Part shown: positions 1 to 64,000 of the stretch, piece after piece
How positions within the stretch are numbered: the stretch's first letter is position 1
Layout of the letters: the number at the start of each line of letters is the position of its first letter
Origin: a bacterium
GTDB lineage: Bacteria > Hydrothermota > 32-111
Reading direction: 5' to 3'
NCBI GenBank assembly: GCA_050239825.1
Contig: JBFXGO010000001.1
Span: 3,188 to 67,187 of the forward strand
DNA length: 64,000 bases
Made by a program: the position numbers and the translations under genes
The notes under the pieces: generated by a model
What the model was told of the DNA's origin: nothing
Seen by the model: only the letters and a program-made list of their open reading frames with translations
Databases searched by the model: none

Positions 1-525
1 TCAGAGATGGTGAGATTGATTATTGTTGAAGATGTTAAAATAGATATGATAATCTATCCCATTGAAGAGCAAGTGAAATACAAAGAATACACTCTGAAAA
101 TTGACAATCCATTATTTAATAATGTCAATGTCTCAGAAAAGATCAAAAAGGAGGATAATAATTATTTGATTTTAAGTAAAGGAGATACACTCTATTTTTC
201 TGTTCACTCAAAGTCAATTGACAAGAAGGAACAGATCTCATATATCCTTATTACAGATGGATATTATAAGATTACATCGGAACAAAAGGGTATTATGAAG
301 ATGCAGGGTGTTGGAAATATAATAATAAAAGACAATTATATTTTATTGACTGATATGAAAACAGAAATAGACATAGAAATATATGATATTTTAGGAAAGC
401 GAGTTATAAATTCTCCAAAGACAAAAGAATTTATTAATATAAACTCTTTACCCAATGGAATATATTTCCTAAAAGCAAAGACGGAAGAGAAAAGTAGTAT
501 AACTAAATTTGAATTGATTCGATGA
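1..525 (+). CDS. 3' end of a secreted protein with a T9SS (Por) C-terminal sorting domain; 5' part lies outside the window.
   Basis: Reading frame is open from nt 1. The C-terminus ...NINSLPNGIYFLKAKTEEKSSITKFELIR is a typical T9SS CTD beta-sandwich tail. Confidence 0.6.
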   Translation, partial: SEMVRLIIVEDVKIDMIIYPIEEQVKYKEYTLKIDNPLFNNVNVSEKIKKEDNNYLILSKGDTLYFSVHSKSIDKKEQISYILITDGYYKITSEQKGIMKMQGVGNIIIKDNYILLTDMKTEIDIEIYDILGKRVINSPKTKEFININSLPNGIYFLKAKTEEKSSITKFELIR

Positions 526-561
526 AACCAACTAATGAAATAGTGATAAGTAGGAGATAAA

Positions 562-2736
562 ATGAAGAAATTTATAAGTTTAGTATTTTTAGTTTTGTAC
601 TCCGTATTAACTCTCACAGCAGAAAATTATAATGAATTTGATTATTGTAATTCCATGTCAGAGCAAAACATCATGTTTCCTGACAGTCTAAACACATCTC
701 TGGTTGGAAGAGCATTATATGGAAAAACATTAGCTGTTTTTGTGAAAGATACTTTGGCATACACCTCATCTGCCGGAAGCATGTTAGTGTTTAATGTGAA
801 AGACAAAAACAATCCTGTTTTTGTGAGTTTCTTTCAGGAGGCAAATGAAGCATGTAAAATTTGTGTAGAGAATGGGTATGCCTATATAGCTTACGGTTTA
901 TCGGGAATGAAAGTAATAGATGTCTCAAATGCATTTGAACCATCTTTGGTGGGAGAACTAACATCAGGTTCTTCTATGGACATTGCGGTATCAGATTTTT
1001 ATGCTTATATGGCAAACGGAAATGAAGGACTTGTTATAGTTGATATCTCTTTCCCGAATAATCCTACCAAAATAGGAGCTTGCATTACTCCCTCTGATTG
1101 GGCTATGGGAGTGTGCCTCCAAGACACATTCGCATTTTTAGCGAACGAAACAAATGGACTTAGAATAATCAATGTTGCCAATCCCACGACTCCGTTTGAA
1201 GTAGGTTATATTGACTCGATAGGAAATGCTTATAAATTATGTATTGAGGATTCATTTGTATATGTTGCTACTACTGATTCCGGAGTAAAAATCATTAATG
1301 TTTCAAATAAAGCAGCTCCCGCTTTGGTTAGTAACATTTATCTAGCAGAAGGAGCATTTGATGTAGCTAAATTTGATGAATATCTTTATATTGCCGCAGG
1401 TGATGAAGGAATGAAAATATATGATATTTCTGACATTCTGAATCCAATAGAAGCAGGTTCAACAACTATGCCTGATAGAGTAAGATCGGTATTCATATCG
1501 GATTCTTCAGCATTTCTTGCATGCGAAAATGCAGGTCTGAGAATTATCAATGTTTCTGCTCCGACCGCTCCTGTTGAAACCGGATTTTATATAACTCCCG
1601 AGTCATCAATGGATGTCACTTGCAGGGATTCATTGGCTTATGTATCAAACGGTGAAACAGGCATAAGAGTTGTTAATATAGCTGATATGCAGCATCCTTG
1701 TGAAATCGCTTATTGGGACACTCCTGGGTATTCAAACGAAACTTTTATATTGGATTCATTAGCGTATGTAGCTGATGGAACAGAAGGACTCAGGATAATT
1801 AATATTAGCAATTCCGACAGTCTTTGTGAAGTAGGTTTCTTTAATACTTCCGGGTATTCTGAAGGAATTTATGTCTCTGATGGTATAGCTTATGTTGCTG
1901 ACAACGAAGGCATTGCATCAATAAATTTAGAAAATCCGTTTAATCCAACACTTGAAGATTATTTTAACACCTCCGGAATTGCTCGTAAAGTTATTGTATG
2001 TGATTCTTTTGCCTATGTCTCTGACGATTCAAACGGACTTAGGATAATAAATATTTCTAATCCATCAGCACTTTTTGAAGTGGGTTATTTTGAAACTGAT
2101 GATGTAGTAAATAATATATTTATACAAGAAACATTAGCTTATATTGCCGAAGGTATTAATGGATTAAGAATACTTAATATAAAAAACCCAAACAGTCCAA
2201 TTGAAGTAAGTTGTTTTGATACTTACGAAAGGAATGTTAATGATGTAAAAGTTTATAATAATTATGCATATATAGCGGGAGGTTACTGCGGCTTCACAGT
2301 TGTTGATGTTACAAATCCTTTTACTCCTATTGAAGTAGGATATTATTCGGTATTGTGGGAACCTAACGGAATTACCCTTTCTAGTGATGCAGTTCTTTTA
2401 ACGAACCGGCCTCGTGGACTTTATGTTTTTGATTACTACGGACCAAACGGTATAGATAATAGCGGACTGAGAAACAAAAAAACAAACTGTACCTGCTATT
2501 CAATTCAGTATCAAGCAAACTGCATAAGTATCAATTTCCATTCTGAGAATAATAATTCCTATGAATTGAGTCTTTATGACAAAGCAGGTAGAAAACTGAA
2601 AGAATTTGTTAACGGCAGTGGACAATGTGACAAATTAATCGTTATTGAGAAGAGATATTATTCTGCAGGAGAATACTTCATAAAGGGTAAAATCGGCGAG
2701 AATGAAGTTAAAAGCAAAATACTTATATTGAAGTAG
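562..2736 (+). CDS. LVIVD-repeat beta-propeller surface protein with signal peptide and T9SS C-terminal domain.
   Basis: RBS GGAG precedes the ATG. N-terminal signal peptide MKKFISLVFLVLYSVLTLTA. At least nine ~42-aa repeats of the form G(L/V/M)(R/K)I(I/V)(D/N)(I/V)SNPxxPxEVG (LVIVD family). C-terminus ...YELSLYDKAGRKLKEF...KSKILILK is CTD-like. Confidence 0.8.
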   Translation: MKKFISLVFLVLYSVLTLTAENYNEFDYCNSMSEQNIMFPDSLNTSLVGRALYGKTLAVFVKDTLAYTSSAGSMLVFNVKDKNNPVFVSFFQEANEACKICVENGYAYIAYGLSGMKVIDVSNAFEPSLVGELTSGSSMDIAVSDFYAYMANGNEGLVIVDISFPNNPTKIGACITPSDWAMGVCLQDTFAFLANETNGLRIINVANPTTPFEVGYIDSIGNAYKLCIEDSFVYVATTDSGVKIINVSNKAAPALVSNIYLAEGAFDVAKFDEYLYIAAGDEGMKIYDISDILNPIEAGSTTMPDRVRSVFISDSSAFLACENAGLRIINVSAPTAPVETGFYITPESSMDVTCRDSLAYVSNGETGIRVVNIADMQHPCEIAYWDTPGYSNETFILDSLAYVADGTEGLRIINISNSDSLCEVGFFNTSGYSEGIYVSDGIAYVADNEGIASINLENPFNPTLEDYFNTSGIARKVIVCDSFAYVSDDSNGLRIINISNPSALFEVGYFETDDVVNNIFIQETLAYIAEGINGLRILNIKNPNSPIEVSCFDTYERNVNDVKVYNNYAYIAGGYCGFTVVDVTNPFTPIEVGYYSVLWEPNGITLSSDAVLLTNRPRGLYVFDYYGPNGIDNSGLRNKKTNCTCYSIQYQANCISINFHSENNNSYELSLYDKAGRKLKEFVNGSGQCDKLIVIEKRYYSAGEYFIKGKIGENEVKSKILILK

Positions 2737-3116
2737 CGGAAACGATTCCCGTGACATTGCATTTTCTTATGAAGCCATGGGTGAAGCAGATATTTTTGTT
2801 CTCCGAGGTCATCAATTGCATAATAGATGTCATTGTATGACCAAATTGTATTACCGAGAGAATCTGTGGAATTTTTGCAGAGAACCAGCAAACTGTCTCC
2901 CCAGTAGCTTTCTATTTTGCCGTCGTACCAATAGTCGACATATGCGACATTGTTATAAGAGGCAGAATTTATGTTTGCGACTTTGTAAACCCACCTTTGA
3001 TGTTCGAGAGGGGGAAATATCTCTTTTCCGGCGCTTTCCGCAAAGGGATTGAATGGTCCTGAGCAGGAAGTCATAAAAAGAATCGGCAGAATGAAAAACA
3101 CAAAGAATCTTTTCAT
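2658..3116 (-). CDS. Hypothetical lipoprotein.
   Basis: AAGGAG RBS 5 nt upstream of the ATG on the minus strand. Signal peptide with lipobox-like FMTSC. The 3' end overlaps the convergent LVIVD gene by 79 nt. Confidence 0.5.
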   Translation of the reverse strand: MKRFFVFFILPILFMTSCSGPFNPFAESAGKEIFPPLEHQRWVYKVANINSASYNNVAYVDYWYDGKIESYWGDSLLVLCKNSTDSLGNTIWSYNDIYYAIDDLGEQKYLLHPWLHKKMQCHGNRFRYFNISILLLTSFSPILPFMKYSPAE

Positions 3117-3207
3117 TCACACTCCTTTTTGCTATTTTACTTTCTAAAATCTACAATTTAATTTATTTTATTGATTGAAAAGTATTTTTAAGTGTAAAGT
3201 AAGCATA

Positions 3208-3236
3208 TTGACTTATTCATAAAAATCTTTAATATA
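3208..3236 (+). promoter_or_regulatory. Sigma70-like promoter for the TPR gene: TTGACT-N17-AATATA.
   Basis: -35 TTGACT at 3208-3213 and an A/T-rich -10 at 3231-3236, about 20 nt upstream of RBS AAGGAGG (3244-3250). Confidence 0.35.
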
Positions 3237-3254
3237 TGAAAAAAAGGAGGAGTT

Positions 3255-4250
3255 ATGAAAAAAATCTCTCTGAAGTCAATGATTGTTCTGATTCTATCAA
3301 TGTCATTTTTATTCTGCTTTGCAGATAAATGGCAGGATGACTATGATGAAGCAGACGGACTCTATTGGGACGGATACTATAAGGAGGCAAAGGAAAAGGC
3401 CGAAGAACTGATAGATTTTTCAAAAGATGAATTTGGAGTAAACTCGCCGGAGATGGGGCATGCCTACAATATTCTGGGGCTCATAAACAACAAACTTGGA
3501 AATACAACTCTTGCAGAGGAAAACTTTAGAAACGGAATAACTTCATTTGAAAAGGCCGGTTCAAAGGAGAAGAAAAATGTTGCAATATTGAAGGGAAATC
3601 TTGGAGACCTTCTTTACCAGAATTTTTATGATGAGGAGGCGCAGGAGTATCTTGAGGATGCCATAAAAATGCTTGAAGAACTGAATGACAAAGGTGATTA
3701 CAACGGCAATCTTGAAGTGCCTTACTATGACCTATATTCAATTTATTATGGCGGAGAGTACTATACGAAAGCCGCTTCGATGCTTAAAAAACTGATTGAA
3801 ATAGAGAAGGCGAACTACGGAAAATCAGACACTCTTGTGGGAATAGACCTGAAGAATCTCGGCTGGGTTTATGTAAAATCCGGAGATTACAGCGAAGCAG
3901 AAAGTTATATGAAACAGTCTTTGGAGGTTCTCGAAAAGAACGGCGGAGTTGATAAAGGTCAGCTGGGGCTTGCTTACAATGATTTCGGAGTGCTTTATGA
4001 CTATAAGGAAGATTACAGTAAAGCCATCACATACTATAAGAAGGCGGCTGATGTTTTCAAGAATTCCGGAAATGACAAGGAGCTGGGAAATACATACAAT
4101 AATCTCGGATTGGCACACGAGAAGCTCGGAGAGTTTTCATCTGCTGGAAGTTACTATGAAAAGGCCTATTATCTCTATAAGGATGTTTACGGAGAGGACG
4201 ATGAAAATACGATAGAAGTTAAGGCGAACTGGGACGCCGTAAAACAGTAA
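3255..4250 (+). CDS. Secreted tetratricopeptide (TPR) repeat protein.
   Basis: Signal peptide. Repeated 34-aa TPR-like units (AYNILGLINNKLGN..., GNLGDLLYQ..., AYNDFGVLYDYKEDYSKAITYYKKA, YNNLGLAHEKLGEFSSAGSYYEKA). Confidence 0.7.
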   Translation: MKKISLKSMIVLILSMSFLFCFADKWQDDYDEADGLYWDGYYKEAKEKAEELIDFSKDEFGVNSPEMGHAYNILGLINNKLGNTTLAEENFRNGITSFEKAGSKEKKNVAILKGNLGDLLYQNFYDEEAQEYLEDAIKMLEELNDKGDYNGNLEVPYYDLYSIYYGGEYYTKAASMLKKLIEIEKANYGKSDTLVGIDLKNLGWVYVKSGDYSEAESYMKQSLEVLEKNGGVDKGQLGLAYNDFGVLYDYKEDYSKAITYYKKAADVFKNSGNDKELGNTYNNLGLAHEKLGEFSSAGSYYEKAYYLYKDVYGEDDENTIEVKANWDAVKQ

Positions 4251-4265
4251 GCCGGTACGCTAACA

Positions 4266-4996
4266 GTGTCACCCTGAACGCCTCTGTGGTTATGACTATC
4301 GTGAAGGGTCTATCAGTTTATTGATAATTGAAGATTGAGCTGGGGCTACTGGCGGGCGTAGCGTCGGCTCGCACACTCCGCTTCGTCGCTTAATCAAGAT
4401 GGGATGTTGTGGGGACACACCGTAGGAATGTCCCCAAACCACTTGATGGGCGTCTGCGCGTAGCGTCCTCGCCGACTTGTAGCTTACGAGTATCAATATT
4501 TGTTATGGGGACACACCGAAGGAATGTCCCCAAATCTTCACAAACCATTGGCGCGGGTGTAATGGACGCGAGCGTCCATGATAGAAAAGAACGGGTTGCA
4601 CCAGAAGTTTTAGAAGATTAATGTAAAGACAAAATATTAATCAGCTCCCCGTATTTTGCTCATGGCACATGGCACACGGCTCAAGGCTGACTTGGTGGCT
4701 ACACGCAGGCATAGCGTCGGCTCGCACACTCCGCTTCGTCGCTTAATCAAGATGGGATAGCGGAGCAAGGGGAGAACCACTTGATGGGCGTCTGCGCGGA
4801 GCGTCCTCGCCGACTTTGAGCTTTCACTTTCAATAAGAATTGACTTGCTTGTCCTCGGAAAAACATTGAATAGCAGTGCGGAGATGCACTGGAATTTTTC
4901 CTCGGAACTGTAAAGGCAAGTTATTTAATCAGCTCCGCGTATTTTGCTCAAGGCTCATGGCTCAAGGCTGACTTGGTAGCTACCGGCGGGTATGCC
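4266..4996. repeat. Cluster A of a modular structured intergenic repeat family. It holds two 'core' units plus accessory modules and is non-coding.
   Basis: Core starts at about 4354 and 4709 (gggcgtagcgtcggctcgcacactccgcttcgtcgcttaatcaagatggga ... ccacttgatgggcgtctgcgcgKagcgtcctcgccgac). Hairpins GGGGACACACCGWAGGAATGTCCCC at 4411-4435 and 4507-4531. Module ggtgtaatggacgcgagcgtccatgatag...gggttgcaccagaag at about 4555-4620. The same modules recur at 21.4-22.4 kb. Confidence 0.85.
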
Positions 4997-5040
4997 CTTC
5001 CCCTTGACATAATTAACATTAATATATATATTTATTACTT

Positions 5041-5418
5041 ATGGATAAAAAAATAATGAAGACACTCAAATCTCATGCAAAGAACAGCTACTCTCCATAC
5101 TCGAAATACAAGGTTGTAGCATTGCTCTTTGCAGAGAGCGGAAACGCATACATCGGAGTCAATGTGGAAAATGCCTCCTACTCTCTGACAATGTGCGCGG
5201 AGAGGAGCGCTCTTTTCACCGCTGTTTCAAATGGTGAAAGGAAATTCGAAGGGATAATAATCTATTCCCCTTCAAAGACTCTGCCATATCCCTGCGGGGC
5301 ATGTCTTCAGGCTCTGAGCGAATTCGCAGGAAAAGACTTCATGGTGACTGTGACAAACGGGAAGGTAGAGAAGAGCGGAAAGTTTAATGAGTTTTTTCCG
5401 CACTCATTTAAATTATGA
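5041..5418 (+). CDS. cdd: Cytidine deaminase.
   Basis: Zinc-binding motifs CAERSA and PCGACLQ. Length 125 aa is typical of homotetrameric CDA. Confidence 0.9.
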   Translation: MDKKIMKTLKSHAKNSYSPYSKYKVVALLFAESGNAYIGVNVENASYSLTMCAERSALFTAVSNGERKFEGIIIYSPSKTLPYPCGACLQALSEFAGKDFMVTVTNGKVEKSGKFNEFFPHSFKL

Positions 5419-6512
5419 ATAAGTCATTTTTGATTGTTGCTACAGTTTTTCTGTTATCTTCTTGCGCGAAGAGACCTGTTTCAGAGACAGATCATTTAAG
5501 AGATACGCCGCCAGACATCGGAAGGATAAAAACATTTTTTGAGTCATCCTATGAGTTCAAAATAGAGGCAAAAAAGAACCTTCTTACATTCAAAGAGAGC
5601 GGCTATAGGGATATACTCGGCGGAGTCTCGGTAAAGGGATCAATGGAAATCGGAGGTGGGGACAAACTCGAGTATGACCACCTTTATGACAATGTAAACT
5701 GGTACAAAAGGAAGACTCTTGAAAAGGAGCTGTACAATCAGCCGATTGACCCTCTGAATATTATAGAGAATTTCATAATCGGGGATTTGAAGCTTGTGTC
5801 TGAGGGAAAAGGAAAGTATCTGTATGAAACTGAAATAAATGTGGCTATAGCAGACCCTTTGAATTATTCATCAAAAGGATATTTGAAAACAAACGAAAGC
5901 GTTGACTGGATTCAGATGGGAGCAGAGAGCGGTGAGCTTGAATATACCATTGAACTTAAAAAGAAAAATTTTAAGCCGATAAGCATCCCCCAAGAGACAA
6001 AAATAAAGTGCACGGCTGAAGGAAGCAAGGGCGACCTTAAGAGAATGGAAATAAGGCTTGAGGAGTCAAACACCGGAAGAATGAAGAATGGAATAGCGGA
6101 ATTTTTCTTTGACGAATACAGCACATTCGAGCAATTCCTTCAGGAGGATTCATTGAAGATTTACTCTTATGAATATATTGACCCTTCGGTGGAGGGTGCG
6201 GATATTGCATTCATTCAGGGAGATGTGAGAAACACTGTTAAAAAGAAAGAGAAGCTTTTATCCCTGAAAACTGAGGTTAGTGAAGTCTTCTCTGAAGGAA
6301 GAACCTACGAAGTTGTTTTCAAAAACATTATCATGGACGATTATGAAAAAATCATATTCTGCGCAGGTAGCCTCGCCTTTCCCGCTTATTACGAACCCAA
6401 AACAAAAGAACTGAGAATAAGCGGACTTAAAGAGCGGGAGATGCTTCTTATGATATCTTTAGGAGAGACTCCATACTTGGATGGTAAAATCACACTTAAC
6501 AAGGAGGAATAG
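5415..6512 (+). CDS. Hypothetical lipoprotein.
   Basis: Signal peptide with lipobox LLSSC. The start overlaps the cdd stop (ATGA). Confidence 0.5.
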   Translation: MNKSFLIVATVFLLSSCAKRPVSETDHLRDTPPDIGRIKTFFESSYEFKIEAKKNLLTFKESGYRDILGGVSVKGSMEIGGGDKLEYDHLYDNVNWYKRKTLEKELYNQPIDPLNIIENFIIGDLKLVSEGKGKYLYETEINVAIADPLNYSSKGYLKTNESVDWIQMGAESGELEYTIELKKKNFKPISIPQETKIKCTAEGSKGDLKRMEIRLEESNTGRMKNGIAEFFFDEYSTFEQFLQEDSLKIYSYEYIDPSVEGADIAFIQGDVRNTVKKKEKLLSLKTEVSEVFSEGRTYEVVFKNIIMDDYEKIIFCAGSLAFPAYYEPKTKELRISGLKEREMLLMISLGETPYLDGKITLNKEE

Positions 6513-6685
6513 TGCTTGATAAAAAACTCCTGGACATACTTGCATGTCCGAAGTGCAAGGGCGACCTTGATTATGACGCTGAGAAAGATATTCTCATATG
6601 CAGGAAAGATAAGATATACTTTGAAGTGAAAAACAACATCCCGATTCTCCTTTTAGACAAAGCAAAGAAGATTAATGAAGTTTAA
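6512..6685 (+). CDS. Trm112-like / UPF0434 (YcaR) family small zinc-ribbon protein (57 aa). It has a GTG start and is not in the ORF track.
   Basis: Translation VLDKKLLDILACPKCKGDLDYDAEKDILICRKDKIYFEVKNNIPILLLDKAKKINEV matches the family signature LLxILxCPxCKGxLxY...IP(I/V)LL. RBS AGGAGG precedes it. The start overlaps the upstream stop and the 3' end overlaps the next ATG. Confidence 0.6.
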   Translation: MLDKKLLDILACPKCKGDLDYDAEKDILICRKDKIYFEVKNNIPILLLDKAKKINEV

Positions 6686-9600
6686 AGCACTGCTTTTCTC
6701 TCTTTCTTTTATTGCCATTGCTCTGTTTTCTGCGGAGAATATTACAGTCTCTACAAAGGGTCTGAAGATAGAGTATTCGCCGGTTTATGTAAATAACAGG
6801 CTCACAGACTGCGCGATTGAAAAGAATGTTTTAATCAAGTATCTCTATATTAATGTTCCCGAAGGGGCAGTGAGGGTTCATGTGGGTGATGCAGAATGGA
6901 AGAGAAATGAAGGGGAGTCCGACAGGAAGATTGTTTCGAAACTATATGACCTGCAGTATGAGTATGCCGGAAGACAGAGAATTTTAAGAATAGCCCTTTA
7001 TCCTGCCAGAAAACAGGGGAGTGACACATATACCCTTAAAAGAGTATTTATAGAGGTTGATTTTGAAAAAGCGCTCTCTAAGAGCGGAAAAGATAACCCA
7101 CTCTTTGCGTCAAGCCTCAACAGAGAGTTTGTATCAAAGGGATTTATGTCGGAGAGGTCGGACAGAATTCCTTTCATGTCTTATCTTGATTTGAAAGTTA
7201 AGGATAGCGGCATCTACAGAGTAGATTATAAAACAATTAAAGATGCGGGGATTGACCCGCAGAATTTGTCGGTGGGGAATTTTGGTCTTTACACTCAAAA
7301 AAATGTCATGCTTCCAATAGATACTGCTGAATTTTTAAGTTATCTGAACCCGCCGAAAACACCCTATTTATTTGTGGGGGATGATGATGATGATTTTGAA
7401 GATGGTGAGTATATTCTCTTTTATGGTGAGTCCCCAAATGGAGATTCCATTAATTTCTACATGAATTACGACATTTACAACAATCCATTTTCCGATTACA
7501 GGCATTATATGCTGGTATTCAATGATAAAAATCCGATTAAAGCCAACAATCTCGTTTTCTCCTTTGAGAAAGATGAGCATCGAATATTCAATGAAAAAGT
7601 GATGCACTATGATTCCATAAATCCTCTTCTTTCCGGATACGGTTGGGTGTGGAAAAAATTCTCTTTGGTTAAAGATTCAGGCGACTTTGAATATGAGTTT
7701 GATTTTGAAACTCCGGACTTTGCAGGCGAATCATGCACCATCTCCCTCTCATTCTTTTTCCCGAATGGAGGAGACACTTCTACAGTTGAAGTAAAGATGA
7801 ATGATTCTTTTCTTGGAACAATCGAGTATGGAACGGAGATGAGATACACCCCCGCCGTATTTTCTTTTTCTTCAAATAATCTGGCAGCAAACAACAAAGT
7901 TATTCTCACTGCAAAGAATATTGACAACCTTACAAAATCATTCTATCTCTCGGAATTCAGGGTAAAGTATGAAGCAGACACAGACAATCCTGATGACATA
8001 GTCATTAAGAATGCTTCATTCAGATACCTTAATTTAAATCCGACGAGTGATATATACTGTTTTGTAAAGAATGGCGGCAACTACTATCTCGGCGGCATTG
8101 CCGCAGGAGAAAACATATCCTTGGACATTTTAAGCGGTGAATTCGCCTTTCTGACAAATGAAATCAAAAAACCTGAAAATGCAAGATGGGTTGACAACTC
8201 AAAAATATATGCGGATATAGAGGGATGCGATATACTGATTATTGCAGGCGACAATTTCCGGGAGGCGGTTATTCCCTATACGCAGTACAGGAAAAGTCAA
8301 GGTTATATAGTCAAGACGTTTGAAATAGGCAGAATAGCGGATGCTTTCGGTTTCGGAGTCTCATCTCCATCCGCTGTAAAGGCTTTTCTTGAATACGGAT
8401 TCAGGGAATGGAAAAACTTCCCGGAGTATCTTATTCTACTCGGCTCCGGTTCATACGACTTCAAGAACAGACAGAACATTCATGAAAACCGCAATGTTGT
8501 TCCTGTCTATGAAACCGGTTACGGAATCTTTGAAGAGGCTCTTTTAAGCGCCTCCACGACATGGTGTGTCGACAGATGGTATGCCCTGCTGACAGGCGAA
8601 GACCAGTATATAGATATTATTCCCGGAAGAATAACCGCAATGAACAGAGAGGAAGCATTTGATGCTCTGCTCAAGGTTATTGATTATGAGACAAAGACGC
8701 CGACATTCATGAAGAACAAAATGATGGTCATTTCCGACGATGAATACGGAGGAAGGATCAGCGAAACATTCAATGAGACAGGTTTTTTTGTCGACGCAGA
8801 GGACCTTTCAGGCCTTCTTGAGAGCAGATTCCCAGTGAGGAAGCTTTATTTAATGGATTACATCGGAAGTCTGCAGGGTGACGAAGAGCATTGGCCTTAT
8901 AATCCGGGTTATAAAAGAGATGTCCGCTTTGTCATCAGAGACTATCTCAATGAAGGAATTGCCTACGGTTTCTTTTACGGACACGGGTCTTACTATACAT
9001 TGACTCACGAACACATTCTCCTATATCCGGATGACATTGAACTATTAGACAATACCAACAGGTATCCGATATTTTTATTCGGCACCTGTCAGGTCGGCCA
9101 GTTCGACAATGATTTCGGAGCAATAGGGGCGGAGTTCCAAAAACTTCCGAAGTCGGGATTTTCTGCAGTAATTGCATCTACAAGGGCGATATTCGAATAT
9201 GAAAGCGTCAGCATACTTTATAACTCATTTGCCTCAAATCTGATTGCCGGAGGCTTCAATACGATTGGCGAATATTACCTTTCAATGATAAATGACGGCA
9301 GATACTTCAGCACAAGCCATGTGCTTTTCGGAGACCCTTCCATGAGAGTCAAAAAGCACCTCTTTGATGTTTCTGTTCTTACGGAAGACACTTTGATGCT
9401 CGGGGCTTTAAACGACATAGGATACGATGCGGAATTCGATTTCATCGGACCAATGTCCGTCGATTTATACCAGCCTTTTTACACAGACTCGCACGATTAC
9501 CTCCATATTCTGCCTTATGCTTACCTCTACTATGTTAAATCAGACGGTGTGATGAGCAGAACAGAGACGAAGATCGATTCAAACACATTATCAGTCTATC

Positions 9601-10349
9601 TGACAGACGATTTCGAAGAGAGAAATTTTGAGAACAGGATTCTCATCACATCTGTATGTGAAGATGATTCCTTCGTCCACTCCGGTATTGATGTTCTTCA
9701 TGCAAAGTATTCTCCCGACAGCTCTGCATCCTCCGGAGAGATAAGTTTCTTCTCAAATGAGAAACCTCTTGAAGATTCAATCACTCTTCCGTTGGAGTAT
9801 CCCATTGAAGTCAATTTCACTTCAAACATAGGTGTTTACATGGGCAGTATTCAGAGATATCTTCCATCTCTTACTGCAAAAGGCAATGCCTCTGTATCGT
9901 CTGAGAATAAGATATTCGTGAAAACGGACAGCTCATCATCTAATTATTACAGTGTATCCTCCGCGCAGGATGTTGATACTGTAACGGCAGTGATATACGA
10001 TTCAAATCTGAAGGAGTTCAGAAAGAGCATAATCATAAGACACAATTTTAAATCCAAGAGCGAAAAAAGATTCAATCTGTATCCCAATCCTTTTTCAGAT
10101 GCATTTACAATCTCCTTCACATCCTCCGCGGGCGGAACTATGAAATGGAAACTTATCGACTCAAGGGGATTTATAGCATCTGCAGGCGAGGAGATTGTGC
10201 AGGGAGGATACAATTCAATAAAGATTGCTCCGAATGACAGGATGCTTGAAAGAGACCTTGAAACAGGAATTTACATGTTCACGGCGGATTTCATATACTA
10301 CGGTAAAAGCGAAATTGTCCGTGAGAAAAGAAAGGTGGTGAAGTTATGA
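6675..10349 (+). CDS. Large secreted peptidase, C25 (gingipain)-like, with T9SS C-terminal sorting domain.
   Basis: Signal peptide. The His/Cys dyad context FFYGHGSYYT...FLFGTCQVGQF resembles C25 peptidases. C-terminus LYPNPFSDAFTISF... is a canonical T9SS CTD. Confidence 0.6.
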   Translation: MKFKALLFSLSFIAIALFSAENITVSTKGLKIEYSPVYVNNRLTDCAIEKNVLIKYLYINVPEGAVRVHVGDAEWKRNEGESDRKIVSKLYDLQYEYAGRQRILRIALYPARKQGSDTYTLKRVFIEVDFEKALSKSGKDNPLFASSLNREFVSKGFMSERSDRIPFMSYLDLKVKDSGIYRVDYKTIKDAGIDPQNLSVGNFGLYTQKNVMLPIDTAEFLSYLNPPKTPYLFVGDDDDDFEDGEYILFYGESPNGDSINFYMNYDIYNNPFSDYRHYMLVFNDKNPIKANNLVFSFEKDEHRIFNEKVMHYDSINPLLSGYGWVWKKFSLVKDSGDFEYEFDFETPDFAGESCTISLSFFFPNGGDTSTVEVKMNDSFLGTIEYGTEMRYTPAVFSFSSNNLAANNKVILTAKNIDNLTKSFYLSEFRVKYEADTDNPDDIVIKNASFRYLNLNPTSDIYCFVKNGGNYYLGGIAAGENISLDILSGEFAFLTNEIKKPENARWVDNSKIYADIEGCDILIIAGDNFREAVIPYTQYRKSQGYIVKTFEIGRIADAFGFGVSSPSAVKAFLEYGFREWKNFPEYLILLGSGSYDFKNRQNIHENRNVVPVYETGYGIFEEALLSASTTWCVDRWYALLTGEDQYIDIIPGRITAMNREEAFDALLKVIDYETKTPTFMKNKMMVISDDEYGGRISETFNETGFFVDAEDLSGLLESRFPVRKLYLMDYIGSLQGDEEHWPYNPGYKRDVRFVIRDYLNEGIAYGFFYGHGSYYTLTHEHILLYPDDIELLDNTNRYPIFLFGTCQVGQFDNDFGAIGAEFQKLPKSGFSAVIASTRAIFEYESVSILYNSFASNLIAGGFNTIGEYYLSMINDGRYFSTSHVLFGDPSMRVKKHLFDVSVLTEDTLMLGALNDIGYDAEFDFIGPMSVDLYQPFYTDSHDYLHILPYAYLYYVKSDGVMSRTETKIDSNTLSVYLTDDFEERNFENRILITSVCEDDSFVHSGIDVLHAKYSPDSSASSGEISFFSNEKPLEDSITLPLEYPIEVNFTSNIGVYMGSIQRYLPSLTAKGNASVSSENKIFVKTDSSSSNYYSVSSAQDVDTVTAVIYDSNLKEFRKSIIIRHNFKSKSEKRFNLYPNPFSDAFTISFTSSAGGTMKWKLIDSRGFIASAGEEIVQGGYNSIKIAPNDRMLERDLETGIYMFTADFIYYGKSEIVREKRKVVKL

Positions 10350-11650
10350 AGATTTTAATCCGAATCCTCGCGTTTTGTCTGACTCTCTCTCTCTCCGCAG
10401 AAACAAATGTAATGGATATATTCATAGGCGCAGAGAGGGTCGGATGGTATCGGATGGAAACAAAAAAGAAGAATTCATTCATTGAGGTGACTGAAAATTC
10501 GAAGATGTCGATAACAGTCTATGGAAATACGATGAATGTTTCAGCCCACTCTTTTTCACTTTATGACACCAACTGGGCGATGATAAAATTCCTTTCAGGA
10601 GTGGAGAGTGAGCAACTCTCATTCTTTGTCAATGGATTCATAAAAGACGGAAAACTCACTGTCAAATCTGATGTTGCGCAGGGATACACCGAGGATGTAT
10701 TTGACATAGAGAACAAAATTCTTCTTTTCAATGTTGAATCAGCCACTATGGATCTGTTGGGAAAAGAGATTTATCAGTACAATCCATTAACCAGAAAACT
10801 GGAAAAGATAAAAGTAAAGGAGAAGGGAAGCGAGACTCTGAAGATAATGGAAAAATCGGTTCCGACTGATGTATACCAGTTTACAGGTGAAAGCGGAGAC
10901 TGGAAAGTTTATTTCAACAAGAAAGGCGAAGTCGTAAAGAGCATCTCGGGAGAGGGAATCTCTATGGTAAAGACTGATTCCGCGAGAGATATATCTGCTC
11001 CGATAGATATTCTAAGCTGGTTTTTCATTTCTGCAGAAGGTGATTTTAAGTCAATAGCAAAAGCAGAAAAAGCAGTCTTCATAATAACCGGCATAGAGAA
11101 TGACACTCTGTCAAATTACAGGCAGAAGCAGAGCATGGACACTTTGACTGTCTTTAAAAAGGCATTGTTTGTACCCGACACCCTCTCGGTTATGGACACA
11201 TTCTATCTTAAAGCGGGAAGCATGGTGAAGAATGCCGCCAAAGAGATAAGAAAGAAGGGGGATGCGGACTCATTGAAAATGATGCAGAATGCTCTTGCCT
11301 ATGTAAATAAAAAACTGAAGAAGGGGATCTATTCAGGTCTTCTTACAAGCGAGGAAATTTTAAAGCAAGGATACGGCGACTGCACCGAGCATGCGCAGGT
11401 TTTTGCTTCAATAGCCTCTGAGCTGGGTTTTGAAACCGATATTGTCTCCGGAATAGTTTATTCGAAGGATGGATTCTATTATCATGCATGGAACAGAATA
11501 CTTTATAAAAACAAAATTTACACTCTTGATGCGACATTCAATCAGTTTGAAGCAGATGTGTCGCACATACAGCTGTCAGAGGGATTCCCACCGATGAGAG
11601 TTCTCCTTTCAGATATGTCGGGAACCATATCGGTCAGGAGGATTAAATGA
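10346..11650 (+). CDS. Secreted transglutaminase-like cysteine peptidase domain protein.
   Basis: Signal peptide. Transglutaminase-core Cys-His-Asp arrangement: GYGDCTEHAQVF ... YYHAWNRI ... LDAT. Confidence 0.7.
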   Translation: MKILIRILAFCLTLSLSAETNVMDIFIGAERVGWYRMETKKKNSFIEVTENSKMSITVYGNTMNVSAHSFSLYDTNWAMIKFLSGVESEQLSFFVNGFIKDGKLTVKSDVAQGYTEDVFDIENKILLFNVESATMDLLGKEIYQYNPLTRKLEKIKVKEKGSETLKIMEKSVPTDVYQFTGESGDWKVYFNKKGEVVKSISGEGISMVKTDSARDISAPIDILSWFFISAEGDFKSIAKAEKAVFIITGIENDTLSNYRQKQSMDTLTVFKKALFVPDTLSVMDTFYLKAGSMVKNAAKEIRKKGDADSLKMMQNALAYVNKKLKKGIYSGLLTSEEILKQGYGDCTEHAQVFASIASELGFETDIVSGIVYSKDGFYYHAWNRILYKNKIYTLDATFNQFEADVSHIQLSEGFPPMRVLLSDMSGTISVRRIK

Positions 11651-12555
11651 AGAGATTGTTTCTCATCTTGATATCAGCAGTTTTCTTCATATCCGCAGAG
11701 AGCGATCTCATAGTGTATGGATTTTCTGATGACGCATCTCATTTTGCATTTGCCTATGAACCCAAAGATCCGACTGTTCAGAGCGGAGGATTAAAGATCT
11801 TAAGCATTAAAGAGAATTCTTTGACTGCGGATACTCTGCTTAATGAATTTGAAGACTCATACTCCTCTCTGAAAGATGTCTCTGATTTCTTCAACTTTCA
11901 TTTTAGGGAAGTTCTCGGCTTCAATGGCGAGACACTCTGCAAAGAGTTTTCAGGCAATGCACAAGACGGAGTGATAGATATTCTCGGCATAAATACAGGC
12001 AAAATAACATACTCGATAAACAAGTCTGTAAATGATTTCGGTTACTATGATTATACGACCACTGTTAGAGTTGAGGATAGACCACCTGTGATGTTCGACT
12101 CCAAACTGACCGATATTTACGGAGCCTATATGGCAGACGATTCTTTGTGCGTAATCATAACCAAAGGAATTGTCACCGGATTTGAAGGTACATTTTCGGA
12201 AGATTTCAACATTTTCTCTGTAAATGCAAAATCCGAGAATCTTTCCGATTCCTTTCTAAAGGAGAGGATGTTGGAGCTCAACATTAAAAAAGTGCGGAGA
12301 ATAATGGATGATTTCTTTTCAGAACATCATGAAATATACCCTGATAATGTCGACCTGCTCAACAGGTATGGAAAGGTCATTGAAAATCCGATCAATGAGA
12401 AGAATGAACAGATTGTCTTCTGCGGCAAACTGCCGAAATTCATTTCAAAGTATGAGGGCGCGATCTTCATAACCGTGGGCGACGCCAGGCAGTCATACAA
12501 AATATTTTACGGCGGAAAAAATGAATTCATAGAGGCAAAGGAGAAAGAAAAATGA
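11647..12555 (+). CDS. Hypothetical secreted protein.
   Basis: Signal peptide MKRLFLILISAVFFISAES. No recognisable motif. Translationally coupled to its neighbours. Confidence 0.45.
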   Translation: MKRLFLILISAVFFISAESDLIVYGFSDDASHFAFAYEPKDPTVQSGGLKILSIKENSLTADTLLNEFEDSYSSLKDVSDFFNFHFREVLGFNGETLCKEFSGNAQDGVIDILGINTGKITYSINKSVNDFGYYDYTTTVRVEDRPPVMFDSKLTDIYGAYMADDSLCVIITKGIVTGFEGTFSEDFNIFSVNAKSENLSDSFLKERMLELNIKKVRRIMDDFFSEHHEIYPDNVDLLNRYGKVIENPINEKNEQIVFCGKLPKFISKYEGAIFITVGDARQSYKIFYGGKNEFIEAKEKEK

Positions 12556-13217
12556 AACTGAATGATTTTATAGACCACACTCTGCTGAAGGCCGGAGCAA
12601 CCAAGGATGATATAAAGAGACTCTGCGATGAAGCGACGGCTCACAATTTTTATGCGGTCTGCGTAAATCCCTGCTGGGTGATGACAGTGAAGACTCTGCT
12701 TAAGGGAAGCAGTGTGAAAGTTGCGTCCGTAGTGGGATTTCCTCTCGGAGCAAACAGAATGGAGGTAAAGGTGAGGGAGACAATCATAGCCATAGAGGAC
12801 GGCGCGGATGAGATTGACATGGTTATCAATATTGGTGATTTCAAGGGCGGAAATTATGAATCGGTTCTCAATGAAATAATAGGAATCAGAGAGGCGTCCA
12901 AGGGGTCTCTTCTGAAGGTGATAGTTGAAACAGCGCTTCTTACGCGTGAGGAGAAAATAAAAGTAGCCGCGCTTGTTATTCAGGCAAAGGCAGATTTCAT
13001 CAAGACATCGACGGGATTTTCCACGGGTGGGGCGGCTCTTGAAGATGTGAAGCTGTTTAAGGAACTGTCCGGCGGGAAGATAAAGATAAAGGCGAGCGGC
13101 GGAATAAGGGATCTTAAGACTGCTGAGGCAATGATAAAAGAAGGCGCGGCAAGAATCGGATGCTCATCATCCGTTTCAATAATGGCGGAGCTTAATGAAC
13201 GCACCTCAAATAATTAG
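12552..13217 (+). CDS. deoC: Deoxyribose-phosphate aldolase.
   Basis: FYAVCVNPCWV, VGFPLGAN, Schiff-base lysine context FIKTSTGF, KIKASGGIR. Confidence 0.9.
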   Translation: MKLNDFIDHTLLKAGATKDDIKRLCDEATAHNFYAVCVNPCWVMTVKTLLKGSSVKVASVVGFPLGANRMEVKVRETIIAIEDGADEIDMVINIGDFKGGNYESVLNEIIGIREASKGSLLKVIVETALLTREEKIKVAALVIQAKADFIKTSTGFSTGGAALEDVKLFKELSGGKIKIKASGGIRDLKTAEAMIKEGAARIGCSSSVSIMAELNERTSNN

Positions 13218-14490
13218 GAAAAAGAGAGAGAGGGAGATTCTCTCTGCTGAAGAGATATTGTTTATGGTTGACGGATATGTCAGGGGTGATGTGCCGGATT
13301 ATCAGATGTCGGCTTTTTTAATGGCATCCTTTTTAAACGGTTTGAATGAAAGAGAGACTCTTCATCTGACAAAAGCGATGAGCGAATCAGGCGATGTGTA
13401 TGATTTTTCAGAAATAGATGGAATAAAGGTTGACAAACATTCAACCGGAGGAGTGGGAGACAAGGTGTCAATACCTCTTGCTCCGATTTTGGCTGAGCTT
13501 GGGTTTTATGTTCCCATGGTCTCCGGAAGAGGGCTCGGTCACACCGGAGGCACTCTCGACAAGCTGGAGTCAATAAAAGGATTCAATGTAAACCTCACAA
13601 AGGATGAATTTAAAAGAATATTGAAAACAAACAGAATGGCAATGGCAGGGCAGACAGAATCCTTTGTGCCGGCTGACAAGAAGATGTACGCTCTGAGGGA
13701 TGTTACTGCCACTGTGGAATCCATACCTCTTATCACAGCATCAATAATGAGCAAGAAGCTTTCAGAGGGGATAGATATGCTCTTTTTGGATGTAAAGACG
13801 GGCAACGGAGCATTCATGAAGGATTTTGAGGATGCAAAAATTCTTGCGGACAAGATGTATGAACTTGGAGAATCAATGGGAAAGAAGATGGCATATATGA
13901 TATCGGACATGTCGCAGCCTCTGGGTGATTTTGCAGGCAATGGCTGTGAAATTTTAGAGTCTGCCGGTATATTGAAAGGAGAAATAAAAAACAGAGCGGC
14001 GGAAATTGTCGAGGAGACCGCATGCATGATAATGAAGAAGAATTCAGTGGGGGCAGACGACAATGAAAGAAGAAAAAAATATATTGAAGTGATTGAAAGC
14101 GGCAGAGGATACGAAAGATTTGAGAAAATGATTTCCATACAGGGAGGAGATGTCAATTCAATCACGGATGAAGCTCTTCTGCACAAAAGGTCATTTGAAG
14201 TAAAGGCGGTAAAGAACGGATTTCTGACAGGATTTGACACATACAAAATAGGAATTGCGCTGATATATATGAAGGCCGGCAGATTTACAAAAGAGAGTTC
14301 GATAGACCACAGAGCGGGAATAAAGATAAACAAGAGAATCGGAGATATGGTTTCAAAAGGAGAGTCGGTGTTTACAGTCTTTTCCGAAGAGGGCATTGAA
14401 GAAGCTGAAAGAATACTGACCGAGTGTTTTACAATAGGCAGTGAAGAATGCAAGGAGACAAAATTAATAAAGTGCGTGAGGGGTGTGTGA
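13195..14490 (+). CDS. deoA: Thymidine / pyrimidine-nucleoside phosphorylase.
   Basis: Signature HSTGGVGDKVS, the N-terminal ...QMSAFLMA motif, and 431-aa length. Confidence 0.9.
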   Translation: MNAPQIIRKKREREILSAEEILFMVDGYVRGDVPDYQMSAFLMASFLNGLNERETLHLTKAMSESGDVYDFSEIDGIKVDKHSTGGVGDKVSIPLAPILAELGFYVPMVSGRGLGHTGGTLDKLESIKGFNVNLTKDEFKRILKTNRMAMAGQTESFVPADKKMYALRDVTATVESIPLITASIMSKKLSEGIDMLFLDVKTGNGAFMKDFEDAKILADKMYELGESMGKKMAYMISDMSQPLGDFAGNGCEILESAGILKGEIKNRAAEIVEETACMIMKKNSVGADDNERRKKYIEVIESGRGYERFEKMISIQGGDVNSITDEALLHKRSFEVKAVKNGFLTGFDTYKIGIALIYMKAGRFTKESSIDHRAGIKINKRIGDMVSKGESVFTVFSEEGIEEAERILTECFTIGSEECKETKLIKCVRGV

Positions 14491-16145
14491 TGAGAAAGAT
14501 TCTTTTATCGTTACTGATGTTTGTTTTGTTCCTAATCTCTTTTGGTTCGGATTTTATAGATATTAAAGAACTCGATAGAGGTATGAAGGGATACTGCATA
14601 ACTGTATTTGAAGAGACAAAGACCGACACATTTGAAGTGGAGGTTATTGATGTCATATCCGAAGGAGAAGCATCTGTCGAGATGGTTCTGGTTAAATGTT
14701 TCGGCGACAAAATCGAGAAGACCGGAATCGCGCAGGGAATGAGCGGAAGTCCGGTCTATTTCAACGGAAAGCTCTTCGGAAGCATGAGCTATACTTGGGA
14801 TAATCTGAAAGAGCCGATAGGAGGCGTTGTACCGATTAAAAGAATGCTTGAAATAGATTTATTTGAAAATCAAAATATGGATGTGAAGGGATACAAGCTC
14901 AAGGAGATAGCCGTGCCGGTAGTTCTCACCGGAGTAGATGAAAGGGTGCTTGAGGATCTGAGGGATGATGTTGGAGTTTTAAAATATGCGGTATCGGGAA
15001 AGAACAGCTTTGCGGCAAAAAATCTTTCCGGAGAATTGTCCCCCGGGAAAAGCATAGCAATTAAGCTTATAGAAGGCGACATGTCAGCCTCGGCAATTGG
15101 CACTGTGACATATGTTTCCGACAACAGAGTTTATTCTCTCGGTCATCCTTTCAATCTCAAAGGGAATGTAGAGTATCCGGTCTCCGAAGCTTACATATAC
15201 ACTGTTCTTCCAAGAAATGACATCTCCTATAAGATGGGTTTTCCTCTTTTAAAGAGCCTTGGCTGTGCGGTGCAGGACAGAACCTACGGAATACTCTCTT
15301 TAAGCGATAAGAGCGCGCGAATGGTAAATGTATCGTTCGTCATGAACAACGGCAAGAGAATCTCCATGAAATTTGCCAAGGAGAATGAAATAATAGCATC
15401 ATATCTTCCTCTGATGTTTGTCTCCGCAATCTCAAATAGCTACAAGACAGCCGGACCGATGACTGCCGACTATAAGATGAGCGTCTTTTCAAACAACAAA
15501 AAGAAGCTTGAATACAAAAACATGGTGACGGGAGAGAATCTGTTTTTGGGAATCTATTTTGACCTGCAATCCATTCTTTATTCATACTTCTACAATATGT
15601 ACGAAAATATCAATCCCGATTCCATTGTGATAGAGTCTTCGGTCAACGAAGAAATAAATCAGTATTTTATCTGGGACATCCGCACGGATAAGAAATATTA
15701 CAGTCCCGGGGAGACAGTCGAGGGAAATGTTCTTATGAAGACTTACAAGGGAAACAATGAGATGCAGCCCTTCTCATTTCTCATTCCCGATAATTGTCCG
15801 CTTGATTCAATGCTTCTCTATGTGGCTGGAGGGAAGAGCGACATAATGAGCGACGCCGCGAGAAGCGAAGCAAAATACCAGTACAAAAATATAAAAACTT
15901 TTGAAGATATTGTAAATAATGTCAATCCTTCAAACAGTATAGTTTTAAAGCTCTTCGGAAGAAGACGGGGATTTGTGGATAACAACAGGGAGTATTTCAA
16001 ATTGCCTCAAAGCTTTATCAACAAGCAGATTCTCTCCGGCAAAAAGAGCATAATGTCCGACATCCTCTATAAAAAGATTCTGCTTACAAACGGAGTAATT
16101 GAAGGTGAAGCAACCACGATTTTGAAAATCAGGAGGTCTCAATGA
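14490..16145 (+). CDS. Secreted putative serine peptidase, possibly S55/SpoIVB-like.
   Basis: Start ATG overlaps the deoA stop (TGATG). Signal/TM segment. Motif GIAQGMSGSPVY resembles the SpoIVB-family catalytic-serine context. Confidence 0.4.
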   Translation: MRKILLSLLMFVLFLISFGSDFIDIKELDRGMKGYCITVFEETKTDTFEVEVIDVISEGEASVEMVLVKCFGDKIEKTGIAQGMSGSPVYFNGKLFGSMSYTWDNLKEPIGGVVPIKRMLEIDLFENQNMDVKGYKLKEIAVPVVLTGVDERVLEDLRDDVGVLKYAVSGKNSFAAKNLSGELSPGKSIAIKLIEGDMSASAIGTVTYVSDNRVYSLGHPFNLKGNVEYPVSEAYIYTVLPRNDISYKMGFPLLKSLGCAVQDRTYGILSLSDKSARMVNVSFVMNNGKRISMKFAKENEIIASYLPLMFVSAISNSYKTAGPMTADYKMSVFSNNKKKLEYKNMVTGENLFLGIYFDLQSILYSYFYNMYENINPDSIVIESSVNEEINQYFIWDIRTDKKYYSPGETVEGNVLMKTYKGNNEMQPFSFLIPDNCPLDSMLLYVAGGKSDIMSDAARSEAKYQYKNIKTFEDIVNNVNPSNSIVLKLFGRRRGFVDNNREYFKLPQSFINKQILSGKKSIMSDILYKKILLTNGVIEGEATTILKIRRSQ

Positions 16146-18076
16146 AGAAATTATTATCGACAGTTCTGACACTCATTCTGTTCATCTTTGCCTTCTCGCT
16201 GGAGACAGGTAAGATGACTGATGACTTATACTCTTCCAGACAATTCCTTCAGCTTTCATCGGGAGTGGCATTGAATGAAAAATTTGCAATTCCTTCCTTT
16301 AAAGTTTCTCTCTTCAAAAATAATCTTGCGGAACCGGTATATTCTATGACTCTTCATAACGGGCATCTGATAGCCGGAGGCGGCGGGATAGGCAAAATAA
16401 CAGACCTTGAAGATAACTCTATTATGGCGGAATTCAGCGAAGGAGAGATTGTTTACACGGTTTTATCTCTTGACAGCAAGACACTGATTGCCGCTCTTCA
16501 ACCTAAGGGAATAATCGTGAAACTCTCTGAAAAGAAAGTTGACACTATATTCTCCTCGGAGGCGAGCATAAATCTTCTCAAAAAGACCGGAGGGGTTGTC
16601 TATGCGGCTGTCGGAAATGAAATCTATGTTTACTCTTCAGGCAAATTTGAAAAGCTTTTGAAAGTCAATGATAGAAATATTCTTTACTTTGAAGAAATAA
16701 ACGGCGACCTTTATATATCAACAGAGGGCAAAGGAAAACTGATAAAATACTCCTTCAAGGAGAAGACTCAGGAGGTAATATTCTCTCTCAACGGAGGAGA
16801 GATAGTTTTTTTCAAATTTGAAAAAGAGAGGATAGTTGTCGCGGCTAACTCTTTGGCAAGCGGTGGAGAGGGGATGGAAGTTTACAGCGGACTCCTGCTC
16901 TCCCTGAAAGACTCGGCTCCGGACACACTGGCGAAGGAGGATTTTCCATATTCATGCTGTGCAGAAGCACTCGGAGGCGTTCTTCTGACTGCATCTGTGC
17001 CCGGAAGGTGCTATTTCTATGATTTTGAAAACTATCTGTATCTCGGCTCATCGGAAAATGATTTCATAATGTCCTCATACGGAGATGAAAACATAGCATA
17101 TATCGCAACGGCGGAGGCAAATTCAATAATTAAACTCTCCGATGTAAACAAGGATGCGGAATTCTCTTCGTCTGTCATTGACCCTCAGAAAAACATAACA
17201 GTGACAGCTTTCTATCCGCGGACAAAGAAACCCGGCAAACTCTTCATAAGAACGGGAAATACATTTAATGTGGATTCAACATGGAGTCCTTTCATGCTTG
17301 TCAAGCAGCAGGAGAATGAATCTTTAAAAAATTCACGCTATTTACAGTACAAGTACAGGTTTTCAGGGATTGACGACACTCTTTACAATGTGTCATTCTT
17401 CTTCAAGACAGTCAATCACGCTCCCAAGTTCAGATCAATAAAAGTATATCCGGAGAGAGTGCTTCCCGACTATGCGGCTACTGTTGAATGGGATGCTGAG
17501 TTCTTGCAGAAGAGGTCATTCTATCCTGAGCTGAAGGACAACTCGATTTACAAATCAAAAAGAAATGTGAGATTTTTTCTTTGGGAATGTTTTGATATTG
17601 ATATGGACAAGCTTATATACGACATCTCTCTCATATCTTCTCAAAATACTTATCTGATTAAAAAATCATTTTTTGACTCATTTGCCGTGGTAAATCTGGA
17701 GTCATTTCCCGAAGGATGGTACAGAGCGAAGGTTGTGGCATCCGATTCCATCGAAAACAATGAGTATCTTAAAGGAATGATAGAAAGTGAAGAATTTTTC
17801 ATCGACAGGACACCGGCATCAATAATTGACGAATCCTTTGAGAAAAATATTCTTTCATTCACAGTAAAGGACAATTTTTCCTTGATTGACAATGTCGAGT
17901 ATTCGGTAAACGGAGAGAGCTATAAAAGAGTTTTGCCTCTTGATGGAGTGTGTGATTCAAAAACAGAGAAGTATGAAATAAAGATTGAGAGGGAAAAAGG
18001 GCAGACGCTTTCGATAATTGTAAAAGCAACAGATGCATCCGGCAATTATTCCGTAATGACCAAGGCAGTCAAGTGA
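16142..18076 (+). CDS. Hypothetical secreted protein (644 aa).
   Basis: AGGAGG RBS. Signal peptide. No recognisable catalytic motif. Confidence 0.45.
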   Translation: MKKLLSTVLTLILFIFAFSLETGKMTDDLYSSRQFLQLSSGVALNEKFAIPSFKVSLFKNNLAEPVYSMTLHNGHLIAGGGGIGKITDLEDNSIMAEFSEGEIVYTVLSLDSKTLIAALQPKGIIVKLSEKKVDTIFSSEASINLLKKTGGVVYAAVGNEIYVYSSGKFEKLLKVNDRNILYFEEINGDLYISTEGKGKLIKYSFKEKTQEVIFSLNGGEIVFFKFEKERIVVAANSLASGGEGMEVYSGLLLSLKDSAPDTLAKEDFPYSCCAEALGGVLLTASVPGRCYFYDFENYLYLGSSENDFIMSSYGDENIAYIATAEANSIIKLSDVNKDAEFSSSVIDPQKNITVTAFYPRTKKPGKLFIRTGNTFNVDSTWSPFMLVKQQENESLKNSRYLQYKYRFSGIDDTLYNVSFFFKTVNHAPKFRSIKVYPERVLPDYAATVEWDAEFLQKRSFYPELKDNSIYKSKRNVRFFLWECFDIDMDKLIYDISLISSQNTYLIKKSFFDSFAVVNLESFPEGWYRAKVVASDSIENNEYLKGMIESEEFFIDRTPASIIDESFEKNILSFTVKDNFSLIDNVEYSVNGESYKRVLPLDGVCDSKTEKYEIKIEREKGQTLSIIVKATDASGNYSVMTKAVK

Positions 18077-19083
18077 AAATTTTCGGAGCCGCCGGGTCTA
18101 TGAAGAGTACATTGAACTGCATAGACACGGAAAAAATTTACCTGAAAGCATTTAAATCCTGCATGGGATTTAAAACATTTCCTCTATCCGACGGCGGGGA
18201 CGGATTTCTTTTGACAATGAAGAGAATCTTTCCCGAGTTAAAAGAGAAAAAAATTAAAACTCTATCCTGCGACGGCAGGATAATCCATGCAAAAGTGCTA
18301 TGCGGCAAAGATGTTGCTTTCATAGAGTCAGCCCTTGTCTGCGGAGTTATGAAAAAACACATCCCGATAACCGACAGGTCGAGTGAGGGAGTTGGAATAT
18401 TGATTAAGGAACTGTATGACAAAAAGAGAAGAGTTGTCTTGGGCATAGGCGGCACATTGACATGCGACATAGGTTATGGAATGCTGAAGGGACTCGGCAT
18501 GGACTGCGAAGCATACATAGGCACCTCTGTTTTGAAAGATCTGCGCAATAGAAAGCCGTATCCCCTTCTGTGCGGAGTGGCGGATGTAGAATCTTTTCTT
18601 GAGGGTGAATACGGAGCGGTTATGTATCTTAAACAGAAGAAAGCGACATACTCACAGATAAAGAGAATGAAGGATTACCTGAATGAAACTTCAAAAAAAT
18701 TGAAATCGGAGAGGATGAAGCACTCGGGAGCAGGAGGCGGACTGGGGCTTGCGGTTATTCTTGCGGGAGGCAGAGTCATGGGTAATTTTGATTTTTTAAA
18801 TTCTGTTATAAACCTGAGAAGAGAGATAAAAGCTGCTGATGCCATTATTGTAAATGAGGGAAGTTTCGATAAGCAGTCGATGAGCGGAAAACTCACAGGC
18901 AGAATAGCTCAAGAGGCTTTGAAAGATGGAAAGAGAGTGGCGATACTTGCTGGGAATTTCGAAATAAAACCGAGGAAAACATTGTGCATAAAAGTCAACA
19001 TGCCTGTTAAAAAAGACAAAAGAAATTACAGAAATGAGTTTTTAAAATCGTCAATAAGAACAAAGGAGCTTTTGTATGGATGA
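18073..19083 (+). CDS. Glycerate kinase family protein.
   Basis: SDGGDGF (family ADGGEGT), GAGGGLGLAV, and C-terminal IIVNEGSFDKQSMSGKLTG (family ITGEGRxDxQSxxGK). Confidence 0.65.
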   Translation: MKIFGAAGSMKSTLNCIDTEKIYLKAFKSCMGFKTFPLSDGGDGFLLTMKRIFPELKEKKIKTLSCDGRIIHAKVLCGKDVAFIESALVCGVMKKHIPITDRSSEGVGILIKELYDKKRRVVLGIGGTLTCDIGYGMLKGLGMDCEAYIGTSVLKDLRNRKPYPLLCGVADVESFLEGEYGAVMYLKQKKATYSQIKRMKDYLNETSKKLKSERMKHSGAGGGLGLAVILAGGRVMGNFDFLNSVINLRREIKAADAIIVNEGSFDKQSMSGKLTGRIAQEALKDGKRVAILAGNFEIKPRKTLCIKVNMPVKKDKRNYRNEFLKSSIRTKELLYG

Positions 19084-20005
19084 AAGGATCTGTGTACTCT
19101 ATGGAGGACCTTCCAAAGAGAGCGAAGTATCAAGACGCTCTGCTCTAAGGATAAACCATGCTCTACTAAAGAAGAATTATAACTGCAAGCTTCTTGAATA
19201 CAACGAAGACATAGTGAATTCACTGAAAGGAAATTTTTCCGCAATCTTCAATATAATGCACGGCAGACCCGGAGAGGATGGACTCGTGCAGGGAATATTT
19301 GAACATCTGAAGATACCCTATACCGGCTCCGGAGTAATTCCAAGCGCAATCACGATGAATAAGTACATAAATCAGCAGGTCGTAAAATCTTTCGGTGTTC
19401 CGGTTCTTAAATCCGTTTATGTTAGCAGGGAGATTATCGAAAAAGATCCTGATATAATTGAGAAGAGTTTTTCATCTCCTGTGATACTGAAACCGAATAC
19501 AGGAGGTTCCTCCGTGGGAACATTCATTTCATCCTCCAAGGATGCATTTTTGAAATTAAAAGAAAAGACAGCAGAATTCGGCGACTATATTGTCGAAGAG
19601 TATGTGGAGGGCGGGACAGAGGTGACTGTCGGTGTAATCAAAGACAATGGCGTAAAGATTTTGACTCCTCTGCAGTTGATTCCCAAGAATGCATTTTATG
19701 ATTATCATGCAAAATATACTTCGGGAATGACTGATTTTGTAATGCCCCCGAAATTAAGGAAAGATGTTATAGAAAGAATGATGAACATAAGCAGAGAGAT
19801 CTTCATAAATCTGAGAATGGACACATTTGCAAGAATTGATTTTATTGTCACAAAGAACGATGAACTCTACGAGCTTGAAGTGAATTCGATACCCGGAATG
19901 ACCGACCTTTCCGATCTTCCGCAGGAGGCCGAGTTTGACGGAATTGAATACGGCGACCTTGTGGAAAAACTTTTAAAGACTGCGGGAGTGAACAAAGATG
20001 CTTGA
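19076..20005 (+). CDS. ddl: D-alanine--D-alanine ligase.
   Basis: N-terminal CVLYGGPSKESEVS, ATP-grasp motifs ILKPNTGGSSVG and EEYVEGGTEVTVGV, and FYDYHAKYTSG. Confidence 0.9.
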   Translation: MDERICVLYGGPSKESEVSRRSALRINHALLKKNYNCKLLEYNEDIVNSLKGNFSAIFNIMHGRPGEDGLVQGIFEHLKIPYTGSGVIPSAITMNKYINQQVVKSFGVPVLKSVYVSREIIEKDPDIIEKSFSSPVILKPNTGGSSVGTFISSSKDAFLKLKEKTAEFGDYIVEEYVEGGTEVTVGVIKDNGVKILTPLQLIPKNAFYDYHAKYTSGMTDFVMPPKLRKDVIERMMNISREIFINLRMDTFARIDFIVTKNDELYELEVNSIPGMTDLSDLPQEAEFDGIEYGDLVEKLLKTAGVNKDA

Positions 20006-21308
20006 CGGATTGACATCAAAAATAAATAAGATTTTTCAGAATCTGAAAAACAAGGGAAGGGTGACGGACGAGGATATAAAGCTAACCATGCGCGAGATAC
20101 GCCTGGTGCTTCTGGAATCGGATGTGAATTACCTTATAGTCAAGGATTTCATCAAGAGCGTTGAAGACGAAGTGAGGGGACAGGATGTTTTAAAATCTTT
20201 AAAGCCCGAGCACATAATCATCAAGGCAGTCAATGATAAGATGGTAGAGATGCTATCCCATGGTGACATGAGAATTCATTTTAAAGGAAATCCCTCGGTT
20301 GTGATGCTTGTCGGTTTGCAGGGAACGGGAAAAACCACAACTGCCGGAAAGCTCGGCGCTCTCTTCAACAAACAGAACAGGCGCACAATGCTTGTGCCTT
20401 GCGATGTGAAGAGGCCTGCGGCATATGAACAGCTCAAGCAGGTTGCTGAAAAGACAAAGTGCCTTTTCTTTGACAGAATGTCTGGCGACCCGCAAAAAAC
20501 CGTTGCGGATGCCTTAAAAGATGCGCAGGAAAAGAATATTGACACTCTGATTCTTGATACTGCAGGGAGGCTCCACATAGATGATGAACTGATGAATGAA
20601 CTTGTAAATTTAGAGAAAAAAATCAAACCATCCGAAATTCTTTATATCGGTGATTCCATGACCGGACAGGATGCTGTTAAGAGCGCCGCCGGTTTTAAGG
20701 AGAAACTGAATTTGACGGGGATTATTCTGACGAAAATGGATGGAGACCAAAAAGGAGGAGCGGCACTCTCAATAGTCAAGGTGGCAGACTGCCCTATAAA
20801 ATATATTTGCACAGGCGAACATGCTGACAAGATTGAGGAGTTTCATCCGGAGCGTCTTGTTTCAAGGATCCTTGGGATGGGGGATATTCTCTCTCTTGTG
20901 GAAAGAGCTGAGGACCTTGTCTCTAAGGAAGAAGCTGAGAATATGGAGAAGAAACTTCTTGAAGGAAGATTTGATTTTGAAGATTACCTTGGACAGATAA
21001 AACAGATAAAGAAGATGGGACCATTAAAAGAGATTCTTAAAATGATACCGGGAGTCGGAGCGAAAATAAAGACCACTGGCGAGGAGGAGGAGAATCTGAA
21101 AAAAGTAGAGGCGATAATTTCGTCTATGACAAAAAAAGAAAGAAAGAATCCGCTTCTTCTCAATAACAAAAGCAGGATTAAGAGAATCGCCTCAGGAAGC
21201 GGCACAAGCGTGGCAATGGTCAAATATGTCATAAATCAGCATAAGAATATGAAAAAGATGATGAGTATGTTCAAAACCAAGGGATTCAACCCCAATAATT
21301 TCCGATAA
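19998..21308 (+). CDS. ffh: Signal recognition particle protein Ffh.
   Basis: GTPase motifs GLQGTGKTTTAGKL, DTAGR and TKMDGD. Met-rich M-domain at the C-terminus. Confidence 0.95.
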   Translation: MLDGLTSKINKIFQNLKNKGRVTDEDIKLTMREIRLVLLESDVNYLIVKDFIKSVEDEVRGQDVLKSLKPEHIIIKAVNDKMVEMLSHGDMRIHFKGNPSVVMLVGLQGTGKTTTAGKLGALFNKQNRRTMLVPCDVKRPAAYEQLKQVAEKTKCLFFDRMSGDPQKTVADALKDAQEKNIDTLILDTAGRLHIDDELMNELVNLEKKIKPSEILYIGDSMTGQDAVKSAAGFKEKLNLTGIILTKMDGDQKGGAALSIVKVADCPIKYICTGEHADKIEEFHPERLVSRILGMGDILSLVERAEDLVSKEEAENMEKKLLEGRFDFEDYLGQIKQIKKMGPLKEILKMIPGVGAKIKTTGEEEENLKKVEAIISSMTKKERKNPLLLNNKSRIKRIASGSGTSVAMVKYVINQHKNMKKMMSMFKTKGFNPNNFR

Positions 21309-21407
21309 CCTTTATTTCAGCCATCCTGAACGAAAATTCTTAGGGACGGTGGTTTCAAAAAGCTGGGTTTTTCAAACATCAAAAACATGAGTAATCAAGA
21401 AATATTA

Positions 21408-22403
21408 GGGGCTGCACGCGGGCGTAGCGTCGGCTCACACACTCCGCTTCGCCGCTTTATCAAGATGGGATAGCGTAGCAAGGGGTTGCCCACTTGATGG
21501 GCGTCTTCGCGGAGCGTCCTCGCCGACTTTGAGCTTACGTGTTTCAATATTTGTTATGGGGACACACCGAAGGAATGTCCCCACATTGGCGAGGGTGTAA
21601 TGGACGCGAGCGTCCATGATAGAAAAGAACGGGTTGTACCAGAAGTTTTAGAAGATTACTGTAAAGACAAAATCTTACTCAACCGTGTCACCCTGAACTT
21701 TGCTTTAGTTATGACTATCGTGAAGGGTCTATCAGTTTATTGTTAATTGATTATTGAAGATTGTTCGGGGGCTGTTGTCGGGCGTAGCGTCAGCTCGCAC
21801 ACTCCGCTTCGCCGCTTAATCAAGATGGGTTAGCGGAGCAAGGGGTTGCCCACTTGATGGGCGTCTGCGCGGAGCGTCCTCGCCGACTTGTAGCTTTCAC
21901 TTTCAATAAGTTATTTAATTGATTGAATCTTCACAAAGCATTGGCTGGGGTGAAATGTGCGCGAGCGCACATAATAGACGTCTCGGGTTGCACCAGAACT
22001 TTGCGAAGATTATTGAAAAGAATAAATATTAATCAGCTCTCCGTATTAAGTTCATGGCACACGGCACAAGGCTCACGGCTGATTTGGTGGCTGCTGACGG
22101 GCGTAGCGTCGGCTCACACACTTCGCTTCGCCGCTTTATCAAGATGGGATGTTGTGGGGACACACCGAAGGAATGTCCCCAAACCACTTGATGGGCGTCT
22201 GCGCGGAGCGTCCTCGCCGACTTTGAGCTACGAGCATCAATAAGTTAATTAATTGCCTGTTGCAGTGGGGACACACCGAAGGAATGTCCCCACATTGGCG
22301 AGGGTGTAATGGACGCGAGCGTCCATGATAGGAAGAACGGGTTGCACCAGAAGTTTGTGAAGATTACTGTAAAGAATAAATATTAATCAGCTATCCGTAT
22401 TGT
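21408..22403. repeat. Cluster B of the same structured repeat family as cluster A: three core units and three or four accessory modules. Non-coding.
   Basis: Cores at about 21419, 21779 and 22098. Hairpins GGGGACACACCGAAGGAATGTCCCC at about 21551, 22157 and 22271. Module ggtgtaatggacgcgagcgtccatgatag at about 21590 and 22297, with a covarying variant ggtgaaatgtgcgcgagcgcacataatag at about 21944-22010. Confidence 0.85.
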
Positions 22404-22465
22404 ATTTAAACTCGTAACTGAATTATATGTCAGTTCATTATTTATGACAGTTTTGGAATCATAGA

Positions 22466-22498
22466 CAAAAAAAAGCCCCCTTGAAAGGGGGCTTTTTT
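22466..22498 (-). terminator. Rho-independent terminator downstream of the minus-strand ompA-like gene; it reads on both strands.
   Basis: aaaaaaaaGCCCCCTTgaaaAGGGGGCtttttt: perfect GC-rich 8-bp stem, GAAA loop, flanking A/T runs, immediately after the stop at 22507. Confidence 0.8.
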
Positions 22499-22506
22499 CA
22501 AAGCAA

Positions 22507-24390
22507 TTATTCGCCGAGAATCAAAAATTCTATTCTTCTGTTTAATGCTCTTCCGTCCTTTGTGCCATTGTCGGCAACAGGCATCATTTCGCCGAAGCCC
22601 TTTGCTACAACTCTCATAGGGTCTATTCCATGGGACACGAGATAATTCCTCACAGATTCGGCTCTTGCCTGAGAGAGAGAAAGGTTTGATGAATCGGAGC
22701 CGACAGAATCAGTGTGCCCCTGAATTTCTATTCTAACCTTCGGGTTGTCATTTAAAAGTTTTACAGCCTCATCAAGCGCATAGAATGATTCCGGAAGTAT
22801 TGTAGCTTTTCCGCTCTCAAAGTAAATTCCCCTGAGAGTTATCTTTCCGCCCTTCTTAAGCATTTCAATATTAAGAATGAGAGTCTTGTCAGCTTCCACG
22901 ACAACAGGCATTGCATAAGATATGTAACCTTCTGCAACTGCGGCGATTGTGTATGTGCCCGGGTCGAGAGTTATTCTGTAAACACCTGTGGCGGCATCAG
23001 GCAAAATCTCCGGAATTCCTGTCTGAGGGAATGAAATCTTGGCAAGAAGAGTCTCTCCCGAAGCTTTGTCCGAGACCTTTCCCGTGATTATTCCCTTTTC
23101 CACCTTCTTGGGGTTCAGAGCAAAATCAACAATCTTCGTCTGTGCCTTTTCTATAATGACACCCTTCTCCTGCCACTTGAATCCCTCTCTCTCTGCGCGT
23201 ATTCTTATTGTTCCGGGATTGACTGTAATCGAGTAGATTCCCAATGAATCGGAGACTATGCTCACTGAATCGCTGTATCCCGGGAATGTTATTATTGCCG
23301 ACATGGGCACTCCGGTCTCTCCGTTTATTACTTTGCCGGTGATGATGGTCTTCGGCTCCTCTTTCTTTACAATGATTTCCTCTTTTTTGAAATCATAATA
23401 ATATGTGAGGCCGAAATATGCTTTCCAATCGGGTGCTCCGCCCCATCCGTCGCTTAGGAGGAATGTGTCATTAACTGAATTATGTATCGGTTCAAGGTCG
23501 GGCAAAAATTTAGGTATTCTATAGTCAGCGCCGAAGTCAATCACAAGTCCTATCGGAGTATCGAATCTCACTCCGCCGGACATATAATACACATATCTGG
23601 CATCAAACATTCTTGAAGCATTGTATTTGAATCCGTAAACTTCAATAAATGGAATGAAAGAGCCGAATTTAATAGACAATCCTCCTGCGAAATCTATCAG
23701 AGTGGGATTATTGCCTGCCGGCATATTGACTAATTTTGTATAGCCTCCGTTGAGGTTTATTCCGAGCGGGACCTGAGAAGATGTGACAAATGAAATCAAT
23801 CCGCGCACTCCCCAGTCCGCTCCGTTTGTTGTGAACTTCCTGAATATTCCTCCGTCGTTCTTGATGTAATCTATTGAAAATGATGAGGCATTGGACTGCC
23901 CGGGAGTGTAAAGGTCGCCTGTTGTGAAGCGATAGAATCCAAGTACTCCTATGTCCGCATTCTTCGTTGCTCCGAAGAGTCCGCCTGTAGTCAGCTTAAG
24001 ATTGACCTCAGTGTCGCCGAAGCCGTAACTGGCGTAGTTGGTATTTTCATCCGCTCTTCCTGGCGCCTCCGGAGTGTCAATAGCATCGATGAAACCTTCG
24101 GAGACCACGCTCACTTCAAGCCAGTTTGTAAAAGAGTATCCTATACCGAACTGGATGCCGCCTCCCGCATATGTGTCCCATGAATGGTATGTGGAATCAT
24201 CAATTACCGAGACATAATCCACCATGAAATCACGGGTAAAGCCGTTTATATGAAAACCGAGCTGAAGCCTCTGTTCCTGTATAATCGCGCCGACAGAGTG
24301 CAAAAGACCTGAGGAAGTGTAGAGTGAGGGCGCCGCTGACAAATTCAAAATAAATAGCAATGCCAACACAATAAGAGTCAGTTTCTTCAT
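22507..24390 (-). CDS. OmpA-family outer-membrane protein with carboxypeptidase-regulatory-like domains.
   Basis: Signal peptide. C-terminal OmpA domain (NPKVRIEIQGHTDSVGS...NRRIEF). Two CarbopepD_reg-like segments (GKVINGETGVPMSA..., GKVSDKASGETLLA...). Confidence 0.8.
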   Translation of the reverse strand: MKKLTLIVLALLFILNLSAAPSLYTSSGLLHSVGAIIQEQRLQLGFHINGFTRDFMVDYVSVIDDSTYHSWDTYAGGGIQFGIGYSFTNWLEVSVVSEGFIDAIDTPEAPGRADENTNYASYGFGDTEVNLKLTTGGLFGATKNADIGVLGFYRFTTGDLYTPGQSNASSFSIDYIKNDGGIFRKFTTNGADWGVRGLISFVTSSQVPLGINLNGGYTKLVNMPAGNNPTLIDFAGGLSIKFGSFIPFIEVYGFKYNASRMFDARYVYYMSGGVRFDTPIGLVIDFGADYRIPKFLPDLEPIHNSVNDTFLLSDGWGGAPDWKAYFGLTYYYDFKKEEIIVKKEEPKTIITGKVINGETGVPMSAIITFPGYSDSVSIVSDSLGIYSITVNPGTIRIRAEREGFKWQEKGVIIEKAQTKIVDFALNPKKVEKGIITGKVSDKASGETLLAKISFPQTGIPEILPDAATGVYRITLDPGTYTIAAVAEGYISYAMPVVVEADKTLILNIEMLKKGGKITLRGIYFESGKATILPESFYALDEAVKLLNDNPKVRIEIQGHTDSVGSDSSNLSLSQARAESVRNYLVSHGIDPMRVVAKGFGEMMPVADNGTKDGRALNRRIEFLILGE

Positions 24391-24464
24391 AGAACCTCCT
24401 GCTGAATTATTAAAATATATCTTACAACATAATATACTTATGTCAATAACAAAATTCAGTTATA

Positions 24465-24493
24465 TTGACTTTATTTGCATTTGAGGTTATAAT
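24465..24493 (+). promoter_or_regulatory. Near-consensus sigma70-type promoter TTGACT-N17-TATAAT.
   Basis: -35 TTGACT at 24465-24470 and -10 TATAAT at 24488-24493, about 100 nt upstream of the ATG at 24594. Confidence 0.5.
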
Positions 24494-24593
24494 TCAAGCG
24501 CTTAAAGATAATTTTGTATTCCGAAATAACAAAACATTTTTATTTTTAGGATTGAAAATTTTTCGGAAATGTAGTTTTTTACAAGGAGAATTG

Positions 24594-25676
24594 ATGGTTT
24601 TGACTCAGATGAAAGAATTCAAAATAGGCGACCTCACAATAAAATTGCCGATAATTCAAGGCGGTATGGGAGTGGGAATCTCAATGTCAGGACTTGCTTC
24701 TGCGGTCGCCAATGAGGGCGGTGTTGGAGTAATCGCAACCGCAGGCATAGGCATGTTGGAGCCTGATTTTAATGAAAATTTTCTTGAAGCAAATAAGAGG
24801 GCACTTAAAAAAGAGATAGAGAAGGCGAGAGAGTTTTCAAAGGGAATAATTGGAGTCAATATAATGGTGGCTCTTTCAAATTATGCCGATTTGGTCAAGA
24901 CTTCAATACAGGAAAAGGTTGACATTATTTTTTCAGGAGCAGGACTGCCTCTGAATCTTCCGGAATTTTTAAAACAGAGCGGAAGCAGAAAAACAAAGCT
25001 TGTGCCTATTGTCTCTTCCGGGAGAGCCGCAGATTATATTTCCAAAAGATGGATTGACGAGTACAACTATCCTCCTGATGCCTTTGTTGTTGAAGGTCCT
25101 CTTGCAGGTGGGCATCTCGGATTTAAGAGAGAAAATATAGACAATCCTGCATTCGCTCTTGAAAATATTATGGTGGATGTGATAAGAGGGGCAAAACAGC
25201 TTGAAGAGAGATTCGGAAGGTCTTTCCCGGTTATTGTCGGAGGCGGAATATACACAGGAATGGACATAAAGAAATTTCTTCAGCTCGGTGCATCGGCAGT
25301 TCAGATGGCTACAAGATTCGTCACTACCAAAGAGTGCGACGCAGATGATAAATTCAAGCAGACATACATAGAGGCAAAGAAAGAAGACATCGTAATAATA
25401 AAGAGTCCCGTCGGTCTTCCTGGAAGGGCAATAAACAATAAGTTTATTGAAGACACAAACAACGGAGAGAGAAAACCATTCACCTGCCCTTACCACTGCA
25501 TAATAACATGCGACTACAAACAGTCGCCCTACTGCATCGCATTGGCTCTTTTGAATGCATTCAAGGGTAATTTTAAAAACGGTTTTGCATTCGCAGGCGC
25601 AAATGTCGGAAGAGCAAAGGAGATTGTTTCGGTGAAAGAACTTATAGAGACAATAAAAAAGGAATTTGAGTCGTAA
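24594..25676 (+). CDS. NAD(P)H-dependent flavin oxidoreductase, nitronate monooxygenase / FabK family.
   Basis: AAGGAG RBS 6 nt upstream of ATG 24594; this start is preferred over the longer ORF start at 24465. N-terminal PIIQGGMGVGIS...VANEGGVGVIA and TIM-barrel FMN motifs. Confidence 0.8.
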   Translation: MVLTQMKEFKIGDLTIKLPIIQGGMGVGISMSGLASAVANEGGVGVIATAGIGMLEPDFNENFLEANKRALKKEIEKAREFSKGIIGVNIMVALSNYADLVKTSIQEKVDIIFSGAGLPLNLPEFLKQSGSRKTKLVPIVSSGRAADYISKRWIDEYNYPPDAFVVEGPLAGGHLGFKRENIDNPAFALENIMVDVIRGAKQLEERFGRSFPVIVGGGIYTGMDIKKFLQLGASAVQMATRFVTTKECDADDKFKQTYIEAKKEDIVIIKSPVGLPGRAINNKFIEDTNNGERKPFTCPYHCIITCDYKQSPYCIALALLNAFKGNFKNGFAFAGANVGRAKEIVSVKELIETIKKEFES

Positions 25677-25704
25677 AATATTGATTTGGAAATAAGATTA
25701 ATAG

Positions 25705-25888
25705 GGCGGGTTCTTCCAATCCGAAGATATCCTTTTCATTAATATTTATGTCCGTTACCTAAATGGAAAAACGGTTACCCTAAAATCATTGCTCAATTAT
25801 ATTACCTCTGCCAATCCTTCGTTAATCTCTTTGGAGAACTCTCTTGTGAATGCTAATCCCTCTTTACACAACTTCCTTGACAAGTCTC
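25705..25888 (-). repeat. 190-bp repeat, copy 1. It is contiguous with the transposase-like fragment and is an inverted copy of 62422-62613.
   Basis: Reverse complement aligns to 62422-62613 at about 94% identity (12 mismatches by eye), including the shared taggGtaaccgtttttccatttaggtaacgg segment. Confidence 0.8.
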
Positions 25889-25896
25889 GAAAGTTT

Positions 25897-26136
25897 TCAT
25901 AGAGGTGTTCCAAGTCCCCGCTCAATATACCCATTAGCATAATCATCATTACTTGACAGATATATCTCTCGCTCACTCTTCATTATTCGGTTCAATGTCT
26001 CCTCCAATAACAACTGCAAAGAACTGTTGCTTAATTCATTAATGTCAGCTATAATATCTTTTGGTAGGGACTCTTTAGGGTTCATTGGGTTCCTCCATGT
26101 AAAAGTTTTTGTTCGCTTTTTGGAGAGAGTCTGCAT
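25897..26136 (-). pseudogene. Transposase-like N-terminal fragment, possibly IS256/mutator family; truncated and frameshifted.
   Basis: ...LEETLNRIMKSEREIYLSSNDDYANGYIERGLGTPL resembles the IS256 N-terminal region (E..HLG...RNGY..R.L.T). A +1 shift continues into ...DLSRKLCKEGLAF...EVI*. No DDE core follows. Confidence 0.35.
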
Positions 26137-26232
26137 ACTCTCTCCAAACCTTTTTTAGTCTCCTTCTCATTAATCTTATTATATTCCACTCCTAATATTT
26201 TTACACAACTTTTATTATACTCCCTATACGGC

Positions 26233-26503
26233 AAATGACTTTACAAAGATACTTGAAGATAAGAAGATAAAGATAAGCATGGACGGCAAGGGTCGTGCTG
26301 TGGATAATATCTTCATAGAGCGGTTGTGGAGAACAGTTAAATATGAGCATGCTTACATCTGGAGGTTTGATACGATTAAAGAGCTAAGAGAAGGACTAAA
26401 AGATTACTTTGATTACTATAACAATAAAAGAGAGCATCAATCATTAGGATACAAAACTCCATCTGAAGTTTATGGAGGTATTATAAATGTTCAAACAGCT
26501 TAA
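26233..26503 (+). pseudogene. IS3-family transposase (OrfB) C-terminal remnant.
   Basis: ...FTKILEDKKIKISMDGKGRAVDNIFIERLWRTVKYEHAY...YYNNKREHQSLGYKTPSEVY is the characteristic tail of the IS3 integrase-core domain. The DDE core and OrfA are missing. Confidence 0.75.
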
Positions 26504-26533
26504 TAATAAACACAATTTATCAAAATCTTGTGT

Positions 26534-26562
26534 CTTGACAGGAGAGACATTATCCAATAAAA
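26534..26562 (+). promoter_or_regulatory. Sigma70-type promoter TTGACA-N17-TAAAAT for the restriction-modification operon.
   Basis: Consensus -35 at 26534-26539 and -10 at 26557-26562, 25 nt upstream of the proposed ATG at 26588. Confidence 0.5.
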
Positions 26563-26587
26563 TATATATGTATATTTTAATTAAAAC

Positions 26588-28079
26588 TATGTCAAACAAT
26601 AATTCTAAATCAACAATAGGAAAAAACCTTAAAAAGATAAGGCCAAAAGAAGATGTTTCTCAGGATCGTTTATCCATGCTGACTGATTTGTCGCTGAATA
26701 CTATTGCTACAGTAGAATCTGGCTTGAATCCAAACCCAACTATTGAAACACCGACAAAAATTACCCAAGCATTAGATGTAAAAGTGGACGACCTAATTAA
26801 AAAAAATATGAGCCAAACTATTACTTCATTATTGAATAAAACAAAAATTGATCCCTCGTGGTCTTTTTCCGATAAAACAAGAAAAGATACGGCGTATATT
26901 ACGCATGGATATCATCGTTACCCCGCAAAATTTATTCCGCAAATAGTTTCTCGTTTGGCGGAAAAATATACGCGAATAGGTGATTTTATTGTTGATCCGT
27001 TCGGTGGTTGCGGAACAACCCTTGTTGAAGCAAAAGTTATGGGACGACCATCAATTGTCGTTGATATTAACCCCGTTGCTGTTTTGATTACGAAAGCAAA
27101 AATCACAGCAATTGATCCTGCTAAAATTGAAAAGGAATTTACAACTTTTCAAAAGAGATTGGAAACTTACAGCGAAAAAACAAAAGTAAAAGCCCCTAAA
27201 CACGAAAGAATTGACTATTGGTTTAAGCCAGAAGAAAAAAGAAAACTTGCTTTTATTCTTGCCGAGATTTCAAAAATAAAAGATCAAGATGTCCAAGATT
27301 TCTTTTTCTGCGGGTTTTCAAACATTCTCAAAAATTGCTCAATCTGGCTACAAAAAAGCAATAAACCAACGAGAGATTTTGATAAAAAGCCTTCAGAGCC
27401 GATTAAAGCATTTTTGAAACAAATAAAAATGATGTTGCGTGGTAATGCACGATTATTTGAATTGTTATCAGAAAAAGGTTATTTAAAAATTCCGAGCAAG
27501 GTGATTTGCACGGATGCAAGAACAATTCCGGCAAAAGATAATAGCGTTAGTTTGATTGTTACTTCGCCTCCTTATGTAACCTCTTACGAATACGCCGATT
27601 TACACCAGCTCACTGCTTTATGGTTAGAATATACCATAGATTTGAGCGACTTCCGAAAACGATTTATTGGCACTTCATATCACAACAAAAAAGATTTAAC
27701 TCTTAATAGCGTGATTGCAGAAAATATCAGAAAAAAATTGTTAGAAAAAGACAAAAAAACTGCCGAGGAAGTTTCAACATACTTTAGCGAAATGAATCAG
27801 GTATTTGTTGAAATGAAAAGAATATTAAAGAAAGGCGGGAAAACCTGTATTGTTATTGGCAATACGAGCTTAAAGGGCGTTGAAATACTTAATGCGGAGG
27901 TTTTTGTTGAGCAATTACAAAACTTGGGATTAAAAATCGCTGATATTATCAAAAGAGAAATTCCGTCAAAAAATTTGCCGTCCGTTCGAGACGAAAAGAC
28001 GGGTAAATTTGCGAGCATAAATGATAAAAATAGAGTTTCTGTTTATCCAACAGAATACATTTTGATAATGGAAAAATAA
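26588..28079 (+). CDS. DNA amino-methyltransferase (N6-adenine or N4-cytosine) with a fused N-terminal XRE-family HTH domain.
   Basis: HTH IGKNLKKIRPKEDVSQDRLSMLTDLSLNTIATVESG. AdoMet motif I HRYPAKFIPQIVSRL...GDFIVDPFGGCGTT. Catalytic motif IV IVTSPPY about 185 aa downstream. The ORF-track start at 26487 is rejected (it lies upstream of the promoter). Confidence 0.8.
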
Positions 28080-28083
28080 AACT

Positions 28084-28752
28084 ATGACTATAGACGACCT
28101 TATCAAAATTTACGAAACAAAAAAGAAAAAATATGGCATAGAAGCATATCGTCATATTTCAAATGTTTTGAAAGAAGCAAAGGAATTGCACAAAAAAGAT
28201 TTTACAGGTGATGATCATGAGCAATCATGGCGCGCTTTCAAGGGTAAAAATTTAGAAAAAATGATTGAATATATTATAACAGACGAGGTTAATGCTCTTG
28301 GGTTACAAGTAATAAATGGCAATAGCCTTGAAAGGACGAATGGATCAAACCTTTCAAAAGAGTTGAGTTTAGTTAAAAGAAATTTGATTGTTGATTATGG
28401 CGAGTTCGGCTCGCATTTGCCCGATGTAGATTTGATTATTTACGACCCAAACACAAGCAAAGTTGTCGCTGTTTTATCAAGCAAAGTAACTTTACGGGAA
28501 AGAATAGCCCAAACTGGTTATTGGAAAATAAAACTTGCCTCCGACGAAGCGACAAAACATATCAAAGTTTATTTCGTAACGCCTGATGAGGACGGAACGC
28601 TAACGATTAAAACACCTGCGAAGAAAGGACGAGCTATTGTTGAAGTAGACACAGACGGCAGTTATGTTTTGAGTGAGACGGACATTGAGGAAAGTAATAA
28701 AGTAAAAATGTTTGACAAGTTTATCGATGACTTGAAAAAGCTATTGAAGTAA
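28084..28752 (+). CDS. Putative type II restriction endonuclease (222 aa).
   Basis: Sandwiched between two MTase genes with 4-nt and 3-nt spacers. Acidic/lysine cluster ...YGEFGSHLPDVDLIIYDPNTSKVVAVLSSK... is compatible with a PD-(D/E)xK-like site. No other homology recognised. Confidence 0.45.
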   Translation: MTIDDLIKIYETKKKKYGIEAYRHISNVLKEAKELHKKDFTGDDHEQSWRAFKGKNLEKMIEYIITDEVNALGLQVINGNSLERTNGSNLSKELSLVKRNLIVDYGEFGSHLPDVDLIIYDPNTSKVVAVLSSKVTLRERIAQTGYWKIKLASDEATKHIKVYFVTPDEDGTLTIKTPAKKGRAIVEVDTDGSYVLSETDIEESNKVKMFDKFIDDLKKLLK

Positions 28753-28755
28753 TTT

Positions 28756-29847
28756 ATGACCCAGATCAAGAATGATAACCGAATGGGGTGGATCCGCAAT
28801 TTAGAGAAATTGAGCAAAAAAGAAACTGATAGCTATTTTGTTGAATATGAGATTGCGACAGAGTGCCATATAGCAGGTATACTGGATTACGGTACCGGTA
28901 TTATTTTGTGTGGAGGGTTAACCATAGAGAAAGATGAGAATGGGCTTTATCATTATTTACTAAAAGTAAGGTATGCGGGCGTAAAAGAACCTTATTACAA
29001 TAATAAAGCGAATAAAAAAGGATATTATTTTAAGGACGGCATACTTGGTGAACTCCTTTCCATTTTTTCTTTATACTTTCAATGTCGTTTTTATTTGATA
29101 GCAACTTTTACTGGAGAATTAACCAATCATGGATTAAGAATAAAAACAGGAAATAAGTTCATTTATAGAGCGTGTAATCCAGTCATTCACCCACAAATTT
29201 TTTCTTCCAAGAGTAGAGACCTTGCGATTGGATTATCCGATTTTTTAGATACAATAAAATCATTAGACACGAAGTATCATCAACAGTTTATTTTGACATG
29301 TTTTCACTATGCCCAATCATTAAAAGAAATAGGCGTTGACAGCGAAATGGTATTTATCAGGTTGGTATCCGCAATTGAATCAATTTCAAAATTTATCAAA
29401 TTGGATAAAAAAGTTGATTTATTTAATGGAAAAACTTTTGAAAATATTGTAAAGAGCGATGCTCTTTCAAAAACAGAAACGGAAGAATTAAAGAAAACTT
29501 TTGAGAATAGAAAATCAAAAGCAAGATTTATTACTTTTATTGAAAAATACTCAAGCGGATATTTTAAGGGCGGGAATTACAAAGCAAAACACTGCAAAAT
29601 CTCTAAAAAGCAGCTGCCAAAAGTTTTGCGGACTATTTATGACGCTCGCTCAGCTTATTTACATAACGGCGAGCCAATGTATTTAAGCCAGCCAATGTAT
29701 GGTGGAGAAAAATGGGACACTGATCCGAATATAGGCATGATAGTAGACAATAGGTCTTTCTCCGTTTCGCAAAAATTACCATTTACCTATTTTTTTGAAG
29801 GTTTAGTTAGACAATGTTTGTTGAATTTCTTGAAGCAAAAAAAATAA
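28756..29847 (+). CDS. Uncharacterised protein (363 aa) with a C-terminal Rx4H motif; possible HEPN/Abi-like nuclease.
   Basis: ...LRTIYDARSAYLHNGEP... contains R-x4-H. No MTase or PD-(D/E)xK motif. Embedded in the RM operon. Confidence 0.4.
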   Translation: MTQIKNDNRMGWIRNLEKLSKKETDSYFVEYEIATECHIAGILDYGTGIILCGGLTIEKDENGLYHYLLKVRYAGVKEPYYNNKANKKGYYFKDGILGELLSIFSLYFQCRFYLIATFTGELTNHGLRIKTGNKFIYRACNPVIHPQIFSSKSRDLAIGLSDFLDTIKSLDTKYHQQFILTCFHYAQSLKEIGVDSEMVFIRLVSAIESISKFIKLDKKVDLFNGKTFENIVKSDALSKTETEELKKTFENRKSKARFITFIEKYSSGYFKGGNYKAKHCKISKKQLPKVLRTIYDARSAYLHNGEPMYLSQPMYGGEKWDTDPNIGMIVDNRSFSVSQKLPFTYFFEGLVRQCLLNFLKQKK

Positions 29848-29848
29848 T

Positions 29849-30532
29849 ATGGATAAACTTCAAATAGAATCAACAACACTTTGGGATTTTCCGAGACAAA
29901 ATTATGGTGACAAGCCACATGGAAACAATAAATACAATGGCGTAACGCCGGCTTTTGTCATTTGGAATTTACTCCAAAGATATACCAAAGAGGGTGATTT
30001 AGTTGTCGATCCGATGTGCGGGAGCGGAACAACAATTGATGTTGCAAAAGAATTGAACCGAAAAGTAATCGGCTATGATTTGAATATTGTTAGGTCCGAT
30101 GTAATTAAAAACGATTCTCGGAAAATCCCGCTTGCGGACAATTCTGTTGATTTTGTTTTTATTGATTCACCATACTCCGATAATATTAATTATTCTGACA
30201 ACAAGGAATGTATCGGTAAAATTTCTTGCGAGAAAACAGAATTTTATGATGAATTAGAAAAAACCGCTTCCGAAATTGCAAGAATTTTGAAGCCAGGAAA
30301 AGTTATGGGCTGGGTTATTGCTGATCAATGGATTAAAAAGAAATTTACGGCTGTTGGATTTTTGATGTGGCAAAGATTGGAAAAACATTTTGAGCCTATG
30401 GATATTGTTTGTTTAACAAGACACAATCAAACGTCAAACACTGGAGTTTGGCACAACAGAGCAAGGCAGTTTAATTTTTATTTAAGAGGTTTTAAATATT
30501 TGTTTATAATGAGGAAGCCAGAAAATAAATAG
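29849..30532 (+). CDS. Small DNA amino-methyltransferase (227 aa).
   Basis: Motif I context NGVTPAFVIWNLLQRYTKEGDLVVDPMCGSGTT (pfam01555-like). Motif IV FIDSPY about 50 aa later. Then RILKPGKVMGWVI. Confidence 0.75.
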   Translation: MDKLQIESTTLWDFPRQNYGDKPHGNNKYNGVTPAFVIWNLLQRYTKEGDLVVDPMCGSGTTIDVAKELNRKVIGYDLNIVRSDVIKNDSRKIPLADNSVDFVFIDSPYSDNINYSDNKECIGKISCEKTEFYDELEKTASEIARILKPGKVMGWVIADQWIKKKFTAVGFLMWQRLEKHFEPMDIVCLTRHNQTSNTGVWHNRARQFNFYLRGFKYLFIMRKPENK

Positions 30533-30945
30533 GCCGTATTTCGCAAAGCGAAATGCGCCGCCAAAAGAGATGTTGCCCCACCACTGAAAGAACTGCTATC
30601 TCGGTGCTTTACTTTTTACTATTATAATTGTTTTGGAATATTCCAAAACGCGCATTATATAATGAATTTGAAAGAAAAAGCGATGAAATTTCAATTCAAT
30701 ATAATTTCCTTAAAATTACTTAAAGTTTAACAAAAATATTTTGATTTCAACCATACCCTCCCAAATACTCATCAATAGAGGATGTTTGAGCAGTTTGGCA
30801 AAATAAAAAAGTAAAGTACCGATATTAACATTTTTTAACAGGGGCTATAGAATGCTAATTTTGACTGAGATTCAGAGAAATGATAAAATAAATACAATCA
30901 GTAGATAAAGAATTATTTGTAATTGCCTGATAAGGAACAAAAGAA

Positions 30946-31862
30946 ATGGCAAAAGCAATAGATACAAAAAATGTCACAAAAAATTCGGTAAATTAAAAGC
31001 TTTGATAATGTCTCTATCAGTATTGATAAGGGTGAAATCTACGGGTTTTTGGGTCTAAACGTAGCGGGGAAGACAACAACAATCAGAATGCTTTTGGGAA
31101 TGATGAAACCGAACGGAGGCACTGCATATATTAACGGCAAAGAAGTTAATGCAGGCAATCATAAATTATGGAAAGACATCAGATACTTGGTTGAAATGCC
31201 TTATTCGTATCCGGAGCTGAGTGTTTATGAGAATCTCGAATCAGTAAGACGGTTAAGGGGAATCAGCGACAAAAAGGTTATAGATTTTGTAATAAAGAAA
31301 CTTCATCTTACTGAATATAGAGATAAGTATGCAAATAAACTCTCTCTTGGAAACGCACAGAGATTGGGTATAGCAAAAGCGATAATGCATAATCCGAGCA
31401 TACTGTTTTTTGATGAGCCTTCAAATGGGCTTGACCCTGCAGGCATAGTTGAGATACGGGAGCTTTTGATTGATTTGGCAGAGAATCACGGTGTAACAAT
31501 TTTTATTTCAAGCCATATACTCGGTGAAATTTCCAAATTTGCTTCCCGAATCGGAATTATAAACAACGGCAAACTTATTCAAGAGGCTGATTCACAAAAA
31601 ATCAATATATTGAATCAAAAAAAAACTTATAGTGGATGTTATTGACAGAGAGGGTGCTTTGAAAACCCTTGCGGATAAAGGATTCTCCTGCTCAAAATCC
31701 TCTGAAGGATTCTTAGAAATAAGCGACGAGGATGTCATTAATCATCCGGAAAAAATATCGACTATGCTTGTGGAGTCAGGGTTCCCTCCAATTTTGCTGA
31801 GACAAAAAGAAGAGGATTTGGAGTCATATTTTTTCAATGTAATCAAAGGAGAAGAGAGATAA
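30946..31862 (+). pseudogene. ABC transporter ATP-binding protein, disrupted by three frameshifts.
   Basis: AAGGA RBS. The ATG 30946 frame gives MAKAIDTKNVTK then a stop. Walker A GLNVAGKTTT, ABC signature LSLGNAQRL and Walker B ILFFDEP lie in the next frame (31049-31645). The C-terminal domain sits in a third frame (31632-31862). Shifts are at the A6 run 30978-30983, at ttg|ata 31002-31007 and at the A9 run 31617-31625. Confidence 0.75.
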
Positions 31863-31872
31863 AATAAAAAAT

Positions 31873-32645
31873 TTGTCTTTGATGATGTGGATTGAATTTT
31901 TCAAATTGAAAAAATTGAAAGTATTTGTTGGGTCGATGATATTCTTTGCATTTATAGCTCTAATGCTCGGATTGCTTATTTTTATATCCAAGCATCCTCA
32001 GATAATGGGCTCATCTGATATTTTATATGCTAAGCCGTCAGTATTTATAAATGCGGATTGGCCATTTTTTTTGAGAATAATGATACAATTTATTTCAATG
32101 ATGGGAATACTCGGCACGGATATGCAACCAGTTGGATATTCGGCAGAGAATATTCTGATAAAACAGCAAAGGATATTCTTGCAACGCCGATTTCAAGGGC
32201 TAATATATTTATAGCAAAAATGATTGTAGTCTTACTCTGGTGCATCCTTCTGGTGATAGTATTTTTCATTTGCAGTATGATTGTCGGTTTTGCGACAAAT
32301 CTTGGAGGATTGTCCAATCCGTTTTTTATTCATTAAATAAAGTTATTTTCAATTTCAGAATTGCTGACTATATGCCTGTCAACCCCTGTGGCTTTTTTGG
32401 CAAGTTACAGCAGAGGATATCTTCTCCCTTTGGGTTTTCTTATATTTATTTTAATGTTTTCCAAATTGATCGGGGTCGGACTATCCGTACTGGCGCCATA
32501 TTTCCCATGGGCGGTTCCCGGCTTATATGGAACTTCTGTCGGCAATTCACAATTGGGTTTTGTGTCTTATTTTATATTCTTTCTGACATGCTTGTTGGGA
32601 TTTTTGGCAACAATATTGTGGTGGCGATATGCTAACCAGACTTAA
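31873..32645 (+). pseudogene. ABC-2 family permease, fragmented by one or more frameshifts and an in-frame stop.
   Basis: The N-terminal TM segment (31873-) and the conserved GNTRHGYATSWIFGREYSDKTAKDILATPISRANIFIAK (32058-) are in different frames, with a T8 run near 32063. There is an in-frame TAA at 32334-32336, and the frame then continues open to 32645. Confidence 0.65.
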
Positions 32646-32703
32646 AGATGAATTTTAATTATCAATTTTGTTTATTCTTAGTTGAAAGCTATTTGAATAA
32701 TGT

Positions 32704-33888
32704 TCATTTTTTGAGGCGGGATATATAGAAAGATTCTATCTGCTTTGCCACATTCTCCCATGAGTATTTATCTGCAAGAGTGAATCCGTTTTTTATGCAC
32801 TTTTCTCTTAATGCTTTATCATCTGCAAGCTGAATTATCTTTTTTACAATGTCATCTTCGTCTCCTGTTTCAAACAATAAACCATTTTCATTATCCTTAA
32901 CAACCTGAGAGTATCCGTGAATATTGGATGCAACTACGGGAGTTCCTGAAGCCATAGCTTCAAGAAGAACTATTCCGAACGACTCACCGCCTAAAGCGGG
33001 GGAGCAGTATATGTCTGCTGATTTATAGTATGACGGAATCTCTCCGAAAGGAATGAAACCCTTGAATTCTACAGAATTCTCTATTTTTAAGTGCTTAGCC
33101 AAATTGCGTGCTTCACTGTCAAGAGGACCTTTCCCTGCTATAACAAGCTGTGCTTTGGGTTTCAAAGTTAAAAGTTTTTTAAACGCATTTATCATTACAA
33201 TAACGCCTTTTCTTTCGTCAAGTCTTCCGAGAAAAAGAACTCTCGGGTATCCCTCTTCCAAATCATCTCTTTCTTTAACATTCGGATTGAACACTTCAGT
33301 ATCCACTCCTGCAGGGATAATTGCATACTCTCCGGGGAAATACGGTTCCATTGCTTTTTTAGCTGTTTCAGATATTGCAAAAAGCCCGTTGATTTTTTTT
33401 AGATATTTTCCGTACAGAAATTTTGCAATTGACGCTCCTGTTGAATTGAAAGAGAAACCGGCATTGAGAAATGCCGCTATATTGACTGATTTGGAATAGT
33501 GAAGGGCGAAGAATGAAATTGAAGGAGGAAATGGTCCGTTAAGATGAATTATATCATAATGATTATTATGAAGCAGATTCTTTACTTTTGCAGGTATATC
33601 AAGCCCGAAAGACATTGTCGCGTATGACTTGTTCATGGGTATCATCAAAACTCTACCGAAGCGGATTACATGGTCATCTTCAATTTCATTTTTGTAATGG
33701 GTTGTAAGTATTGTGACTCTGTTTCCAAATTTTCTCAGGTATTTTGCCAGATAGAATGTGTACTCAGATATGCCTGACGGATATGGATAGTACGGGTCAG
33801 AGACGAGAAGAATATCAAGATTTTTCATAATTAAAAAATTATATGGTATAAATGCGAAAAGTAAAGCAAAAAATAGAGAGTCGAACAT
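32704..33888 (-). CDS. Glycosyltransferase family 4.
   Basis: C-terminal GT4 signature ...CSPALGGESFGIVLLEAMASGTPVVASNIHGYSQVV. An alternative start at 33828 (MKNLDILLVSDPYYP) is plausible and would clear the divergent promoter. Confidence 0.8.
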   Translation of the reverse strand: MFDSLFFALLFAFIPYNFLIMKNLDILLVSDPYYPYPSGISEYTFYLAKYLRKFGNRVTILTTHYKNEIEDDHVIRFGRVLMIPMNKSYATMSFGLDIPAKVKNLLHNNHYDIIHLNGPFPPSISFFALHYSKSVNIAAFLNAGFSFNSTGASIAKFLYGKYLKKINGLFAISETAKKAMEPYFPGEYAIIPAGVDTEVFNPNVKERDDLEEGYPRVLFLGRLDERKGVIVMINAFKKLLTLKPKAQLVIAGKGPLDSEARNLAKHLKIENSVEFKGFIPFGEIPSYYKSADIYCSPALGGESFGIVLLEAMASGTPVVASNIHGYSQVVKDNENGLLFETGDEDDIVKKIIQLADDKALREKCIKNGFTLADKYSWENVAKQIESFYISRLKK

Positions 33889-33890
33889 AA

Positions 33891-33918
33891 TTGACTATTC
33901 ATTTATATTTGATATAAT
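33891..33918 (+). promoter_or_regulatory. Sigma70-type promoter TTGACT-N16-TATAAT, likely giving a leaderless or near-leaderless J-domain protein transcript.
   Basis: -35 at 33891-33896 and -10 at 33913-33918. The ATG at 33927 is only 8-9 nt after the -10 and no RBS is present. Confidence 0.4.
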
Positions 33919-33926
33919 AATCAATT

Positions 33927-34589
33927 ATGAAAAACTACTATGAGATACTCAATGTTCCGCAGGAGGCGACAAAAGCGGAGATAAAGAAATCATATATAAT
34001 GCTTGCCAAAAGATACCATCCCGACAAAATAAATCAGGAGGGCGGTGAAGACAATGGAATGTTCGCCGATATTTCTGAAGCATACGAGGTATTGTCCGAC
34101 GACAACAAGAGGGCGGATTTTGACTCAAATCTGAAAAAATACAATGAAGGCATTGATGTCGAGCAAAAGAAGAGGGATGGAAAATTTGAACAGCTTCTTC
34201 TTAGGGCGAAGAAAAGGATACGGGAACGGAGGTTTTTGGAATCAATAGAGTACTTTCAGAAGCTTGAAAATAATTATAAATACACAAACAGACAGCCGAC
34301 TGCGGAGTTTTATTCTTATTACGGTTACGCATTATTCATGAGCGGAAAAGACAAAAAAAACGGAATTGATTACATGGACAAGGCAGTTACAAAAACAATG
34401 TTCTCCGATGAAGATTACATGACGAATCTCGCAGAGGCATACTACATGAACAATGAAAAGAAAAAAGCGGATGAACTGATAAAAAATGTATTCAGCGTCA
34501 ATTCAAAGAGCAAAAAGGCATACTTGCTTAGAAAAAAATATGCGCCAAAGAAGAAGAGTATTTTAGACATAATTTTCAGGAGGAAATAA
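33927..34589 (+). CDS. J-domain (DnaJ-like) protein with a TPR-like C-terminal region.
   Basis: [32 protein letters not shown] contains the HPD motif. Confidence 0.8.
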
Positions 34590-34954
34590 TGGACTTTGAC
34601 CTGGTTTTAAAGAATTCAGGAGAGAAGATTGCCGGATGTGTGGCCGTCTCACTTGTGGGAATTGACGGAATCGCCCTCTCTTCATATACAAAAAATGCAC
34701 AGTCAGACCTTTCTCTCGCCGACGCCGAGCTTGCTACTCTGTCGACGACGGCTGAAAAAATTTCAAGGGAGATAGGTGCCGGAGCAATGGCTGAAATAAT
34801 CCTTATAACAGGCAAGATGACAATAGTCACTGCAATGGTGGGGAAGGACTACTACATTTACTATGCTCTGACAGGAAAAGAGCAGAATGTGGGATTGGCA
34901 AGGTATGAAATAAAGCGTCTCACACGAGAGCTCTCCCCGGTCATCTACGGTTGA
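34589..34954 (+). CDS. Roadblock/LC7 (MglB-like) domain protein.
   Basis: 121 aa. Pattern ...GCVAVSLVGIDGIALSSY...TLSTTAEKISREIG...IILITGKMTIVT... fits the Roadblock/LC7 fold. Confidence 0.5.
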   Translation: MDFDLVLKNSGEKIAGCVAVSLVGIDGIALSSYTKNAQSDLSLADAELATLSTTAEKISREIGAGAMAEIILITGKMTIVTAMVGKDYYIYYALTGKEQNVGLARYEIKRLTRELSPVIYG

Positions 34955-36300
34955 TGGGAAACCCTTTATATTATATTCTCTTTTCTCTCATCTTCGGTTT
35001 TTTTCTTGAGCATTCTCTGCTTTTGATAATTTTTCCATTATGCTTCATTGTTTACTCGTTTTTTTGCAGGAGGCTTCTCATATCCCTTTCAATTGCTCTT
35101 GCTCTTTTATCGGGGTACCTGCTCTCATTTGACATAAACCCGCCGATTCTCGAAAATGGCAACTATGAGCTTGAAATGGATGTCAGGAGGTCTCTCAGGT
35201 ATGATTACATAGTCTCTGCCCACGGTATGAAAATTCTGCTTAAAACTGATTATTCATTGTTTGAGGGGGACAAAGTATACGGTTTGTTCAAAGTGAAGAA
35301 AATTGAAGGGGTAAGGGACTATGAGAAGTATCTCATTGAAAGCGGTATCTTTCATTCGGCCGCACCTGTTGAAATAGATTCTGTCAAAAGCGTCATGGGA
35401 ATTGAAAGGATCCGCACTCTTCTAATCAACAAAGTAAAGACTCTCTATCCGCAGGAGGAAATAAGCGGATTCATAAATTCTCTTCTATGGGGGTACAGAA
35501 AAGATCTGAACGCGGCTTTGAAAAAGGGATTCCTCCATAGCGGAGTTATACATCTGATAGCCATAAGCGGCCAGCACACAACAGTCATATTCTCTCTGAT
35601 AATGGCTCTGCTCTTTCCGCTTCCTGTTCTTAAGAAAATTAAAATGATTTTTGCGGGTTTGATTATAATATTCTACGGTTACCTGACATATCTGAATCCT
35701 CCTGTCATGAGGGCTGTTGTTTTCATTATAATCATTATAATAGGTTCTCTTTCGGCAAGAGAGGCGGACAATGAAAATATGCTGATGGTCGTTATGATGC
35801 TGATGCTTGTTTTCAATAAATCCAATTTCACAGACGAAGGGTTTATGCTCTCATTTATCGCGGTGTATGGGCTTTTGCTGACTCCGAAGCTCTGTTATTC
35901 AAAGAGACCTGTGGTTATGCTGATTGCGTCGTCAATTATCATTCTGCTTCTCACTTTTCCATTTATGATGTTCAGATTCAAGTACATCTCTATAGGTTCG
36001 CCTGTTTTCACGTTTTTACTGCTTCCTCTATTCAACCTGATGCTTCCGCTCTCCCTGATTTCTCTGGCAATTCCGTTTTCATTTATTTCATCTGCAGTAA
36101 ATCTTCTTTTTCAGGTCACAGAAAAAATAGTCTTCTTTTCTGAAAATCTTCCACTCTTTTTCAACATTTCCATTGATGCGACCGCATTCATATTTCTCTT
36201 TTCGACGATTCTTTTGGCGCTCAATAAGAAATTCAAACTGAGCGCCGTATCATCTGCTTTTCTATTTTTATACTCGCTTTTCAGATTCAGTTGTTTGTGA
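34951..36300 (+). CDS. ComEC/Rec2-family integral membrane protein (competence domain only).
   Basis: Multi-pass membrane protein with the ComEC signature GFLHSGVIHLIAISGQHTTVIFSL. No metallo-beta-lactamase domain. Confidence 0.7.
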   Translation: MMGNPLYYILFSLIFGFFLEHSLLLIIFPLCFIVYSFFCRRLLISLSIALALLSGYLLSFDINPPILENGNYELEMDVRRSLRYDYIVSAHGMKILLKTDYSLFEGDKVYGLFKVKKIEGVRDYEKYLIESGIFHSAAPVEIDSVKSVMGIERIRTLLINKVKTLYPQEEISGFINSLLWGYRKDLNAALKKGFLHSGVIHLIAISGQHTTVIFSLIMALLFPLPVLKKIKMIFAGLIIIFYGYLTYLNPPVMRAVVFIIIIIIGSLSAREADNENMLMVVMMLMLVFNKSNFTDEGFMLSFIAVYGLLLTPKLCYSKRPVVMLIASSIIILLLTFPFMMFRFKYISIGSPVFTFLLLPLFNLMLPLSLISLAIPFSFISSAVNLLFQVTEKIVFFSENLPLFFNISIDATAFIFLFSTILLALNKKFKLSAVSSAFLFLYSLFRFSCL

Positions 36301-36580
36301 ATCCTATGCTTTTTCCGTCCTTTCCGTGTTCTTCAATCTTTATCTCACCGAAGGTGGATTCATACTTTTTTATCGCCTCTTCAATTGATTTCAGAAGGAG
36401 TTTCGCATGGGATGGGGTCATTATGATTCTTGTGTGAACCGAAGCCTCTGTGAGCCCCGGAAGCATTTTTGCAAAATCAAGTATAAACTCCGACTGGGAA
36501 TGGACTGTAAGCACAAGGTTCGCATACTTTCCCTCTGCTACCTCTTTGTCTATCTTGATGTTTATGTTCTTTTGGTTCAT
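36287..36580 (-). CDS. DUF3467-like small protein.
   Basis: 97 aa. ...FAKMLPGLTEASVHTRIIMTPSHAKLLLKSIEEAIKKYESTFGEI... Confidence 0.45.
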   Translation of the reverse strand: MNQKNINIKIDKEVAEGKYANLVLTVHSQSEFILDFAKMLPGLTEASVHTRIIMTPSHAKLLLKSIEEAIKKYESTFGEIKIEEHGKDGKSIGFTNN

Positions 36581-37698
36581 AGTGTGACTCCTTCAATTAA
36601 AAATTTACCGTCTTTATAGAAGAGTTTGTTGTCTCCATAGATTTCTCCTCCTTCCTTCATATCGCAGAGCATATCCCAGTGTATTGCGGATTTGTTTTTG
36701 CCGCCCGCCTCTTCAAATCCGTTGCCTATGGCTATGTGGACTGTGCCTCCGATTTTTTCATCAAACAGCATGTTCTTTACAAATCTGTCTATGCCGTAAT
36801 TTGTTCCGATTGCAGCCTCTCCGACCACTCTGGCTCCTTCATCAACGGAGAGCACTGTTTGAAGAAGCTCATCATTTTTCTTGGCAAATGCTCTGATAAT
36901 TTCGCCGTTTTTAAATTCTATGCTTATATCTTCAATCTCCTTTCCTGAATAGATTGCAGGGTATGAGAAACGAATCTTTCCGTTCAGACTTGATTCCACC
37001 GGGCTCGTGAAGATCTCTCCCGACGGAAAGTTATGCCTTCCGTCCGAGTTTATCCACCTTCTTCCCTCTGTCGAGAAAGTCAAATCCGTATCCTTTGACA
37101 CATACCTGAAATTCTTCATGTCTTTAAGAAAATCTATGATTTTATCCTGCATCTTGCTCACTTTATTCCATTCATCAACAGGGTTTTCTTTGTCGAGAAA
37201 ACACGCTCTCATTACGAAATCTTCAAAATCGCTTGAAGACATTCCGCTCTCCTGAGCAGAAGAATGTGTGGGGAAGTGAGTGATGACCCATTTGAGGTCG
37301 CCGCTTCCTGCTCTTTCAAAATAAGTCTCGTTGAGTTTCTTTCTCGACTGCATTGATGTCATGAGTTTTTTCGCAGGCACTGAGGAGAGGGATTTGATGT
37401 TGTTTTCCCCGCTTATAGTGATGAATGCGTTGTAGTTTTTAATCACCCACTCCTCTGCCGGGGAGACATACATAATCTGTTTTTCAGAAGCCTCCTTCAG
37501 GAATATTTCCGAGAGCTCGCTCTCAATTATCCTGAAATCAGGCTGGCCTCCCGCCTTTAGAATCTCCCTATACAGTTCCTTTATAAGTGGCATTGCCGCA
37601 TAGGAGCCGCGAATCATAACCTTATCGTCCGGTTTGACTGAAACGGAATAGTTGACCAGAGTCTTTGCCCATTTGGAAATTCTTGAATCAATAAGCAT
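36577..37698 (-). CDS. Aminopeptidase, M29 (AmpS/PepS) family.
   Basis: The N-terminal block LVNYSVSVKPDDKVMIRGSYAAMPLIKELYREILKAGGQP and the overall length fit thermophilic-metalloprotease M29 aminopeptidases. Confidence 0.65.
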   Translation of the reverse strand: MLIDSRISKWAKTLVNYSVSVKPDDKVMIRGSYAAMPLIKELYREILKAGGQPDFRIIESELSEIFLKEASEKQIMYVSPAEEWVIKNYNAFITISGENNIKSLSSVPAKKLMTSMQSRKKLNETYFERAGSGDLKWVITHFPTHSSAQESGMSSSDFEDFVMRACFLDKENPVDEWNKVSKMQDKIIDFLKDMKNFRYVSKDTDLTFSTEGRRWINSDGRHNFPSGEIFTSPVESSLNGKIRFSYPAIYSGKEIEDISIEFKNGEIIRAFAKKNDELLQTVLSVDEGARVVGEAAIGTNYGIDRFVKNMLFDEKIGGTVHIAIGNGFEEAGGKNKSAIHWDMLCDMKEGGEIYGDNKLFYKDGKFLIEGVTL

Positions 37699-37748
37699 AC
37701 TGCCTCCATTTGTATTGACATGTCAAAATTGAAAGTTATAATTTTGAC

Positions 37749-39632
37749 ATGGTTAAAAGAATCTTTTTATTTCTTCTTATTATATCCTTTTTTTTCATAT
37801 TCTCAAGTAGAGAACCCAATTATGATGATATAATTTATTTGAACAACGGAAAGCACATATCCGAAAATGGTGTAAAGTCAATCCTCGAAAGAGACTGGCC
37901 TTTTGCCGGAACAACTGTCAAACTGACGGAGGGAACGCACTCAATCATGCCTCTGCTCTTCTATGCTCTCCTCTATAAGTTGGGGTTCTCTCTATTCTTC
38001 ATGCATCTTCTTATATATGTAATATACGCTTCAATGCTCTTTCCTCTGGAAGCTCTCTTCTCTCGTTTGAAAGCAAAACATCCTCTGGCTTTATCGGTTC
38101 TCTTTTTGATTAATCCGGCTGTAAGTCTTTATGCCAATTCATTCATGTCTGACATACCTGCATTTTCTCTCTTGATTTTTTCTTTGTTCTTTCTTGTGAA
38201 AAACTTTGAGAAAAAGAATCTTATTTATCCAGCGCTCTTTATAATCTTTGCTGTTATGTCGATACTCTTTTCATACACATCGTTTTTTATCTTCCCGTTG
38301 ATTTTTATTGCTTTTGAGGAGAGCAGGAAAAAGAAAAATCTTGTTTTGACGGGTATCTCTTTTACATTAGTCCTATCTATTATAGTAATCATGAATCTGC
38401 TCTCACTTGCTCCGACTCTATTCAGGTCCATAAGCTGGTTCGGTTCCGAAAGACTCTTCAATTACCACAGGACTCTTGAAAAGGTTCTTTCCCTCTTCGT
38501 TTGGACAGGTCTCTTTGCTTTGTCCGAAGTTTTTAAAAAGCATAAGAATAACTTTATCCTGTCTGCCGCTCTGGCGCTCCTCGCCGCAGGAGTCTCATTT
38601 TCACCTTTGTTAACATTTAACAGTATAATCTCTCGTATTCTGCTCTTTCTTCTCTTGTTTTCAGGCATTTTTTCAACAGTCCGCCTTTTTATTGAAAAAC
38701 AGATGCTCGTAAAAGGTGCGCTTCTTCTCTGCCTTGGGCTTTTTTCCGTTCTTCTCTTTCCCATGATTATAGGAAGATACATCCTGACCTTTCTTTTCTT
38801 CTTCGCCTTCCTGATTTTTAGGAATGAGAGTTTCAAGCCGCTTATATTCAGCATTGCTTTCTCTGCGTCTCTTTCAGCGCTTCTTTTAACAAGCGATATG
38901 TTGCAGTCAAAAAGTTACAGGAATCTTGATTTTACGGGCTCTGACAGCGGCGAAAGCATTTCACTCGCCGCAAGAAGAAAGTATTTCATTGGAGAGTGGG
39001 GATACAGGTATCAGGCGGAGAAGATGAATGCGGAGCCTATGGATTTGAACAATCTGATGCTGAAAGAGGGGGACATTCTCTTTGCCCCCATGCTTGAGAA
39101 TATGTCAGACATAACATCCCTCTCAACTCATCTGAAGCTTTTAAAGACAGATTCGTTTTTTGATTTTCCTTTGAAGACTCTCTCAAAAGAGAGCGGGAGC
39201 GGTTACTACACATCAATGTACGGCATACTTCCATTCTCTATTTCTAAAGAGAATTCCGTTAAAAATTATCATTACAGGTATAGGGAGATTCCCAATAAAC
39301 ACTTAATAAAATACGCAGAGAGAGTCACATTCTGGGACGGAGAGGCTGTCATACCGTCAAACTTGAATGACACTCTTCTCTTTGATATGTCTGAAGGCGA
39401 TACATTGAAAGTAAGGTTCTTTCCCGATGCGAGGATTCTGAAATCCGACGGAATCACCCTTACTTGTACTCTTTTGGATTCAAACATCAATAAGAGAGAG
39501 ACTTCAAAAATGAATTTCTCTCCGAAAGAAAACGAAATAATGGTATGCGGAGAGAGCGGTCTGTACATGATTACATTCTCTAAAAACAAAAATTCTTCAT
39601 ACGATTGGTTCGGAATAACAGTCACCGATTAG
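37749..39632 (+). CDS. Polytopic membrane protein with a C-terminal extracytoplasmic domain; possible GT-C glycosyltransferase-like.
   Basis: More than 10 predicted TM helices in the first about 380 aa, followed by a soluble domain. Confidence 0.45.
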   Translation: MVKRIFLFLLIISFFFIFSSREPNYDDIIYLNNGKHISENGVKSILERDWPFAGTTVKLTEGTHSIMPLLFYALLYKLGFSLFFMHLLIYVIYASMLFPLEALFSRLKAKHPLALSVLFLINPAVSLYANSFMSDIPAFSLLIFSLFFLVKNFEKKNLIYPALFIIFAVMSILFSYTSFFIFPLIFIAFEESRKKKNLVLTGISFTLVLSIIVIMNLLSLAPTLFRSISWFGSERLFNYHRTLEKVLSLFVWTGLFALSEVFKKHKNNFILSAALALLAAGVSFSPLLTFNSIISRILLFLLLFSGIFSTVRLFIEKQMLVKGALLLCLGLFSVLLFPMIIGRYILTFLFFFAFLIFRNESFKPLIFSIAFSASLSALLLTSDMLQSKSYRNLDFTGSDSGESISLAARRKYFIGEWGYRYQAEKMNAEPMDLNNLMLKEGDILFAPMLENMSDITSLSTHLKLLKTDSFFDFPLKTLSKESGSGYYTSMYGILPFSISKENSVKNYHYRYREIPNKHLIKYAERVTFWDGEAVIPSNLNDTLLFDMSEGDTLKVRFFPDARILKSDGITLTCTLLDSNINKRETSKMNFSPKENEIMVCGESGLYMITFSKNKNSSYDWFGITVTD

Positions 39633-39772
39633 TTTTAAAGACGGCAGATAAAAGTCAAAAGCAATAACCGATGGGAGACCGGCGTCTAAAAAAGTTATTG
39701 CTTCAATCCCCCGTTTTCTTTTTGAAAAGATACATATTTTTTTATATTATATCTTGAATTTACATATATATT

Positions 39773-40441
39773 ATGATATTATATAAAATTATGAGAAATC
39801 TAAATGTGAGTTTTAGGATAGATACAATGGTAAATGGGGAAATTTCGACAAACACCCATATAATAAGCTGTCTTACAGACAATACTTGTATAGTTATAGA
39901 TCCGGCAGACGGGAACAGAATTTCAGATTTTTTAAAAGACAATGATCTGGATATAAAATACATTGTCAATACTCACGGACACTTTGACCATATCTCAGGC
40001 AACAGATATTTAAAAGAGCTGTATGACCCTCTCATTTGCATTGGAGCAGAGGACGCAGAGTTTTTAACCACCCCCTCTCTCAATATGTCAGAGTTCATGG
40101 GACAAAATTATGTCTCTCCCAAATGCGATATAGTGCTGAAGGAGAATGACTACCTTGACCTTGGCGAAAATCGCATATATGTCAAACATACTCCGGGTCA
40201 CACGCAGGGATCGATAACCCTCGTTCTCGGAGGATTCAACTTTTCCGGAGACCTCATTTTCATGAAGGGTCTCGGAAGAACAGACCTTCCCGGAGGCGAC
40301 CCTGTAAAACTTGTATCCTCAGTCCGCTCCTTCTGGACCGGATTGAAGATGGATTCATTTATTTACCCGGGGCACGGGAATTGCGGAAAAAAACTTTTAT
40401 TTGAAGAAAGCATGAAAGAAACTTTTCTTTACAGGTACTAG
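39773..40441 (+). CDS. MBL-fold metallo-hydrolase.
   Basis: HxHxDH motif NTHGHFDHISGN plus downstream His/Asp ligands. The true start may be an internal ATG (about 39827). Confidence 0.75.
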   Translation: MILYKIMRNLNVSFRIDTMVNGEISTNTHIISCLTDNTCIVIDPADGNRISDFLKDNDLDIKYIVNTHGHFDHISGNRYLKELYDPLICIGAEDAEFLTTPSLNMSEFMGQNYVSPKCDIVLKENDYLDLGENRIYVKHTPGHTQGSITLVLGGFNFSGDLIFMKGLGRTDLPGGDPVKLVSSVRSFWTGLKMDSFIYPGHGNCGKKLLFEESMKETFLYRY

Positions 40442-40442
40442 A

Positions 40443-41819
40443 ATGAGAATAACATTTTTCGGAGCAACTCGCACGGTGACAGGTTCAATGATGCTGATAG
40501 AGCACAAGGAGAAAAAGATACTTATGGAATGCGGGCTCTTTCAGGGAAGAAGAAGCGAAAGCGAGGAGCTGAATCGCCACTTCCCGTTTGACCCAAAATC
40601 AATAGATATGGTTATAATCTCTCATGCCCACATAGACCACAGCGGTAATCTTCCAAACCTTGTCAAGCAGGGGTTTGAAGGCGATATTGTTGCAACTCAC
40701 GCAACTCTGGACCTTCTTGATTTAATGCTTAGAGACAGCGGACATATTCATGAGAAGGACATAGAGTATCTGAACAAAAAACTGAAAAAGAAGAACGAAC
40801 CTCCAAAAGAGCCGCTCTATACTGTAAAGGACGCCGAACATGCGCTCAGGCATCTGAAGGGATATAGCTACTACAGCACGGTTAAAATAGATGATGACTT
40901 GCAGTTCTCTTTCATTGAGGCAGGCCACATACTCGGTTCTTCCCAGATACTTTTTGAAAACAAAGGCAGAAAGATTCTCTTCACGGGAGACATCGGAAGA
41001 GACCATATGCCTATAATAAGAAATCCGGACAATGTAAGCGATGTGGATGTTCTTATAACCGAATCTACATACGGAGACAGAACCCACAGAAATATCAAGA
41101 TGTCTCAGGATGAGCTTAAATCAATAATTGAGAAGACGCATGCTAAGAGGGGCAATCTGGTGGTGCCCTCATTTTCTGTGGGCCGCACTCAGGAGATTTT
41201 GTTTGACATCTACAACCTAAAGAGGGATAATGCAATACCTCAAATGAAGATTTTTGTGGATTCTCCGCTTAGTTCCAATGTGACGGATGTTTTTAAAAAC
41301 CATCCTGAATGTTATGACACCGAGATGATGTCTCTCTTCAACTCGAAGGAGAATCCTTTCGAGTTTGACGGACTTTACTACATAACCGATGTGGAGGATT
41401 CCAAACAGCTGAATATGCTGAAAGAACCGTCCATAATAATTTCATCAAGCGGAATGTGCGAAGCGGGAAGAATACTGCACCACCTCAAGCACAACATAAC
41501 AGAGAAGAGGAATACAATTCTTGTGACCGGATTCATGGCTGAGAATACATTGGGAAGAAGAATCGCCGAGAGAGAGAAGAAGGTAAAAATATTTTCGGAG
41601 GAGTTTCCGCTTAAAGCGGATGTTTATATAATGAATGAATACAGCGCTCATGCGGATAAGAATGACCTGCTCAGGCATGTGAAAAATTCAAATCCCAAAA
41701 AGATTTTTCTTGTGCACGGCGAGGCGGGGCAGATGGACTCATTTGCAAAGACGCTTGATTTGAACGGCTACAAATCAGTCGAAAGACCTGTAAGGGGAGA
41801 GGCTCATGACTTCAGCTGA
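40443..41819 (+). CDS. MBL-fold beta-CASP ribonuclease (RNase J/CPSF-like RNA-metabolising metallo-beta-lactamase).
   Basis: ISHAHIDHSGNLP, then beta-CASP motifs and a C-terminal RNA-specificity region. 458 aa. Confidence 0.8.
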   Translation: MRITFFGATRTVTGSMMLIEHKEKKILMECGLFQGRRSESEELNRHFPFDPKSIDMVIISHAHIDHSGNLPNLVKQGFEGDIVATHATLDLLDLMLRDSGHIHEKDIEYLNKKLKKKNEPPKEPLYTVKDAEHALRHLKGYSYYSTVKIDDDLQFSFIEAGHILGSSQILFENKGRKILFTGDIGRDHMPIIRNPDNVSDVDVLITESTYGDRTHRNIKMSQDELKSIIEKTHAKRGNLVVPSFSVGRTQEILFDIYNLKRDNAIPQMKIFVDSPLSSNVTDVFKNHPECYDTEMMSLFNSKENPFEFDGLYYITDVEDSKQLNMLKEPSIIISSSGMCEAGRILHHLKHNITEKRNTILVTGFMAENTLGRRIAEREKKVKIFSEEFPLKADVYIMNEYSAHADKNDLLRHVKNSNPKKIFLVHGEAGQMDSFAKTLDLNGYKSVERPVRGEAHDFS

Positions 41820-42699
41820 AGAGAATCTTCTGAAAGAGTACTACTCATATCTCCTTTCTGAAAGAAGCTGTTCAAGAGAGACCGCCGACTACTACATGAC
41901 CGATATATCGCAGTTAATTAAATTCATTGAGGGGACAGGTCATGGAGTTTTTGATGCCACATCAAAAGACATAAAAGATTTTTTCAATTCTCTGGCGGAT
42001 GTTGAGGCGAAGCACACTACAATGTCAAGGAAACTTTCAAGCATTAAAAATTTTTATATATTTCTTATGTCTGAGAATAAAATAGAAACAGACCCTTCCG
42101 AGAACATTGAGACTCCGAAGCTGAACAAATCACTCCCGGATGCTTTGACTATAGAGGAGATAAACTCTCTCATGGAAAGCATATCCGGCGATGACTGGAG
42201 ATCTATTAGGGACAGGGCGCTTCTTGAAACCATATACGGATGCGGTCTCAGAGTCTCGGAATCAACTTCAATGACTCTTGAATCTGTCAATTTCAAGGAA
42301 GAGTATGTTATAGTGCTCGGAAAGAGAATGAAGGAAAGGATTGTTCCGATAAGCAGAAAAGCATTGACAGCTCTCTCAAACTACATTGAAAAATCAAGGT
42401 GTGTTTTGAACAACAAACAGTCGAAGTACCTTTTTCTCAATAGATTCGGCACTCAGCTCAGCCGTATGTCTGTGTGGAGTATTTTAAGAGAGAGAGCGGC
42501 AGCGGCGGGAATTACGGCGAGAATGCATCCCCATATACTCAGGCATTCATTTGCCACACATCTTTTAGAGGGTGGCGCCGATTTGAGAAGCGTTCAGGAG
42601 ATGCTTGGTCATTCGAGCATCCTTACAACAGAGATATACACTCATGTCAGCAGAAAGTTCATAAAGGAAATCTATAATGCATATCATCCCAGGAGCTAA
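41806..42699 (+). CDS. Tyrosine site-specific recombinase, XerC/XerD family.
   Basis: Catalytic R...HPHILRHSFATHLLEGGADLRSVQEMLGHSSILTTEIYTHV (RHRY tetrad with Tyr nucleophile). 297 aa. Confidence 0.85.
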   Translation: MTSAEENLLKEYYSYLLSERSCSRETADYYMTDISQLIKFIEGTGHGVFDATSKDIKDFFNSLADVEAKHTTMSRKLSSIKNFYIFLMSENKIETDPSENIETPKLNKSLPDALTIEEINSLMESISGDDWRSIRDRALLETIYGCGLRVSESTSMTLESVNFKEEYVIVLGKRMKERIVPISRKALTALSNYIEKSRCVLNNKQSKYLFLNRFGTQLSRMSVWSILRERAAAAGITARMHPHILRHSFATHLLEGGADLRSVQEMLGHSSILTTEIYTHVSRKFIKEIYNAYHPRS

Positions 42700-42710
42700 A
42701 AGGGGGATTT

Positions 42711-45700
42711 ATGTTTTTTAAGAAAGGAAAAGGCGAAGAGAACAGAACGGAAAAAAAGACGGAACCGGTGGTTCTCAAAAAAAAGAAGGGGATAAAACCC
42801 GCCTCCTTTGAAAAGAAAGAGAAGGTTGTTCTTAAACCCGGCGGAGTTGAAGATACAGCCGAAGACCTCTCAGCAGGTCTCGACGATCTCATTTCCGACC
42901 TTGATGCGCAGGCGCAGAATGACGAATCCGAAGGAGAAGATTCCCTTGATTCCCTTACTGATATGCTTGAATCAATTGATGAGTTTAAAGAAGATAATGA
43001 AACAAAAGAAGAGAAGGATGATGATTCAAAACAGAAGCAGGAAAATGAAAAAGAGGATATCGCCGACTCAATTTCGGATTTGATGGATTTATCGGAGTCA
43101 TTTGAAGATATTGATGAGAAGATCGAGAAAGAAGCAGAAGCTAAGACAGCTGCCGCCAAGCCTGAAGAAACAGAAGCAAAAAAAGAAGTGGCATCTGAAA
43201 AGAAAAAAATAACAGACGATGGAATAGAATCTCTTGAAGAGCTTGCAGAGGGGATAGGAGTCCTTGAAGAGACTAATAGTGAGGTGGCTTACATTAAAGA
43301 AGTTGATTTGGATGTTGAGACGACCACCGACGCAAAAATCGATAATGCGGAGGAGATATCCCTGGACGATGAAAAAGAAACAGAGGAGGAATCTGTTGAG
43401 GCGATGCCGACTGTAAGCGAAGAAATTGTGCTTGAAGAGAACAAACAAAAGGAAAAGGCGGAAGAAAACTCCGCAGAAGCGCAGACGCAAAAAGAAGAAA
43501 TGGAAGAGACCTCAGCCGATGATTTTTCAGGAATGCTCGATGCTGTTGAAACCGCTGTCGAAGAAGAAGCAGAAAAACCTGCTCATGCCGAGGAATCCTT
43601 CGGAAGAAAAGATGAAATGATTGACTTCGATTCCGATACATCCAATCGCATACAAATTGCAGCGGAAGAGAAAACGGTTATGGCTGACGATGAGAAACTG
43701 AATGACCTTGTCTCAAATATAATGAAGAAATCAATGGAAGAGAAGGAACTGCGCGATAAGATAAATGAAAACAACAAACAGTTGAACAGCTTGAAGAAGG
43801 ATATTGAGAGAGAAAAGACTCAGCTGTCAAAGATCTCCGAAGAGTACAGAAAGCAGAAGACGAAGCTGGAGTTGCTTGACAAAGAGACCTCCGAGAGGTC
43901 TTCAAAGCTGAACTCCGATTTCGAGAGCATGAAGAAAGAATACGAACTGAAGAAAAAAGAGGTTGCTTCTCTCAATGAAGCCGTGCTGACTGCCCGCCAA
44001 GAGAAGAAAGAGTTTGAGGAACTTCTAAAAGATGTAAAGACAAAATTTGAAAATAACAGCAATTCTCTCGACCAGATGAAGCTTGAAAAAGAAAAAACCG
44101 AGAATGAACTTGTCAGAGTCAAGCGAAGCATAGATGACCTTAAAAAATCTCAGACAGACCTTGAGAACGGCATAAACCAGCAGAAAAATCAGGAAAAGGA
44201 AATAAGAACCCTGCTGGAAAAAGCTAAAAAAGATTCGGAGGCGGTGAGCAGGAAAAATGAGGAAGAGAAGAAAATATTAAAGGATATAGAGAGCAAGATA
44301 GAGAGCAAGAGAGATTATCTCAACTCTCTCGAATCTGGAATGGGCAAGACGATAAATCAGGAAATGGATCTCGGAGAAAAGATTAAGGAGCTTAAGAAGC
44401 GCGCCGATGAGATGAAAACGCAGAATGCGGCGAATGAAAAGGAGAGCGAAAAGATTAGTAAAGAGAAGAATTCTCTTGAAAAGGATTTTCAGAAGACAAA
44501 AACAAACTACGAGCAGATGAAATTGCAAGCCGAAGAGTATCAGACAAAAGCCAAGAGGGCAAGAGAGGATTATGACAAGGCAATAGAATTGCTGGCAGAC
44601 AAAGAGAGGCAGATTAAGGAGAAAGAGGCATATTACGGAGAAATGGAGACTCTTATCAACTCCAATGAAAAGAAGAAAAAGAATATTGAATCCGAGATTT
44701 CCGAAAACGGAAAGAAACTTGATGAAATAAAGCAGACCATTAAAGTCAATCAGGCGAAACTTGATGAAATCATGAAGGGCTATTCGGGATTTTCGGACAG
44801 GTATGTTGAAATAAAGAATGAAATGGCTGAATATGAGAAGCAGAGAAAAACCTTAATCGCAGACATAGAAAAAACACGCAAAGAAAAAATTGAGACTGAG
44901 AAGAGTCTCTCCGAATTGAAGGAAGATGAAGCCTCCTTGAAGGAGAACATAAAGAATGACACTCAAGAGCTTGAAAAACTCAAATCAAATGCAGAAATGA
45001 TATTGGCAAATTTCAATGGCAAAGAGCTTGAACGAAAACAGCTTGTTGAAGAGATTGTCAGGAAGAACGAGGAGAAGAACAGTCTCATAGATGAAATAGA
45101 AAAAATCAAAATTGAAGTGCTTGAGCAGGAGGAGATATTAAGCGGTGTTGAAAATCAGGTAAAGGAGAATACCGTCCGGCTTGAGAAGGTAGAGAAGGAG
45201 AGTAAATCGATATTAGAGGAGAAAGAGACGGAACTCTCTATAATTGATGAGGAAATAGCGGGGAAAAATAGAATTCTTGAAGAGATGGAAAATAAAATCT
45301 CACAATTAAAAGAGCGCGAAGCTAATATTGAGAATGAGATAAAAGAGAGGATGACAGGAGTATCAGCCGCAGTTGAGGAGATGGAGAAGGAAAAACAAAA
45401 GCTGAATGAGGAGATAATCGAACTGCAGAATGAATCCCTCTCACTGAAGTCGGACAAGGAAGAGCTTGACAAGTGGCTTAAAGAGAAGGAGGCGGAAGCT
45501 GTAAGATACGGAGGGAAACTGAAAGAAGACAAGGAGAAACTTGAAAATCTCCAAACGAGTGTGCAAATGGCAACTGTGGATTTGGAGGATGTGAGACTTC
45601 AGAAGGAGAGCTTTGCCCAGGAAATTGAGGAGCTGAAAGCCGAGGAGATTAAGAACCGCACCATGCTTGAAGAGAGAAAGCGAGAGTTTGAAGAGTTGAA

Positions 45701-46979
45701 CGAAAAAGTCGAGAGAATAGAGACGGATTTCCCGAATATAAGGGAATACAAGCCTCTTCAGGATGATTCGCCGCAGATAATTGAAGCCAAGATGGGGCTC
45801 AACCAGCTTCTAAAGATAAAAGGCAAGCTTGACGAGATAATAATACTAAGGAAAAATCAGGAGAGAAAACTTGCCGCAGTGCTCGGCATAGAGAAGATTG
45901 AAAATATAAAGAAGAACATAGAGACGGAACTGTCGGACAAGGAGAAGATGCTTCTCAATTACAGAAAGGATCTCGACGCCGTAACAAACGACCTTAAAGC
46001 CAAAAATGCAGAACTTTCGAGGATTGGCGCAAAGCGTCAGGAAATGCAGCAATCATTTGTGGATGATCAGGTTAAGCTTGAAAACTTAAAGAAGGAACTC
46101 TCTGAGACGACCCAAAAGATGGTTAAGATAGCCAAGATAGAAAAACAAATGCAGGAGCAGTATAACACTCTCACATCGGAATTGAAAAAATTTAATGATG
46201 AGAGGGATCTGATAACATCAAAAATCAATGCGGAGAAGTTTCATCTTGACGAACTTACGGCTAAAAAGACAGAAATGGAAAATGCCGTTAACTCTCTCAA
46301 TGAGCAACTTCTGCAGAAAAAGAGTGCGCTACAGGCTGAAACAGTCGCCCTTGAAGATGACTTGTCAAAGAAGAGAGATGAGATACAACTTGAAATCGAA
46401 AATCTGAAACAGGAGCAGAACAGACTGAAAGAAGAGAATATTTCTGCGCGACATCTTGGAGACAAGGATGCCGTGGAAAAACTGGAGGCGGAAAACAGAC
46501 AGCTCAGGGAAAATCTGCAGAAGTCGCACAATCAGATTATAAAAGCAAATAATGAAACGGAACAGTTGAGAATCAAACTCGCGGAGGCGGAGAAGGAATC
46601 ATTGATAAAATCAACACCAATAGAATCTTCCAAAGACGATGCGGCAAGAATGAGAAGAATGGAGGAAGCTGTGTTGAGGCTTGAAGCAAACAACAAAACA
46701 CTATTAAGCAATCTGGAGAAGACAAAGAGCGAAAAAACGCAAATCTCCGCAGATGCTTTGAAGTTCCAAGAGCCTGTAAAACCCCAGGAGAAGAAAACAG
46801 ACATATTTGAAGCTCTGTCGCAGCCGCCGGCAAGGCAGAATGTTTTTGCCCCTGAAGCCGAACAGAGAAGAGAATCTGTCGAAGAAAAGAGTTTGTCAGA
46901 GTATCAGGATACATTCAAAAAAATGGAGAGCGAGTCGTCAAAGGAATCATCATCTGCTGATGATATCCTGTTCGGCTGA
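42711..46979 (+). CDS. Giant coiled-coil-rich protein (1422 aa), E/K-rich with an acidic N-terminal region.
   Basis: AAGGGGGA RBS. About 1100 aa of heptad-patterned E/K/L/Q-rich sequence with no NTP-binding or enzymatic motif. The strong AAG/GAA codon bias generates many spurious antisense ORFs. Confidence 0.7.
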   Translation: MFFKKGKGEENRTEKKTEPVVLKKKKGIKPASFEKKEKVVLKPGGVEDTAEDLSAGLDDLISDLDAQAQNDESEGEDSLDSLTDMLESIDEFKEDNETKEEKDDDSKQKQENEKEDIADSISDLMDLSESFEDIDEKIEKEAEAKTAAAKPEETEAKKEVASEKKKITDDGIESLEELAEGIGVLEETNSEVAYIKEVDLDVETTTDAKIDNAEEISLDDEKETEEESVEAMPTVSEEIVLEENKQKEKAEENSAEAQTQKEEMEETSADDFSGMLDAVETAVEEEAEKPAHAEESFGRKDEMIDFDSDTSNRIQIAAEEKTVMADDEKLNDLVSNIMKKSMEEKELRDKINENNKQLNSLKKDIEREKTQLSKISEEYRKQKTKLELLDKETSERSSKLNSDFESMKKEYELKKKEVASLNEAVLTARQEKKEFEELLKDVKTKFENNSNSLDQMKLEKEKTENELVRVKRSIDDLKKSQTDLENGINQQKNQEKEIRTLLEKAKKDSEAVSRKNEEEKKILKDIESKIESKRDYLNSLESGMGKTINQEMDLGEKIKELKKRADEMKTQNAANEKESEKISKEKNSLEKDFQKTKTNYEQMKLQAEEYQTKAKRAREDYDKAIELLADKERQIKEKEAYYGEMETLINSNEKKKKNIESEISENGKKLDEIKQTIKVNQAKLDEIMKGYSGFSDRYVEIKNEMAEYEKQRKTLIADIEKTRKEKIETEKSLSELKEDEASLKENIKNDTQELEKLKSNAEMILANFNGKELERKQLVEEIVRKNEEKNSLIDEIEKIKIEVLEQEEILSGVENQVKENTVRLEKVEKESKSILEEKETELSIIDEEIAGKNRILEEMENKISQLKEREANIENEIKERMTGVSAAVEEMEKEKQKLNEEIIELQNESLSLKSDKEELDKWLKEKEAEAVRYGGKLKEDKEKLENLQTSVQMATVDLEDVRLQKESFAQEIEELKAEEIKNRTMLEERKREFEELNEKVERIETDFPNIREYKPLQDDSPQIIEAKMGLNQLLKIKGKLDEIIILRKNQERKLAAVLGIEKIENIKKNIETELSDKEKMLLNYRKDLDAVTNDLKAKNAELSRIGAKRQEMQQSFVDDQVKLENLKKELSETTQKMVKIAKIEKQMQEQYNTLTSELKKFNDERDLITSKINAEKFHLDELTAKKTEMENAVNSLNEQLLQKKSALQAETVALEDDLSKKRDEIQLEIENLKQEQNRLKEENISARHLGDKDAVEKLEAENRQLRENLQKSHNQIIKANNETEQLRIKLAEAEKESLIKSTPIESSKDDAARMRRMEEAVLRLEANNKTLLSNLEKTKSEKTQISADALKFQEPVKPQEKKTDIFEALSQPPARQNVFAPEAEQRRESVEEKSLSEYQDTFKKMESESSKESSSADDILFG

Positions 46980-46981
46980 TT

Positions 46982-47608
46982 ATGATAAAATGCATCATAC
47001 CTGCAAGAAAGAACAGCAGAAGGATTATCGGCAAGAACCTGTTGAAGCTTAATGGAGATACACTTATTGATATTGCTGTTGAATCAGCTCTTCAAAGCAG
47101 TGTGTGCGATGAAATTATTGTGTCAACCGACATATCGGACGGATTCAGAAGAATGGGAGTGACCGTTGACAGAAGGCCTGCGGCAACGGCAAAGAGCAGG
47201 TCATCGTCGGGTTCGCTGATAGAGCATCTTATCAAAAAACACCGCTTCAATGATGATGACACAGTAATTCTTTTACAGCCGACTTCTCCCAACAGAAGAG
47301 GCATTGATATAAAAAGAGCTCTTGAGATTTTCAAAACGAACAATGTACCCGTAGTATCAGTCTTTGAATACAATAAGCTCAGTGACAATCTCTTCAAACC
47401 CGAGAAAGAAGGCTTTATCCGCAAGATTTCTTTTAAAGAGAGAATGATTTACCGCATGAATGGCGCGATCTTCATTTTTTCGGTGACTCATTTCAAAAAG
47501 TGCGGAGGTGTTCCTCAGGAGAGAGTGATGCCGTACATAATGGATGAGAAAGATTCAACAGATATAGATGAATATCTGGATTATATAAAGGCAGTTGTAT
47601 TGAAATAG
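46982..47608 (+). CDS. Acylneuraminate (nonulosonic acid) cytidylyltransferase, NeuA/CMP-NulO synthetase family.
   Basis: N-terminal IIPARKNSRRIIGKNLLKLNGDTLID matches the CMP-NeuAc / CMP-Kdo synthetase nucleotide-binding motif. Confidence 0.7.
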   Translation: MIKCIIPARKNSRRIIGKNLLKLNGDTLIDIAVESALQSSVCDEIIVSTDISDGFRRMGVTVDRRPAATAKSRSSSGSLIEHLIKKHRFNDDDTVILLQPTSPNRRGIDIKRALEIFKTNNVPVVSVFEYNKLSDNLFKPEKEGFIRKISFKERMIYRMNGAIFIFSVTHFKKCGGVPQERVMPYIMDEKDSTDIDEYLDYIKAVVLK

Positions 47609-47620
47609 AAGGAGGACACG

Positions 47621-48931
47621 ATGGAAAGGTTGATGGAAAAAATTAAGACAAGAAAAGCTGTGATCGGAGTGGTAGGCATGGGCTATGTGGGGCTTCCGCT
47701 TGCGGTTGAGTTTGCAAAAAAGGGTTTCACAGTTTACGGCATAGACCTTCTTAAGGATAAGATCGATTCTTTGAAAAAAGGAAAATCCTACATAATTGAT
47801 GTTAAAAACAACGAAATAAAAGAGATAATAAAAAGCGGCAGATTCATACCTACAACTGATTACTCGGTTGTCAAAAAGGTTGACTGTATTTCAATTGCTG
47901 TGCCGACTCCGCTTCAGAAGTCGAAGGACCCGGATGTTTCATACATCACATCTTCAATGAACAGCATAAGAAAGCATCTTCACAAAGATATGCTTGTAGT
48001 GCTTGAATCAACAACATATCCAGGGACAACGAGAGAACTGATAGCGGATGAAATAGAGAAGGAAGGATATAAGACAGGCAGGGATGTATTCGTTGCATTT
48101 TCTCCGGAAAGAGTCGATCCGGGAAATTTGAAATACAACACAAAAAACACTCCGAAGGTTATTGGCGGAATAACCAAGAGGGATACGGATTTGTCAGTGG
48201 CTCTATATTCACAGGTGATTGATAAGGTAATTCCTGTGGGAACTCCGGAAGAGGCGGAGATGGTTAAACTTCTTGAAAACACATTCAGAGCTGTTAACAT
48301 AGGTCTTGTAAATGAACTCGCGATAATGTGTCACAGAATGGGAATTGATATGTGGAATGTTATTGAAGCGGCATCTACAAAACCGTTCGGATTCATGCCA
48401 TTCTATCCCGGGCCCGGAATAGGAGGACATTGCATTCCTCTTGATCCTATGTACCTATCCTGGAAAGCAAAGATGTATGATTTTTACAACAGATTTATCG
48501 AGCTGTCGTCTGATGTGAATACGAATATGCCGAGATTCGTTGTAGGAAAGGTGGCTGAAATCCTCAACAAGAGAAAAAAGTCCATAAAGGGTTCAAAGAT
48601 ACTTTTAATGGGAATGTCATATAAAAAGGATATTGATGACCTCAGAGAGTCGCCCTCATTTGAAGTCTATCATCTTCTCAAAGAAGATGAGGCTTTGGTG
48701 ACGGTCATAGACCCAATGGTGAATTCATTCATCGATGAGAGGGGAGACCACAGAAAAGTCAAAGTCATAAATACAATAACAGAGAAACAGCTGAAAAGCT
48801 TTGACTGCGTAATACTTCTGACAAACCATTCCAAATTTGATTATAAATGGTATGCAAAGCATTCAAAGGTGATATTTGACACAAGAAACGGATTCAAGGG
48901 AATCTCAAAGAAGAATATAATCAAACTATAA
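47621..48931 (+). CDS. Nucleotide-sugar dehydrogenase (UDP-GlcNAc / UDP-ManNAc 6-dehydrogenase, WbpA/WecC-like).
   Basis: N-terminal Rossmann motif IGVVGMGYVGLPLAVEFAKKGFTVYGIDL and catalytic Cys context GPGIGGHCIPLDP. Confidence 0.8.
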   Translation: MERLMEKIKTRKAVIGVVGMGYVGLPLAVEFAKKGFTVYGIDLLKDKIDSLKKGKSYIIDVKNNEIKEIIKSGRFIPTTDYSVVKKVDCISIAVPTPLQKSKDPDVSYITSSMNSIRKHLHKDMLVVLESTTYPGTTRELIADEIEKEGYKTGRDVFVAFSPERVDPGNLKYNTKNTPKVIGGITKRDTDLSVALYSQVIDKVIPVGTPEEAEMVKLLENTFRAVNIGLVNELAIMCHRMGIDMWNVIEAASTKPFGFMPFYPGPGIGGHCIPLDPMYLSWKAKMYDFYNRFIELSSDVNTNMPRFVVGKVAEILNKRKKSIKGSKILLMGMSYKKDIDDLRESPSFEVYHLLKEDEALVTVIDPMVNSFIDERGDHRKVKVINTITEKQLKSFDCVILLTNHSKFDYKWYAKHSKVIFDTRNGFKGISKKNIIKL

Positions 48932-48941
48932 TGGAGAAAAG

Positions 48942-51128
48942 ATGCAAGACAAAATAATCGAAGAAGACGGAAAAGAACTGCGAACATACTGGTACCTCCT
49001 AATGGAGAACAGATACCTTCTGCTCTCAGTCTTTCTGGCTGTTTTTATTTTCATTTTCGTTTTTACAAAACTATCAAGGCCTGTTTATCAGTCAAGCTCC
49101 ACTGTGCTAATTGAAAGCAGTGACAAGGGGCTTTCATTTTTCCCGATAAGGGAGATGAACCCCAGACAGACTCTGATTAACAATCATATTGAGATGATAC
49201 AGTCGCGCACTCTCATAGAGAAGGTCGTTTCTGCTTTGGACAGCGATTCGACTTTGGATTCAATATATTTGAGGGACCCGAAGTATTCAAAAGAGAAAAA
49301 AATGTCAATAGTGAAGAGCGGACTTTCGGTTATTCCAATAAAAGATACGGATATACTCCGAATCTCATACAGAGACAAGACCCCGTTCAATGCATATTAC
49401 ATAACAAATTTGATTGTAAGTCAGTACTATAAGGTCAATCTCGACATGACAAGGGGAGAACTGAGCGAAGTGAGGCATTTTCTTGAAGAACAGCTTTTAA
49501 AGATTGAGAATGAACTGAAGCACTCAGAGGAGAATCTCAAGCTTTATAAAGAGGGAAATTCAATACTTGAACTCTCGGAGGAGACAAAAGTTCTAGTGCA
49601 GATGATATCCACTTACGAACAGCAGAAAAAGGCTACAGAAGTGGAGCTTATCACAATAGCGTCGCGGCTCAGGGCATTGACAAACAACCTCAATGAATCG
49701 CAGAAAGCAATGACAGACGGACTTTTCAACACAACAAATCCTTTTATAGCCCGCTCTCTGAAGGAGCTTGAAACTCTTGAATCCAACTATGCATACTATC
49801 TCTCTATAGGATATGATTCACTGCATCCGAAAATATTGGAGGTTAAGAGCCGAATAGAACAGATTAAAGCTCAGGTTGTCGAAACAAGCAAGACAAGCTT
49901 CAAGGAGACCTATGTCTCTTCCAATCCTATTGAGTATACAGAGGGTATAATCGACGAAATTCTCTCTCTGCAGGTTGAAATCAAGGCAAAAGAAGCGATG
50001 CTCAATGCTCTTTCCACAGCAGTAAATGAATACGAGACTAAGATGAGAAATGTGCCATTGAAAGAGATATCGCTCGCCCGTCTTGAAAGGGACAAAAAAG
50101 TATCGGAAGAACTTTACCTGATGCTCAGAAGCAAATATGAAGAATCAAGGGTTGCAGAGGCGGGAAAACTCGGAGCTGTTAGGATAATTGACAAGGCAGT
50201 GCTGACAACAAATCCCATTCTGCCTAAGACGAGCAGGAATCTGATTCTTGGATTCTTTCTTTCCCTTATTATAGCTATAGGAACAGTGCTTTTAAAGGAG
50301 TACATTGACGATTCAATAAAGGACATCGATGAAATAGAGAGAGAATTTAAAACAAAGACTCTCGGCAGTGTGCCGCTTATAATCCAGAAACCCGATTTAA
50401 ACGGCAAAGCTGAAACCTCTTCAATGAAAACTCCTCTTATCTCCAACCTTCAGGAAGGTTCGCCTGTAAGCGAATCCTATAAAATCCTGAGGACCAATAT
50501 AATTTATCTTTCGCAGGATAATCCGCCTAAGATGATGACAGTATCATCGGCTACAAAGGGAGAGGGAAAATCTACAACTGTAGCAAATCTGGGCATAGTT
50601 CTCTCTCAGCTTAACAAGCGCACTCTGATAGTTGATGCCGATTTGAGAAGACCCACAATGAACAAACTGCTGGACATTCCATCTAAGAGCAAGGGTCTCA
50701 CTCATGCAATAAAGGAGAACATCCCGCTTGCCGAATGCATACAGGAGACATCCATGCACAATCTTTATGTTCTTCCGCACGGCGAAAGGACCACACATTC
50801 GACAGAGCTTCTTGAATCACCAAAAACAAAAGTCATCTTTAAAGAGCTGAGAGAAATGTTCGACTATATTATTGTCGATACATCTCCGATGCTTTCAATA
50901 GCAGACCCGACAATCATTTCAAGGATTTCCGATGGTATGCTTTGGGTTGTTCAATTCAAAAAAGCCCACAAGAGGGACCTGCAGTATGCGAATAAGATTC
51001 TGCAAAATATGAATGTAAATGTGCTGGGTTTTGTATTCAACAATATAAATATGACGAGTTATTACGGTAGATATTATTACTACCATTATTATTACCACTA
51101 TCATACAAAAGAAGAGGGTGACCAATGA
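48942..51128 (+). CDS. Polysaccharide co-polymerase / BY-kinase (Wzc-like tyrosine autokinase).
   Basis: N-terminal Wzz/GumC-like TM and coiled region. Walker A SSATKGEGKSTTVANLG. C-terminal tyrosine cluster YYGRYYYYHYYYHYH. Confidence 0.85.
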   Translation: MQDKIIEEDGKELRTYWYLLMENRYLLLSVFLAVFIFIFVFTKLSRPVYQSSSTVLIESSDKGLSFFPIREMNPRQTLINNHIEMIQSRTLIEKVVSALDSDSTLDSIYLRDPKYSKEKKMSIVKSGLSVIPIKDTDILRISYRDKTPFNAYYITNLIVSQYYKVNLDMTRGELSEVRHFLEEQLLKIENELKHSEENLKLYKEGNSILELSEETKVLVQMISTYEQQKKATEVELITIASRLRALTNNLNESQKAMTDGLFNTTNPFIARSLKELETLESNYAYYLSIGYDSLHPKILEVKSRIEQIKAQVVETSKTSFKETYVSSNPIEYTEGIIDEILSLQVEIKAKEAMLNALSTAVNEYETKMRNVPLKEISLARLERDKKVSEELYLMLRSKYEESRVAEAGKLGAVRIIDKAVLTTNPILPKTSRNLILGFFLSLIIAIGTVLLKEYIDDSIKDIDEIEREFKTKTLGSVPLIIQKPDLNGKAETSSMKTPLISNLQEGSPVSESYKILRTNIIYLSQDNPPKMMTVSSATKGEGKSTTVANLGIVLSQLNKRTLIVDADLRRPTMNKLLDIPSKSKGLTHAIKENIPLAECIQETSMHNLYVLPHGERTTHSTELLESPKTKVIFKELREMFDYIIVDTSPMLSIADPTIISRISDGMLWVVQFKKAHKRDLQYANKILQNMNVNVLGFVFNNINMTSYYGRYYYYHYYYHYHTKEEGDQ

Positions 51129-52438
51129 AAATTTCAGTATTCGGTTTGGGCTATGTCGGCATAATCTCAGCGGCGTGTCTTGCCGAACAGGGCTATAAAG
51201 TATTAGGAGTTGAAGTGAGCAGTGATAAGATTGAACAGGTAAACAGAGGTGTATCACCCATAGTAGAACCTTATGTGAATGAAGTTGTGAAAAAGGTCAC
51301 TGCCAGCGGCAACCTGTGCGCAATTTCGGATATAAAAAAGGGGATAATGGAGACAGACATCTCGCTTATCTGTGTGGGAACTCCCTCTAAAGACACCGGC
51401 GAGGTTGACCTCTCTTACATTTTCAAAACTGCAGAGGAAATAGGAGAAGTTCTTAAGGAGAAGCAGACATACCACATCATTCTTATTAGGTCAACATCAA
51501 TGCCCGGAACTGTGGACAAGTATGCGGAAATATTAGAATCAAAATCAGACAAGAGGCGCAAGAAGGATTTTGATGTCGTCGCCAATCCGGAATTTTTAAG
51601 GGAAGGAAATGCAATGAATGATTTCTACAACCCGCCATTCACTCTTTTGGGATGTGAATGTGAATCAAGCGAAAAGACAATCCGTAAAATGTACTCATTT
51701 CTTGAATGCCCCTTCATCATAACCTCAATTCGCACGGCGGAGATGCTAAAGTATGTCAATAACACATTCCATGCTCTGAAAGTCGATTTTGCTAATGAGA
51801 TATCAAGGTTCTGCAAGAAGAAGAACATTGATTCCAGAGAGGTGATTGACATCTTCGTCCTCGATAGAAAATTAAACATATCCGAGTACTATCTAAGGCC
51901 GGGATTTGCCTTCGGCGGTTCATGTCTCCCTAAGGATGTAAGGGCTTTGGCTTATGAAGCCAAAAAAATCGGAGTGAACATTCCTGTGGTTGAAAACATA
52001 ATGAATTCAAATGAACTGCATATTGAGTGGGCTTTTCAGACAATAATAAAAGAGAAGGCTTCAAAAGTTGGCATCTTCGGCATCAGTTTCAAGAATGGAA
52101 CGGATGACCTGAGGGAATCCCCTGCGGTTCTTCTTGTAGAGATGCTTCTCGGCAAAGGAAAAGATGTTTACATCTACGACGAGAATGTACATGTGGCAAA
52201 TTTAATGGGAACAAACAAAGATTACATTGAAAGAGAGATAAAGCACATATCCACTTTGATTGAGAGTGATGCAGTGAAAATGATTGAGAAGGTTGACATA
52301 CTGGTCATAGCTAATAAGGACAATTCATACAGGGAGATAATAAACAACTACAATGGAAAAGAGGTGATTATTATAGATCTTGTGAACCTCTTCCCTGAAA
52401 AAAAGAGCGGCAAAAATTACAGAGGAATCGGCTGGTGA
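51125..52438 (+). CDS. UDP-glucose / GDP-mannose 6-dehydrogenase family enzyme.
   Basis: MKISVFGLGYVGIISAACLAEQGYKVLGVEV, SPIVEP, and catalytic GFAFGGSCLPKDV. Its position upstream of UXS favours UDP-glucose 6-dehydrogenase. Confidence 0.8.
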   Translation: MKISVFGLGYVGIISAACLAEQGYKVLGVEVSSDKIEQVNRGVSPIVEPYVNEVVKKVTASGNLCAISDIKKGIMETDISLICVGTPSKDTGEVDLSYIFKTAEEIGEVLKEKQTYHIILIRSTSMPGTVDKYAEILESKSDKRRKKDFDVVANPEFLREGNAMNDFYNPPFTLLGCECESSEKTIRKMYSFLECPFIITSIRTAEMLKYVNNTFHALKVDFANEISRFCKKKNIDSREVIDIFVLDRKLNISEYYLRPGFAFGGSCLPKDVRALAYEAKKIGVNIPVVENIMNSNELHIEWAFQTIIKEKASKVGIFGISFKNGTDDLRESPAVLLVEMLLGKGKDVYIYDENVHVANLMGTNKDYIEREIKHISTLIESDAVKMIEKVDILVIANKDNSYREIINNYNGKEVIIIDLVNLFPEKKSGKNYRGIGW

Positions 52439-53373
52439 GAAAAAAGATATTAGTGACCGGGTGCGCCGGTTTTATAGGTAGCAACCTCTGTAGCGCTCTT
52501 CTTTCAAATTCGGATAATGATGTTACAGGCATTGATAATTTCTACACCGGAAGGGAGGAGAATGTTCGGTTTCTAAAAAATAGCGGCAACTTCACTTTTA
52601 TAAATCATGATATAATAAATTCAATTGATTTGAATGCCGACGAAATATATCACCTTGCATCACCCGCCTCACCCGTCTTTTACCAAAAGAATCCGATAAG
52701 GACATTGAAAATAAATTTCCTCGGAACGCTCAATGTTCTTGGTATAGCAAGAAAGAACAATTCCAAGGTGCTTCTTTCGTCGACCTCAGAGATTTATGGG
52801 GAACCTCTTGTGCATCCGCAGAGAGAGGATTACCACGGAAATGTAAATCCGATAGGCATCAGAGCTTGTTATGACGAAGGCAAGAGAATAGCCGAGACTC
52901 TCATGTTTGAGTATCACAGGAATCATAACCTAAAGATAAAGGTGTGCAGAATATTCAATACTTATGGTTGCTTTATGGCTGAGGATGACGGCAGGGTTGT
53001 CTCAAATTTCATCAATCAGGCATTGAATGGCAAGAATCTTACAATATACGGAGATGGAAAGCAAACCAGGTCATTCTGCTATGTTTCGGACATGGTTGAC
53101 GGTTTGACGGCGATGATGAGTTCTCAGGATGATTTTACCGGACCGGTTAATCTCGGAACAGATGACGAAAAAAGCATTCGCGAAATAGCAGAGTTGATAA
53201 TCAAACTTACAAAATCCAAATCCATTATTGAATTCAGAACTCTTCCCTCAGATGACCCATGTCGAAGAAAACCGGACCTTTCTCTTGCGAGAAAGATGCT
53301 CTCATTTGAACCCAAAGTATCTCTGGAAGAGGGATTGATGAAGACAATAAACTATTTCAGGAGCAAAAAATGA
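52435..53373 (+). CDS. UDP-glucuronate decarboxylase (UDP-xylose synthase).
   Basis: ILVTGCAGFIGSNL, NFYTGREEN, IYHLASPASPVFYQKNPIRT, SSTSEIYGEPLVHPQRE, NPIGIRACYDEGKR: the conserved UXS/ArnA-decarboxylase SDR blocks. Confidence 0.85.
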   Translation: MRKKILVTGCAGFIGSNLCSALLSNSDNDVTGIDNFYTGREENVRFLKNSGNFTFINHDIINSIDLNADEIYHLASPASPVFYQKNPIRTLKINFLGTLNVLGIARKNNSKVLLSSTSEIYGEPLVHPQREDYHGNVNPIGIRACYDEGKRIAETLMFEYHRNHNLKIKVCRIFNTYGCFMAEDDGRVVSNFINQALNGKNLTIYGDGKQTRSFCYVSDMVDGLTAMMSSQDDFTGPVNLGTDDEKSIREIAELIIKLTKSKSIIEFRTLPSDDPCRRKPDLSLARKMLSFEPKVSLEEGLMKTINYFRSKK

Positions 53374-54398
53374 TAAGAGTTGGACTTGTTGGATGCGGAA
53401 GAATCTCCGAACGGCACTTTGAAGTCTTCAAAGAGATGAAGAATGAAATTAAGCTTGTAGCAGTGTGCGACAAGATAAAGGAGAGGGCGGATAGATATGC
53501 CGAAGAGTTCAATGTGAATAGTTATGTCAGTTATGAAGAGATGCTTGAAAAAGAATCCCTTGAACTAATCAGTATTTGCACTCCATCAGGTCTTCACCCC
53601 AAACATGGAGTAATGGCGGCTAAGAAGAAAATAAATGTTCTCACTGAAAAACCGATGGCTGTCTCTCTTGAAGGAGCGAATGAACTTATAAAAGCTTGCG
53701 ATGACAATGATGTCAAGCTATTCGTGGTCAAGCAGAACAGGCTTAATCCTCCTATACGATTTTTGAAAAAAGCAATTGACAAGAACCGGTTCGGAAGGAT
53801 TTTCATGGCTAATGCTACTGTCTTCTGGCAGAGGCCTCAGGAGTACTATGACTTAGCTGACTGGCGTGGAAAGTGGGAGTTCGACGGAGGCGCATTCATG
53901 AATCAGGCGTCTCACTATGTTGACCTTATACAGTGGCTTTTAGGGCCTGTGGATTATGTCACAGCCATCACTGCGACTCTTGCCAGACAGATAGAGACGG
54001 AGGATACGGGAGCCGCAGTGCTGAAGTTCCGCACAGGAGCTATAGGAGTCATTCAAGTGACTATGCTCGCTTACCCGAAAAACTATGAAGGGTCGATAAC
54101 CATACTTGGGGAGACAGGGACAGTCAAGATAGGCGGCAATGCAGTCAACAAGGTTGAAAAGTGGGAATTTGAAAAATATGATGATGATGATGCACTCGTA
54201 TCTGATGCAAATTACAGCACAAAATCAGTCTATGGATTCGGGCACACCGGATACTATGAAAATGTGCTAAGTGTGTTGAAAGCAGGCGGGAAAGCTACAA
54301 CTGACGGAAGGGAAGGAAAAAAATCCATAGAACTTATACTGGCGATTTATAAATCGGCAAAGACCAACTCAACAGTGCCTTTGCCTCTTGAAAAATAA
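53370..54398 (+). CDS. Gfo/Idh/MocA-family NAD(P)-dependent sugar oxidoreductase; possibly a WbpB-like UDP-sugar 3-dehydrogenase.
   Basis: N-terminal MIRVGLVGCGRISERH Rossmann motif and the family C-terminal domain. Located with the DegT aminotransferase. Confidence 0.75.
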   Translation: MIRVGLVGCGRISERHFEVFKEMKNEIKLVAVCDKIKERADRYAEEFNVNSYVSYEEMLEKESLELISICTPSGLHPKHGVMAAKKKINVLTEKPMAVSLEGANELIKACDDNDVKLFVVKQNRLNPPIRFLKKAIDKNRFGRIFMANATVFWQRPQEYYDLADWRGKWEFDGGAFMNQASHYVDLIQWLLGPVDYVTAITATLARQIETEDTGAAVLKFRTGAIGVIQVTMLAYPKNYEGSITILGETGTVKIGGNAVNKVEKWEFEKYDDDDALVSDANYSTKSVYGFGHTGYYENVLSVLKAGGKATTDGREGKKSIELILAIYKSAKTNSTVPLPLEK

Positions 54399-54412
54399 GG
54401 AAGGATGGAAAA

Positions 54413-55561
54413 ATGAAGGTTAATCTTAGCGGTGTATCGCTTAAAGGAAATGAACTGAAGTATTTGAAGGAGATTCTCAAAACGGGAATTCTCAGCATAG
54501 GAAAATACACTGATAGGTTTGAGAAGATGTGCGCGGAGTTCACTGGCAGAAAATACGGAATCTCCGTCTCATCAGGAACAGCGGGTCTCTTTCTTCTTTT
54601 GAATGAGAAAAAACTCAAAGAGAATGAAGAGGTCATTACATCTCCATTCAGTTTCATAGCAACATCGAATGTAATAATCCATGCGGGCGGTTTTCCCCGC
54701 TTCTGCGACATAGATGACAAAACTCTCTGTATGTCGGCATACAAGCTTGAAAGTATGATTGAAGAGGATTATAAAAAAGTTGGCGGAATGCTTGTAAATA
54801 AAAAATCAAAGCGAATCCTCAGGGGGATTCTCTCTGTGGATATTTTCGGCAACATATGCGAGTATGAAAAAATTGAGAAAATTGCAAAAAAACACAAACT
54901 TTTTCTGATAGAAGATTCGTGTGAAGCATTCGGCACAGAGAAAGGCAAGAGGAAGGCTGGAACATTCGGAGAATCCTCTGTCTTCGCATTCTACCCGAAT
55001 AAGCAGATTACAACTGGAGAGGGCGGGATGATAGTCACCGATTCAAAGGAAATTTACCTGAAAATGCGCGCTCTTAGGAATCAGGGAAGAAGGGATATGG
55101 ATCTGTGGCTTGAGCATTCGTATCTCGGATACAATTTCAGGATTAATGAAATGTCCTCTGCTGTCGGAGTCTCTCAGATGGAAAGGGTGGAAGAGATACT
55201 CTCAAAGAGGCAGGAAGCGGCTCTCTATTATAACAAAAAGTTTGAGAAAATAAGAGAAGTGAGGATACCTTACTCCCCCAAAGACCAGACAAACGGATGG
55301 TTTGTATATGTGATAAGGGTTGAGGCCGGAAAAAGGAACAAACTGATGGAGCATCTTATAAAAAACGACATCTCCGTCAGGCCTTATTTCACTCCGATAC
55401 ACACTCAGCCATGCTATAGAGGATACGGCTACAAATTGAATGATTTCCCTGTAACAGCCAAAGTATCTTCGGAAACAATCGCTATTCCATTTCATACAGA
55501 AATAAAGAGGAAGGAGCAGGATTATGTCATTAAAAAAATACGCGAATTCTTTGATAGATAG
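54413..55561 (+). CDS. DegT/DnrJ/EryC1/StrS-family PLP-dependent sugar aminotransferase.
   Basis: Conserved blocks ...DIFGN..., FYPNKQITTGEGGMIVT (PLP lysine region), NQGRRD..., LGYNFRINEMSSAVGVSQM. Confidence 0.85.
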   Translation: MKVNLSGVSLKGNELKYLKEILKTGILSIGKYTDRFEKMCAEFTGRKYGISVSSGTAGLFLLLNEKKLKENEEVITSPFSFIATSNVIIHAGGFPRFCDIDDKTLCMSAYKLESMIEEDYKKVGGMLVNKKSKRILRGILSVDIFGNICEYEKIEKIAKKHKLFLIEDSCEAFGTEKGKRKAGTFGESSVFAFYPNKQITTGEGGMIVTDSKEIYLKMRALRNQGRRDMDLWLEHSYLGYNFRINEMSSAVGVSQMERVEEILSKRQEAALYYNKKFEKIREVRIPYSPKDQTNGWFVYVIRVEAGKRNKLMEHLIKNDISVRPYFTPIHTQPCYRGYGYKLNDFPVTAKVSSETIAIPFHTEIKRKEQDYVIKKIREFFDR

Positions 55562-57392
55562 GATTTTAACCCCCAGCTATCTGAAGAGATTTGTCTTTTT
55601 CGTTCTTGCTGACACGGCGGTGTTTTTGATATCCTATCTGCTCTCTTTCAGCATTCGTTTCAGCATTAGCGATTTTTTTCTGCACTTTGAAACATTCAAG
55701 ATTTTTCTTCCGATATTCATACTTTCCAAACTTATTATGCTTCTTCTCTTTGACATGTATGCAATATCATGGAAGTATTTCTCGATGCGCGATGCAGTTA
55801 AGATGTTTGTCTCTCTCTTCTCTGCGCAGATTTTAGCGTATATTACCGCATACTTTCTATTTCGTAGCAGTCTTATAGTTGTTCTTTCGAGGTCTGTTTT
55901 CTTCCTTGATTTTTTTATATCACTCTTTCTTCTATTCGCGTTGAGGAGCTTTAAAAGAGTGATGCTCTTTATGATGAACAGAGAGAATAATGAAAAAAAG
56001 AAAATTGTTATTTACGGAGCGGGAGACGGGGGCGAACAGATTGTGAGGGAGATGCTTAAAAAAGAGAGTCCCTACGACCCTGTGGCAATAGTAGATGACA
56101 ATAAAAACAAGTGGAAGATGAGAATACACGGCATCACCATCCGCGGAGGCATTGAGGAAATAAAGAAAATAATGAAGAAAACCGGCGCATCGGCTGTGTT
56201 GATAGCCATTCCATCAATAAAGAAAGAACGGCTTAATGAAATTTTCAACCTGCTTGAGAGAGAGCATATTAAAGACATCAAGATACTCCCGTCGTTTCAG
56301 GAAGCCCTTGACGGAAAGATGACTCTGCAGAGCGTAAAGAACATTGATATTGCAGATTTGTTGGGAAGAGAGAGCGTCAAGCTTGATCAGGCTCAGATAG
56401 GCGCTTACCTGAGAGACCAAACAATTCTTATAACAGGGGCATGCGGCTCCATAGGCTCGGAAATATTCAGGCAGGTTTTGAAATATTCGCCCAAGATGGT
56501 GTTAGCGCTTGATATAGATGAAACGGAGCTCTTCTACATAGAGAACAGAACCCCCTCCGAATTCAAAGAGAGGGTTAAGCCGATTCTTGCAGATGTGAGG
56601 GACAAAAAGATAATAGAAAAAATATTTCTGACACAGGAGATAGATGTTGTCTTCCATGCGGCCGCTCTCAAACATGTGTCCATGTGCGAACAATTTCCCG
56701 ATGAGGGAGTGAAGACAAATATAATGGGTACTTATAATCTTACAAGCGCCGCTAAGGGCAAGGCGAAGAGGTTTCTATTCATATCGACGGATAAGGCTGT
56801 TAATCCCTCTTCCATAATGGGCGGCACCAAACGAATAGCGGAATACATTGTGACTTCATCAGCGGGAGGCGGAACGATATTTTCATGCGTAAGATTCGGA
56901 AATGTGCTTGGTTCAAGAGGAAGCGTGCTTCCCATATTTGAGGAGCAGATTAATAACAAAAAGCCCGTCACAATAACCCATCCGGAGATGAAGAGATATT
57001 TTATGACAACTCAGGAGGCTGTGCAGCTCTGTCTTGAAGCGGCGGGCGGAGCTTTGGGAGGAGAGGTCTTTATTCTGGACATGGGAGAGCCCGTCTATAT
57101 AAAAGACCTTGCCGAAAAAATGATTCGTATGTTCGGATTTGAACCATACACGGATGTTCCGATAATATACACAGGAAAAAGAAAGGGTGAAAAGCTTTTT
57201 GAGGAACTGTTGAGATCTGAAGAGGGTGTGGAGGAGACAAGGTTCGAGAAAATTTTCAAAGCCGTCGGAAGCAACAAAATGGCGCAATCGGATATAGGAA
57301 GCATGGTCGAAAATTTTCTTAAGGCAGAGAAACATGAAGATGTGAAAAACCTTTTAAAATCCTATATTCCCCGCTTCAAATATGAAGAATGA
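55524..57392 (+). CDS. Membrane-anchored polysaccharide biosynthesis protein, CapD/WbpM/PglF-like UDP-sugar 4,6-dehydratase.
   Basis: Four N-terminal TM helices, then two Rossmann regions (VIYGAGDGGEQI; ILITGACGSIGSEI) and SDR catalytic motifs. 622 aa. Confidence 0.85.
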   Translation: MSLKKYANSLIDRILTPSYLKRFVFFVLADTAVFLISYLLSFSIRFSISDFFLHFETFKIFLPIFILSKLIMLLLFDMYAISWKYFSMRDAVKMFVSLFSAQILAYITAYFLFRSSLIVVLSRSVFFLDFFISLFLLFALRSFKRVMLFMMNRENNEKKKIVIYGAGDGGEQIVREMLKKESPYDPVAIVDDNKNKWKMRIHGITIRGGIEEIKKIMKKTGASAVLIAIPSIKKERLNEIFNLLEREHIKDIKILPSFQEALDGKMTLQSVKNIDIADLLGRESVKLDQAQIGAYLRDQTILITGACGSIGSEIFRQVLKYSPKMVLALDIDETELFYIENRTPSEFKERVKPILADVRDKKIIEKIFLTQEIDVVFHAAALKHVSMCEQFPDEGVKTNIMGTYNLTSAAKGKAKRFLFISTDKAVNPSSIMGGTKRIAEYIVTSSAGGGTIFSCVRFGNVLGSRGSVLPIFEEQINNKKPVTITHPEMKRYFMTTQEAVQLCLEAAGGALGGEVFILDMGEPVYIKDLAEKMIRMFGFEPYTDVPIIYTGKRKGEKLFEELLRSEEGVEETRFEKIFKAVGSNKMAQSDIGSMVENFLKAEKHEDVKNLLKSYIPRFKYEE

Positions 57393-59172
57393 TAAAAAAA
57401 TATTAGGAATATCCGCTCTATACCACGATTCTTCAGTGTGCTACATCGAGGGCAACAGAGTTGTTGCGGCTCTGCAGGAGGAGAGGTTCTCCAGAATAAA
57501 GAATGACGACAGATTTCCAATTCAATCTCTTGAAATTTTAAGAAAAAGGTACGGCATGAGAGATAATGAGTTGGATGCAGTTGTCTTCTATGACAAACCG
57601 TTTTTAAAATTCGAGAGAATATTGGAGAACCTGATATTTGCCTCTCCGAGGAATTTTGATTTTGCATTTTCAGCAATTCCCTTATGGCTCAAAGAGAAAC
57701 TTTTTCTCTCAACCGAGATAAAACGGCGCATTGCGGGAAAATACAATCTGTTCTATCTTCCGCATCATATTTCGCATGCAGCTTCGGCATTTTATCCCTC
57801 AGGATTTGATTCTGCCGCTTACATGATAAATGACGGAGTGGGTGAATGGGACACGACTTCATTCGGAGTTGCATCTAAGGAGAGGATTGAGCAATTGTAT
57901 TCGATAGAGTACCCCCATTCTTTGGGCATGTTTTATTCGGCATTCACATATCTATGCGGATTTGAGGTGAATTCCGGAGAGTACAAGTTGATGGGGCTGG
58001 CTCCCTACGGAGAACCGAAGTACTCTGAGATAATGAAAAAAGAGTTGATAGACATAAAAGAGGACGGCTCATACGCCCTTAACATGAAATATTTTGAATA
58101 TCAGTATGGAAAGAGAATGGCAGGCCGCAGGCTTGAGAATCTTTTTCACACAAGGGCAAGGAAGAAAAATGAAAGAGTGACCGATATTCACGCCGACATA
58201 GCCGCATCGGTGCAGGAAGTAACGGAGGAGATACTTGTCAAAACCGCCAAACACATTGAAAAAATAACAGGCGAGAAAAATTTGGTTATAGCAGGAGGAG
58301 TCGGATTAAACTGCGTTGCGAATTCAAAGATCAAAAGAGAAACGAAATTTCAGAATATATTTATTCAGCCCGCGTCAGGTGATGCGGGAGGGGCAATGGG
58401 AGCGGCACTTTATATAGCTTCCATGCTCGGTTCCGAGTTTGACAACCCGCAGGAATATTCATACCTTGGGACCGAGTATTCCGATTCAGAGATAGAGGAG
58501 GTTTTAAGGAGGCTTGAAGCTGTATTTGAGAGAACCGATGATGTGTGTGCCGCGGCGGCGGAAGAGATAGCCGACGGAAAGGTTGTGGGATGGTTTCAGG
58601 GGAGGATGGAGTACGGTCCGCGCGCATTGGGAAACCGCTCCATTCTCGGAGACGCGCGGAATTCGCTGATGCAGAAGGAAATGAACATGAAGATAAAGTT
58701 TCGCGAATCTTTCAGGCCTTTTGCGCCTGCAGTTGCGGAAGAGAATCATAAAGATTATTTTGAGGAAGATTTCGCCACTCCCTATATGCTGAGCGTTTCA
58801 ACATTGAGAAAAGATTTCAGGAATACAAATTCAAAAATAATCCATGATTTTTCTCTTCTGCAGAAGAGCTTCACACAGCTTCCTGCCGTAGTGCATGCCG
58901 ATTTTTCATCAAGAGTCCAGACTGTGAGCGCAAAAAGCAATCCTCTTTTCTATAAACTTATAAAAAAGTTTGAAGACATCACTGGAACTCCCATTGTGAT
59001 AAATACATCCTTCAATGTGAGCGGACAGCCTATCGTGGAGAGCCCCGAAGACGCATTTAAGACATTTATAGAGTCAGACATCGACACACTTCTAATGGGA
59101 AACTTTAAGCTTGAGAAAATTAGACAGACCCGTGCGCGCGGAGAATTCAAGATTGAGAGGCATCATGCATAA
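57382..59172 (+). CDS. Carbamoyltransferase, NodU/CmcH family.
   Basis: N-terminal ILGISALYHDSSVCYIEGNRVVAALQEERFSRIKND (YrdC/Kae1-like) and the C-terminal carbamoyltransferase domain. 596 aa. Confidence 0.85.
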   Translation: MKNDKKILGISALYHDSSVCYIEGNRVVAALQEERFSRIKNDDRFPIQSLEILRKRYGMRDNELDAVVFYDKPFLKFERILENLIFASPRNFDFAFSAIPLWLKEKLFLSTEIKRRIAGKYNLFYLPHHISHAASAFYPSGFDSAAYMINDGVGEWDTTSFGVASKERIEQLYSIEYPHSLGMFYSAFTYLCGFEVNSGEYKLMGLAPYGEPKYSEIMKKELIDIKEDGSYALNMKYFEYQYGKRMAGRRLENLFHTRARKKNERVTDIHADIAASVQEVTEEILVKTAKHIEKITGEKNLVIAGGVGLNCVANSKIKRETKFQNIFIQPASGDAGGAMGAALYIASMLGSEFDNPQEYSYLGTEYSDSEIEEVLRRLEAVFERTDDVCAAAAEEIADGKVVGWFQGRMEYGPRALGNRSILGDARNSLMQKEMNMKIKFRESFRPFAPAVAEENHKDYFEEDFATPYMLSVSTLRKDFRNTNSKIIHDFSLLQKSFTQLPAVVHADFSSRVQTVSAKSNPLFYKLIKKFEDITGTPIVINTSFNVSGQPIVESPEDAFKTFIESDIDTLLMGNFKLEKIRQTRARGEFKIERHHA

Positions 59173-59533
59173 AGACAGAAGAGAGAGCGTGGGGATTCTA
59201 ACCCTGATTTTTGCATCCTATTTAGTAATGTGGCTTAAGGGGAGAGAAAATCATGTTCTTCTTTTAATCGGCTCTGTGATACTCTTCCTTTGGATATTCT
59301 TCCCATTCACTCTTCGGCCGCTTGCGTTTTTATTCAGGAAGGCAGTCTTCATCCTCACATTTCTCTCGACAGCTCTCATTGTGGCTTTTGTTTATTATAT
59401 ACTCTTCATTCTCTTCAAACCGCTACTTTATCTTTTTGATAAGAGATTTTACAGAGAGAGGGAGAGAGGATTAACTTCTTATTATGTCAAATCGGATAAT
59501 GACTGGCAAAAAAACATAAAGGACCTATTCTAA
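59165..59533 (+). CDS. SxtJ-like small membrane protein (a carbamoyltransferase-associated family).
   Basis: ATG at 59165 overlaps the upstream stop (ATGCATAA). Three predicted TM helices. Conserved synteny between a CmcH-type carbamoyltransferase and the following DUF5989 protein. The ORF-track start at 59111 is also possible. Confidence 0.45.
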   Translation: MHKDRRESVGILTLIFASYLVMWLKGRENHVLLLIGSVILFLWIFFPFTLRPLAFLFRKAVFILTFLSTALIVAFVYYILFILFKPLLYLFDKRFYRERERGLTSYYVKSDNDWQKNIKDLF

Positions 59534-59535
59534 TT

Positions 59536-59694
59536 ATGGAAACTTTAAAACAGATTGCTTCACTCTTCAAATTTTTATTTTCTAAAAAGAAATACTGGCT
59601 TGTGCCTCTTATTGCGGCTCTGCTAATTGTTGCAGTTCTTCTCTTTGTATTTGCAGGGTCAAGCATAACGCCCTTTATATATACAATATTTTAG
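59536..59694 (+). CDS. DUF5989 / SxtK-like small membrane protein (52 aa); too short for the ORF track.
   Basis: METLKQIASLFKFLFSKKKYWLVPLIAALLIVAVLLFVFAGSSITPFIYTIF matches the family pattern (...KK.YWL.P....LL......PFIYT.F). Starts 3 nt after the upstream stop. Confidence 0.6.
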   Translation: METLKQIASLFKFLFSKKKYWLVPLIAALLIVAVLLFVFAGSSITPFIYTIF

Positions 59695-59745
59695 TTTTGT
59701 CAAATAACTTTCAATGCTTTAATTGACAATATTAAAATAAAAGTG

Positions 59746-59773
59746 TTGACAAAAGCAACACGGACTATATAAT
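59746..59773 (+). promoter_or_regulatory. Consensus sigma70-type promoter TTGACA-N16-TATAAT.
   Basis: Perfect -35 at 59746-59751 and perfect -10 at 59768-59773, about 80 nt upstream of the GAGGA RBS and the ATG at 59852. Confidence 0.5.
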
Positions 59774-59851
59774 TTTCTTAATGGAGAGTGTTGCGGAGGG
59801 TAGGACAAGAGGATTTGTATTTGAAATAAACCAAACCGGTTTAGAGGAAAT

Positions 59852-60595
59852 ATGAGCGGTAAAAGAGAGTCTCAGCACAAGCGCGAACTGCTTGTGGGAG
59901 TTATCAGAAGAAAATCTGACTATAAGCTTCTATTTGAAAGAAAATCATACAGAATTCCACTGAGACGTTTGAATCCTATCGGAGTAAAATATGTTGCATT
60001 TTATCTTCCATCAAGAATATTTTCAAATGGTGGAAGAATTGAAATGTACGGTGTTGTTGACAAGCACAGAATATTCAAAAGAAAGTATCTTCCCAATTTT
60101 TCAGTGACAGATTCAGATAGTGAAGAACTGTATATTAATTTCTATTTTAAAAAACTTGTTTTTCTTAAAAATCCTCTTCTAAACAAATCATCAATGAGAG
60201 TCTCCTTGAAAAGAACAGATTTCCGGCTTCTTAGAAAAAAGAAGACTATTGCGGAGCTTTATGATATAAAACCGCTTGAAGAGATAATGGGCGAGACACT
60301 TTTAAAATGGGGCAAGCTCTTCAGAAGAGAGTACACAATAAAAACCAAAGCGAAGAGATACAGGCTGGATTTTGCATTTTTCTGCAGGGATGGAATTTTG
60401 GGACTCGAGTGCGATTCAGATAGATGGCATTCATCAAAAAATCAAATGATAAAAGACAGGGAGAGAGATATTCTTCTGGAAAAAGCCGGAGTAAGAGTCA
60501 TACATTTTGATGAAAATCAATCATTGATGGAGCTTGACAGAGTAACTGAAATTCTTGAAAAGGAGATTGAAAAGCTCGGCGGACTCACTTCTTGA
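59852..60595 (+). CDS. DUF559 (restriction-endonuclease-like fold) domain protein.
   Basis: C-terminal ...KRYRLDFAFFCRDGILGLECDSDRWHSSKNQMIKDRERDILLEKAGVRVIHF is the DUF559 / Vsr-like endonuclease-fold signature. Confidence 0.55.
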   Translation: MSGKRESQHKRELLVGVIRRKSDYKLLFERKSYRIPLRRLNPIGVKYVAFYLPSRIFSNGGRIEMYGVVDKHRIFKRKYLPNFSVTDSDSEELYINFYFKKLVFLKNPLLNKSSMRVSLKRTDFRLLRKKKTIAELYDIKPLEEIMGETLLKWGKLFRREYTIKTKAKRYRLDFAFFCRDGILGLECDSDRWHSSKNQMIKDRERDILLEKAGVRVIHFDENQSLMELDRVTEILEKEIEKLGGLTS

Positions 60596-61598
60596 TAATA
60601 TCTTTTCTGTGAATAGGTTTAAACTTGTTTATCTTTAATAGAGCCCTTGATCCGATAATGTCAAAATACTCATTTGCCTTTATGCCGAGTTGAGGTCTGA
60701 GAAGTATTGTATTTCCATCAGAGAGTTCCTCATTCTTTTCAATGTTTTGTTTTGAAAAAAGCGACTTTCTTATGAACTGCCTCAGTTCGCTCTCCTTTGG
60801 GGTTATCCTCTTCTTCTCCTCTCCGAGCGCTGCTTCGGCCTCCCTGATATTGTCAACCATAACTCTGAATGACTGCGGATTTAGAGAAAACTTATGGTCG
60901 GGGCCGGATAGCGAGTTGTCGAGAGTAAAGTGCTTTTCAATGACAGAGGCTCCGCTCAAAAATGCCGCCACAGGAGCTATCAGCGAAGTAGTGTGGTCTG
61001 AAAATCCTGTCAGACAGCGGTATTTTAACCCCATGTATCTGATATATCTTAAATTCAAACTTTTAATGTCAGCCGGATACTCCGAAACGCAGTGCATAAG
61101 AATAACCTTCTTGCTTTCCGATGAGAGAATCTCATAAGCCCTGTCAATTTCCTCCTCGGTTGAAGCTCCGGTGGACATGAGAATCACCTTTTTTGAGAGA
61201 GAAACCTTTTTAAGAAGCTTCAGATTGTTGACCTCTCCTGAGCCTATCTTTATTGCAGGAAGGTTCAAAGTCAGAAGAAAATCCAATGACTCTTCCTCAT
61301 CGGGAGTGGACATGAATATGATGTTATTTTTAACTGCACACTCTTTCAGTTCTTCAAACTGCCCGTATGAGAGTTCACACCTCTTTATCTCATTAAAAAA
61401 TGAAATTGTCTTCTGATTCTTTATTATCAGGTTCTCTGCCTTGTATGTCTGGAACTTTATGCAGTCGGCTCCGCTCTCCTTTGCTCTCTTGATAAGCTCC
61501 TTTGCCAGCTTCATATCTCCGTTGTGGTTTATTCCCGCCTCTGCTATAATGAAGGGCGACTGCTTTGAGATGACGCGATTCTTAATCTTTATTATCAA
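60585..61598 (-). CDS. neuB: N-acetylneuraminate synthase family (NeuB/PseI/LegI-type nonulosonic acid synthase).
   Basis: N-terminal FIIAEAGINHNGDMKLAKELIKRAKESGADCIKFQTYKAENL, TIM-barrel motifs, and a C-terminal SAF/antifreeze-like domain. Confidence 0.85.
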   Translation of the reverse strand: MIIKIKNRVISKQSPFIIAEAGINHNGDMKLAKELIKRAKESGADCIKFQTYKAENLIIKNQKTISFFNEIKRCELSYGQFEELKECAVKNNIIFMSTPDEEESLDFLLTLNLPAIKIGSGEVNNLKLLKKVSLSKKVILMSTGASTEEEIDRAYEILSSESKKVILMHCVSEYPADIKSLNLRYIRYMGLKYRCLTGFSDHTTSLIAPVAAFLSGASVIEKHFTLDNSLSGPDHKFSLNPQSFRVMVDNIREAEAALGEEKKRITPKESELRQFIRKSLFSKQNIEKNEELSDGNTILLRPQLGIKANEYFDIIGSRALLKINKFKPIHRKDIIKK

Positions 61599-61872
61599 TA
61601 TACTCCTTTAAAACAAGTATAAAGAATTGTCGGATTAAGTAAAGAGGGAATATATAAAATGCTATTAAATATATTTATTTCCATTCCAAGTGATTTTCAC
61701 CCTATAAAAATCTTAATTTATACGTGAATTATCTATATGGATATGAATACTTAATTTTAAATTTGATTTTACTATTCTCACATTTTTAATACTGAGATAA
61801 TAGTTATTCAGATATAATATATTGATTATTCAGAAAAATAGAAAGAATTGAAAAAAACAAAATGGGGGAAGA

Positions 61873-62457
61873 ATGAAAACTGCAAGTGTGATGTTTCTTG
61901 TAATCTGTACTTTGCTTTGGTTGGGAATTTCCGCAGAATTTATTCAGAGAGATGTAACTTTTCAATCCAATTCGCTTACCTTGAAAGATTCTCTAGGTTA
62001 CATTTATCTTTCTCTAACCAGTTGTTCAGATATTAAGTTAACTGATGCCATTGGAAAGCCAATAGTGCCGATAAAGACAATTTCAATTTTAGTTCCGTCT
62101 GACGCAGAAAATACTGAAATAAGTTATCAAGCGATTAAGAGTGAAACTATTCATATTGAAAATATTCCATTTCCAACACAACCGCCTAAACTTACTCTTG
62201 AAACAGAAGATATTTTTATTGTTCCAGATTCATCAGTTTATTCATCAGGCGAATTGTATCCCGAGAATAATGGTAAAATGGCAAATATCAGTGAGAAAAA
62301 TGGCTGGAAAGTAGTGAAGTCGGATGTTTATCCTATCCAATACATAATGGCTGATAGTCTATTAATATTCATCGAGTCAATTAGTTATAGTGTCTCATAT
62401 TTAAGAGATGGAAGTATTACGGAGACTTGTCAAGGAAGTTGTGTAAAGATGGATTAG
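61873..62457 (+). CDS. Hypothetical secreted protein. Its C-terminal about 12 codons lie inside the 190-bp repeat.
   Basis: Signal peptide MKTASVMFLVICTLLWLGISA. No recognisable domain. Confidence 0.4.
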   Translation: MKTASVMFLVICTLLWLGISAEFIQRDVTFQSNSLTLKDSLGYIYLSLTSCSDIKLTDAIGKPIVPIKTISILVPSDAENTEISYQAIKSETIHIENIPFPTQPPKLTLETEDIFIVPDSSVYSSGELYPENNGKMANISEKNGWKVVKSDVYPIQYIMADSLLIFIESISYSVSYLRDGSITETCQGSCVKMD

Positions 62458-62613
62458 TATTCATAGGGGAGTTCTCCAAAGAGATTAACGAAGGATTGGC
62501 GGAGGTAATATAATTTAGCAATGATTTTAGGGTAACCGTTTTTCCATTTAGGTAACGGATATAAATATTAATGAAGAGGATGTCTTCGGATTGGAAGAAT
62601 CCGCCCTTTTGCT
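62422..62613 (+). repeat. 190-bp repeat, copy 2 (solo); inverted relative to 25705-25888.
   Basis: Direct alignment to the reverse complement of 25705-25888 at about 94% identity. No transposase-like ORF is attached here. Confidence 0.8.
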
Positions 62614-62770
62614 ATCGCAAAGTACGGTGTGAAATATAATCGTGACCATTACAATACTATTATGCGAACTTCTTGACAAAGTGGGCGCAGTACAATAAGA
62701 TTGAAATGATTAATAAAAAGGAGATGGTTTTGAAAAAGAAATTAGAAGGAGTATTCATACAGGAGGAATT

Positions 62771-64000
62771 GTGAAAAAAGTTATTTTCATTATCATTATT
62801 ATTGTTTCAGCATTGTTTATTTTTGCTTCAAATGAGAGAGCATTCAGAGAAGAGGATATGCTTCTTGTTAACTTTGAACAACCTGAAGATTACAATCAAC
62901 CCAATTGGGCGACAGATAGTTTGAATGTAAGGGGAGTAGGGAAATATGATACACCGGGTTATGCATTGGGTGTCTATGTTTCAGGAGATTATGCCTATGT
63001 TGGTGATTATGATTATGGTTTACAGATAATAGATATCTCAAATCCTTCAAGCCCAACCCTTAAAGGTAGCTATGTTACACCGAGTTATGCAAGGGGTGTC
63101 TATGTTTCAGGCAGTTATGCTTATGTTGCTGATGAGGATTCTGGTTTACAGATAATAGATATCTCAAATCCTTCAAGCCCAACCCTTGCAGGGAGCTATG
63201 ATACACCGGGTTATGCTTATGATGTCTATGTTTCAGGCAGTTATGCCTATGTTGCTGATGTTAATTATGGTTTACAGATAATAGATATCTCAAATCCGAA
63301 AAGCCCAACCCTTGCAGGGAGCTATGATACGGATTGTGCATTGGGAGTCTATGTATCAGGCAGTTATGCCTATGTTGCTGATGATGATTGTGGTTTACAG
63401 ATAATAGATATCTCAAATCCTTCAAGCCCAACCCTTGCAGGAAGCTATGATACACCGGGTTATGCTTATGATGTCTATGTTTCAGGCAGTTATGCCTATG
63501 TTGCTGATGGTAGTTCTGGTTTACAGATAATAGATATCTCAAATCCGAAAAGCCCAACCCTTGCAGGTAGCTATGATACATCGGGGAGGGCTTATGGTGT
63601 CTATGTTTCAGGCAGTTATGCCTATGTTGCTGATGAGGGTGATGGTTTACAGATAATAGATATCTCAAATCCTTCAAGCCCAACCCTTGCAGGAAGCTAT
63701 GATACACCGGGTCGTGCATTGGGTGTCTATATTTCAGGCGATTATGCCTATGTTGCTGATTATAGCGCATTATATATTTTAGAGTTTGTTCCCGACACTA
63801 CTTTTCCAAGCGCATTTAACCTCATCTCACCGATAGGCAATATAACAGATGACACACCCACATACCTATGGAATAAATCTTATGATGATTATTTTTCCAA
63901 TTACAAACTCTATGTAAACGACACATTGAAAGCGACGATAACAGATACGACATGGACTCAACCGGCGGGACTGACAGATGGCCAGTATGTGTGGTATGTA
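62771..64000 (+). CDS. LVIVD-repeat beta-propeller protein. 5' partial; it continues past the window end and is absent from the ORF track.
   Basis: AGGAGG RBS 4 nt before GTG 62771. Signal peptide VKKVIFIIIIIVSALFIFAS. Seven near-identical 42-aa blades GSYDTPGYAxxVYVSGSYAYVADxxxGLQIIDISNP(S/K)SPTLA. The frame is open to nt 64000. Confidence 0.75.
   Translation, partial: MKKVIFIIIIIVSALFIFASNERAFREEDMLLVNFEQPEDYNQPNWATDSLNVRGVGKYDTPGYALGVYVSGDYAYVGDYDYGLQIIDISNPSSPTLKGSYVTPSYARGVYVSGSYAYVADEDSGLQIIDISNPSSPTLAGSYDTPGYAYDVYVSGSYAYVADVNYGLQIIDISNPKSPTLAGSYDTDCALGVYVSGSYAYVADDDCGLQIIDISNPSSPTLAGSYDTPGYAYDVYVSGSYAYVADGSSGLQIIDISNPKSPTLAGSYDTSGRAYGVYVSGSYAYVADEGDGLQIIDISNPSSPTLAGSYDTPGRALGVYISGDYAYVADYSALYILEFVPDTTFPSAFNLISPIGNITDDTPTYLWNKSYDDYFSNYKLYVNDTLKATITDTTWTQPAGLTDGQYVWYV
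62942..63780 (+). repeat. Tandem repeat with a 126-bp period (one unit is 123 bp), about 7 copies at very high nucleotide identity, encoding the LVIVD blades.
   Basis: Recurrent gtctatgtttcaggcagttatgcctatgttgctgat...ggtttacagataatagatatctcaaatcc(t/g)(t/a)caagcccaacccttgcagg(a/t)agctatgatacaccgggt. It generates spurious antisense ORFs. Confidence 0.85.

Follow-up and report, generated by a model that had tools for sequence, protein, structure and literature searches.

A modular, hairpin-rich repeat family forms head-to-tail intergenic arrays in an uncultured Stahlbacteria/WOR-3-related bacterium

The gene-free gap between a TPR protein gene and a cytidine deaminase gene (cdd) in an uncultured Stahlbacteria/WOR-3-related bacterium (Ffh 79% identical to that of a Stahlbacteria MAG) is filled with repeated, foldable sequence. 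This raises the question of whether the repeats are an undescribed family of structured non-coding RNAs or a lineage-specific element family resembling REP, BIME or MITE sequences, the two possibilities proposed in a preliminary description of the locus. The window, a stretch of DNA of 64,000 nt, holds two gene-free intergenic gaps containing such arrays, both on the + strand: array A (4262-4996), in the gap described above, and array B (~21320-22400). The 3' half of the core sequence (38 nt, with at most one mismatch) was located five times, at 4439, 4777, 21490, 21850 and 22184, all on the + strand, and none was expected by chance from 100 shuffles; these are the two copies in array A and three in array B originally reported. 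The perfect hairpin GGGGACA-caccgWaggaa-TGTCCCC was likewise recovered in all five of its reported copies (two in A and three in B, at 4411, 4507, 21558, 22156 and 22267; all +, none expected).

The arrays are built from a repeat unit of ~355 nt, arranged head-to-tail with spacings of 354-360 nt. The order of modules in the unit is fixed: a leader (P) is followed by the core hairpin, a linker (L), a second hairpin (type D or type T), an end motif (E) and then either heptads or a module termed Ma, and the same order was found in nine of nine mapped array regions. Arrays start and stop at differing phases of the unit, the ends of which are not inverted copies of each other; that is, there are no terminal inverted repeats. 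Copies within any one array all share one orientation, and six of seven arrays are co-directional with a neighbouring gene; one array is antisense to both neighbours. The G+C content of the arrays is 46-52%, against ~40% for the window overall, and varies from module to module. The second half of each unit is a long hairpin domain in its own right; this domain, and the separate module at 4262-4338, had been overlooked in the preliminary description.

The left edge of array A is formed by that separate 77-nt module, Ma (4262-4338, +). Core 1 follows (4347-4492, +; covariance-model match of 123.7 bits), its hairpin running from GTCGGC at 4363 to GCCGAC at 4476 and carrying at its tip an inserted GGGGACA hairpin (4411-4435), the DNA fold of which gave z = -2.9 (4405-4440). 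This core is most like core 5 (93% identity). A free-standing GGGGACA hairpin (4507-4531, +) opens the second domain of unit 1, which is of the D type and is present in four copies in the window; here, together with its end motif, it occupies 4533-4643 (+). It has an outer stem AATCTTC...GAAGATT and an inner hairpin ATGGACGC/GCGTCCAT, in which four pairs show changes on both sides across loci, and it ends in E, here TGTAAAGACAAAATATTAATCA. The fold of the D-type domain alone is weakly stable (z = -1.4). The reported ggtgtaatggacgcgagcgtccat...gggttgcaccagaag module was confirmed within this region, at 4546-4643, with three more copies in array B. A heptad microsatellite, GGCWCAN/GCTCATG (4658-4688, +; 4.4 copies by TRF), precedes core 2 (4700-4830, +; covariance-model match of 136.5 bits; hairpin 4716-4814), which has the alternative tip TAGCGGAGCAAGGGGAGAA. 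The second domain of this unit is of the T type (4843-4931, +), a long hairpin with the loop GAATAG and CAGTGC-GGAGAT-GCACTG, ending in the E motif; its DNA fold gave z = -2.8. The T-type module is tied by BLAST to loci L015 and L004, and the L015 homologue has a perfect 33-bp stem (z = -13.2). The right edge of the array (4946-4993, +) consists of a second heptad tract (4946-4969) and an orphan leader P motif. The cdd promoter (5004-5032), which matches 11 of 12 consensus positions, begins 10 nt past the array end and aligns with the promoters at the relatives' empty sites.

Array B lies on the + strand (21320-22400), between the stop codon of ffh (21308) and a bidirectional terminator (22477-22491), and all of its parts are on the same strand. 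It starts with a partial Ma-like sequence (21320-21332), followed by core 3 (21413-21543), a GGGGACA hairpin (21558-21582), D and E. A second full copy of Ma (21681-21757, with a 44-nt centre at 21687-21730), 87% identical to 4262-4338, precedes core 4 (21773-21903), which is followed by a D' domain and E. Heptads (22052-22080) then lead to core 5 (22092-22237), which contains a GGGGACA hairpin at 22156-22180, and the array is completed by a further GGGGACA hairpin (22267-22291), D and E, to 22389. A heptad tract had been placed upstream of each core. This did not hold, as TRF detected such tracts only at 4658-4688 (core 2), 4946-4969 (with no core after it) and 22052-22080 (core 5); upstream of cores 1 and 4 is Ma, and upstream of core 3 is unique sequence. 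At other loci the heptad slot holds other heptads (TACCAGC, CTCGTAA and ATWAACT).

The core is a long, imperfect hairpin of ~100-140 nt, with a span of 99-114 nt in the window and 131 positions in the covariance model. Its two stems, the first of them basal, are separated by an unpaired central loop and topped by a tip of 16-60 nt. The nested pairing of gtcggc/ctccgc with gcggag/gccgac that had been proposed was recovered in single-sequence folds and in the consensus fold. The outer pairs are GTCGGC/GCCGAC and GGGC/AGCT; the inner stem exists in at least five versions (CTCCGC/GCGGAG, CTTCGC/GCGAAG, CTGCTC/GAACAG, TCAGTC/GACTGA and TCATC/GATGA) with the loops constant, and the internal loop TCRCACA/CGTCCTC is invariant. 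Changes on both sides were found in 11 of the 24 pairs of the consensus fold, compared with 0-5 when partners were slid, and 95.6% of cells were paired, compared with 30-45% in the slid controls; these values were reached by none of 500 shuffles and are indicative rather than a formal test, because the 15 copies, from ~5 lineages, share ancestry. The core helices are kept by compensatory change. The structural premise of the preliminary description is confirmed, because the core shows real covariation, well above the controls. An assignment of the + strand as the folding strand, made from 38 G-U against 4 A-C cells, was abandoned because the reverse strand has G-U pairs of its own (one in 14 of 14 sequences) and a better consensus energy. 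Core tips are swapped wholesale, and truncated 5' fragments are also present; the solo fragments (L002 340-358, L002 743-760 and L013 8270-8295) all break in or shortly past the TCRCACA/CGTCCTC loop.

Both arrays are insertions relative to the orthologous junctions of relatives. The ffh/OmpA-like junction measures 1198 nt here, against 40-47 nt in three progressively more distant relatives, and the relatives' terminator sits directly after the ffh stop codon. The TPR/cdd junction measures 790 nt, against 106-113 nt in relatives, and array A stands in place of a GC-rich hairpin found 3' of the TPR gene in the MAG STE_119. Genes, promoter and terminator are undamaged, and comparison of the two filled sites with the empty sites revealed no target-site duplication. 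A more distant lineage likewise has an occupied site upstream of cdd, therefore array A may be ancestral with later loss. Multi-module segments are common to arrays A and B in a mosaic fashion: core 1 has its best match in core 5, and other segments are matched differently between the two arrays. Among strains that share an identical Cdd protein, three upstream contexts occur, which part from one another at the leader or slightly upstream of it, and the arrays coincide with synteny breaks in another lineage. The family was found only in relatives of this one candidate lineage, one genome scan and one metagenome scan yielding three loci. Identity of the cores to those of STE_119 is 87-89%, against 76.5-77.6% for ffh and cdd DNA; a fixed two-domain architecture conserved above coding DNA would also be expected of a functional RNA.

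The judgement that the gap contains no credible ORF was upheld, as the ORFs inside it had no Pfam match and none was conserved between units. Neither a sigma-70-type promoter nor an intrinsic terminator was detected within either array, and the hairpins are not followed by a T-run on either strand. Rfam 15 at the gathering threshold gave no matches in the window or in L002, L003, L004 and L015, permissive scans returning no more than an snoR09 match attributable to chance (E = 1) and terminator matches at 22.42-22.51 kb, and ARAGORN found no tRNA or tmRNA. CRISPR was rejected on the length of the ~355-nt unit and on the parts between cores, which are themselves repeated modules, and the annotated ORFs included no cas gene. 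An SRP RNA, considered on account of the adjacent ffh, was rejected, as there was no Rfam SRP match and the array is missing beside ffh in relatives. The TGGCAC heptads and the CTGGCGGCAGG leader were also considered as sigma-54-like sites, and this was rejected because their distance to a GC or TTGC element, judged by eye, is inconsistent between copies. The modules do not appear to be fragments of a known IS or prophage: blastn against 50,697 phage and 72,556 plasmid records gave no match, nor did IMG/VR, and the modules have nothing in common with an rve remnant at 26240-26485. An IS256-like reading of a broken ORF at 25.7-26.1 kb had no Pfam support. No transposase or RAYT was identified among the window ORFs that were scanned or annotated via relatives' loci, a few (e.g. 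42711-46979) lying outside the scan.

The unit could be a gene, or a repeated domain, of a new structured ncRNA of ~250-300 nt with two hairpin domains, in which the invariant internal loop would bind a protein or ligand and tandem copies would provide dosage or act as a sponge; tandem sRNA arrays occur elsewhere, for example NsiR1 in cyanobacteria. The covarying helices and invariant loops agree with such an RNA, as do the better conservation of the cores than of neighbouring coding DNA, the identical module order in all lineages, the single orientation and prevailing co-direction of the arrays and their raised G+C content. However, no promoter-like or terminator-like site per unit was found in the sigma-70-type scan, the reverse-strand consensus fold is equal or better, tips are replaced wholesale and 5' ends truncated, Rfam gave no match, and the arrays are missing at close relatives' orthologous sites and never syntenic. 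With neither promoter nor terminator in the units and one array antisense to its neighbours, the RNA alternative lacks positive support and we consider it unlikely, if still deserving of attention. The arrays could instead be cis-acting mRNA parts that stabilise a 3' UTR, insulate or stand in for a terminator, as REP and BOX can, and be selected for their influence on cdd, ffh or the TPR gene. This would account for the exact placement of array B, with the ffh stop codon on one side and the shared terminator on the other, for the replacement by array A of the hairpin in STE_119 and for stable hairpins co-oriented with upstream genes. It appears distinctly improbable, as each locus has flanking genes unrelated to those of the others, relatives need just 40-113 nt at the same junctions and neither strand has a hairpin with a T-run after it; any effect on the host is more likely a by-product than the reason for the family's existence. 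The layout of the core, with its basal stem, unpaired central loop, second stem and variable tip, is also reminiscent of integron attC sites (CALIN) or another site-specific recombination array, with cores as folded sites and the 230-nt remainders as gene-less cassettes; the copies are co-oriented and their size and spacing are like those of short cassettes. Yet the RYYYAAC/GTTRRRY boxes are missing from the outermost pairs as read from the sequences, the 'cassettes' are the conserved modules themselves, and the only tyrosine recombinase of the window is XerD (TIGR02225, 340 bits, above cutoff; integron-integrase model 132 bits, cutoff 265), which makes this the most far-fetched of the alternatives.

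On balance, these data favour a non-coding, lineage-restricted modular repeat which spreads duplicatively between intergenic sites and grows as head-to-tail arrays. Against this stands the finding that no mobilising enzyme was tied to the core in the 64-kb window. The family is best read as new and lineage-specific, related to the mosaic repeats that lie between genes in other bacteria; it is not a proven RNA gene, and its behaviour is closest to that of Neisseria NIMEs, BIMEs and BOX. Of the second possibility raised by the preliminary description, the part concerning behaviour stands, since presence and absence at sites, mosaic sharing, the breaking of short-read assemblies and lineage restriction are all REP/BIME/MITE-like; by defining features the family is neither REP/BIME nor MITE, because it is of the wrong size, is arranged head-to-tail and has no terminal inverted repeats or target-site duplications, nor was a RAYT found among the window ORFs examined.

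A possible connection to a nuclease is provided by Ma. Its 44-nt centre (4268-4311) reads GTCACCCTGAAC-N20-GTGAAGGGTCT, and its arms vary in a paired fashion (ATCCT/AGGAT, ACCCT/AGGGT and ATTCT/AGAAT). Ma is without significant fold stability. The same 44-nt frame brackets an ssn (GIY-YIG) pseudogene (4981-5262) at locus L014, at 4928-4971 (+) and 5267-5310 (-). The ends of Ma fit the published NTS/SRM frame (PMC11893778, which also describes SsnA/NTS biology), while the strict SRM pattern HGTCWYN(0-2)YYVSBRHN(0-5)WNVSBRGN(0-2)RNCYNB (PMC11893778) does not match Ma, in which the loop between the arms is ~20 nt; that pattern matched only L019, at 9962-9989 and 10290-10317, where strict SRMs flank a close ssn homologue. 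Ma is a long-looped form of the hairpin repeats found on either side of genes for Ssn, a small GIY-YIG single-strand nuclease. It is found at only two to three of ~7 module junctions (4268-4311, 21687-21730 and, in part, 21320-21332), the others having heptads or nothing. There is no ssn gene in the 64-kb window; an intact 99-aa GIY-YIG protein, MGE3062873.1, is 848 accessions away from the Ffh of the window, MGE3062025.1, and the MAG of the window very probably has an intact ssn gene.

In Neisseria, NIMEs (PMC1797815) consist of RS elements, each bracketed by the 20-bp dRS3, with more than 100 RS families in free order, and the arrays are largely syntenic between genomes (PMC1797815, PMC11893778). 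The arrays described here resemble them in being non-coding intergenic assemblies of reusable modules with module-to-module G+C differences, in having hairpin repeats of the ssn-flanking type within and at their edges, in a genome which very probably encodes an Ssn homologue, and in coinciding with recombination or rearrangement breakpoints. They differ in that the Ssn-type module is occasional, long-looped and outside the published pattern and does not delimit every module; in addition, two large covarying hairpins dominate, in fixed order and head-to-tail every ~355 nt, and the arrays are not syntenic and belong to a different phylum. With REP and BIME sequences they share an extragenic position, often between stop codon and terminator, palindromic structure with pairing kept by compensatory change, mosaic clusters with linkers, strain variability and, presumably, passive transcription (PMC11893778, PMC3184786). 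In contrast, REPs are 20-40 nt long and alternate in orientation in BIMEs and REPINs, whereas the hairpins here are of 100-140 nt and all direct, and no RAYT was found among the window ORFs examined.

Other known repeats show partial likenesses. The BOX element of Streptococcus pneumoniae is intergenic, modular (boxA, boxB in n copies, and boxC) and stably folding, as are the present units, and ERIC (IRU) of enterobacteria is a 127-bp imperfect palindrome with variants carrying internal insertions at fixed points, which parallel the alternative tips and the inserted GGGGACA hairpin of the core. There is no sequence similarity to either; BOX and ERIC are mostly single rather than in arrays of 355-nt period, and are without a heptad microsatellite or an Ssn-type module. 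The heptads recall the STRR of filamentous cyanobacteria, which are short intergenic tandem runs of 7 nt with several heptamers per lineage. Here, however, the runs are of 3-4 copies and always in one fixed slot of a larger unit, and there is no phylogenetic connection.

If the arrays are duplicatively spreading modular repeats, the selected trait may be hairpin formation in single-stranded nucleic acid together with a sequence-specific loop read by a trans-acting protein. That protein would copy the element, nick it or recombine it, in the way that RAYT acts on REP and SsnA on NTS. Recombination between copies would account for array growth and module exchange and would make the arrays substrates for rearrangement. 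The arrays would have no promoters of their own and be transcribed only passively within neighbouring mRNAs, array B as a 1.2-kb 3' UTR of ffh. The most speculative step is that Ma at the array edges ties the arrays to an Ssn-type GIY-YIG nuclease, which would make them an analogue of Neisseria NIME arrays. A more specific version, which we regard as rather unlikely, is that the unit (~300 nt) is a new folded single-stranded element with the invariant TCRCACA/CGTCCTC loop as putative recognition or cleavage site, and that a dedicated enzyme, possibly of the Ssn type or a partner of it, copies the unit into terminator-proximal intergenic sites. The solo 5' fragments, ending in or just past that loop, fit cleavage there.

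REP/BIME, NIME, BOX and ERIC sequences influence how genomes rearrange, what becomes of mRNAs and how genes are exchanged, and nearly all descriptions of such interspersed hairpin repeats come from cultured Proteobacteria and Firmicutes. The present family is well delimited, and its architecture is unusual in its large covarying hairpins, invariant loops, fixed two-domain unit, 355-nt period and heptad slot. Should the link to Ssn be true, NIME-type arrays would be no peculiarity of Neisseria, and the partnership of Ssn with hairpins would have produced complex mosaic repeats more than once; should the copying of the unit by a dedicated enzyme that recognises or cuts the loop be true, repeats would here be mobilised by a new route that needs no transposase, and Neisseria would no longer be the only source of a NIME-like system. 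In practical terms, the arrays break short-read assemblies of this lineage and mark loss of synteny. Beyond the window ends, look-ups yielded nothing but short-read contigs breaking off at arrays, and contigs from the same sample stop 43 and 61 nt into them.

The same set of repeats was found to make up both the 790 nt gap between the TPR gene (3255-4250) and cdd (5041-5418), here array A, and the 1198 nt gap separating ffh (19998-21308) from a convergent OmpA-like gene (22507-24390), here array B. The 38 nt 3' half of the core, the long hairpin module of the repeat unit, was present in five copies with no more than one mismatch, all on the + strand, and the GGGGACA hairpin also occurred five times in the window; none was expected by chance in either case. 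Both elements had been named in the preliminary description and are confirmed. Heptads had also been placed upstream of each core, but the tracts detected by TRF lie at 4658-4688, 4946-4969 and 22052-22080, so that just two of the five cores follow one. The G+C content of the arrays was 46-52%, against ~40% for the whole window. Similarity between the two clusters was mosaic, core 1 (array A) being nearest to core 5 (array B; 93%) while other segments paired otherwise.

Reading of both window clusters and four related loci defined a single recurring unit of ~355 nt (spacings 354-360 nt). This comprises a CTGGCGGCAGG-like leader (P), the core (100-140 nt), a linker (L) beginning TCAATAAG, a second long hairpin of type D or type T, an end motif (E, TGTAAAGACAAAATATTAATCA) and a slot holding either three to four heptads or a module termed Ma; the module order was identical in all nine array regions mapped. 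In type D, AATCTTC...GAAGATT forms the outer stem and ATGGACGC/GCGTCCAT the inner hairpin; in type T the stem measures up to 33 bp and the loop consists of GAATAG and a hairpin. The GGGGACA hairpin is inserted in some units only, either within the core tip or where the second domain begins. The T hairpin was very stable in the related locus L015 (z = -13.2) and moderately so in the window (z = -2.8), the D domain alone folded weakly (z = -1.4) and the fold of Ma alone was not stable.

Structural covariation was assessed in the core. The consensus from 14 aligned cores has 24 pairs, 11 of which have changed on both sides. In a second alignment, fitted to the covariance model and, like all these statistics, drawn from few, mutually related copies, standard pairs filled 95.6% of cells, compared with 30-45% when partners were slid by one to three columns, and the 11 doubly changed pairs compared with 0-5. 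None of 500 shuffles attained the observed pairing, double-change count or covariation score. At least five variants of the inner stem occur (CTCCGC/GCGGAG, CTTCGC/GCGAAG, CTGCTC/GAACAG, TCAGTC/GACTGA and TCATC/GATGA), four pairs also covary in the D-domain inner hairpin, and the facing loop strands of the core, TCRCACA and CGTCCTC, were invariant in all 14 sequences. The core tip, from 16 to ~60 nt long, is exchanged as a whole. Solo 5' core fragments, composed of the leader and AGCGTCGGCTCRCACACT followed by unrelated sequence, were seen in two related loci (L002 340-358 and 743-760; L013 8270-8295) and end within or just past the invariant loop; no solo 3' core halves were seen.

In Ffh, the window shares 79% identity with a Candidatus Stahlbacteria MAG and ~64% with WOR-3 MAGs; among the listed papers mentioning Stahlbacteria, no title or abstract concerned repeats. 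When one genome per species was scanned for the exact pattern (185,579 species), only one MAG contained the core: STE_119, with an Ffh 86% identical to that of the window. A metagenome scan located the core on two contigs from one sample. Further cores were identified by BLAST of the modules against loci obtained through cdd homologues, in a lineage with 70% identical Cdd. A covariance model applied to ~230 kb of related DNA recovered 15 full copies plus a truncated one, all of them intergenic. Outside the tip, identity among the window cores is 88-94% and their identity with the STE_119 copy 87-89%, while the DNA of ffh and cdd is only 76.5-77.6% identical between the window and STE_119. A second core subfamily, which retains the loops but has another basal stem, is common to two lineages, between which it is 73% identical (~50% to the main family), indicating that the subfamilies are old.

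The positions of the arrays appear to be younger. In three relatives (Ffh 86%, 83% and 79% identical) the ffh junction is 40-47 nt long, comprising the stop codon and then a shared bidirectional terminator; in the window these are separated by ~1.16 kb. The TPR/cdd junction is 113 nt in STE_119 and 106 nt in a metagenome relative and contains the cdd promoter together with a GC-rich hairpin. Array A takes this hairpin's place and stops 10 nt short of the shared promoter. Judged by these junction sequences, both window arrays are insertions relative to the relatives. As STE_119 carries the family at another locus (L002), the family is older than the split but the array positions are not. Short-read contigs from the same sample stop 43 nt past the TPR stop codon and, at the other array, 61 nt past that of ffh. 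In the lineage with 70% identical Cdd, strains with identical Cdd protein show three different upstream contexts, which part either at the leader of a solitary core or shortly before it.

The relatives also carry copies of a GC-rich hairpin, GGGGCGGACCTGTGTGTCCGCCC, in both orientations (- strand at L003 ~1445-1420 and ~1100-1075 and L004 ~1738-1712; also L010 ~9915-9945). It is a separate REP-like family; one copy also serves as an intrinsic terminator and a different one sits in the 'empty' TPR/cdd site of STE_119. A tRNA gene in L014 has its 3' end (GAATCCCAGCCTCTCCGAATAATCAAT) repeated ~125 nt downstream (5925-6165); this arrangement directly adjoins a core and resembles the att scar of an integrated element.

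The Ma module may link the arrays to a nuclease gene. In L014, an inverted pair of a 44 nt frame, GTCAYYCTGAAC-N20-GTGAAGRRTCT (together spanning 4928-5310), encloses a small GIY-YIG (Ssn-family) gene, a pseudogene with an in-frame TAA stop, and the same frame occurs as solo copies within the window arrays (4268-4311 and 21687-21730). The arm of this frame differs between copies through paired changes (ATCCT/AGGAT, ACCCT/AGGGT, ATTCT/AGAAT). A homologue in L019, 71% identical to the L014 product, is enclosed by a perfect 27 nt inverted repeat, CTGTCATTCCGGCGCAGGCCGGAATCC (9962-10317), and both flanks fit the published SRM pattern. Ma does not match this pattern, its loop being too long, and is thus an SRM-like variant rather than a member. 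Ssn proteins are small GIY-YIG proteins which cut single-stranded DNA beside the hairpin repeat NTS/SRM, a repeat that flanks the ssn gene and is also dispersed through the genome (PMC11893778); in Neisseria it is contained in the dRS3 repeats found in NIME arrays (PMC1797815). The hairpin-bracketed arrangement in L014 and L019 is exactly that described (PMC11893778). The nearest intact Ssn homologue is 74% identical and its protein accession is 848 away from that of the window Ffh; it is therefore very probably encoded by the same MAG. Co-occurrence suggests that the core and the Ssn nuclease may be linked.

The preliminary description had offered either a structured ncRNA or REP/BIME/MITE-like elements; the data support this pair of alternatives and favour the repeat element. 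An RNA function would be in keeping with the covariation and with six of seven arrays being co-directional with a neighbouring gene, yet we consider a genuine one unlikely. Rfam contained no family matching the arrays, and the preliminary description had recognised no tRNA or known riboswitch in them. The array in L003 is antisense to both neighbours, and neither a sigma-70-type promoter nor an intrinsic terminator was detected within either array. The strong promoter at 5004-5032 is that of cdd (TTGACA, 17 nt, TATATT) and stops 8 nt short of the ATG (window 5004-5041; aligned positions in L010, L011 and L012), a spacing which suggests that the cdd mRNA is leaderless. The gap had been described as lacking a credible ORF, and ORFs inside the arrays had no Pfam match. 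The + strand of the core contains G-U pairs that read A-C on the opposite strand, and the reverse strand has its own, one in all 14 sequences; the consensus fold is better on the reverse strand (-27.1 versus -20.9 kcal/mol). Such symmetry in the modelled fold is what a palindromic DNA element would show.

The best-supported reading is that the arrays are a lineage-specific mosaic repeat which disperses duplicatively. The modules would be constrained to fold as single strands, the invariant loops would likely be protein recognition sites, and the arrays may ride passively on neighbouring transcripts and act as recombination substrates. NIMEs, BIMEs and BOX/ERIC are nearest in behaviour, but the family departs from each of them in defining features and so belongs to none. 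It is a new, clean and unusually elaborate family, of a general kind already known, from an unstudied phylum. No Y1/RAYT transposase was present among the window ORFs scanned, and the sole tyrosine recombinase of the window is XerD, not IntI. Origin from a degraded known IS or prophage is not indicated: the family had no match in IMG/VR, phages or plasmids, and the C-terminal remnant of an IS3-type (rve_3/rve_2) transposase at 26240-26485 (+ strand, Pfam E = 5.5e-18, no start codon), inside an 810 nt gap (25677-26486), is unrelated to the repeat modules.

Right after the IS remnants lies a restriction-modification gene cluster (26487-30532) with two N6_N4 methylases and a BsaWI-like endonuclease, which suggests a mobile island. 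A 189 nt inverted repeat (25700-25888 and 62422-62610; 94% complementary, 36.5 kb apart) encloses these genes, ComEC, XerD and a polysaccharide cluster. Beside its left arm, on the - strand, is a broken ORF without a Pfam match (MNPKESLPKDII...NGYIERGLGTPL*, then a frameshift). A ~126 nt unit is repeated seven times in tandem at 62829-63881 (62-88% identity to the reference copy), within an ORF at 62771-64000 which presumably encodes a repeat-domain protein.

Follow-up and report, generated by a model that had tools for sequence, protein, structure and literature searches.

A modular family of hairpin repeats, probably non-autonomous, with an array between ffh and an ompA-like gene in a Stahlbacteria-like genome

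The ffh/ompA-like spacer and its repeat units

The window, by which we mean the whole 64-kb stretch of DNA that was analysed, contains about 55 ORFs that were scanned or annotated with Pfam; they are housekeeping, cell-envelope, polysaccharide and restriction-modification genes. One of them is ffh. The Ffh protein has an identical copy in an NCBI MAG and in a Logan assembly, and its nearest named relative is from Candidatus Stahlbacteria (79% identity), followed by WOR-3 (64%). The stop of ffh (21308) is separated by 1198 bp from the stop (22507) of a convergent gene that encodes an OmpA-like protein. Most of this spacer is occupied by three direct units, each about 355 bp long, with start-to-start spacings of 360 and 319-354 bp (Table 1). 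The only recombination-related ORFs in the window are a XerC/D-like gene (41806-42696), which is its only recombinase and lies 19 kb from the array, and a 74-aa rve_3 fragment (26279-26500), which is the only transposase trace in the 64 kb.

Table 1. Coordinates of the array in the ffh/ompA-like spacer, of its flanking features and of the second cluster in the window
Feature	Position	Strand	Remarks
ffh (SRP54)	19998-21308	+	Pfam SRP54_N/SRP54/SRP_SPB; stop codon 21306-21308; upstream of the array
Inserted non-coding array, whole (about 1158 bp)	21309-22466	+	Missing in six relatives, where AAAAAGCCCCC..GGGGGCTTTTT lies directly 3' of the ffh stop
Left module	21309-21411	+	TTAGGGACGGTGGTT at 21340-21354; 3' end ...AATCAAGAAATATTAGGGGCTG; 78-82% to L001 2794-2870 and L002 327-192
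Core B1 (HP1, long imperfect hairpin)	21412-21535	+	20-nt apical module (21471-21489); nhmmer E=1e-38; fold -55 kcal/mol
GGGGACACACCGAAGGAATGTCCCC hairpin in linker	21558-21582	+	Exact GGGGACA hairpin copy
H2 hairpin ATGGACG-CGAG-CGTCCAT	21600-21617	+	Stem covaries with B2 and L001a
HP2 3' arm (GGGTTGTACCAGAAGTTTTAGAAGATT) and tail	21618-21680	+	95% to 4546-4643; pairs with AATCTTC... in copies retaining the 5' arm
Junction module J1 (gtcaccctgaac ... tcagtttattg)	21681-21757	+	87% to 4262-4338, the opening of cluster A
Core B2 (HP1)	21772-21895	+	20-nt apical module; alignment of units, nhmmer
Complete HP2 of unit B2 (AATCTTCACAAAG ... CTTTGCGAAGATT)	21926-22012	+	H2 variant ATGTGCG-CGAG-CGCACAT at 21955-21972
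Tail (TTAATCAGCTC) and junction module J2	22029-22090	+	(CAYGGCW)x4 at 22053-22080; 87-89% to 4637-4681 and 4925-4969
Core B3 (HP1)	22091-22229	+	34-nt apical hairpin module (GGGGACA hairpin 22156-22180); 93% to core A1, 4344-4484
Linker GGGGACA hairpin, H2, HP2 3' arm and tail of unit B3	22267-22400	+	GGGGACA hairpin 22267-22291; H2 22309-22326; 69 nt 99% to 21557-21625
Right flank of insert	22401-22466	+	Small hairpin TGTCA..TGACA; single-copy in the window; missing from the relatives' empty sites
Bidirectional intrinsic terminator AAAAAAGCCCCCTTGAAAGGGGGCTTTTTT	22469-22498	.	Ancestral; common to ffh and the convergent ompA-like gene; kept in 6/6 relatives
OmpA-family gene (627 aa), convergent	22507-24390	-	Pfam OmpA and CarboxypepD_reg; downstream of the array
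Cluster A	4254-4995	+	J1, core A1 (hairpin apex), HP2, J2, core A2 (20-nt apex), variant HP2, J2, truncated core start

The three cores and the three GGGGACA hairpins that the original prediction placed in the spacer were all found, the hairpins as exact copies. The invariant 21-mer CCACTTGATGGGCGTCTKCGC and the 25-nt GGGGACA hairpin each occur five times in the window, as compared to 0 and 0.00 copies expected, respectively. Cluster A (Table 1) contains all of the other matches to the array modules in the 64 kb.

The basic element is about 350 bp long. From its left module it continues into an imperfect hairpin core of 124-139 nt and an AT-rich linker; a second long hairpin, the tip of which varies, and a tail complete it. 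The core, HP1, reads GCGTCGGC-TCACAC-ACTCCGC-TTCGCCGCTTW-ATCAAGATGGG up to the apex and CCACTTGAT-GGGCGTCTGC-GCGGAG-CGTCCTC-GCCGAC after it, and it is prolonged by an AT-rich distal stem, e.g., TATTGATA/TATCAATA or ATTGAA/TTCAAT. The cores are about 55% GC, as compared to 40% for the genome. As was noticed at the outset, the apex exists in two states at one position of the core, either a module of 19-20 nt (TAGCGKAGCAAGGGGTTGC in B1 and B2) or one of 34 nt with a GGGGACA hairpin in it (B3). The AT-rich linker that follows may or may not have a further GGGGACA hairpin. The second hairpin, HP2, has an outer stem AATCTTCWMAAA...TTTWRGAAGATT and is capped by a small apical hairpin, H2. The 5' outer arm of HP2 is missing in three of the eight units (B1, B3 and L001a), and so, not every module is needed. 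The tail contains TTAATCAGC, and the junctions between units are of two kinds, J1, which begins with gtcaccctgaac, and J2, which has four CAYGGCW heptamers. The left module with TTAGGGACGGTGGTT precedes the first unit of the spacer array.

Two details of the modules differ from their initial description. The gtcaccctgaac module does recur at the start of cluster A, but the match, then called almost base for base, is 87% over 77 nt and bases 13-22 differ. "Three or four" copies of GGACGCGAGCGTCC had been counted; two are exact (21602 and 22311), and the third is the covarying variant GTGCGCGAGCGCAC within the H2 of unit B2.

Segments that are 93-99% identical between units adjoin segments that are about 80% identical. 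This pattern indicates that the arrays are mosaics shaped by recombination and not simple tandem duplications; it is what would result if direct arrays grow by addition or duplication of units together with recombination between copies. The number of units in the array is assembly-dependent, since L005, a separate Logan assembly from this organism, stops within the left module, at window position 21369.

Empty sites and copies in other genomes

The ffh/ompA-like spacer was compared with that of six relatives whose Ffh proteins are 79-86% identical (loci L006, L007, L008, L015, L016 and L017) and in which the gene order ddl, ffh and convergent ompA-like gene is kept. Their spacers are 39-71 bp long and module-free: the ffh stop is followed directly by the AAAAAGCCCCC..GGGGGCTTTTT terminator and then by the ompA-like stop. 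These short spacers with the same terminator imply that about 1158 bp were inserted between the ffh stop and the terminator. Judged by these empty sites, the array is an insertion in this lineage alone. Cluster A was compared with one retrieved syntenic site, that of MAG STE_119 (L018), where 113 bp without modules separate the TPR gene from cdd, as compared to 790 bp in the window; this short spacer has a terminator hairpin and the same ccccTTGACA promoter as the window. Thus, there are seven empty orthologous sites in total.

The family is nevertheless present in the communities to which some of these relatives belong, at other places. Both window sites are empty in STE_119 (L004/L006/L018), which has the element elsewhere (L004), and a single metagenome yielded both copy L010 and the empty site L015. 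Mobility, as had been proposed, is supported by the empty sites. The original prediction also named two observations that together would speak against it, and only one was made: the relatives' spacers are short and module-free, but no match of the modules to a transposase or to a mobile element already characterised was found.

The genomes of 185,579 species, one per species, were scanned for the exact pattern of the core, which was present in only three MAGs. These are JBFXJF01, labelled Vulcanibacillus (loci L001 and L002), JAQVDU01, which is STE_119 (L004), and DAKN01, labelled Pacearchaeota (L003), whose flanks and those of L004 are nearly identical. A first scan of the JGI metagenomes with a 24-mer gave 0 matches; a second one found one true copy, L010 (sample Ga0172375), together with four chance 20-mers in GC-rich contigs. 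The DNA-level match between the window and the other loci is limited to the element. The neighbours of the other copies are genes for a UDP-GlcNAc 2-epimerase, AbiEi/AbiEii, DUF4143 and DUF234 ATPases, DUF6880 and hsp20 and an OmpA-like gene; copies lie after the epimerase, DUF6880 and hsp20 genes, beside the AbiE and DUF4143 genes and on the 5' side of the OmpA-like gene. Five of the seven loci are directly after the stop codon of a co-oriented upstream gene (both window clusters, L001a, L004 and L010), and two of these sites are between convergent genes. The two remaining loci are divergent from their neighbour.

Some of the copies are incomplete. At L001 7783-7853, a half core is broken by a new left end (truncated copy 7783-7836). 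L002 has another half core (261-193), and the copy at L010 471-398 has an internal deletion. The truncated and nested copies agree with a mobile or recombining element. An AbiE/ATPase island on contig JBFXJF010000028 appears to be flanked by copies in inverted orientation.

The ends of the elements are less regular. Terminal inverted repeats of the window clusters are not above the shuffled expectation. No target-site duplication beyond a single A is recognisable at the window array, whose junctions are TAA/CCTTT... and ...ATAGAC/AAAAAAAAGCC; these ends are not what a repeat family of the mobile kind would lead one to expect. The full copy in L010 also has no target-site duplication (its flanks are AAA and AAT) and is bounded by a perfect 14-bp inverted repeat, TGTATCCGTTCCGAG...CTCGGAACGGATACA, that starts with TG and ends with CA; at 79%, its arms reach 28 nt (2575-2602 and 2903-2930). 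A second occurrence of the left arm is at the deleted L010 copy.

Conservation and covariation of the hairpins

The fourfold-degenerate sites of ffh and the ompA-like gene are only 38-42% identical between the window and STE_119, that is, they are saturated. The cores are far better conserved than this. Their 5' arms are 87% identical within the window and 79% between genomes and their 3' arms 96% and 91%, respectively; the linkers, apex and tail are 56-66% identical within the window and 42-66% between genomes. Hence, core identity is about the same between genomes (79-91%) as within the window (87-96%). The strong constraint that had been suggested as one explanation of the conserved modules finds support in these values. 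The suggestion that the mobility was recent is unsupported, since copies within the genome are as diverged as copies from different genomes. This equality would fit lasting maintenance for a function no less well than it fits selfish spread, and it counts against a repeat family.

Core A1 and the L002 core are 96.9% identical, and the window and the JBFXJF contig each contain cores of both apical versions. From these observations the family appears to be old, and it seems that its core has been kept by selection, either on the mobilising enzyme or on a host function.

HP1 is paired in 98.4% of the cells across 10 copies from four assemblies. However, its covariation is thin because 24 of the 32 pairs never vary; full compensation is seen in two of the 32, for which G.U and C.A intermediates both exist, as in the change from CTCCGC/GCGGAG to CTTTGC/GCAAAG. 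The HP1 loops are as invariant as the stems. The H2 stems are ATGGACG/CGTCCAT, ATGTGCG/CGCACAT and ATGTGTG/CACACAT, so that three of the seven pairs are compensated and 100% are paired, and in L010, L004 and unit A2 other hairpins of differing sequence are found at the same position. As for the strand, there are two invariant U.G pairs on the + strand, and G.U-type changes occur at five sites as compared to two sites with A.C-type changes. The strand test leans weakly to a + strand transcript or + strand ssDNA.

Relation to known repeats and possible explanations

Much is known about small interspersed repeats from Proteobacteria, Firmicutes and Cyanobacteria. A full-text literature search on the lineage name found no title or abstract on repeats in the uncultured WOR-3/Stahlbacteria. 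The family is unrelated in sequence to REP/BIME, ERIC, BOX or MITE families, and its resemblance to each of them is one of organization.

REP units are GC-rich palindromes of 20-40 bp with an unpaired GTAG or CGTC tag (PMC3733652). The original prediction that the array occupies a REP/BIME-like niche holds for its position, extragenic and downstream of genes, between convergent or co-directional genes, and here between a stop codon and a terminator shared with the convergent gene. Like BIMEs, the arrays are mosaic clusters of GC-rich hairpins with a small set of conserved linkers, located after stop codons and between convergent genes and repeated in tandem with flanking DNA (PMC3733652, PMC3184786). 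However, REPs alternate in orientation in BIMEs, whereas all of the cores, hairpins and linkers of both window clusters are direct and on the + strand. The main hairpin, at 124-139 nt, is too long for a REP, and the 25-nt GGGGACA hairpin is REP-sized but untagged (its 5' flanks are TGTTGT, TGTTAT and TGCAGT). GTAG-CGTC does occur at the base of the core 5' arm (GGGCGTAGCGTCGGC), with the partner arm about 100 nt away. A RAYT (Y1 HUH transposase) gene was found neither in the 64-kb window nor among the ORFs of the other loci that were analysed. As it lacks both a tagged REP of 20-40 bp and an alternating orientation, the family is not REP/BIME proper, and the likeness is one of kind and not of membership.

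The ERIC/IRU elements of the Enterobacteriaceae, which are 127-bp imperfect palindromes, resemble the core of about 125 nt in several respects: an extragenic location in transcribed 3' regions, presence or absence at orthologous sites, interspecies conservation far above that of neutral DNA and longer variants with an insert at a fixed internal position. The differences are that the core is one module of a 355-bp unit, that the units form direct arrays and that TA-flanked terminal inverted repeats and duplications are missing from the window copies; also, the full unit had no blastn match in 5,426 complete E. coli genomes. The BOX elements of Streptococcus pneumoniae (boxA-boxB(n)-boxC) are likewise modular, non-coding and non-autonomous, with a variable number of internal modules and long stable predicted RNA structures, and within UTRs they can affect expression. 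They belong to a different host phylum, and the units described here are larger and have a core with two apical versions. Finally, MITEs such as Correia, RUP, Nezha and Chunjie share with the family a small size (<500 bp), the lack of coding capacity, long hairpins, a transposase that acts in trans (a presumed one in the present case) and insertion polymorphism, for which the seven empty sites are the counterpart here. The perfect 14-bp terminal inverted repeats (TG...CA) of the L010 copy are also MITE-like. The window clusters differ from MITEs in having no such repeats or target-site duplications and in being tandem mosaic arrays and not single insertions, and they have no known parent insertion sequence. 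MITEs do not usually form direct arrays of 355-bp units, which counts against a repeat family of that kind.

Several more specific identities were considered and rejected. A 25-aa reading frame, with its ATG in H2 and GAGG before it, can be read in B2, B3 and L001a but has a frameshift in A1 and B1 and no counterpart in L004 and L010, and all four differences between B2 and B3 are non-synonymous. An integron attC array (CALIN) would have RYYYAAC and GTTRRRY at the base, where the cores have GCGTCGGC and GCCGACTT; the DNA between the cores is itself repeated and non-coding, with no cassette ORFs, and the window has the XerC/D-like gene and no integron integrase. A CRISPR array does not fit a period of 354-360 bp, since CRISPR repeats are 25-40 nt long, and the "spacers" are repeated modules and not unique. 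A tRNA-derived element was dismissed; no tRNA (or tmRNA) gene was found. Mimicry of SRP RNA, suggested by the ffh neighbourhood, has no match to an SRP model, and cluster A is unrelated to ffh. A CsrA-type sponge (AAGGAA in the loop of the GGGGACA hairpin) was given low weight, as there are only five loops and no csrA was seen in the window.

Broader searches also gave no matches. Rfam 15 had no hit to the repeats at the gathering threshold in the window, none to the repeats of 21300-22520 at E<=10 (the chance matches were on the terminator only) and none at E<=0.01 at six related loci. Neither sigma-70-like promoters nor intrinsic terminators were found inside the units, and the variant HP2 of cluster A carries a terminator-like hairpin at 4874-4891. 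No reading frame is conserved across the units, six concatenated translated frames had no match in a set of 5.8 billion protein clusters and nine ORFs of the element were absent from a protein collection by exact look-up, which is a weak negative for the Logan and ENA assemblies. Plasmids, phages and IMG/VR viral contigs gave no match. No complete transposase, reverse transcriptase or integron integrase is encoded among the roughly 55 window ORFs and the neighbours of the other copies.

We consider it probable, at about 0.6, that these sequences represent a new, lineage-specific, non-autonomous family of modular repeats, of the MITE/ERIC/BIME/BOX kind, in Stahlbacteria-like (WOR-3) genomes. 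The elements have been inserted into extragenic DNA just 3' of stop codons, in this case between the ffh stop and a pre-existing bidirectional terminator. As no complete transposase gene lies beside any copy, movement, if any, would need an enzyme encoded elsewhere; presumably, such an enzyme would act in trans, and the conserved core would be the likeliest structure for it to recognize. About 64 kb of the genome were read, and a parent element or transposase was not found there, which is another point against a repeat family, as is the lack of the 5' arm of HP2 in three of the eight units. Nothing terminates transcription between ffh and the array, and therefore the array would be transcribed as part of ffh; it is probably a structured 3' UTR of 1.16 kb, in which the hairpins could alter mRNA decay in the way that REP, ERIC and BOX elements do.

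The main rival reading, possible although rather doubtful, is that the core and the second hairpin serve the host as a structured RNA, either a cis-acting 3'-UTR element or a processed small RNA, e.g., a protein-binding scaffold or sponge. Selection would then be on both RNA structure and sequence, with the spread being secondary or due to duplication and recombination. The compensatory changes in H2 and HP1, the hairpins of differing sequence that form at the H2 position, the bias toward G.U-type changes on the + strand, the retention of both apical versions in two different genomes, the core conservation well above neutral expectation and the location of five of the seven loci 3' of a gene in the same orientation, ahead of the terminator, are all in its favor. 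However, compensatory changes can also result from quasi-palindrome correction at the DNA level, those in HP1 are few and its loops do not vary more than its stems. In addition, the units have no promoter or terminator of their own and no Rfam family matches them even at E=10; the host genes differ at each locus, two of the loci are divergent from the neighbouring gene and six relatives lack the element at ffh. A structured RNA and a mobile repeat are not mutually exclusive.

An improbable explanation is that the element acts as DNA, with its hairpins, cruciforms and direct repeats (CAYGGCW and ATCRCTRGTCC) being sites of binding or cleavage for a nucleoid protein, gyrase or a site-specific recombinase and the arrays being chromosomal organising or recombination sites. 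BIMEs, which bind IHF, gyrase and Pol I (PMC3184786), are a precedent, and the equal invariance of paired and unpaired core positions, the short direct-repeat modules ahead of the cores and the inverted copies that appear to bracket the AbiE/ATPase island would agree with it. Against it, no partner protein is encoded nearby, the XerC/D-like gene being 19 kb away, attC-type R/L boxes and cassette ORFs are absent, and a symmetric DNA site would have no need of the single orientation that all of the window copies have. That the array is an assembly artefact or the remnant of a decayed gene is very improbable. Short-read assemblies do break at the element, as in L005, and the L003 core contains a run of N, but the modules were assembled independently in five projects (the window, JBFXJF, JAQVDU, DAKN and JGI Ga0172375), each time with unique flanks. 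A gene remnant would not agree with the lack of a conserved frame, the 25-aa ORF being frameshifted or missing among copies, or with translated frames that have no protein homologues.

As to the repeat family, seven empty sites make it a clear case of insertion. Its hairpin of about 125 nt, about as conserved between genomes as within one while synonymous sites are saturated, poses the same puzzle as ERIC, namely selfish maintenance or host function. We hold it to be unlikely, though worth naming, that the second hairpin and the core, with the two alternative domains at its apex, form a new structured RNA or recognition module that is under strong purifying selection across the Stahlbacteria. 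Housekeeping genes would receive such a module in their 3' UTRs, where it could titrate an RNA-binding protein, direct 3'-end processing or stabilise the mRNA. Alternatively, the core could be the substrate of an undescribed hairpin-specific recombinase. For the essential gene ffh, the consequence would be the gain of the long structured 3' UTR described above. The elements also have a practical effect, in that they break short-read assemblies at housekeeping loci, and they can mislead binning, as the copy-bearing contigs filed under Pacearchaeota and Vulcanibacillus indicate.

Modules and direct repeats around the cores

The left-module motif of the repeat unit, TTAGGGAYGGTGSTT (GGGGACGGTG), is also found alone, without a core, 3' of genes in the relatives listed in the table. 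About 100 nt around this motif are common to L004 7000-7090, a stretch of STE_119, and L001 2735-2830, a stretch labelled Vulcanibacillus. A minimal GTGGGGAGTGTCCCCAC hairpin is also present at 8561-8573 of L007 (Stahlbacteria CG23), one of the relatives with an empty ffh/ompA site. The modules may predate the composite element and have a wider distribution than it does.

Short direct repeats stand 5' of cores. The window has CAYGGCW heptamers there, and the other genomes have 11-mers of the ATCRCTRGTCC type. The two types occupy an equivalent position before the core but differ in sequence.

Positions of core-less motifs, direct repeats and restriction-modification genes
Feature	Stretch	Position
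Core-less TTAGGGAYGGTGSTT	L001	6153
Core-less TTAGGGAYGGTGSTT	L004	4008
Core-less TTAGGGAYGGTGSTT	L004	7058
Core-less TTAGGGAYGGTGSTT	L007	8491
Core-less TTAGGGAYGGTGSTT	L003	5924
CAYGGCW heptamers	window	22053-22080
CAYGGCW heptamers	window	4661-4688
CAYGGCW heptamers	window	4949-4975
ATCRCTRGTCC-type 11-mers	L001	3150-3185
ATCRCTRGTCC-type 11-mers	L002	190-150
ATCRCTRGTCC-type 11-mers	L004	7385-7415
N6_N4 methylase, restriction-modification island	window	26487-28076
N6_N4 methylase, restriction-modification island	window	29849-30529
BsaWI-like endonuclease, restriction-modification island	window	28084-28749

Transcription signals near the copies

L004 7178-7290 and L003 5975-6095 each contain a promoter close to consensus (TTGACA-17-TATACT with TG) and, about 40 nt 3' of it, a strong terminator hairpin, GAAGCTCAAGGGAGAAC..GTTCTCTTTTGAGCTTC. 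The pair lies directly upstream of the repeat copy; it may encode a small RNA or belong to a leader.

The TPR gene of STE_119, at the module-free site syntenic with cluster A, has its own terminator hairpin downstream (GCTGGGGC..GCCCCAGC, L018 5535-5575), and this hairpin is missing in the window. The sole terminator-like site upstream of cdd in the window is a hairpin with a T-run at 4874-4900, inside the variant second hairpin of A2, the second unit of cluster A. Termination of the gene upstream may have passed to the repeat.

Inverted copies and doubtful labels

Contig JBFXJF010000028 has two mutually inverted repeat copies with a common left module of ~170 nt (L001 2690-8000 and L002 1-430). 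If both 8-kb stretches are contiguous, the copies would flank an AbiEi/AbiEii toxin-antitoxin pair together with a DUF4143 ATPase, a region within a polysaccharide gene cluster, and at the L001/L002 boundary two cores would meet head to head. The arrangement could reflect an island of the composite-transposon type or else a join made during assembly.

The 'Vulcanibacillus sp.' label of this contig is doubtful, because the contig carries an OmpA/CarboxypepD_reg protein with 40% identity to the one in the window. The flanks of L003 (DAKN01000088, 'Candidatus Pacearchaeota UBA284') are nearly identical to the STE_119 contig behind L004, and so L003 is probably a misbinned bacterial contig.

Transposase remnant and coding repeat

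A 74-aa ORF at window 26279-26500 is a transposase remnant that matches the C-terminal integrase core (rve_3/rve_2) only and sits at the edge of the restriction-modification island. There, no likeness to the hairpin repeat family was seen. Near the window end, a tandem repeat with a 126-bp period (62829-63881; 6.5 copies, 86% matches) lies in a coding region and probably encodes LVIVD-type beta-propeller repeats (compare the LVIVD protein at 562-2733).

Follow-up and report, generated by a model that had tools for sequence, protein, structure and literature searches.

Two intergenic stretches of the window, by which we mean the whole 64-kb stretch of DNA that was analysed, are occupied by arrays of repeats. 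The array R1 (4251–5003, + strand) lies between a TPR gene and the promoter of cdd, which encodes cytidine deaminase. The array R2 (21309–22465, + strand) is flanked on the left by the stop codon of ffh (SRP54) and on the right by a bidirectional terminator that ffh shares with a convergent OmpA-family gene. This conserved intrinsic terminator (22477–22498) is not part of the repeat and marks the right edge of the R2 insertion. The G+C content is 47–49% in the arrays and 39.8% in the window. Each array is co-oriented with a neighboring gene, with units running head-to-tail just downstream of genes, and the orientation of the copies is uniform throughout the window and contig JBFXJF010000028.1, as it is in the related loci L007, L030, and L039–L041. 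In other repeat loci, AbiE toxin–antitoxin genes, a DUF4143 ATPase, and sugar enzymes adjoin the repeats. Neither the 64-kb window nor the surroundings of the copies in other loci contain a transposase, HUH, RAYT, or reverse-transcriptase gene; the sole tyrosine recombinase in the window is XerC/D-like (41806–42699) and lies 19 kb away. The host is an uncultured bacterium with WOR-3/'Candidatus Stahlbacteria' as its relatives; the Ffh encoded in the window shares 79% identity with the protein of a 'Candidatus Stahlbacteria' MAG and 64% with proteins from WOR-3 MAGs.

Each stretch is a mosaic built from a small set of modules, which always lie on the + strand and in direct order, with five A, four B, and five H copies in total. 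Together with the linker modules C, D, and E, these make up a composite unit of ∼355 nt. R2 opens with a leader that is followed by A-H-B-C, A-B-D, and A(H)-H-B units, while R1 reads C-A(H)-H-B-D-A-E-D and ends with a truncated A start. Module A is a long hairpin of ∼100–115 nt with four helices, P1–P4, and an asymmetric 7 × 7 internal loop, whose strands in the copy at 21429–21527 are TC(A/G)CACA and CGTCCTC. Further copies lie at 21789–21887 and 4716–4814, and two more, at 22108–22221 and 4363–4476, carry an H hairpin at the apex (all + strand). H is a 25-nt hairpin, GGGGACA-CACCGAAGGAA-TGTCCCC, found on the + strand at 21558–21582 and again at 4411–4435, 4507–4531, 22156–22180, and 22267–22291, so that it sits at the A apex in some copies and between A and B in others. 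In L007 and L030, 5′ halves of A are followed by other elements. Such truncated A halves, and the placement of H at the apex of A, are evidence of nesting and mosaic exchange. The linker C occurs at 21681–21757 and 4262–4338 (+ strand), and the linker D, with 7-nt iterons (CAYGGCW), at 22036–22088, 4644–4696, and 4932–4977 (+ strand), with a truncated D start at 22390–22401.

Module B spans ∼100 nt and contains, in order, the 5′ arm of an outer 13-bp stem (AATCTTC.AAA./.TTT..GAAGATT), the motif CATTGG, an inner hairpin, and the block GGGTTGCACCAGAA next to the 3′ arm, followed by a tail ending in TTA(A/C)TCA. The four window copies are all on the + strand. Copy 1 (4533–4643) has both outer-stem arms (4533–4545/4607–4619) and the block at 4593–4606. 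Copy 3 (21926–22035) is also complete, with the arms AATCTTCACAAAG/CTTTGCGAAGATT at 21926–21938/21999–22011, the block at 21985–21998, and a tail ending in TTAATCA. Copy 2 (21584–21681; block 21631–21644), in which an H hairpin abuts CATTGG, and copy 4 (22293–22389; block 22339–22352) lack the 5′ arm. The outer stem, AATCTTCTAAAAC...GTTTTAGAAGATT, is perfect over 13 bp in L037, L039, and L041; of the window copies, 1 and 3 have one or two mismatches in it, and 2 and 4 lack it. With the 5′ arm missing in two of the four, some members of the family are probably dead. The preliminary description of this DNA had noted that the block downstream of the hairpin is conserved while its flanks diverge, which holds for all four window copies, with a single C>T change (in 21631–21644). 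Module E (4840–4931, + strand) is a B-like paralogue present in one copy; it has its own outer stem, GGACTCAAAAA...TTTTTGAGTCC, the motif CATTGA, the hairpin GTGC-GGAGAT-GCAC, and the same tail as B, CTGTAAAG...TTAATCA. The outer inverted repeats that bound B and E measure 11–13 bp.

The inner hairpin of B is the feature that drew attention to the locus. A pattern scan with ATGNNCGCGAGCGNNCAT returns exactly four + strand sites in the window, where 0.14 are expected by chance and none of 100 shuffles yields as many. Three of the sites carry the common hairpin ATGGACGCGAGCGTCCAT, ATGGACG-CGAG-CGTCCAT (copies 1–3 of this form at 4562–4579, 21600–21617, and 22309–22326, + strand), and one, in B copy 3, carries the variant ATGTGCGCGAGCGCACAT, ATGTGCG-CGAG-CGCACAT (21955–21972, + strand; DNA fold −6.9 kcal/mol). 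The change of GA to TG on the 5′ arm is mirrored exactly by TC to CA on the 3′ arm, so that the 7-bp stem around the CGAG loop is perfect in both versions. The scan thus bears out the earlier account of three common copies and one variant, and the region reported for the latter, 21944–22010, does hold the variant hairpin. Two details needed correction: the coordinates given for the three common copies were 11, 8, and 6 nt too high, and the schematic 'atgGAcgc-gag-gcgTCcat' contains one surplus g and has no literal match in the window.

Copies from other assemblies add two further stems to this series. One is ATGTGTG/CACACAT, in the hairpin ATGTGTG-CGAA-CACACAT; the other is ATGGAGTC/GACTCCAT, in the hairpins ATGGAGTC-TGC-GACTCCAT and ATGGAGTC-GGC-GACTCCAT, which is 1 bp longer and closes a 3-nt loop. 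Five distinct sequences from three sources therefore contain four different stems, all perfectly Watson–Crick paired and with no G–T intermediates. The natural hairpins have nearly equal stability as DNA (−6.3 to −6.9 kcal/mol across the five variants), whereas artificial chimeras combining one arm of each hairpin type fold with only −0.5 to −1.0 kcal/mol. The variant window copy is 75–82% identical to the other three window copies and 88% identical to the copy in L007, from another assembly. It therefore belongs to a separate subfamily and is not a mutated sister of its neighbors, and the paired swaps predate the R2 array.

The related copies came from searches with different anchors. The genome collection was scanned with the flank-anchored pattern CATTGGC...GGGTTGNACCAGAA, in which the hairpin was left free; apart from 33 chance matches, this brought up two genuine copies, which share contig JBFXJF010000028.1. 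In metagenomes, a pattern whose only anchor lay downstream of the hairpin led to four contigs with true copies, and JGI sample 3300013137 was the source of all four. In total, about 9 B copies and 11 complete A copies were gathered from three sources. Two scans of viral collections returned nothing related, and annotated plasmid and phage collections gave no match at distant sensitivity. At the gathering score, Rfam 15 had no match in the window; with permissive thresholds the only matches in the window fell on the terminator (about 22466–22498), and the six related loci gave none at E ≤ 0.1. Translations of spurious ORFs in the repeats had no match in a protein database. The units contain no promoter-like sites, R2 has no internal terminator, and the only terminator-like site in the modules is the E hairpin, a weak match at 4874–4891.

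Covariation extends well beyond the hairpin. RNAalifold run on an alignment of seven A+B units recovers A (P1–P4), H, and the B hairpin. We counted covariation on this structure. Pairs changed on both sides number 16, compared with 6.3 ± 1.8 in shuffled alignments (0 of 500 as high) and 0–4 in slid controls, and 96.3% of the cells are paired, compared with 88.0 ± 0.9% and 30–43%, respectively. In the B hairpin, four of eight pairs are compensatory. The preliminary description had held that frequent unpaired substitutions in further copies would speak against a conserved structure; the check favors structure and supports that interpretation, as all stems proved to be paired and the 7-bp stem is never broken in the seven-unit alignment. 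The outer stem of B is compensatory as well, with AAAG/CTTT in window copy 3 and AAAC/GTTT in L037 and L039. The further helix GGTGTA/TGCACC predicted by RNAalifold was not adopted, as its positions do not covary and copies of the L041 type break it.

The 11 complete A copies, parsed with hand-anchored motifs, form three subfamilies, between which the sequences of P1, P2, and P3 are unrelated, yet each helix remains complementary. P1 reads GTCGGC/GCCGAC, GCTCAT/ATGAGC, or GTCTGC/GCAGGC, and P2 reads CTCCGC/GCGGAG, TCAGCC/GGCTGA, or GCAGGC/GCCTGC. What is fixed across the subfamilies is the two 7-nt strands of the internal loop, TC(G/A)CACA and C(G/A)TC(C/T)TC, the 5′ sequence GCGTAGC, and the 3′ tail; the tetranucleotide GTAG lies 1 nt 5′ of P1 in 9 of the 11 copies. 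Among 191 pairs in P1–P3, 175 are Watson–Crick, 3 are G–T, 3 are A–C, and 10 are other combinations. The subfamilies coexist on one contig (L007, L030) and within one sample (L039–L041).

Both strands fold into the same architecture. Fold z-scores are −3.2, −4.5, −7.2, and −5.4 on the minus strand versus −2.2, −2.5, −4.5, and −4.35 on the plus strand. The equal numbers of G–T and A–C mispairs in A are as would be expected from a palindrome at the level of DNA. A G–U-rich extra helix (CUGGGGUG with CGUCUCGG and variants) forms on the + strand only, in three copies. The single orientation and the co-orientation with genes fit either strand-specific insertion as single-stranded DNA or a role as RNA. 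Because R2 lies inside the ffh transcription unit, RNA hairpins would be expected to form there whatever the primary constraint is.

In five relatives with 79–86% Ffh identity, the gap between ffh and the ompA-like gene is 40–72 bp and contains only the same AAAAAGCCCCC...GGGGGCTTTTTT terminator, compared with about 1.2 kb in the window, where all except ∼40 bp is the R2 array. One of the relatives with an empty site (L048) comes from the same sample that yielded repeat-bearing contigs. The gap between the TPR gene and cdd is 113 bp in one relative and 790 bp in the window, with only the cdd promoter region in common. No repeat copies were found in about 80 kb of the relatives' DNA. Both arrays are thus polymorphic for presence and absence at orthologous sites. 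In an independent short-read Logan assembly of the same strain, one contig spans window positions ∼4902–21369 and ends inside both arrays, as expected of multicopy repeats; these breaks suggest that more copies are present elsewhere in the genome. We note that B copy 3 has ATTG on both sides and that other copies lack such flanks. Neither a clean target-site duplication nor the insertion of a single unit was seen, as only whole arrays are present or absent, and none of the loci examined contains a parent insertion sequence whose ends match.

Taken together, these observations lead us to favor, with a probability of roughly 0.6, a nonautonomous, mobile, mosaic family of intergenic hairpin repeats of the REP/BIME/REPIN, BOX, or MITE kind. 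The family is undescribed so far and apparently mobile, and comparable kinds of element are already known. The best reading of the constraint is that it acts on the folded single-stranded form, as ssDNA or RNA. Copies would retain the single-strand fold together with a handful of unpaired motifs, which for A are TCGCACA and CGTCCTC and for B are CATTGG and GGGTTGCACCAGAA. With the fold kept and the sequence of the stems free to change, paired substitutions such as GA/TC to TG/CA are the expected signature. The enzyme that reads the fold would act in trans from a gene elsewhere in the genome, and the likeliest candidate is an HUH/Y1-type transposase that recognizes structured single-stranded DNA, like those acting on REPs (RAYT) or on the ends of IS200/IS605. 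Transcripts of ffh and of the TPR gene would also carry these hairpins in their 3′ untranslated parts, since the arrays lie between stop codons and terminators. A more specific proposal casts A and B as the ends, acting in cis, of a mobile system of WOR-3/Stahlbacteria that has yet to be described, either single-strand (HUH-type) or RNA-mediated, in which whole helices would have been swapped between coexisting subfamilies while the 7-nt loop strands, CATTGG, and GGGTTGCACCAGAA stayed fixed. We regard this as a long shot; if it were true, the stem sequence would be a subfamily-specific code that matches cognate enzymes or blocks recombination between subfamilies.

Fixed unpaired motifs combined with helix covariation are also the signature of a functional RNA, which counts against the mobile-repeat reading. 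So do the lack of a mobilizing gene in the window and beside the other copies, the lack of a clean target-site duplication or single-unit insertion, the small number of copies gathered, the missing 5′ arms in B, and the missing hallmarks of REPs. The repeats might accordingly be structured RNAs with a function of their own, either cis-acting 3′-UTR elements that stabilize or process the upstream mRNA or multicopy small RNA genes, with arrays produced by local duplication. Beyond the strong covariation with conserved unpaired motifs, such a function would suit the position of R2, wholly within the ffh transcription unit from the stop codon to the terminator and with no internal terminator, the co-orientation of each array with a neighboring gene, and the G–U-rich helix confined to the + strand in three copies. 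That helix, however, is not retained in the other subfamilies, folding of the minus strand is no worse than that of the plus strand, and G–T and A–C mispairs are balanced. The arrays are missing at the same loci in all relatives examined, truncated and nested copies are present, the units lack a promoter-like site, and there is no Rfam match. We consider a functional RNA unlikely. The preliminary description had also offered a protein-binding palindrome as one possible form of the structure. The 18-nt palindrome is indeed near-perfect, its asymmetry being confined to two central bases, as a double-stranded site for a dimeric, sequence-specific DNA-binding protein would be. Such a site is disfavored to the point of being very improbable, because what is kept is the geometry of the hairpin and not the sequence of the half-site, which takes four forms, one of them 1 bp longer with a 3-nt loop, and because the palindrome is nested in a second, 13-bp inverted repeat that covaries as well.

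A different challenge concerns selection itself. A single event of replication template switching can change several bases in a compensatory manner and leave a perfect stem (PMC8794818), so that the earlier argument that two coordinated swaps are very unlikely by drift is, taken alone, no proof of selection for structure. If the paired substitutions were simply a mutational by-product, from template switching in a quasi-palindrome or gene conversion between copies, without selection, then a change of an adjacent dinucleotide on both arms and the perfect pairing of all B stems with no G–T intermediates would follow naturally. Such a process would not explain why unpaired motifs are fixed while helices differ wholly between the A subfamilies, why five natural variants have nearly equal stability, or why the family consists of hairpin modules throughout. 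In addition, uncompensated mismatches persist in A (16 of 191 pairs), which indicates that correction is not automatic. A purely mutational account is thus improbable, and template switching may well be the origin of the paired dinucleotide change, in which role it can coexist with selection as a source of variants.

Several other candidates were considered and set aside. A small ORF starting at the ATG of the hairpin has its frame broken in the 19-nt variants (ATG GAG TCT GCG ACT CCA TGA), and the C-termini differ. In L007, L030, and L039, though not in the window copies, the leader of A contains CUGAUGA, a sequence suggestive of a hammerhead ribozyme; it lacks a following GAAA core and has no match in Rfam. 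The B hairpin is not an intrinsic terminator, as no T-run follows it on either strand. Integron attC sites have R″ and R′ boxes of the form RYYYAAC...GTTRRRY. The stem feet of A (GTCGGC/GCCGAC) and of B (CTAAAAC/GTTTTAG) do not fit this consensus, there are no cassette ORFs between the repeats, and the nearest thing to an integron integrase is the XerC/D-like recombinase 19 kb off. Finally, the tandem RNA repeats of a type III toxin–antitoxin system would sit directly upstream of an endoribonuclease toxin gene, and here R2 is followed by the terminator and the convergent OmpA-family gene and R1 by cytidine deaminase.

The repeats overturn no current view. They constitute a well supported, structure-constrained family from WOR-3/'Stahlbacteria', a candidate phylum for which mobile DNA is essentially undescribed, and they offer a clean case in which helices change wholesale while loop motifs are fixed, which makes them a good substrate for the question of DNA versus RNA and for that of the enzyme involved. 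In practical terms, the repeats fragment short-read assemblies of these genomes and could be used as strain markers.

Among known systems, the REP/BIME/REPIN elements of Proteobacteria go together with RAYT (TnpA-REP) transposases, Y1/HUH enzymes whose genes usually have REPs on both sides, and reach high copy numbers in extragenic space only. In REPs and REPINs, hairpins undergo compensatory changes, copies cluster in tandem, and new copies insert into or beside older ones (PMC3116915). REPs are palindromes preceded by GTAG that are recognized and cut as single strands by RAYT, and they form mosaic arrays with linker motifs (PMC8266576). The family described here is likewise composed of intergenic hairpin repeats, mostly just 3′ of genes, with compensatory changes, tandem clusters, mosaic arrays with linkers, and GTAG near P1 of A. 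The differences are that all modules are direct, with no inverted REP/iREP pairs in the window, L007, L030, or L039–L041; that the B hairpin (18–19 nt) has no GTAG and is preceded by GTGTA, GTGAA, GTGGA, or GCTTA; that A is a ∼115-nt structure with four helices and a 7 × 7 loop, whereas a REP is a 20–50-nt palindrome or symmetric doublet; and that the units are ∼355 nt long, in a WOR-3-like host, with no RAYT gene in the window or beside the copies elsewhere. Membership in REP/BIME is therefore not established. BOX elements of Streptococcus pneumoniae (boxA-boxB-boxC), ERIC, and Correia-type elements are modular, noncoding, intergenic repeats with a variable number of modules, are predicted to fold into stable stem–loops, and are often cotranscribed with adjacent genes. 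Our family resembles these, on general grounds, in having few module types in variable number and in being intergenic and noncoding; the searches of Rfam and of the annotated plasmid and phage collections showed no sequence similarity, and the set and sizes of the modules differ. Compared with MITEs and IS200/IS605-derived PATEs, we see composite head-to-tail arrays and not single insertions, no consistent target-site duplication, and no parent insertion sequence. The repeats nonetheless share with those elements a short, noncoding, transposase-free organization and insertion polymorphism. The 11–13-bp inverted repeats that bound B and E are terminal inverted repeats of the sort that MITEs have, and the subterminal hairpins, short guide-like motifs, and strict orientation bias recall the ends of IS200/IS605 elements.

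The bidirectional terminator that separates ffh from the convergent OmpA-like gene has the form AAAAAGCCCCC(N4-5)GGGGGCTTTTTT and is found at 22466-22498 in the window, at 3459-3488 in L044, and at 4826-4855 in L045, the latter two being loci of relatives that have no repeat array at the matching sites. This form is kept across the relatives despite merely 79-86% Ffh identity. In L050, another locus of a relative, the terminator downstream of the TPR gene (5535-5570) begins with GCTGGGGC, an octamer that in the window (4338-4345) also opens the leader of the first A module, the ∼115-nt four-helix hairpin of the repeat family. The common octamer may hint at insertion of the element into terminator hairpins.

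A 3.8-kb segment containing genes for an AbiEi/AbiEii toxin-antitoxin system and for a DUF4143 AAA ATPase is present twice on contig JBFXJF010000028.1 with 99.8% identity (L007, 4096-7932; L030, 1984-5817), and the same repeat modules border each copy. The pair may have arisen by repeat-mediated duplication or mobilization, or else may be an assembly artifact. This contig is binned in a Vulcanibacillus (Firmicutes) MAG and shares the repeat family with the WOR-3-like window genome, to which its own G+C content (37-38%) is similar; this would be accounted for either by mis-binning or by horizontal spread of the family.

Within the modules, the B hairpin (window 21955-21972) has 3′ arms that resemble fixed internal-loop strands of A (21795-21801, 21875-21881), with CGTCCAT in B similar to CGTCCTC in A and CGCACAT similar to TCGCACA; the B 5′ arms would therefore be able to pair with the A loops. 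The likeness may be due to chance. The leader of some A modules also contains the hammerhead-like heptamer CTGATGA (L007, 2871-2877; L030, 1513-1519; L039, about 703-709), which copies in the window lack. In these leaders the heptamer is not followed by a ribozyme core, and there was no Rfam match.

Elsewhere in the window, a restriction-modification cluster (26487-30532) comprises an HTH-fused N6/N4 DNA methylase, a BsaWI-like restriction endonuclease, a 363-aa ORF of unknown function, and a second N6/N4 methylase. A tandem repeat at 62945-63760 (period 126 bp, 6.5 copies, 86% matching) probably encodes 42-aa LVIVD-type repeats in a plus-strand gene that extends past the window end, similar to the LVIVD protein at 562-2736.

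Short iterons occur close upstream of A modules in both the window and L037, a repeat-bearing locus elsewhere. In the window these are 7-nt CAYGGCW iterons of the linker module D, in 3-4 copies (4660-4690, 4946-4969, and 22055-22085), and in L037 they are four copies of GTAAGCTG on the minus strand (about 1790-1830). By analogy, this layout of iterons and A module is reminiscent of HUH/rolling-circle origins, in which iterons adjoin a hairpin.

Follow-up and report, generated by a model that had tools for sequence, protein, structure and literature searches.

The gene at positions 28756 to 29847 of the window, the 64,000-nucleotide stretch of DNA analysed here, probably encodes a self-contained, single-protein RNase of the HEPN type, of the class that acts in anti-phage defence. 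Judged from its sequence, the gene, called X below, belongs to a widespread and unnamed family of proteins of about 360 amino acids in which a HEPN-type motif is invariant. A first-pass annotation of the same DNA had drawn attention to this motif and proposed a composite toxin and immunity module, with an adjacent methyltransferase as the immunity factor of X. The HEPN likeness and a probable role in defence survive our analysis; the methyltransferase-guarded module does not. It is plausible that X is, as was suggested, a previously undescribed defence component. All coordinates given below refer to the forward strand of the window.

The gene, its motif and its family

The open reading frame (ORF) of X starts with the ATG at 28756, its stop codon ends at 29847, and the product has 363 residues. 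Coordinates, length and motif were all verified: YDARSAYLHNGEP is found in X and gives R298-x4-H303. This motif, R298-S-A-Y-L-H303 (nt 29647-29664), is the predicted catalytic site on the strength of its conservation in the family. The annotation had seen no MTase, PD-(D/E)xK, HNH or ATPase motif, in agreement with our scans of X against Pfam, NCBIfam, PADLOC and PDB sequences, none of which gave a match at threshold. A PDB profile search with distant members of the family yielded no match.

The motif had been taken as the telling element of the protein. In X alone it is not above chance, since Rx4H occurs in 27% and Rx4-6H in 62% of shuffles of the X sequence; a significance of the motif on its own was rejected for this reason, and its weight rests on conservation. 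To assess conservation, 208 full-length homologues (23-91% identical to X) were aligned. R298 is present in 207 of them, and S299 and H303 likewise in 207 each, so that the R/H pair, whose variation among homologues would have spoken against the original proposal, is clearly conserved. Together with Y185 (206/208), E208 (203/208), Y295, G305 (203/208) and P342 (208/208) these are the most conserved positions of the family; K212 is kept in 108 of the 208. A second pair in X, R138-x6-H145, is not conserved in this alignment. Conserved residues of the N-terminal domain are E32, G41, Y90, E99 and R111.

A 90%-clustered database contains 288 homologues of X, which mostly have 50-90% identity to it and a length of about 355-390 aa. 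When 1.84 billion representatives were searched with a profile, 625 clusters (50% identity) were retrieved at E<=1e-3, 268 of them at E<=1e-10. All genome matches are MAGs of uncultured lineages, and the hosts comprise classes of Patescibacteria, Acidobacteriota, Omnitrophota, Nitrospira, Actinomycetota, Latescibacterota and one gammaproteobacterium. Identities of 45-65% across phyla argue for horizontal spread of the family. A C-terminal GGCT/AIG2 domain is present in about 16 of 207 members and a transglutaminase-like domain is fused to one; both look like domain kinds seen in conflict systems. Relatives of X were found neither by tblastn against plasmids nor by a pattern scan of viral contigs, so the collections scanned give no evidence for a phage- or plasmid-borne X. 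Literature searches on the family and on HEPN-GGCT fusions returned nothing specific.

Predicted structure

The AlphaFold2 model of X, built with the family alignment, is confident (pLDDT 84.6, pTM 0.87). It predicts an N-terminal alpha+beta domain (aa 1-150; 28756..29205), which may have a sensor or regulatory role, and a helical, HEPN-like C-terminal domain (aa ~160-363; 29233..29844). A long alpha-rich region before the motif had been described; this holds for the helical part from residue ~160 to 363, and residues 1-135 fall within the alpha+beta domain. By DSSP of the model, the C-terminal domain consists of helix 1 (172-191), helix 2 (196-211), an insert (212-283), helix 3 (284-304), a beta-hairpin loop and helix 4 (344-362).

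In HEPN domains Rx4-6H closes core helix 3, ahead of the loop that leads to helix 4, and an insert separates helices 2 and 3 (PMC3710099). In the predicted structure of X both the place of the motif and the insert correspond to this canonical layout, and the topology of the C-terminal domain is, as modelled, compatible with HEPN. A conserved acidic residue is expected near the HEPN active site, and Ex3[KR] in helix 2 is a frequent form of it (PMC3710099); in X, E208-x3-K212 (29377..29391) lies in helix 2, and E208 matches that residue by sequence and helix position. The residue after the HEPN arginine is polar, mostly N, D or H (PMC3710099), and S299 is polar, though not among the commonest. 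This serine was counted against the preferred reading, as was the lack of any sequence model significant for X. A Foldseek search of the model against the PDB gave a best E of 1.2.

Sequence links to ApeA and other HEPN families

In scans of 66 family members one by one (sets of 34 and 32), the sole recurring Pfam signal was PF18739, Apea-like HEPN. It appeared in 4 of the 34 and 5 of the 32 members, with a best E of 0.0024, which lies below the gathering score and leaves X without a significant family-level sequence or profile match to HEPN. Other matches were sporadic: Abi_2 in one member (E 0.0024), a weak AbiU in one, the PADLOC Cas13-ApeA model in 2 of 34 (E 0.0039, weak) and ApeA_NTD1 in 1 of 32 (E 0.078, weak). 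One member bears the JGI label 'Apea-like HEPN', and no family competing with HEPN emerged from the 66 scans. The HEPN likeness claimed for X is backed by motif invariance, motif placement, E208 and sub-threshold Apea-like HEPN signals, and not by a match to any HEPN family at threshold.

None of the ApeA models (PADLOC, NCBIfam, Pfam PF18739 and PF18862) matched X at threshold. A fragment in the supplement of a preprint, together with E. coli RefSeq, gave the sequence of the validated Ec1ApeA (601 aa; named 'HEPN family anti-phage protein ApeA' in RefSeq). Its comparison with X by BLASTP was not significant. Comparison with the X family by hhalign gave a single alignment, non-significant at E 0.02-0.05 and a probability of 1-2%, which sets R298-H303 in register with RNKITH (R521-H526) of ApeA and lays IY-x-A-RS-x-YLH of X over IY-x-L-RNK-I-x-H of Ec1ApeA. 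Ec1ApeA itself has no Pfam match; Pfam is therefore a weak arbiter of ApeA membership, these families being very divergent. With BLASTP not significant and hhalign marginal, we do not claim X as a member of ApeA.

The restriction-modification operon and its cargo slot

In the window X is part of a type II restriction-modification (RM) operon. Upstream lies a transposase remnant of 74 aa (rve_3 by Pfam; 26279-26503). The first gene of the operon joins C, an HTH controller, in frame to M1, an N4/N6 methyltransferase (26589..28079). Its ORF is open from 26487, with the ATG at 26589 as probable start, and Pfam finds the HTH at aa 45-106, followed by N6_N4_Mtase. Relatives have distinct genes for C (70 aa) and M1 (423 aa); here the stop codon of C is missing at an A-run near 26800. 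The second gene, R, encodes a BsaWI-family type II restriction endonuclease of 222 aa (28084..28752; PF18643, E 3.7e-34), and the last, M2, an N4/N6 DNA methyltransferase of 227 aa (29849..30532; PF01555, E 2.2e-24). The genes are co-directional and tightly packed, X starting 3 nt after the R stop codon and ending 1 nt before M2; the embedding and tight coupling that the first-pass annotation described are thus accurate. A candidate operon promoter, TTGACA-17-TAAAAT (26535..26563; 11/12 sigma-70-like), stands just upstream of the C-M1 ORF. It is a consensus match only, the best in a scan in which the total of sigma-70-like sites equalled the shuffle expectation.

Homologues of R number 3983 at E<=1e-10, and the best 120 of these 3983 are 88-95% identical. 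The canonical cassette is C (70-aa HTH)-M1 (423 aa)-R (222 aa)-M2 (225 aa), with R and M2 1 nt apart, and it exists without X in thousands of copies. Set against it, X is a clean, ORF-sized insertion of ~1.09 kb at the R-M2 junction (28754..29848). By blastn, window positions 26801-28753 correspond to 745-2697 of an X-less cassette (L045) at 83% and positions 29842-30516 to 2691-3368 at 82%; in L045 R and M2 are 1 nt apart and the two flanks are contiguous. The TAA-n-ATG junction is recreated on either side of the insertion, and no convincing repeats, att-like sites or IS ends flank it. X may have entered by recombination between the conserved R and M2 flanks. M2 as partner of X was rejected, since M2 directly follows R in X-less cassettes.

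The junction was surveyed in 80 metagenomic cassettes, 68 of which have R and M2 in order. The distance from R to M2 is <=21 nt in 28 of these, 53 nt in one, 227-285 nt in 13 and 440-2877 nt in 26. The larger inserts consist of co-oriented, tightly packed ORFs, which form 23 sequence clusters when the small ORFs found at distances of 227-285 nt are included; X sits in three of the inserts. Identified cargo comprises OLD-family nucleases (AAA_15 + OLD TOPRIM), other AAA_15/21 ATPases, HNH proteins, a trypsin-like protease and a pair of an AAA_21 ATPase and an HNH protein. This last is presumably the domain pair of Septu. About a dozen more cargo families have no Pfam match, and the unannotated occupants include ORFs or ORF pairs of 309+218 aa, 327 aa, 250+116 aa, 843 aa, 211-229 aa and 77-92 aa. 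From this survey the R-M2 junction is a slot for alternative defence cargo, with X as one occupant. Sharing the slot with defence genes is the strongest contextual evidence that X is itself a defence gene, and the many unrelated cargoes found there make the tie of X to the RM system a modular one. Cargo in this position lies upstream of a methyltransferase that the cell may possibly need to survive its own endonuclease. A limited search of the literature found no description of a slot in the BsaWI cassette.

Genomic contexts of the homologues

Most homologues do not share the setting seen in the window. An X-bearing cassette is found again at 76% nucleotide identity, and a homologue 81% identical to X lies in the same RM cassette next to a serine recombinase. 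One is otherwise alone but has a recombinase and a type I RM locus for neighbours; another (L007), near smpB, comes after a gene for a 68-aa Xre-type HTH protein. AbiE, a deaminase and an IS element share an island with a GGCT-fused homologue. Others are alone or follow a KAP NTPase. Eighteen more genome loci were examined, whose flanking genes include those for type I S and M subunits, an EcoRI-type methylase and RhuM, Eco57I, GmrSD, integrases, serine recombinases, HepT/MNT, a TIR protein, DUF4209, DUF5677 and DUF6119.

Several homologues occur among housekeeping genes, an observation that was counted against a defence role. One follows directly upon an MmeI-type RM gene inserted among ribosomal genes, and one is inserted, with HicAB following, within a his operon. 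Housekeeping contexts had been named beforehand as grounds for giving up the proposal. They do exist, but as obvious small insertions.

Among about 30 contexts no partner of X recurs, which argues against an obligate antitoxin and against immunity conferred by an obligate methyltransferase. For most homologues the setting is a defence or mobile region in which the gene stands by itself, with no RM gene adjoining, so that the question raised by the annotation, whether homologues are always found with RM genes, is answered in the negative. Its composite module, in which an adjacent methyltransferase would confer immunity, is not supported, the homologues being mostly alone, with no methyltransferase and no constant neighbour. 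These contexts fit a self-contained defence or conflict gene. Since homologues stand alone, X-less cassettes exist in thousands and the slot accepts unrelated cargo, the link between X and the RM genes is not obligate and would represent hitch-hiking or co-expression and not an obligate functional pairing.

Proposed mode of action and alternative explanations

In the mechanism that we favour, two copies of X would pair via their C-terminal HEPN domains. R298 and H303 of each copy, with S299 and E208, would then form a composite, metal-independent RNase site. As long as there is no infection cue the enzyme would stay inactive, the cue being sensed by the conserved N-terminal alpha+beta domain or in an interdomain pocket. 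Once activated, it would cut RNA, be it tRNA, mRNA or phage RNA, and thereby block phage replication. Neither an antitoxin nor a methyltransferase partner would be needed. In the window, X would be co-transcribed with the RM genes and could provide a second, RNA-directed layer beside DNA restriction.

A different role of the RM genes is conceivable. X could be a latent RNase held off by the R, M1 or M2 proteins, in the manner of PrrC; such a guard arrangement has a small chance of being right. The same small chance attaches to its corollary, close to the composite module first proposed, that X is freed once a phage anti-restriction factor disables the RM system. The 3-nt and 1-nt gaps within the operon, the recurrence of cassette and X at 76% nucleotide identity, the MmeI, type I and EcoRI-type methylase genes that adjoin other homologues, the precedent of PrrC and a general proposal for RM-linked HEPN genes (PMC3710099) all speak for it. 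Most homologues, however, have no adjoining RM gene, and the RM partners that are present belong to unrelated types. Most copies of the cassette, moreover, work without X, the slot also holds autonomous systems (an OLD nuclease, the pair of ATPase and HNH), and X lacks the ABC-ATPase domain of PrrC and RloC.

Alternatively, X may not be a nuclease, its R, S and H residues binding a ligand or RNA in a regulatory or otherwise non-defence protein carried on mobile DNA. The lack of a significant match to any catalytic family, the existence of non-catalytic HEPN domains (PMC3710099) and the housekeeping neighbourhoods of some homologues would agree with this. Non-catalytic HEPN domains characteristically lose Rx4-6H (PMC3710099), however, and in the X family it is the most conserved feature; the patchy spread across phyla at 45-65% identity, the defence-island contexts and the sharing of the slot point to a function in conflict. 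A non-nuclease X is therefore rather improbable.

It is more improbable still that X acts as a toxin with an antitoxin partner, which would be an unrecognised small protein or, as in AbiF-type HEPN systems, an RNA. HEPN toxins are common in toxin-antitoxin systems (PMC3710099), and single homologues have the 68-aa Xre-type HTH gene or HepT before them or HicAB after them. None of these neighbours recurs in the roughly 30 contexts, however, and the operon in the window, with its gaps of 3 nt and 1 nt and no flanking repeats, leaves no intergenic room for an RNA antitoxin. That X is a second restriction endonuclease or DNA nuclease paired with M2 is very hard to maintain: it adjoins and is coupled to M2, and type II endonucleases are often without recognisable motifs, but a nuclease fold and a cognate methyltransferase that always accompanies the gene, as such a pairing demands, were not found.

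Beyond the preferred reading of X as a self-contained HEPN RNase, a wider proposal can be made tentatively, at somewhat less than even confidence. X would be the founder of a new family of HEPN immune RNases, each a single compact protein whose N-terminal sensor domain is of a kind not seen before, and this family would have spread by horizontal gene transfer in uncultured phyla (Patescibacteria, Acidobacteriota, Omnitrophota, Nitrospirota and others). The R-M2 junction of the ultra-conserved BsaWI-family cassette would be an operon-internal slot for the exchange of defence genes.

Significance

If X is an active HEPN RNase, its family is a compact (~360 aa) type of sensor and effector in one protein for which Pfam, NCBIfam and PADLOC have no model. 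The family is abundant in lineages with a little-known immune repertoire, the candidate phyla radiation among them, and in its N-terminal domain it would offer a new sensor of infection for decoding. Whatever the chemistry of X, the R-M2 slot offers a handle for finding defence genes by 'guilt by embedding' and may throw light on the way in which accessory immunity genes are kept and spread by RM cassettes. If this reading of the slot is true, its unannotated occupants are a ready list of new anti-phage genes.

That HEPN RNases form a second defensive line when carried by RM operons is an established theme, which X extends and does not overturn, and single-protein HEPN defence has already been established experimentally. 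New are a large, unmodelled family of ~360-aa proteins with a distinct N-terminal domain, abundant in uncultured phyla, and an operon-internal cargo slot in a very widespread type II cassette.

Comparison with known systems

ApeA is reportedly a single-gene HEPN anti-phage system, described by Gao et al. in 2020. X appears to resemble it in architecture and logic and is not demonstrably one of its members. Both are single proteins without a partner gene, and the absence of an obligate partner holds for the X family in the approximately 30 contexts. Both have a non-catalytic N-terminal domain and a C-terminal domain, HEPN in ApeA and HEPN-like as predicted in X, with one Rx4H, preceded by I-Y-x-x (IYDARSAYLH in X, IYKVRNKITH in ApeA). 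They differ in size, X having 363 aa and ApeA about 600 aa, or 467 aa in a 'minimal' homologue, and X does not show the ~600-aa architecture of ApeA N-domain and C-terminal HEPN. Its N-terminal domain of ~150 aa is of the alpha+beta type and has neither a significant match to any family nor a demonstrable relation to ApeA_NTD1 (PF18862), and the motif arginine is followed by Ser in X and by Asn in ApeA. For ApeA, AlphaFold 3 predicts a homodimer, sensing takes place via a conserved pocket, and the R521A variant loses defence, so that the motif Arg is needed (bioRxiv 10.64898/2026.03.20.713152).

A catalogue of 2013 lists at least 16 clades of HEPN genes that are associated with RM operons or lie inside them, among them ApeA/BMEI1217 HEPN genes embedded in R-M operons of epsilonproteobacteria (PMC3710099). 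PrrC and RloC, which are anticodon nucleases, are HEPN RNases, as X is predicted to be, and like X they lie inside an RM operon, type I in their case and type II in that of X; RNA-directed back-up to DNA restriction is their use and the one proposed for X. Unlike X, which has no match to an ATPase family, they carry an N-terminal ABC-ATPase domain. Their latency depends on the RM partner, whereas the X family is mostly without RM genes and X is embedded in an RM operon only here and in close relatives.

DARNA (PD-T7-3) is a single-protein HEPN anticodon nuclease that is activated by SSB-bound ssDNA (bioRxiv 10.64898/2026.02.22.705581). X, as predicted, would be like DARNA, HepS and PD-T4-2 in being a one-protein HEPN RNase whose second domain senses the infection cue and which has no antitoxin (bioRxiv 10.64898/2026.02.22.705581). 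No sequence similarity was detected between X and DARNA or other single-protein HEPN defence RNases. In DARNA, in contrast to X, the HEPN domain is N-terminal and is followed by a large helical C-terminal domain, and the protein forms dodecamers.

The R-M2 slot, finally, resembles defence islands and hotspots, in which a fixed place between two conserved genes holds many alternative defence genes (PMC3710099) and the conserved flanks, here R and M2, could serve as homology arms for exchange. It differs from them in its place within a type II RM operon, where R and the second methyltransferase flank it, and in its cargo, whose ORFs always run in the direction of the operon and leave gaps of no more than a few nucleotides.

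Endonuclease R and its homologues

The restriction-modification (RM) cassette comprises a helix-turn-helix (HTH) controller C, the N4/N6 methyltransferases M1 and M2, and R, a type II endonuclease of the BsaWI family with 222 amino acids (28084-28752). Homologues of R number 3983 at E<=1e-10. The best 120 of these (P0291-P0410) share 88-95% identity with R and originate mostly from Patescibacteria-type contigs. R is extraordinarily conserved and abundant, which suggests that the entire C-M1-R-M2 cassette has spread horizontally, rampantly and very recently.

Genomic environment of the cassette

GC content is 0.32-0.36 across positions ~25500-34000 as compared to 0.40-0.47 in the flanks. Located in this low-GC island are the RM cassette with X (the 363-amino-acid protein with a HEPN-like domain encoded between R and M2), a transposase remnant, a glycosyltransferase gene and the broken genes of an ABC transporter. 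These features fit an acquisition of the DNA by horizontal transfer. An rve_3 integrase-core fragment of 74 amino acids (26279-26503) abuts the start of the cassette, and just upstream of it lie a minus-strand ORF of 79 amino acids (25897-26136) and a terminator-like hairpin with a 12-bp stem (26119-26148); all three are probably what is left of an IS element beside the RM cassette. Two short inverted repeats, one of 15 nt (93%; 26543-26557 and 31001-31015) and one of 22 nt (82%; 25640-25661 and 31000-31021), have AGAGACAnTA in common and enclose the entire cassette; the matches could be due to chance or mark the ends of a mobile unit. Downstream, at 31049-32645, a gene encoding an ABC-transporter ATP-binding protein (198 amino acids, TTG start, N-terminus missing) precedes several short ORFs that overlap one another and encode hydrophobic products; the region resembles an ABC-2 type exporter operon that has decayed or suffered frameshifts.

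Within the cassette, C and M1 are joined in a single reading frame (26589-28079). The stop codon that terminates C in relatives (…DDLIKK, stop, then MNKD…) is missing at an A-run at about 26795-26810, where the junction reads …DDLIKKNMSQT…. The joined frame could mean that C and M are genuinely fused, that the homopolymer is phase-variable, or that the sequencing was in error.

Accessory genes and additional domains at related loci

In two cassettes lacking X (L045, 3378-3923; L047, 3347-4042), M2 is followed after a 2-nt gap by an unannotated gene. These genes differ, encoding 181 and 231 amino acids, respectively; cargo may therefore also vary at a second position, the 3' end of the cassette.

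The X family itself carries additional domains. About 16 of 207 members, e.g. P0064, P0073 and P0088 (L008-L010), have a C-terminal gamma-glutamylcyclotransferase/AIG2 domain fused behind the HEPN-like domain, and one distant member (P0191/P0155) has a transglutaminase-like domain. Further RM loci with accessory conflict genes are L024 (4831-8343), where genes of an EcoRI-type methylase and of the RhuM family lie on either side of an X homologue, and L004 (8568-13101), where an X homologue adjoins a type I hsdM-hsdS pair with a gene for an AAA_13/SMC-like ATPase behind it.
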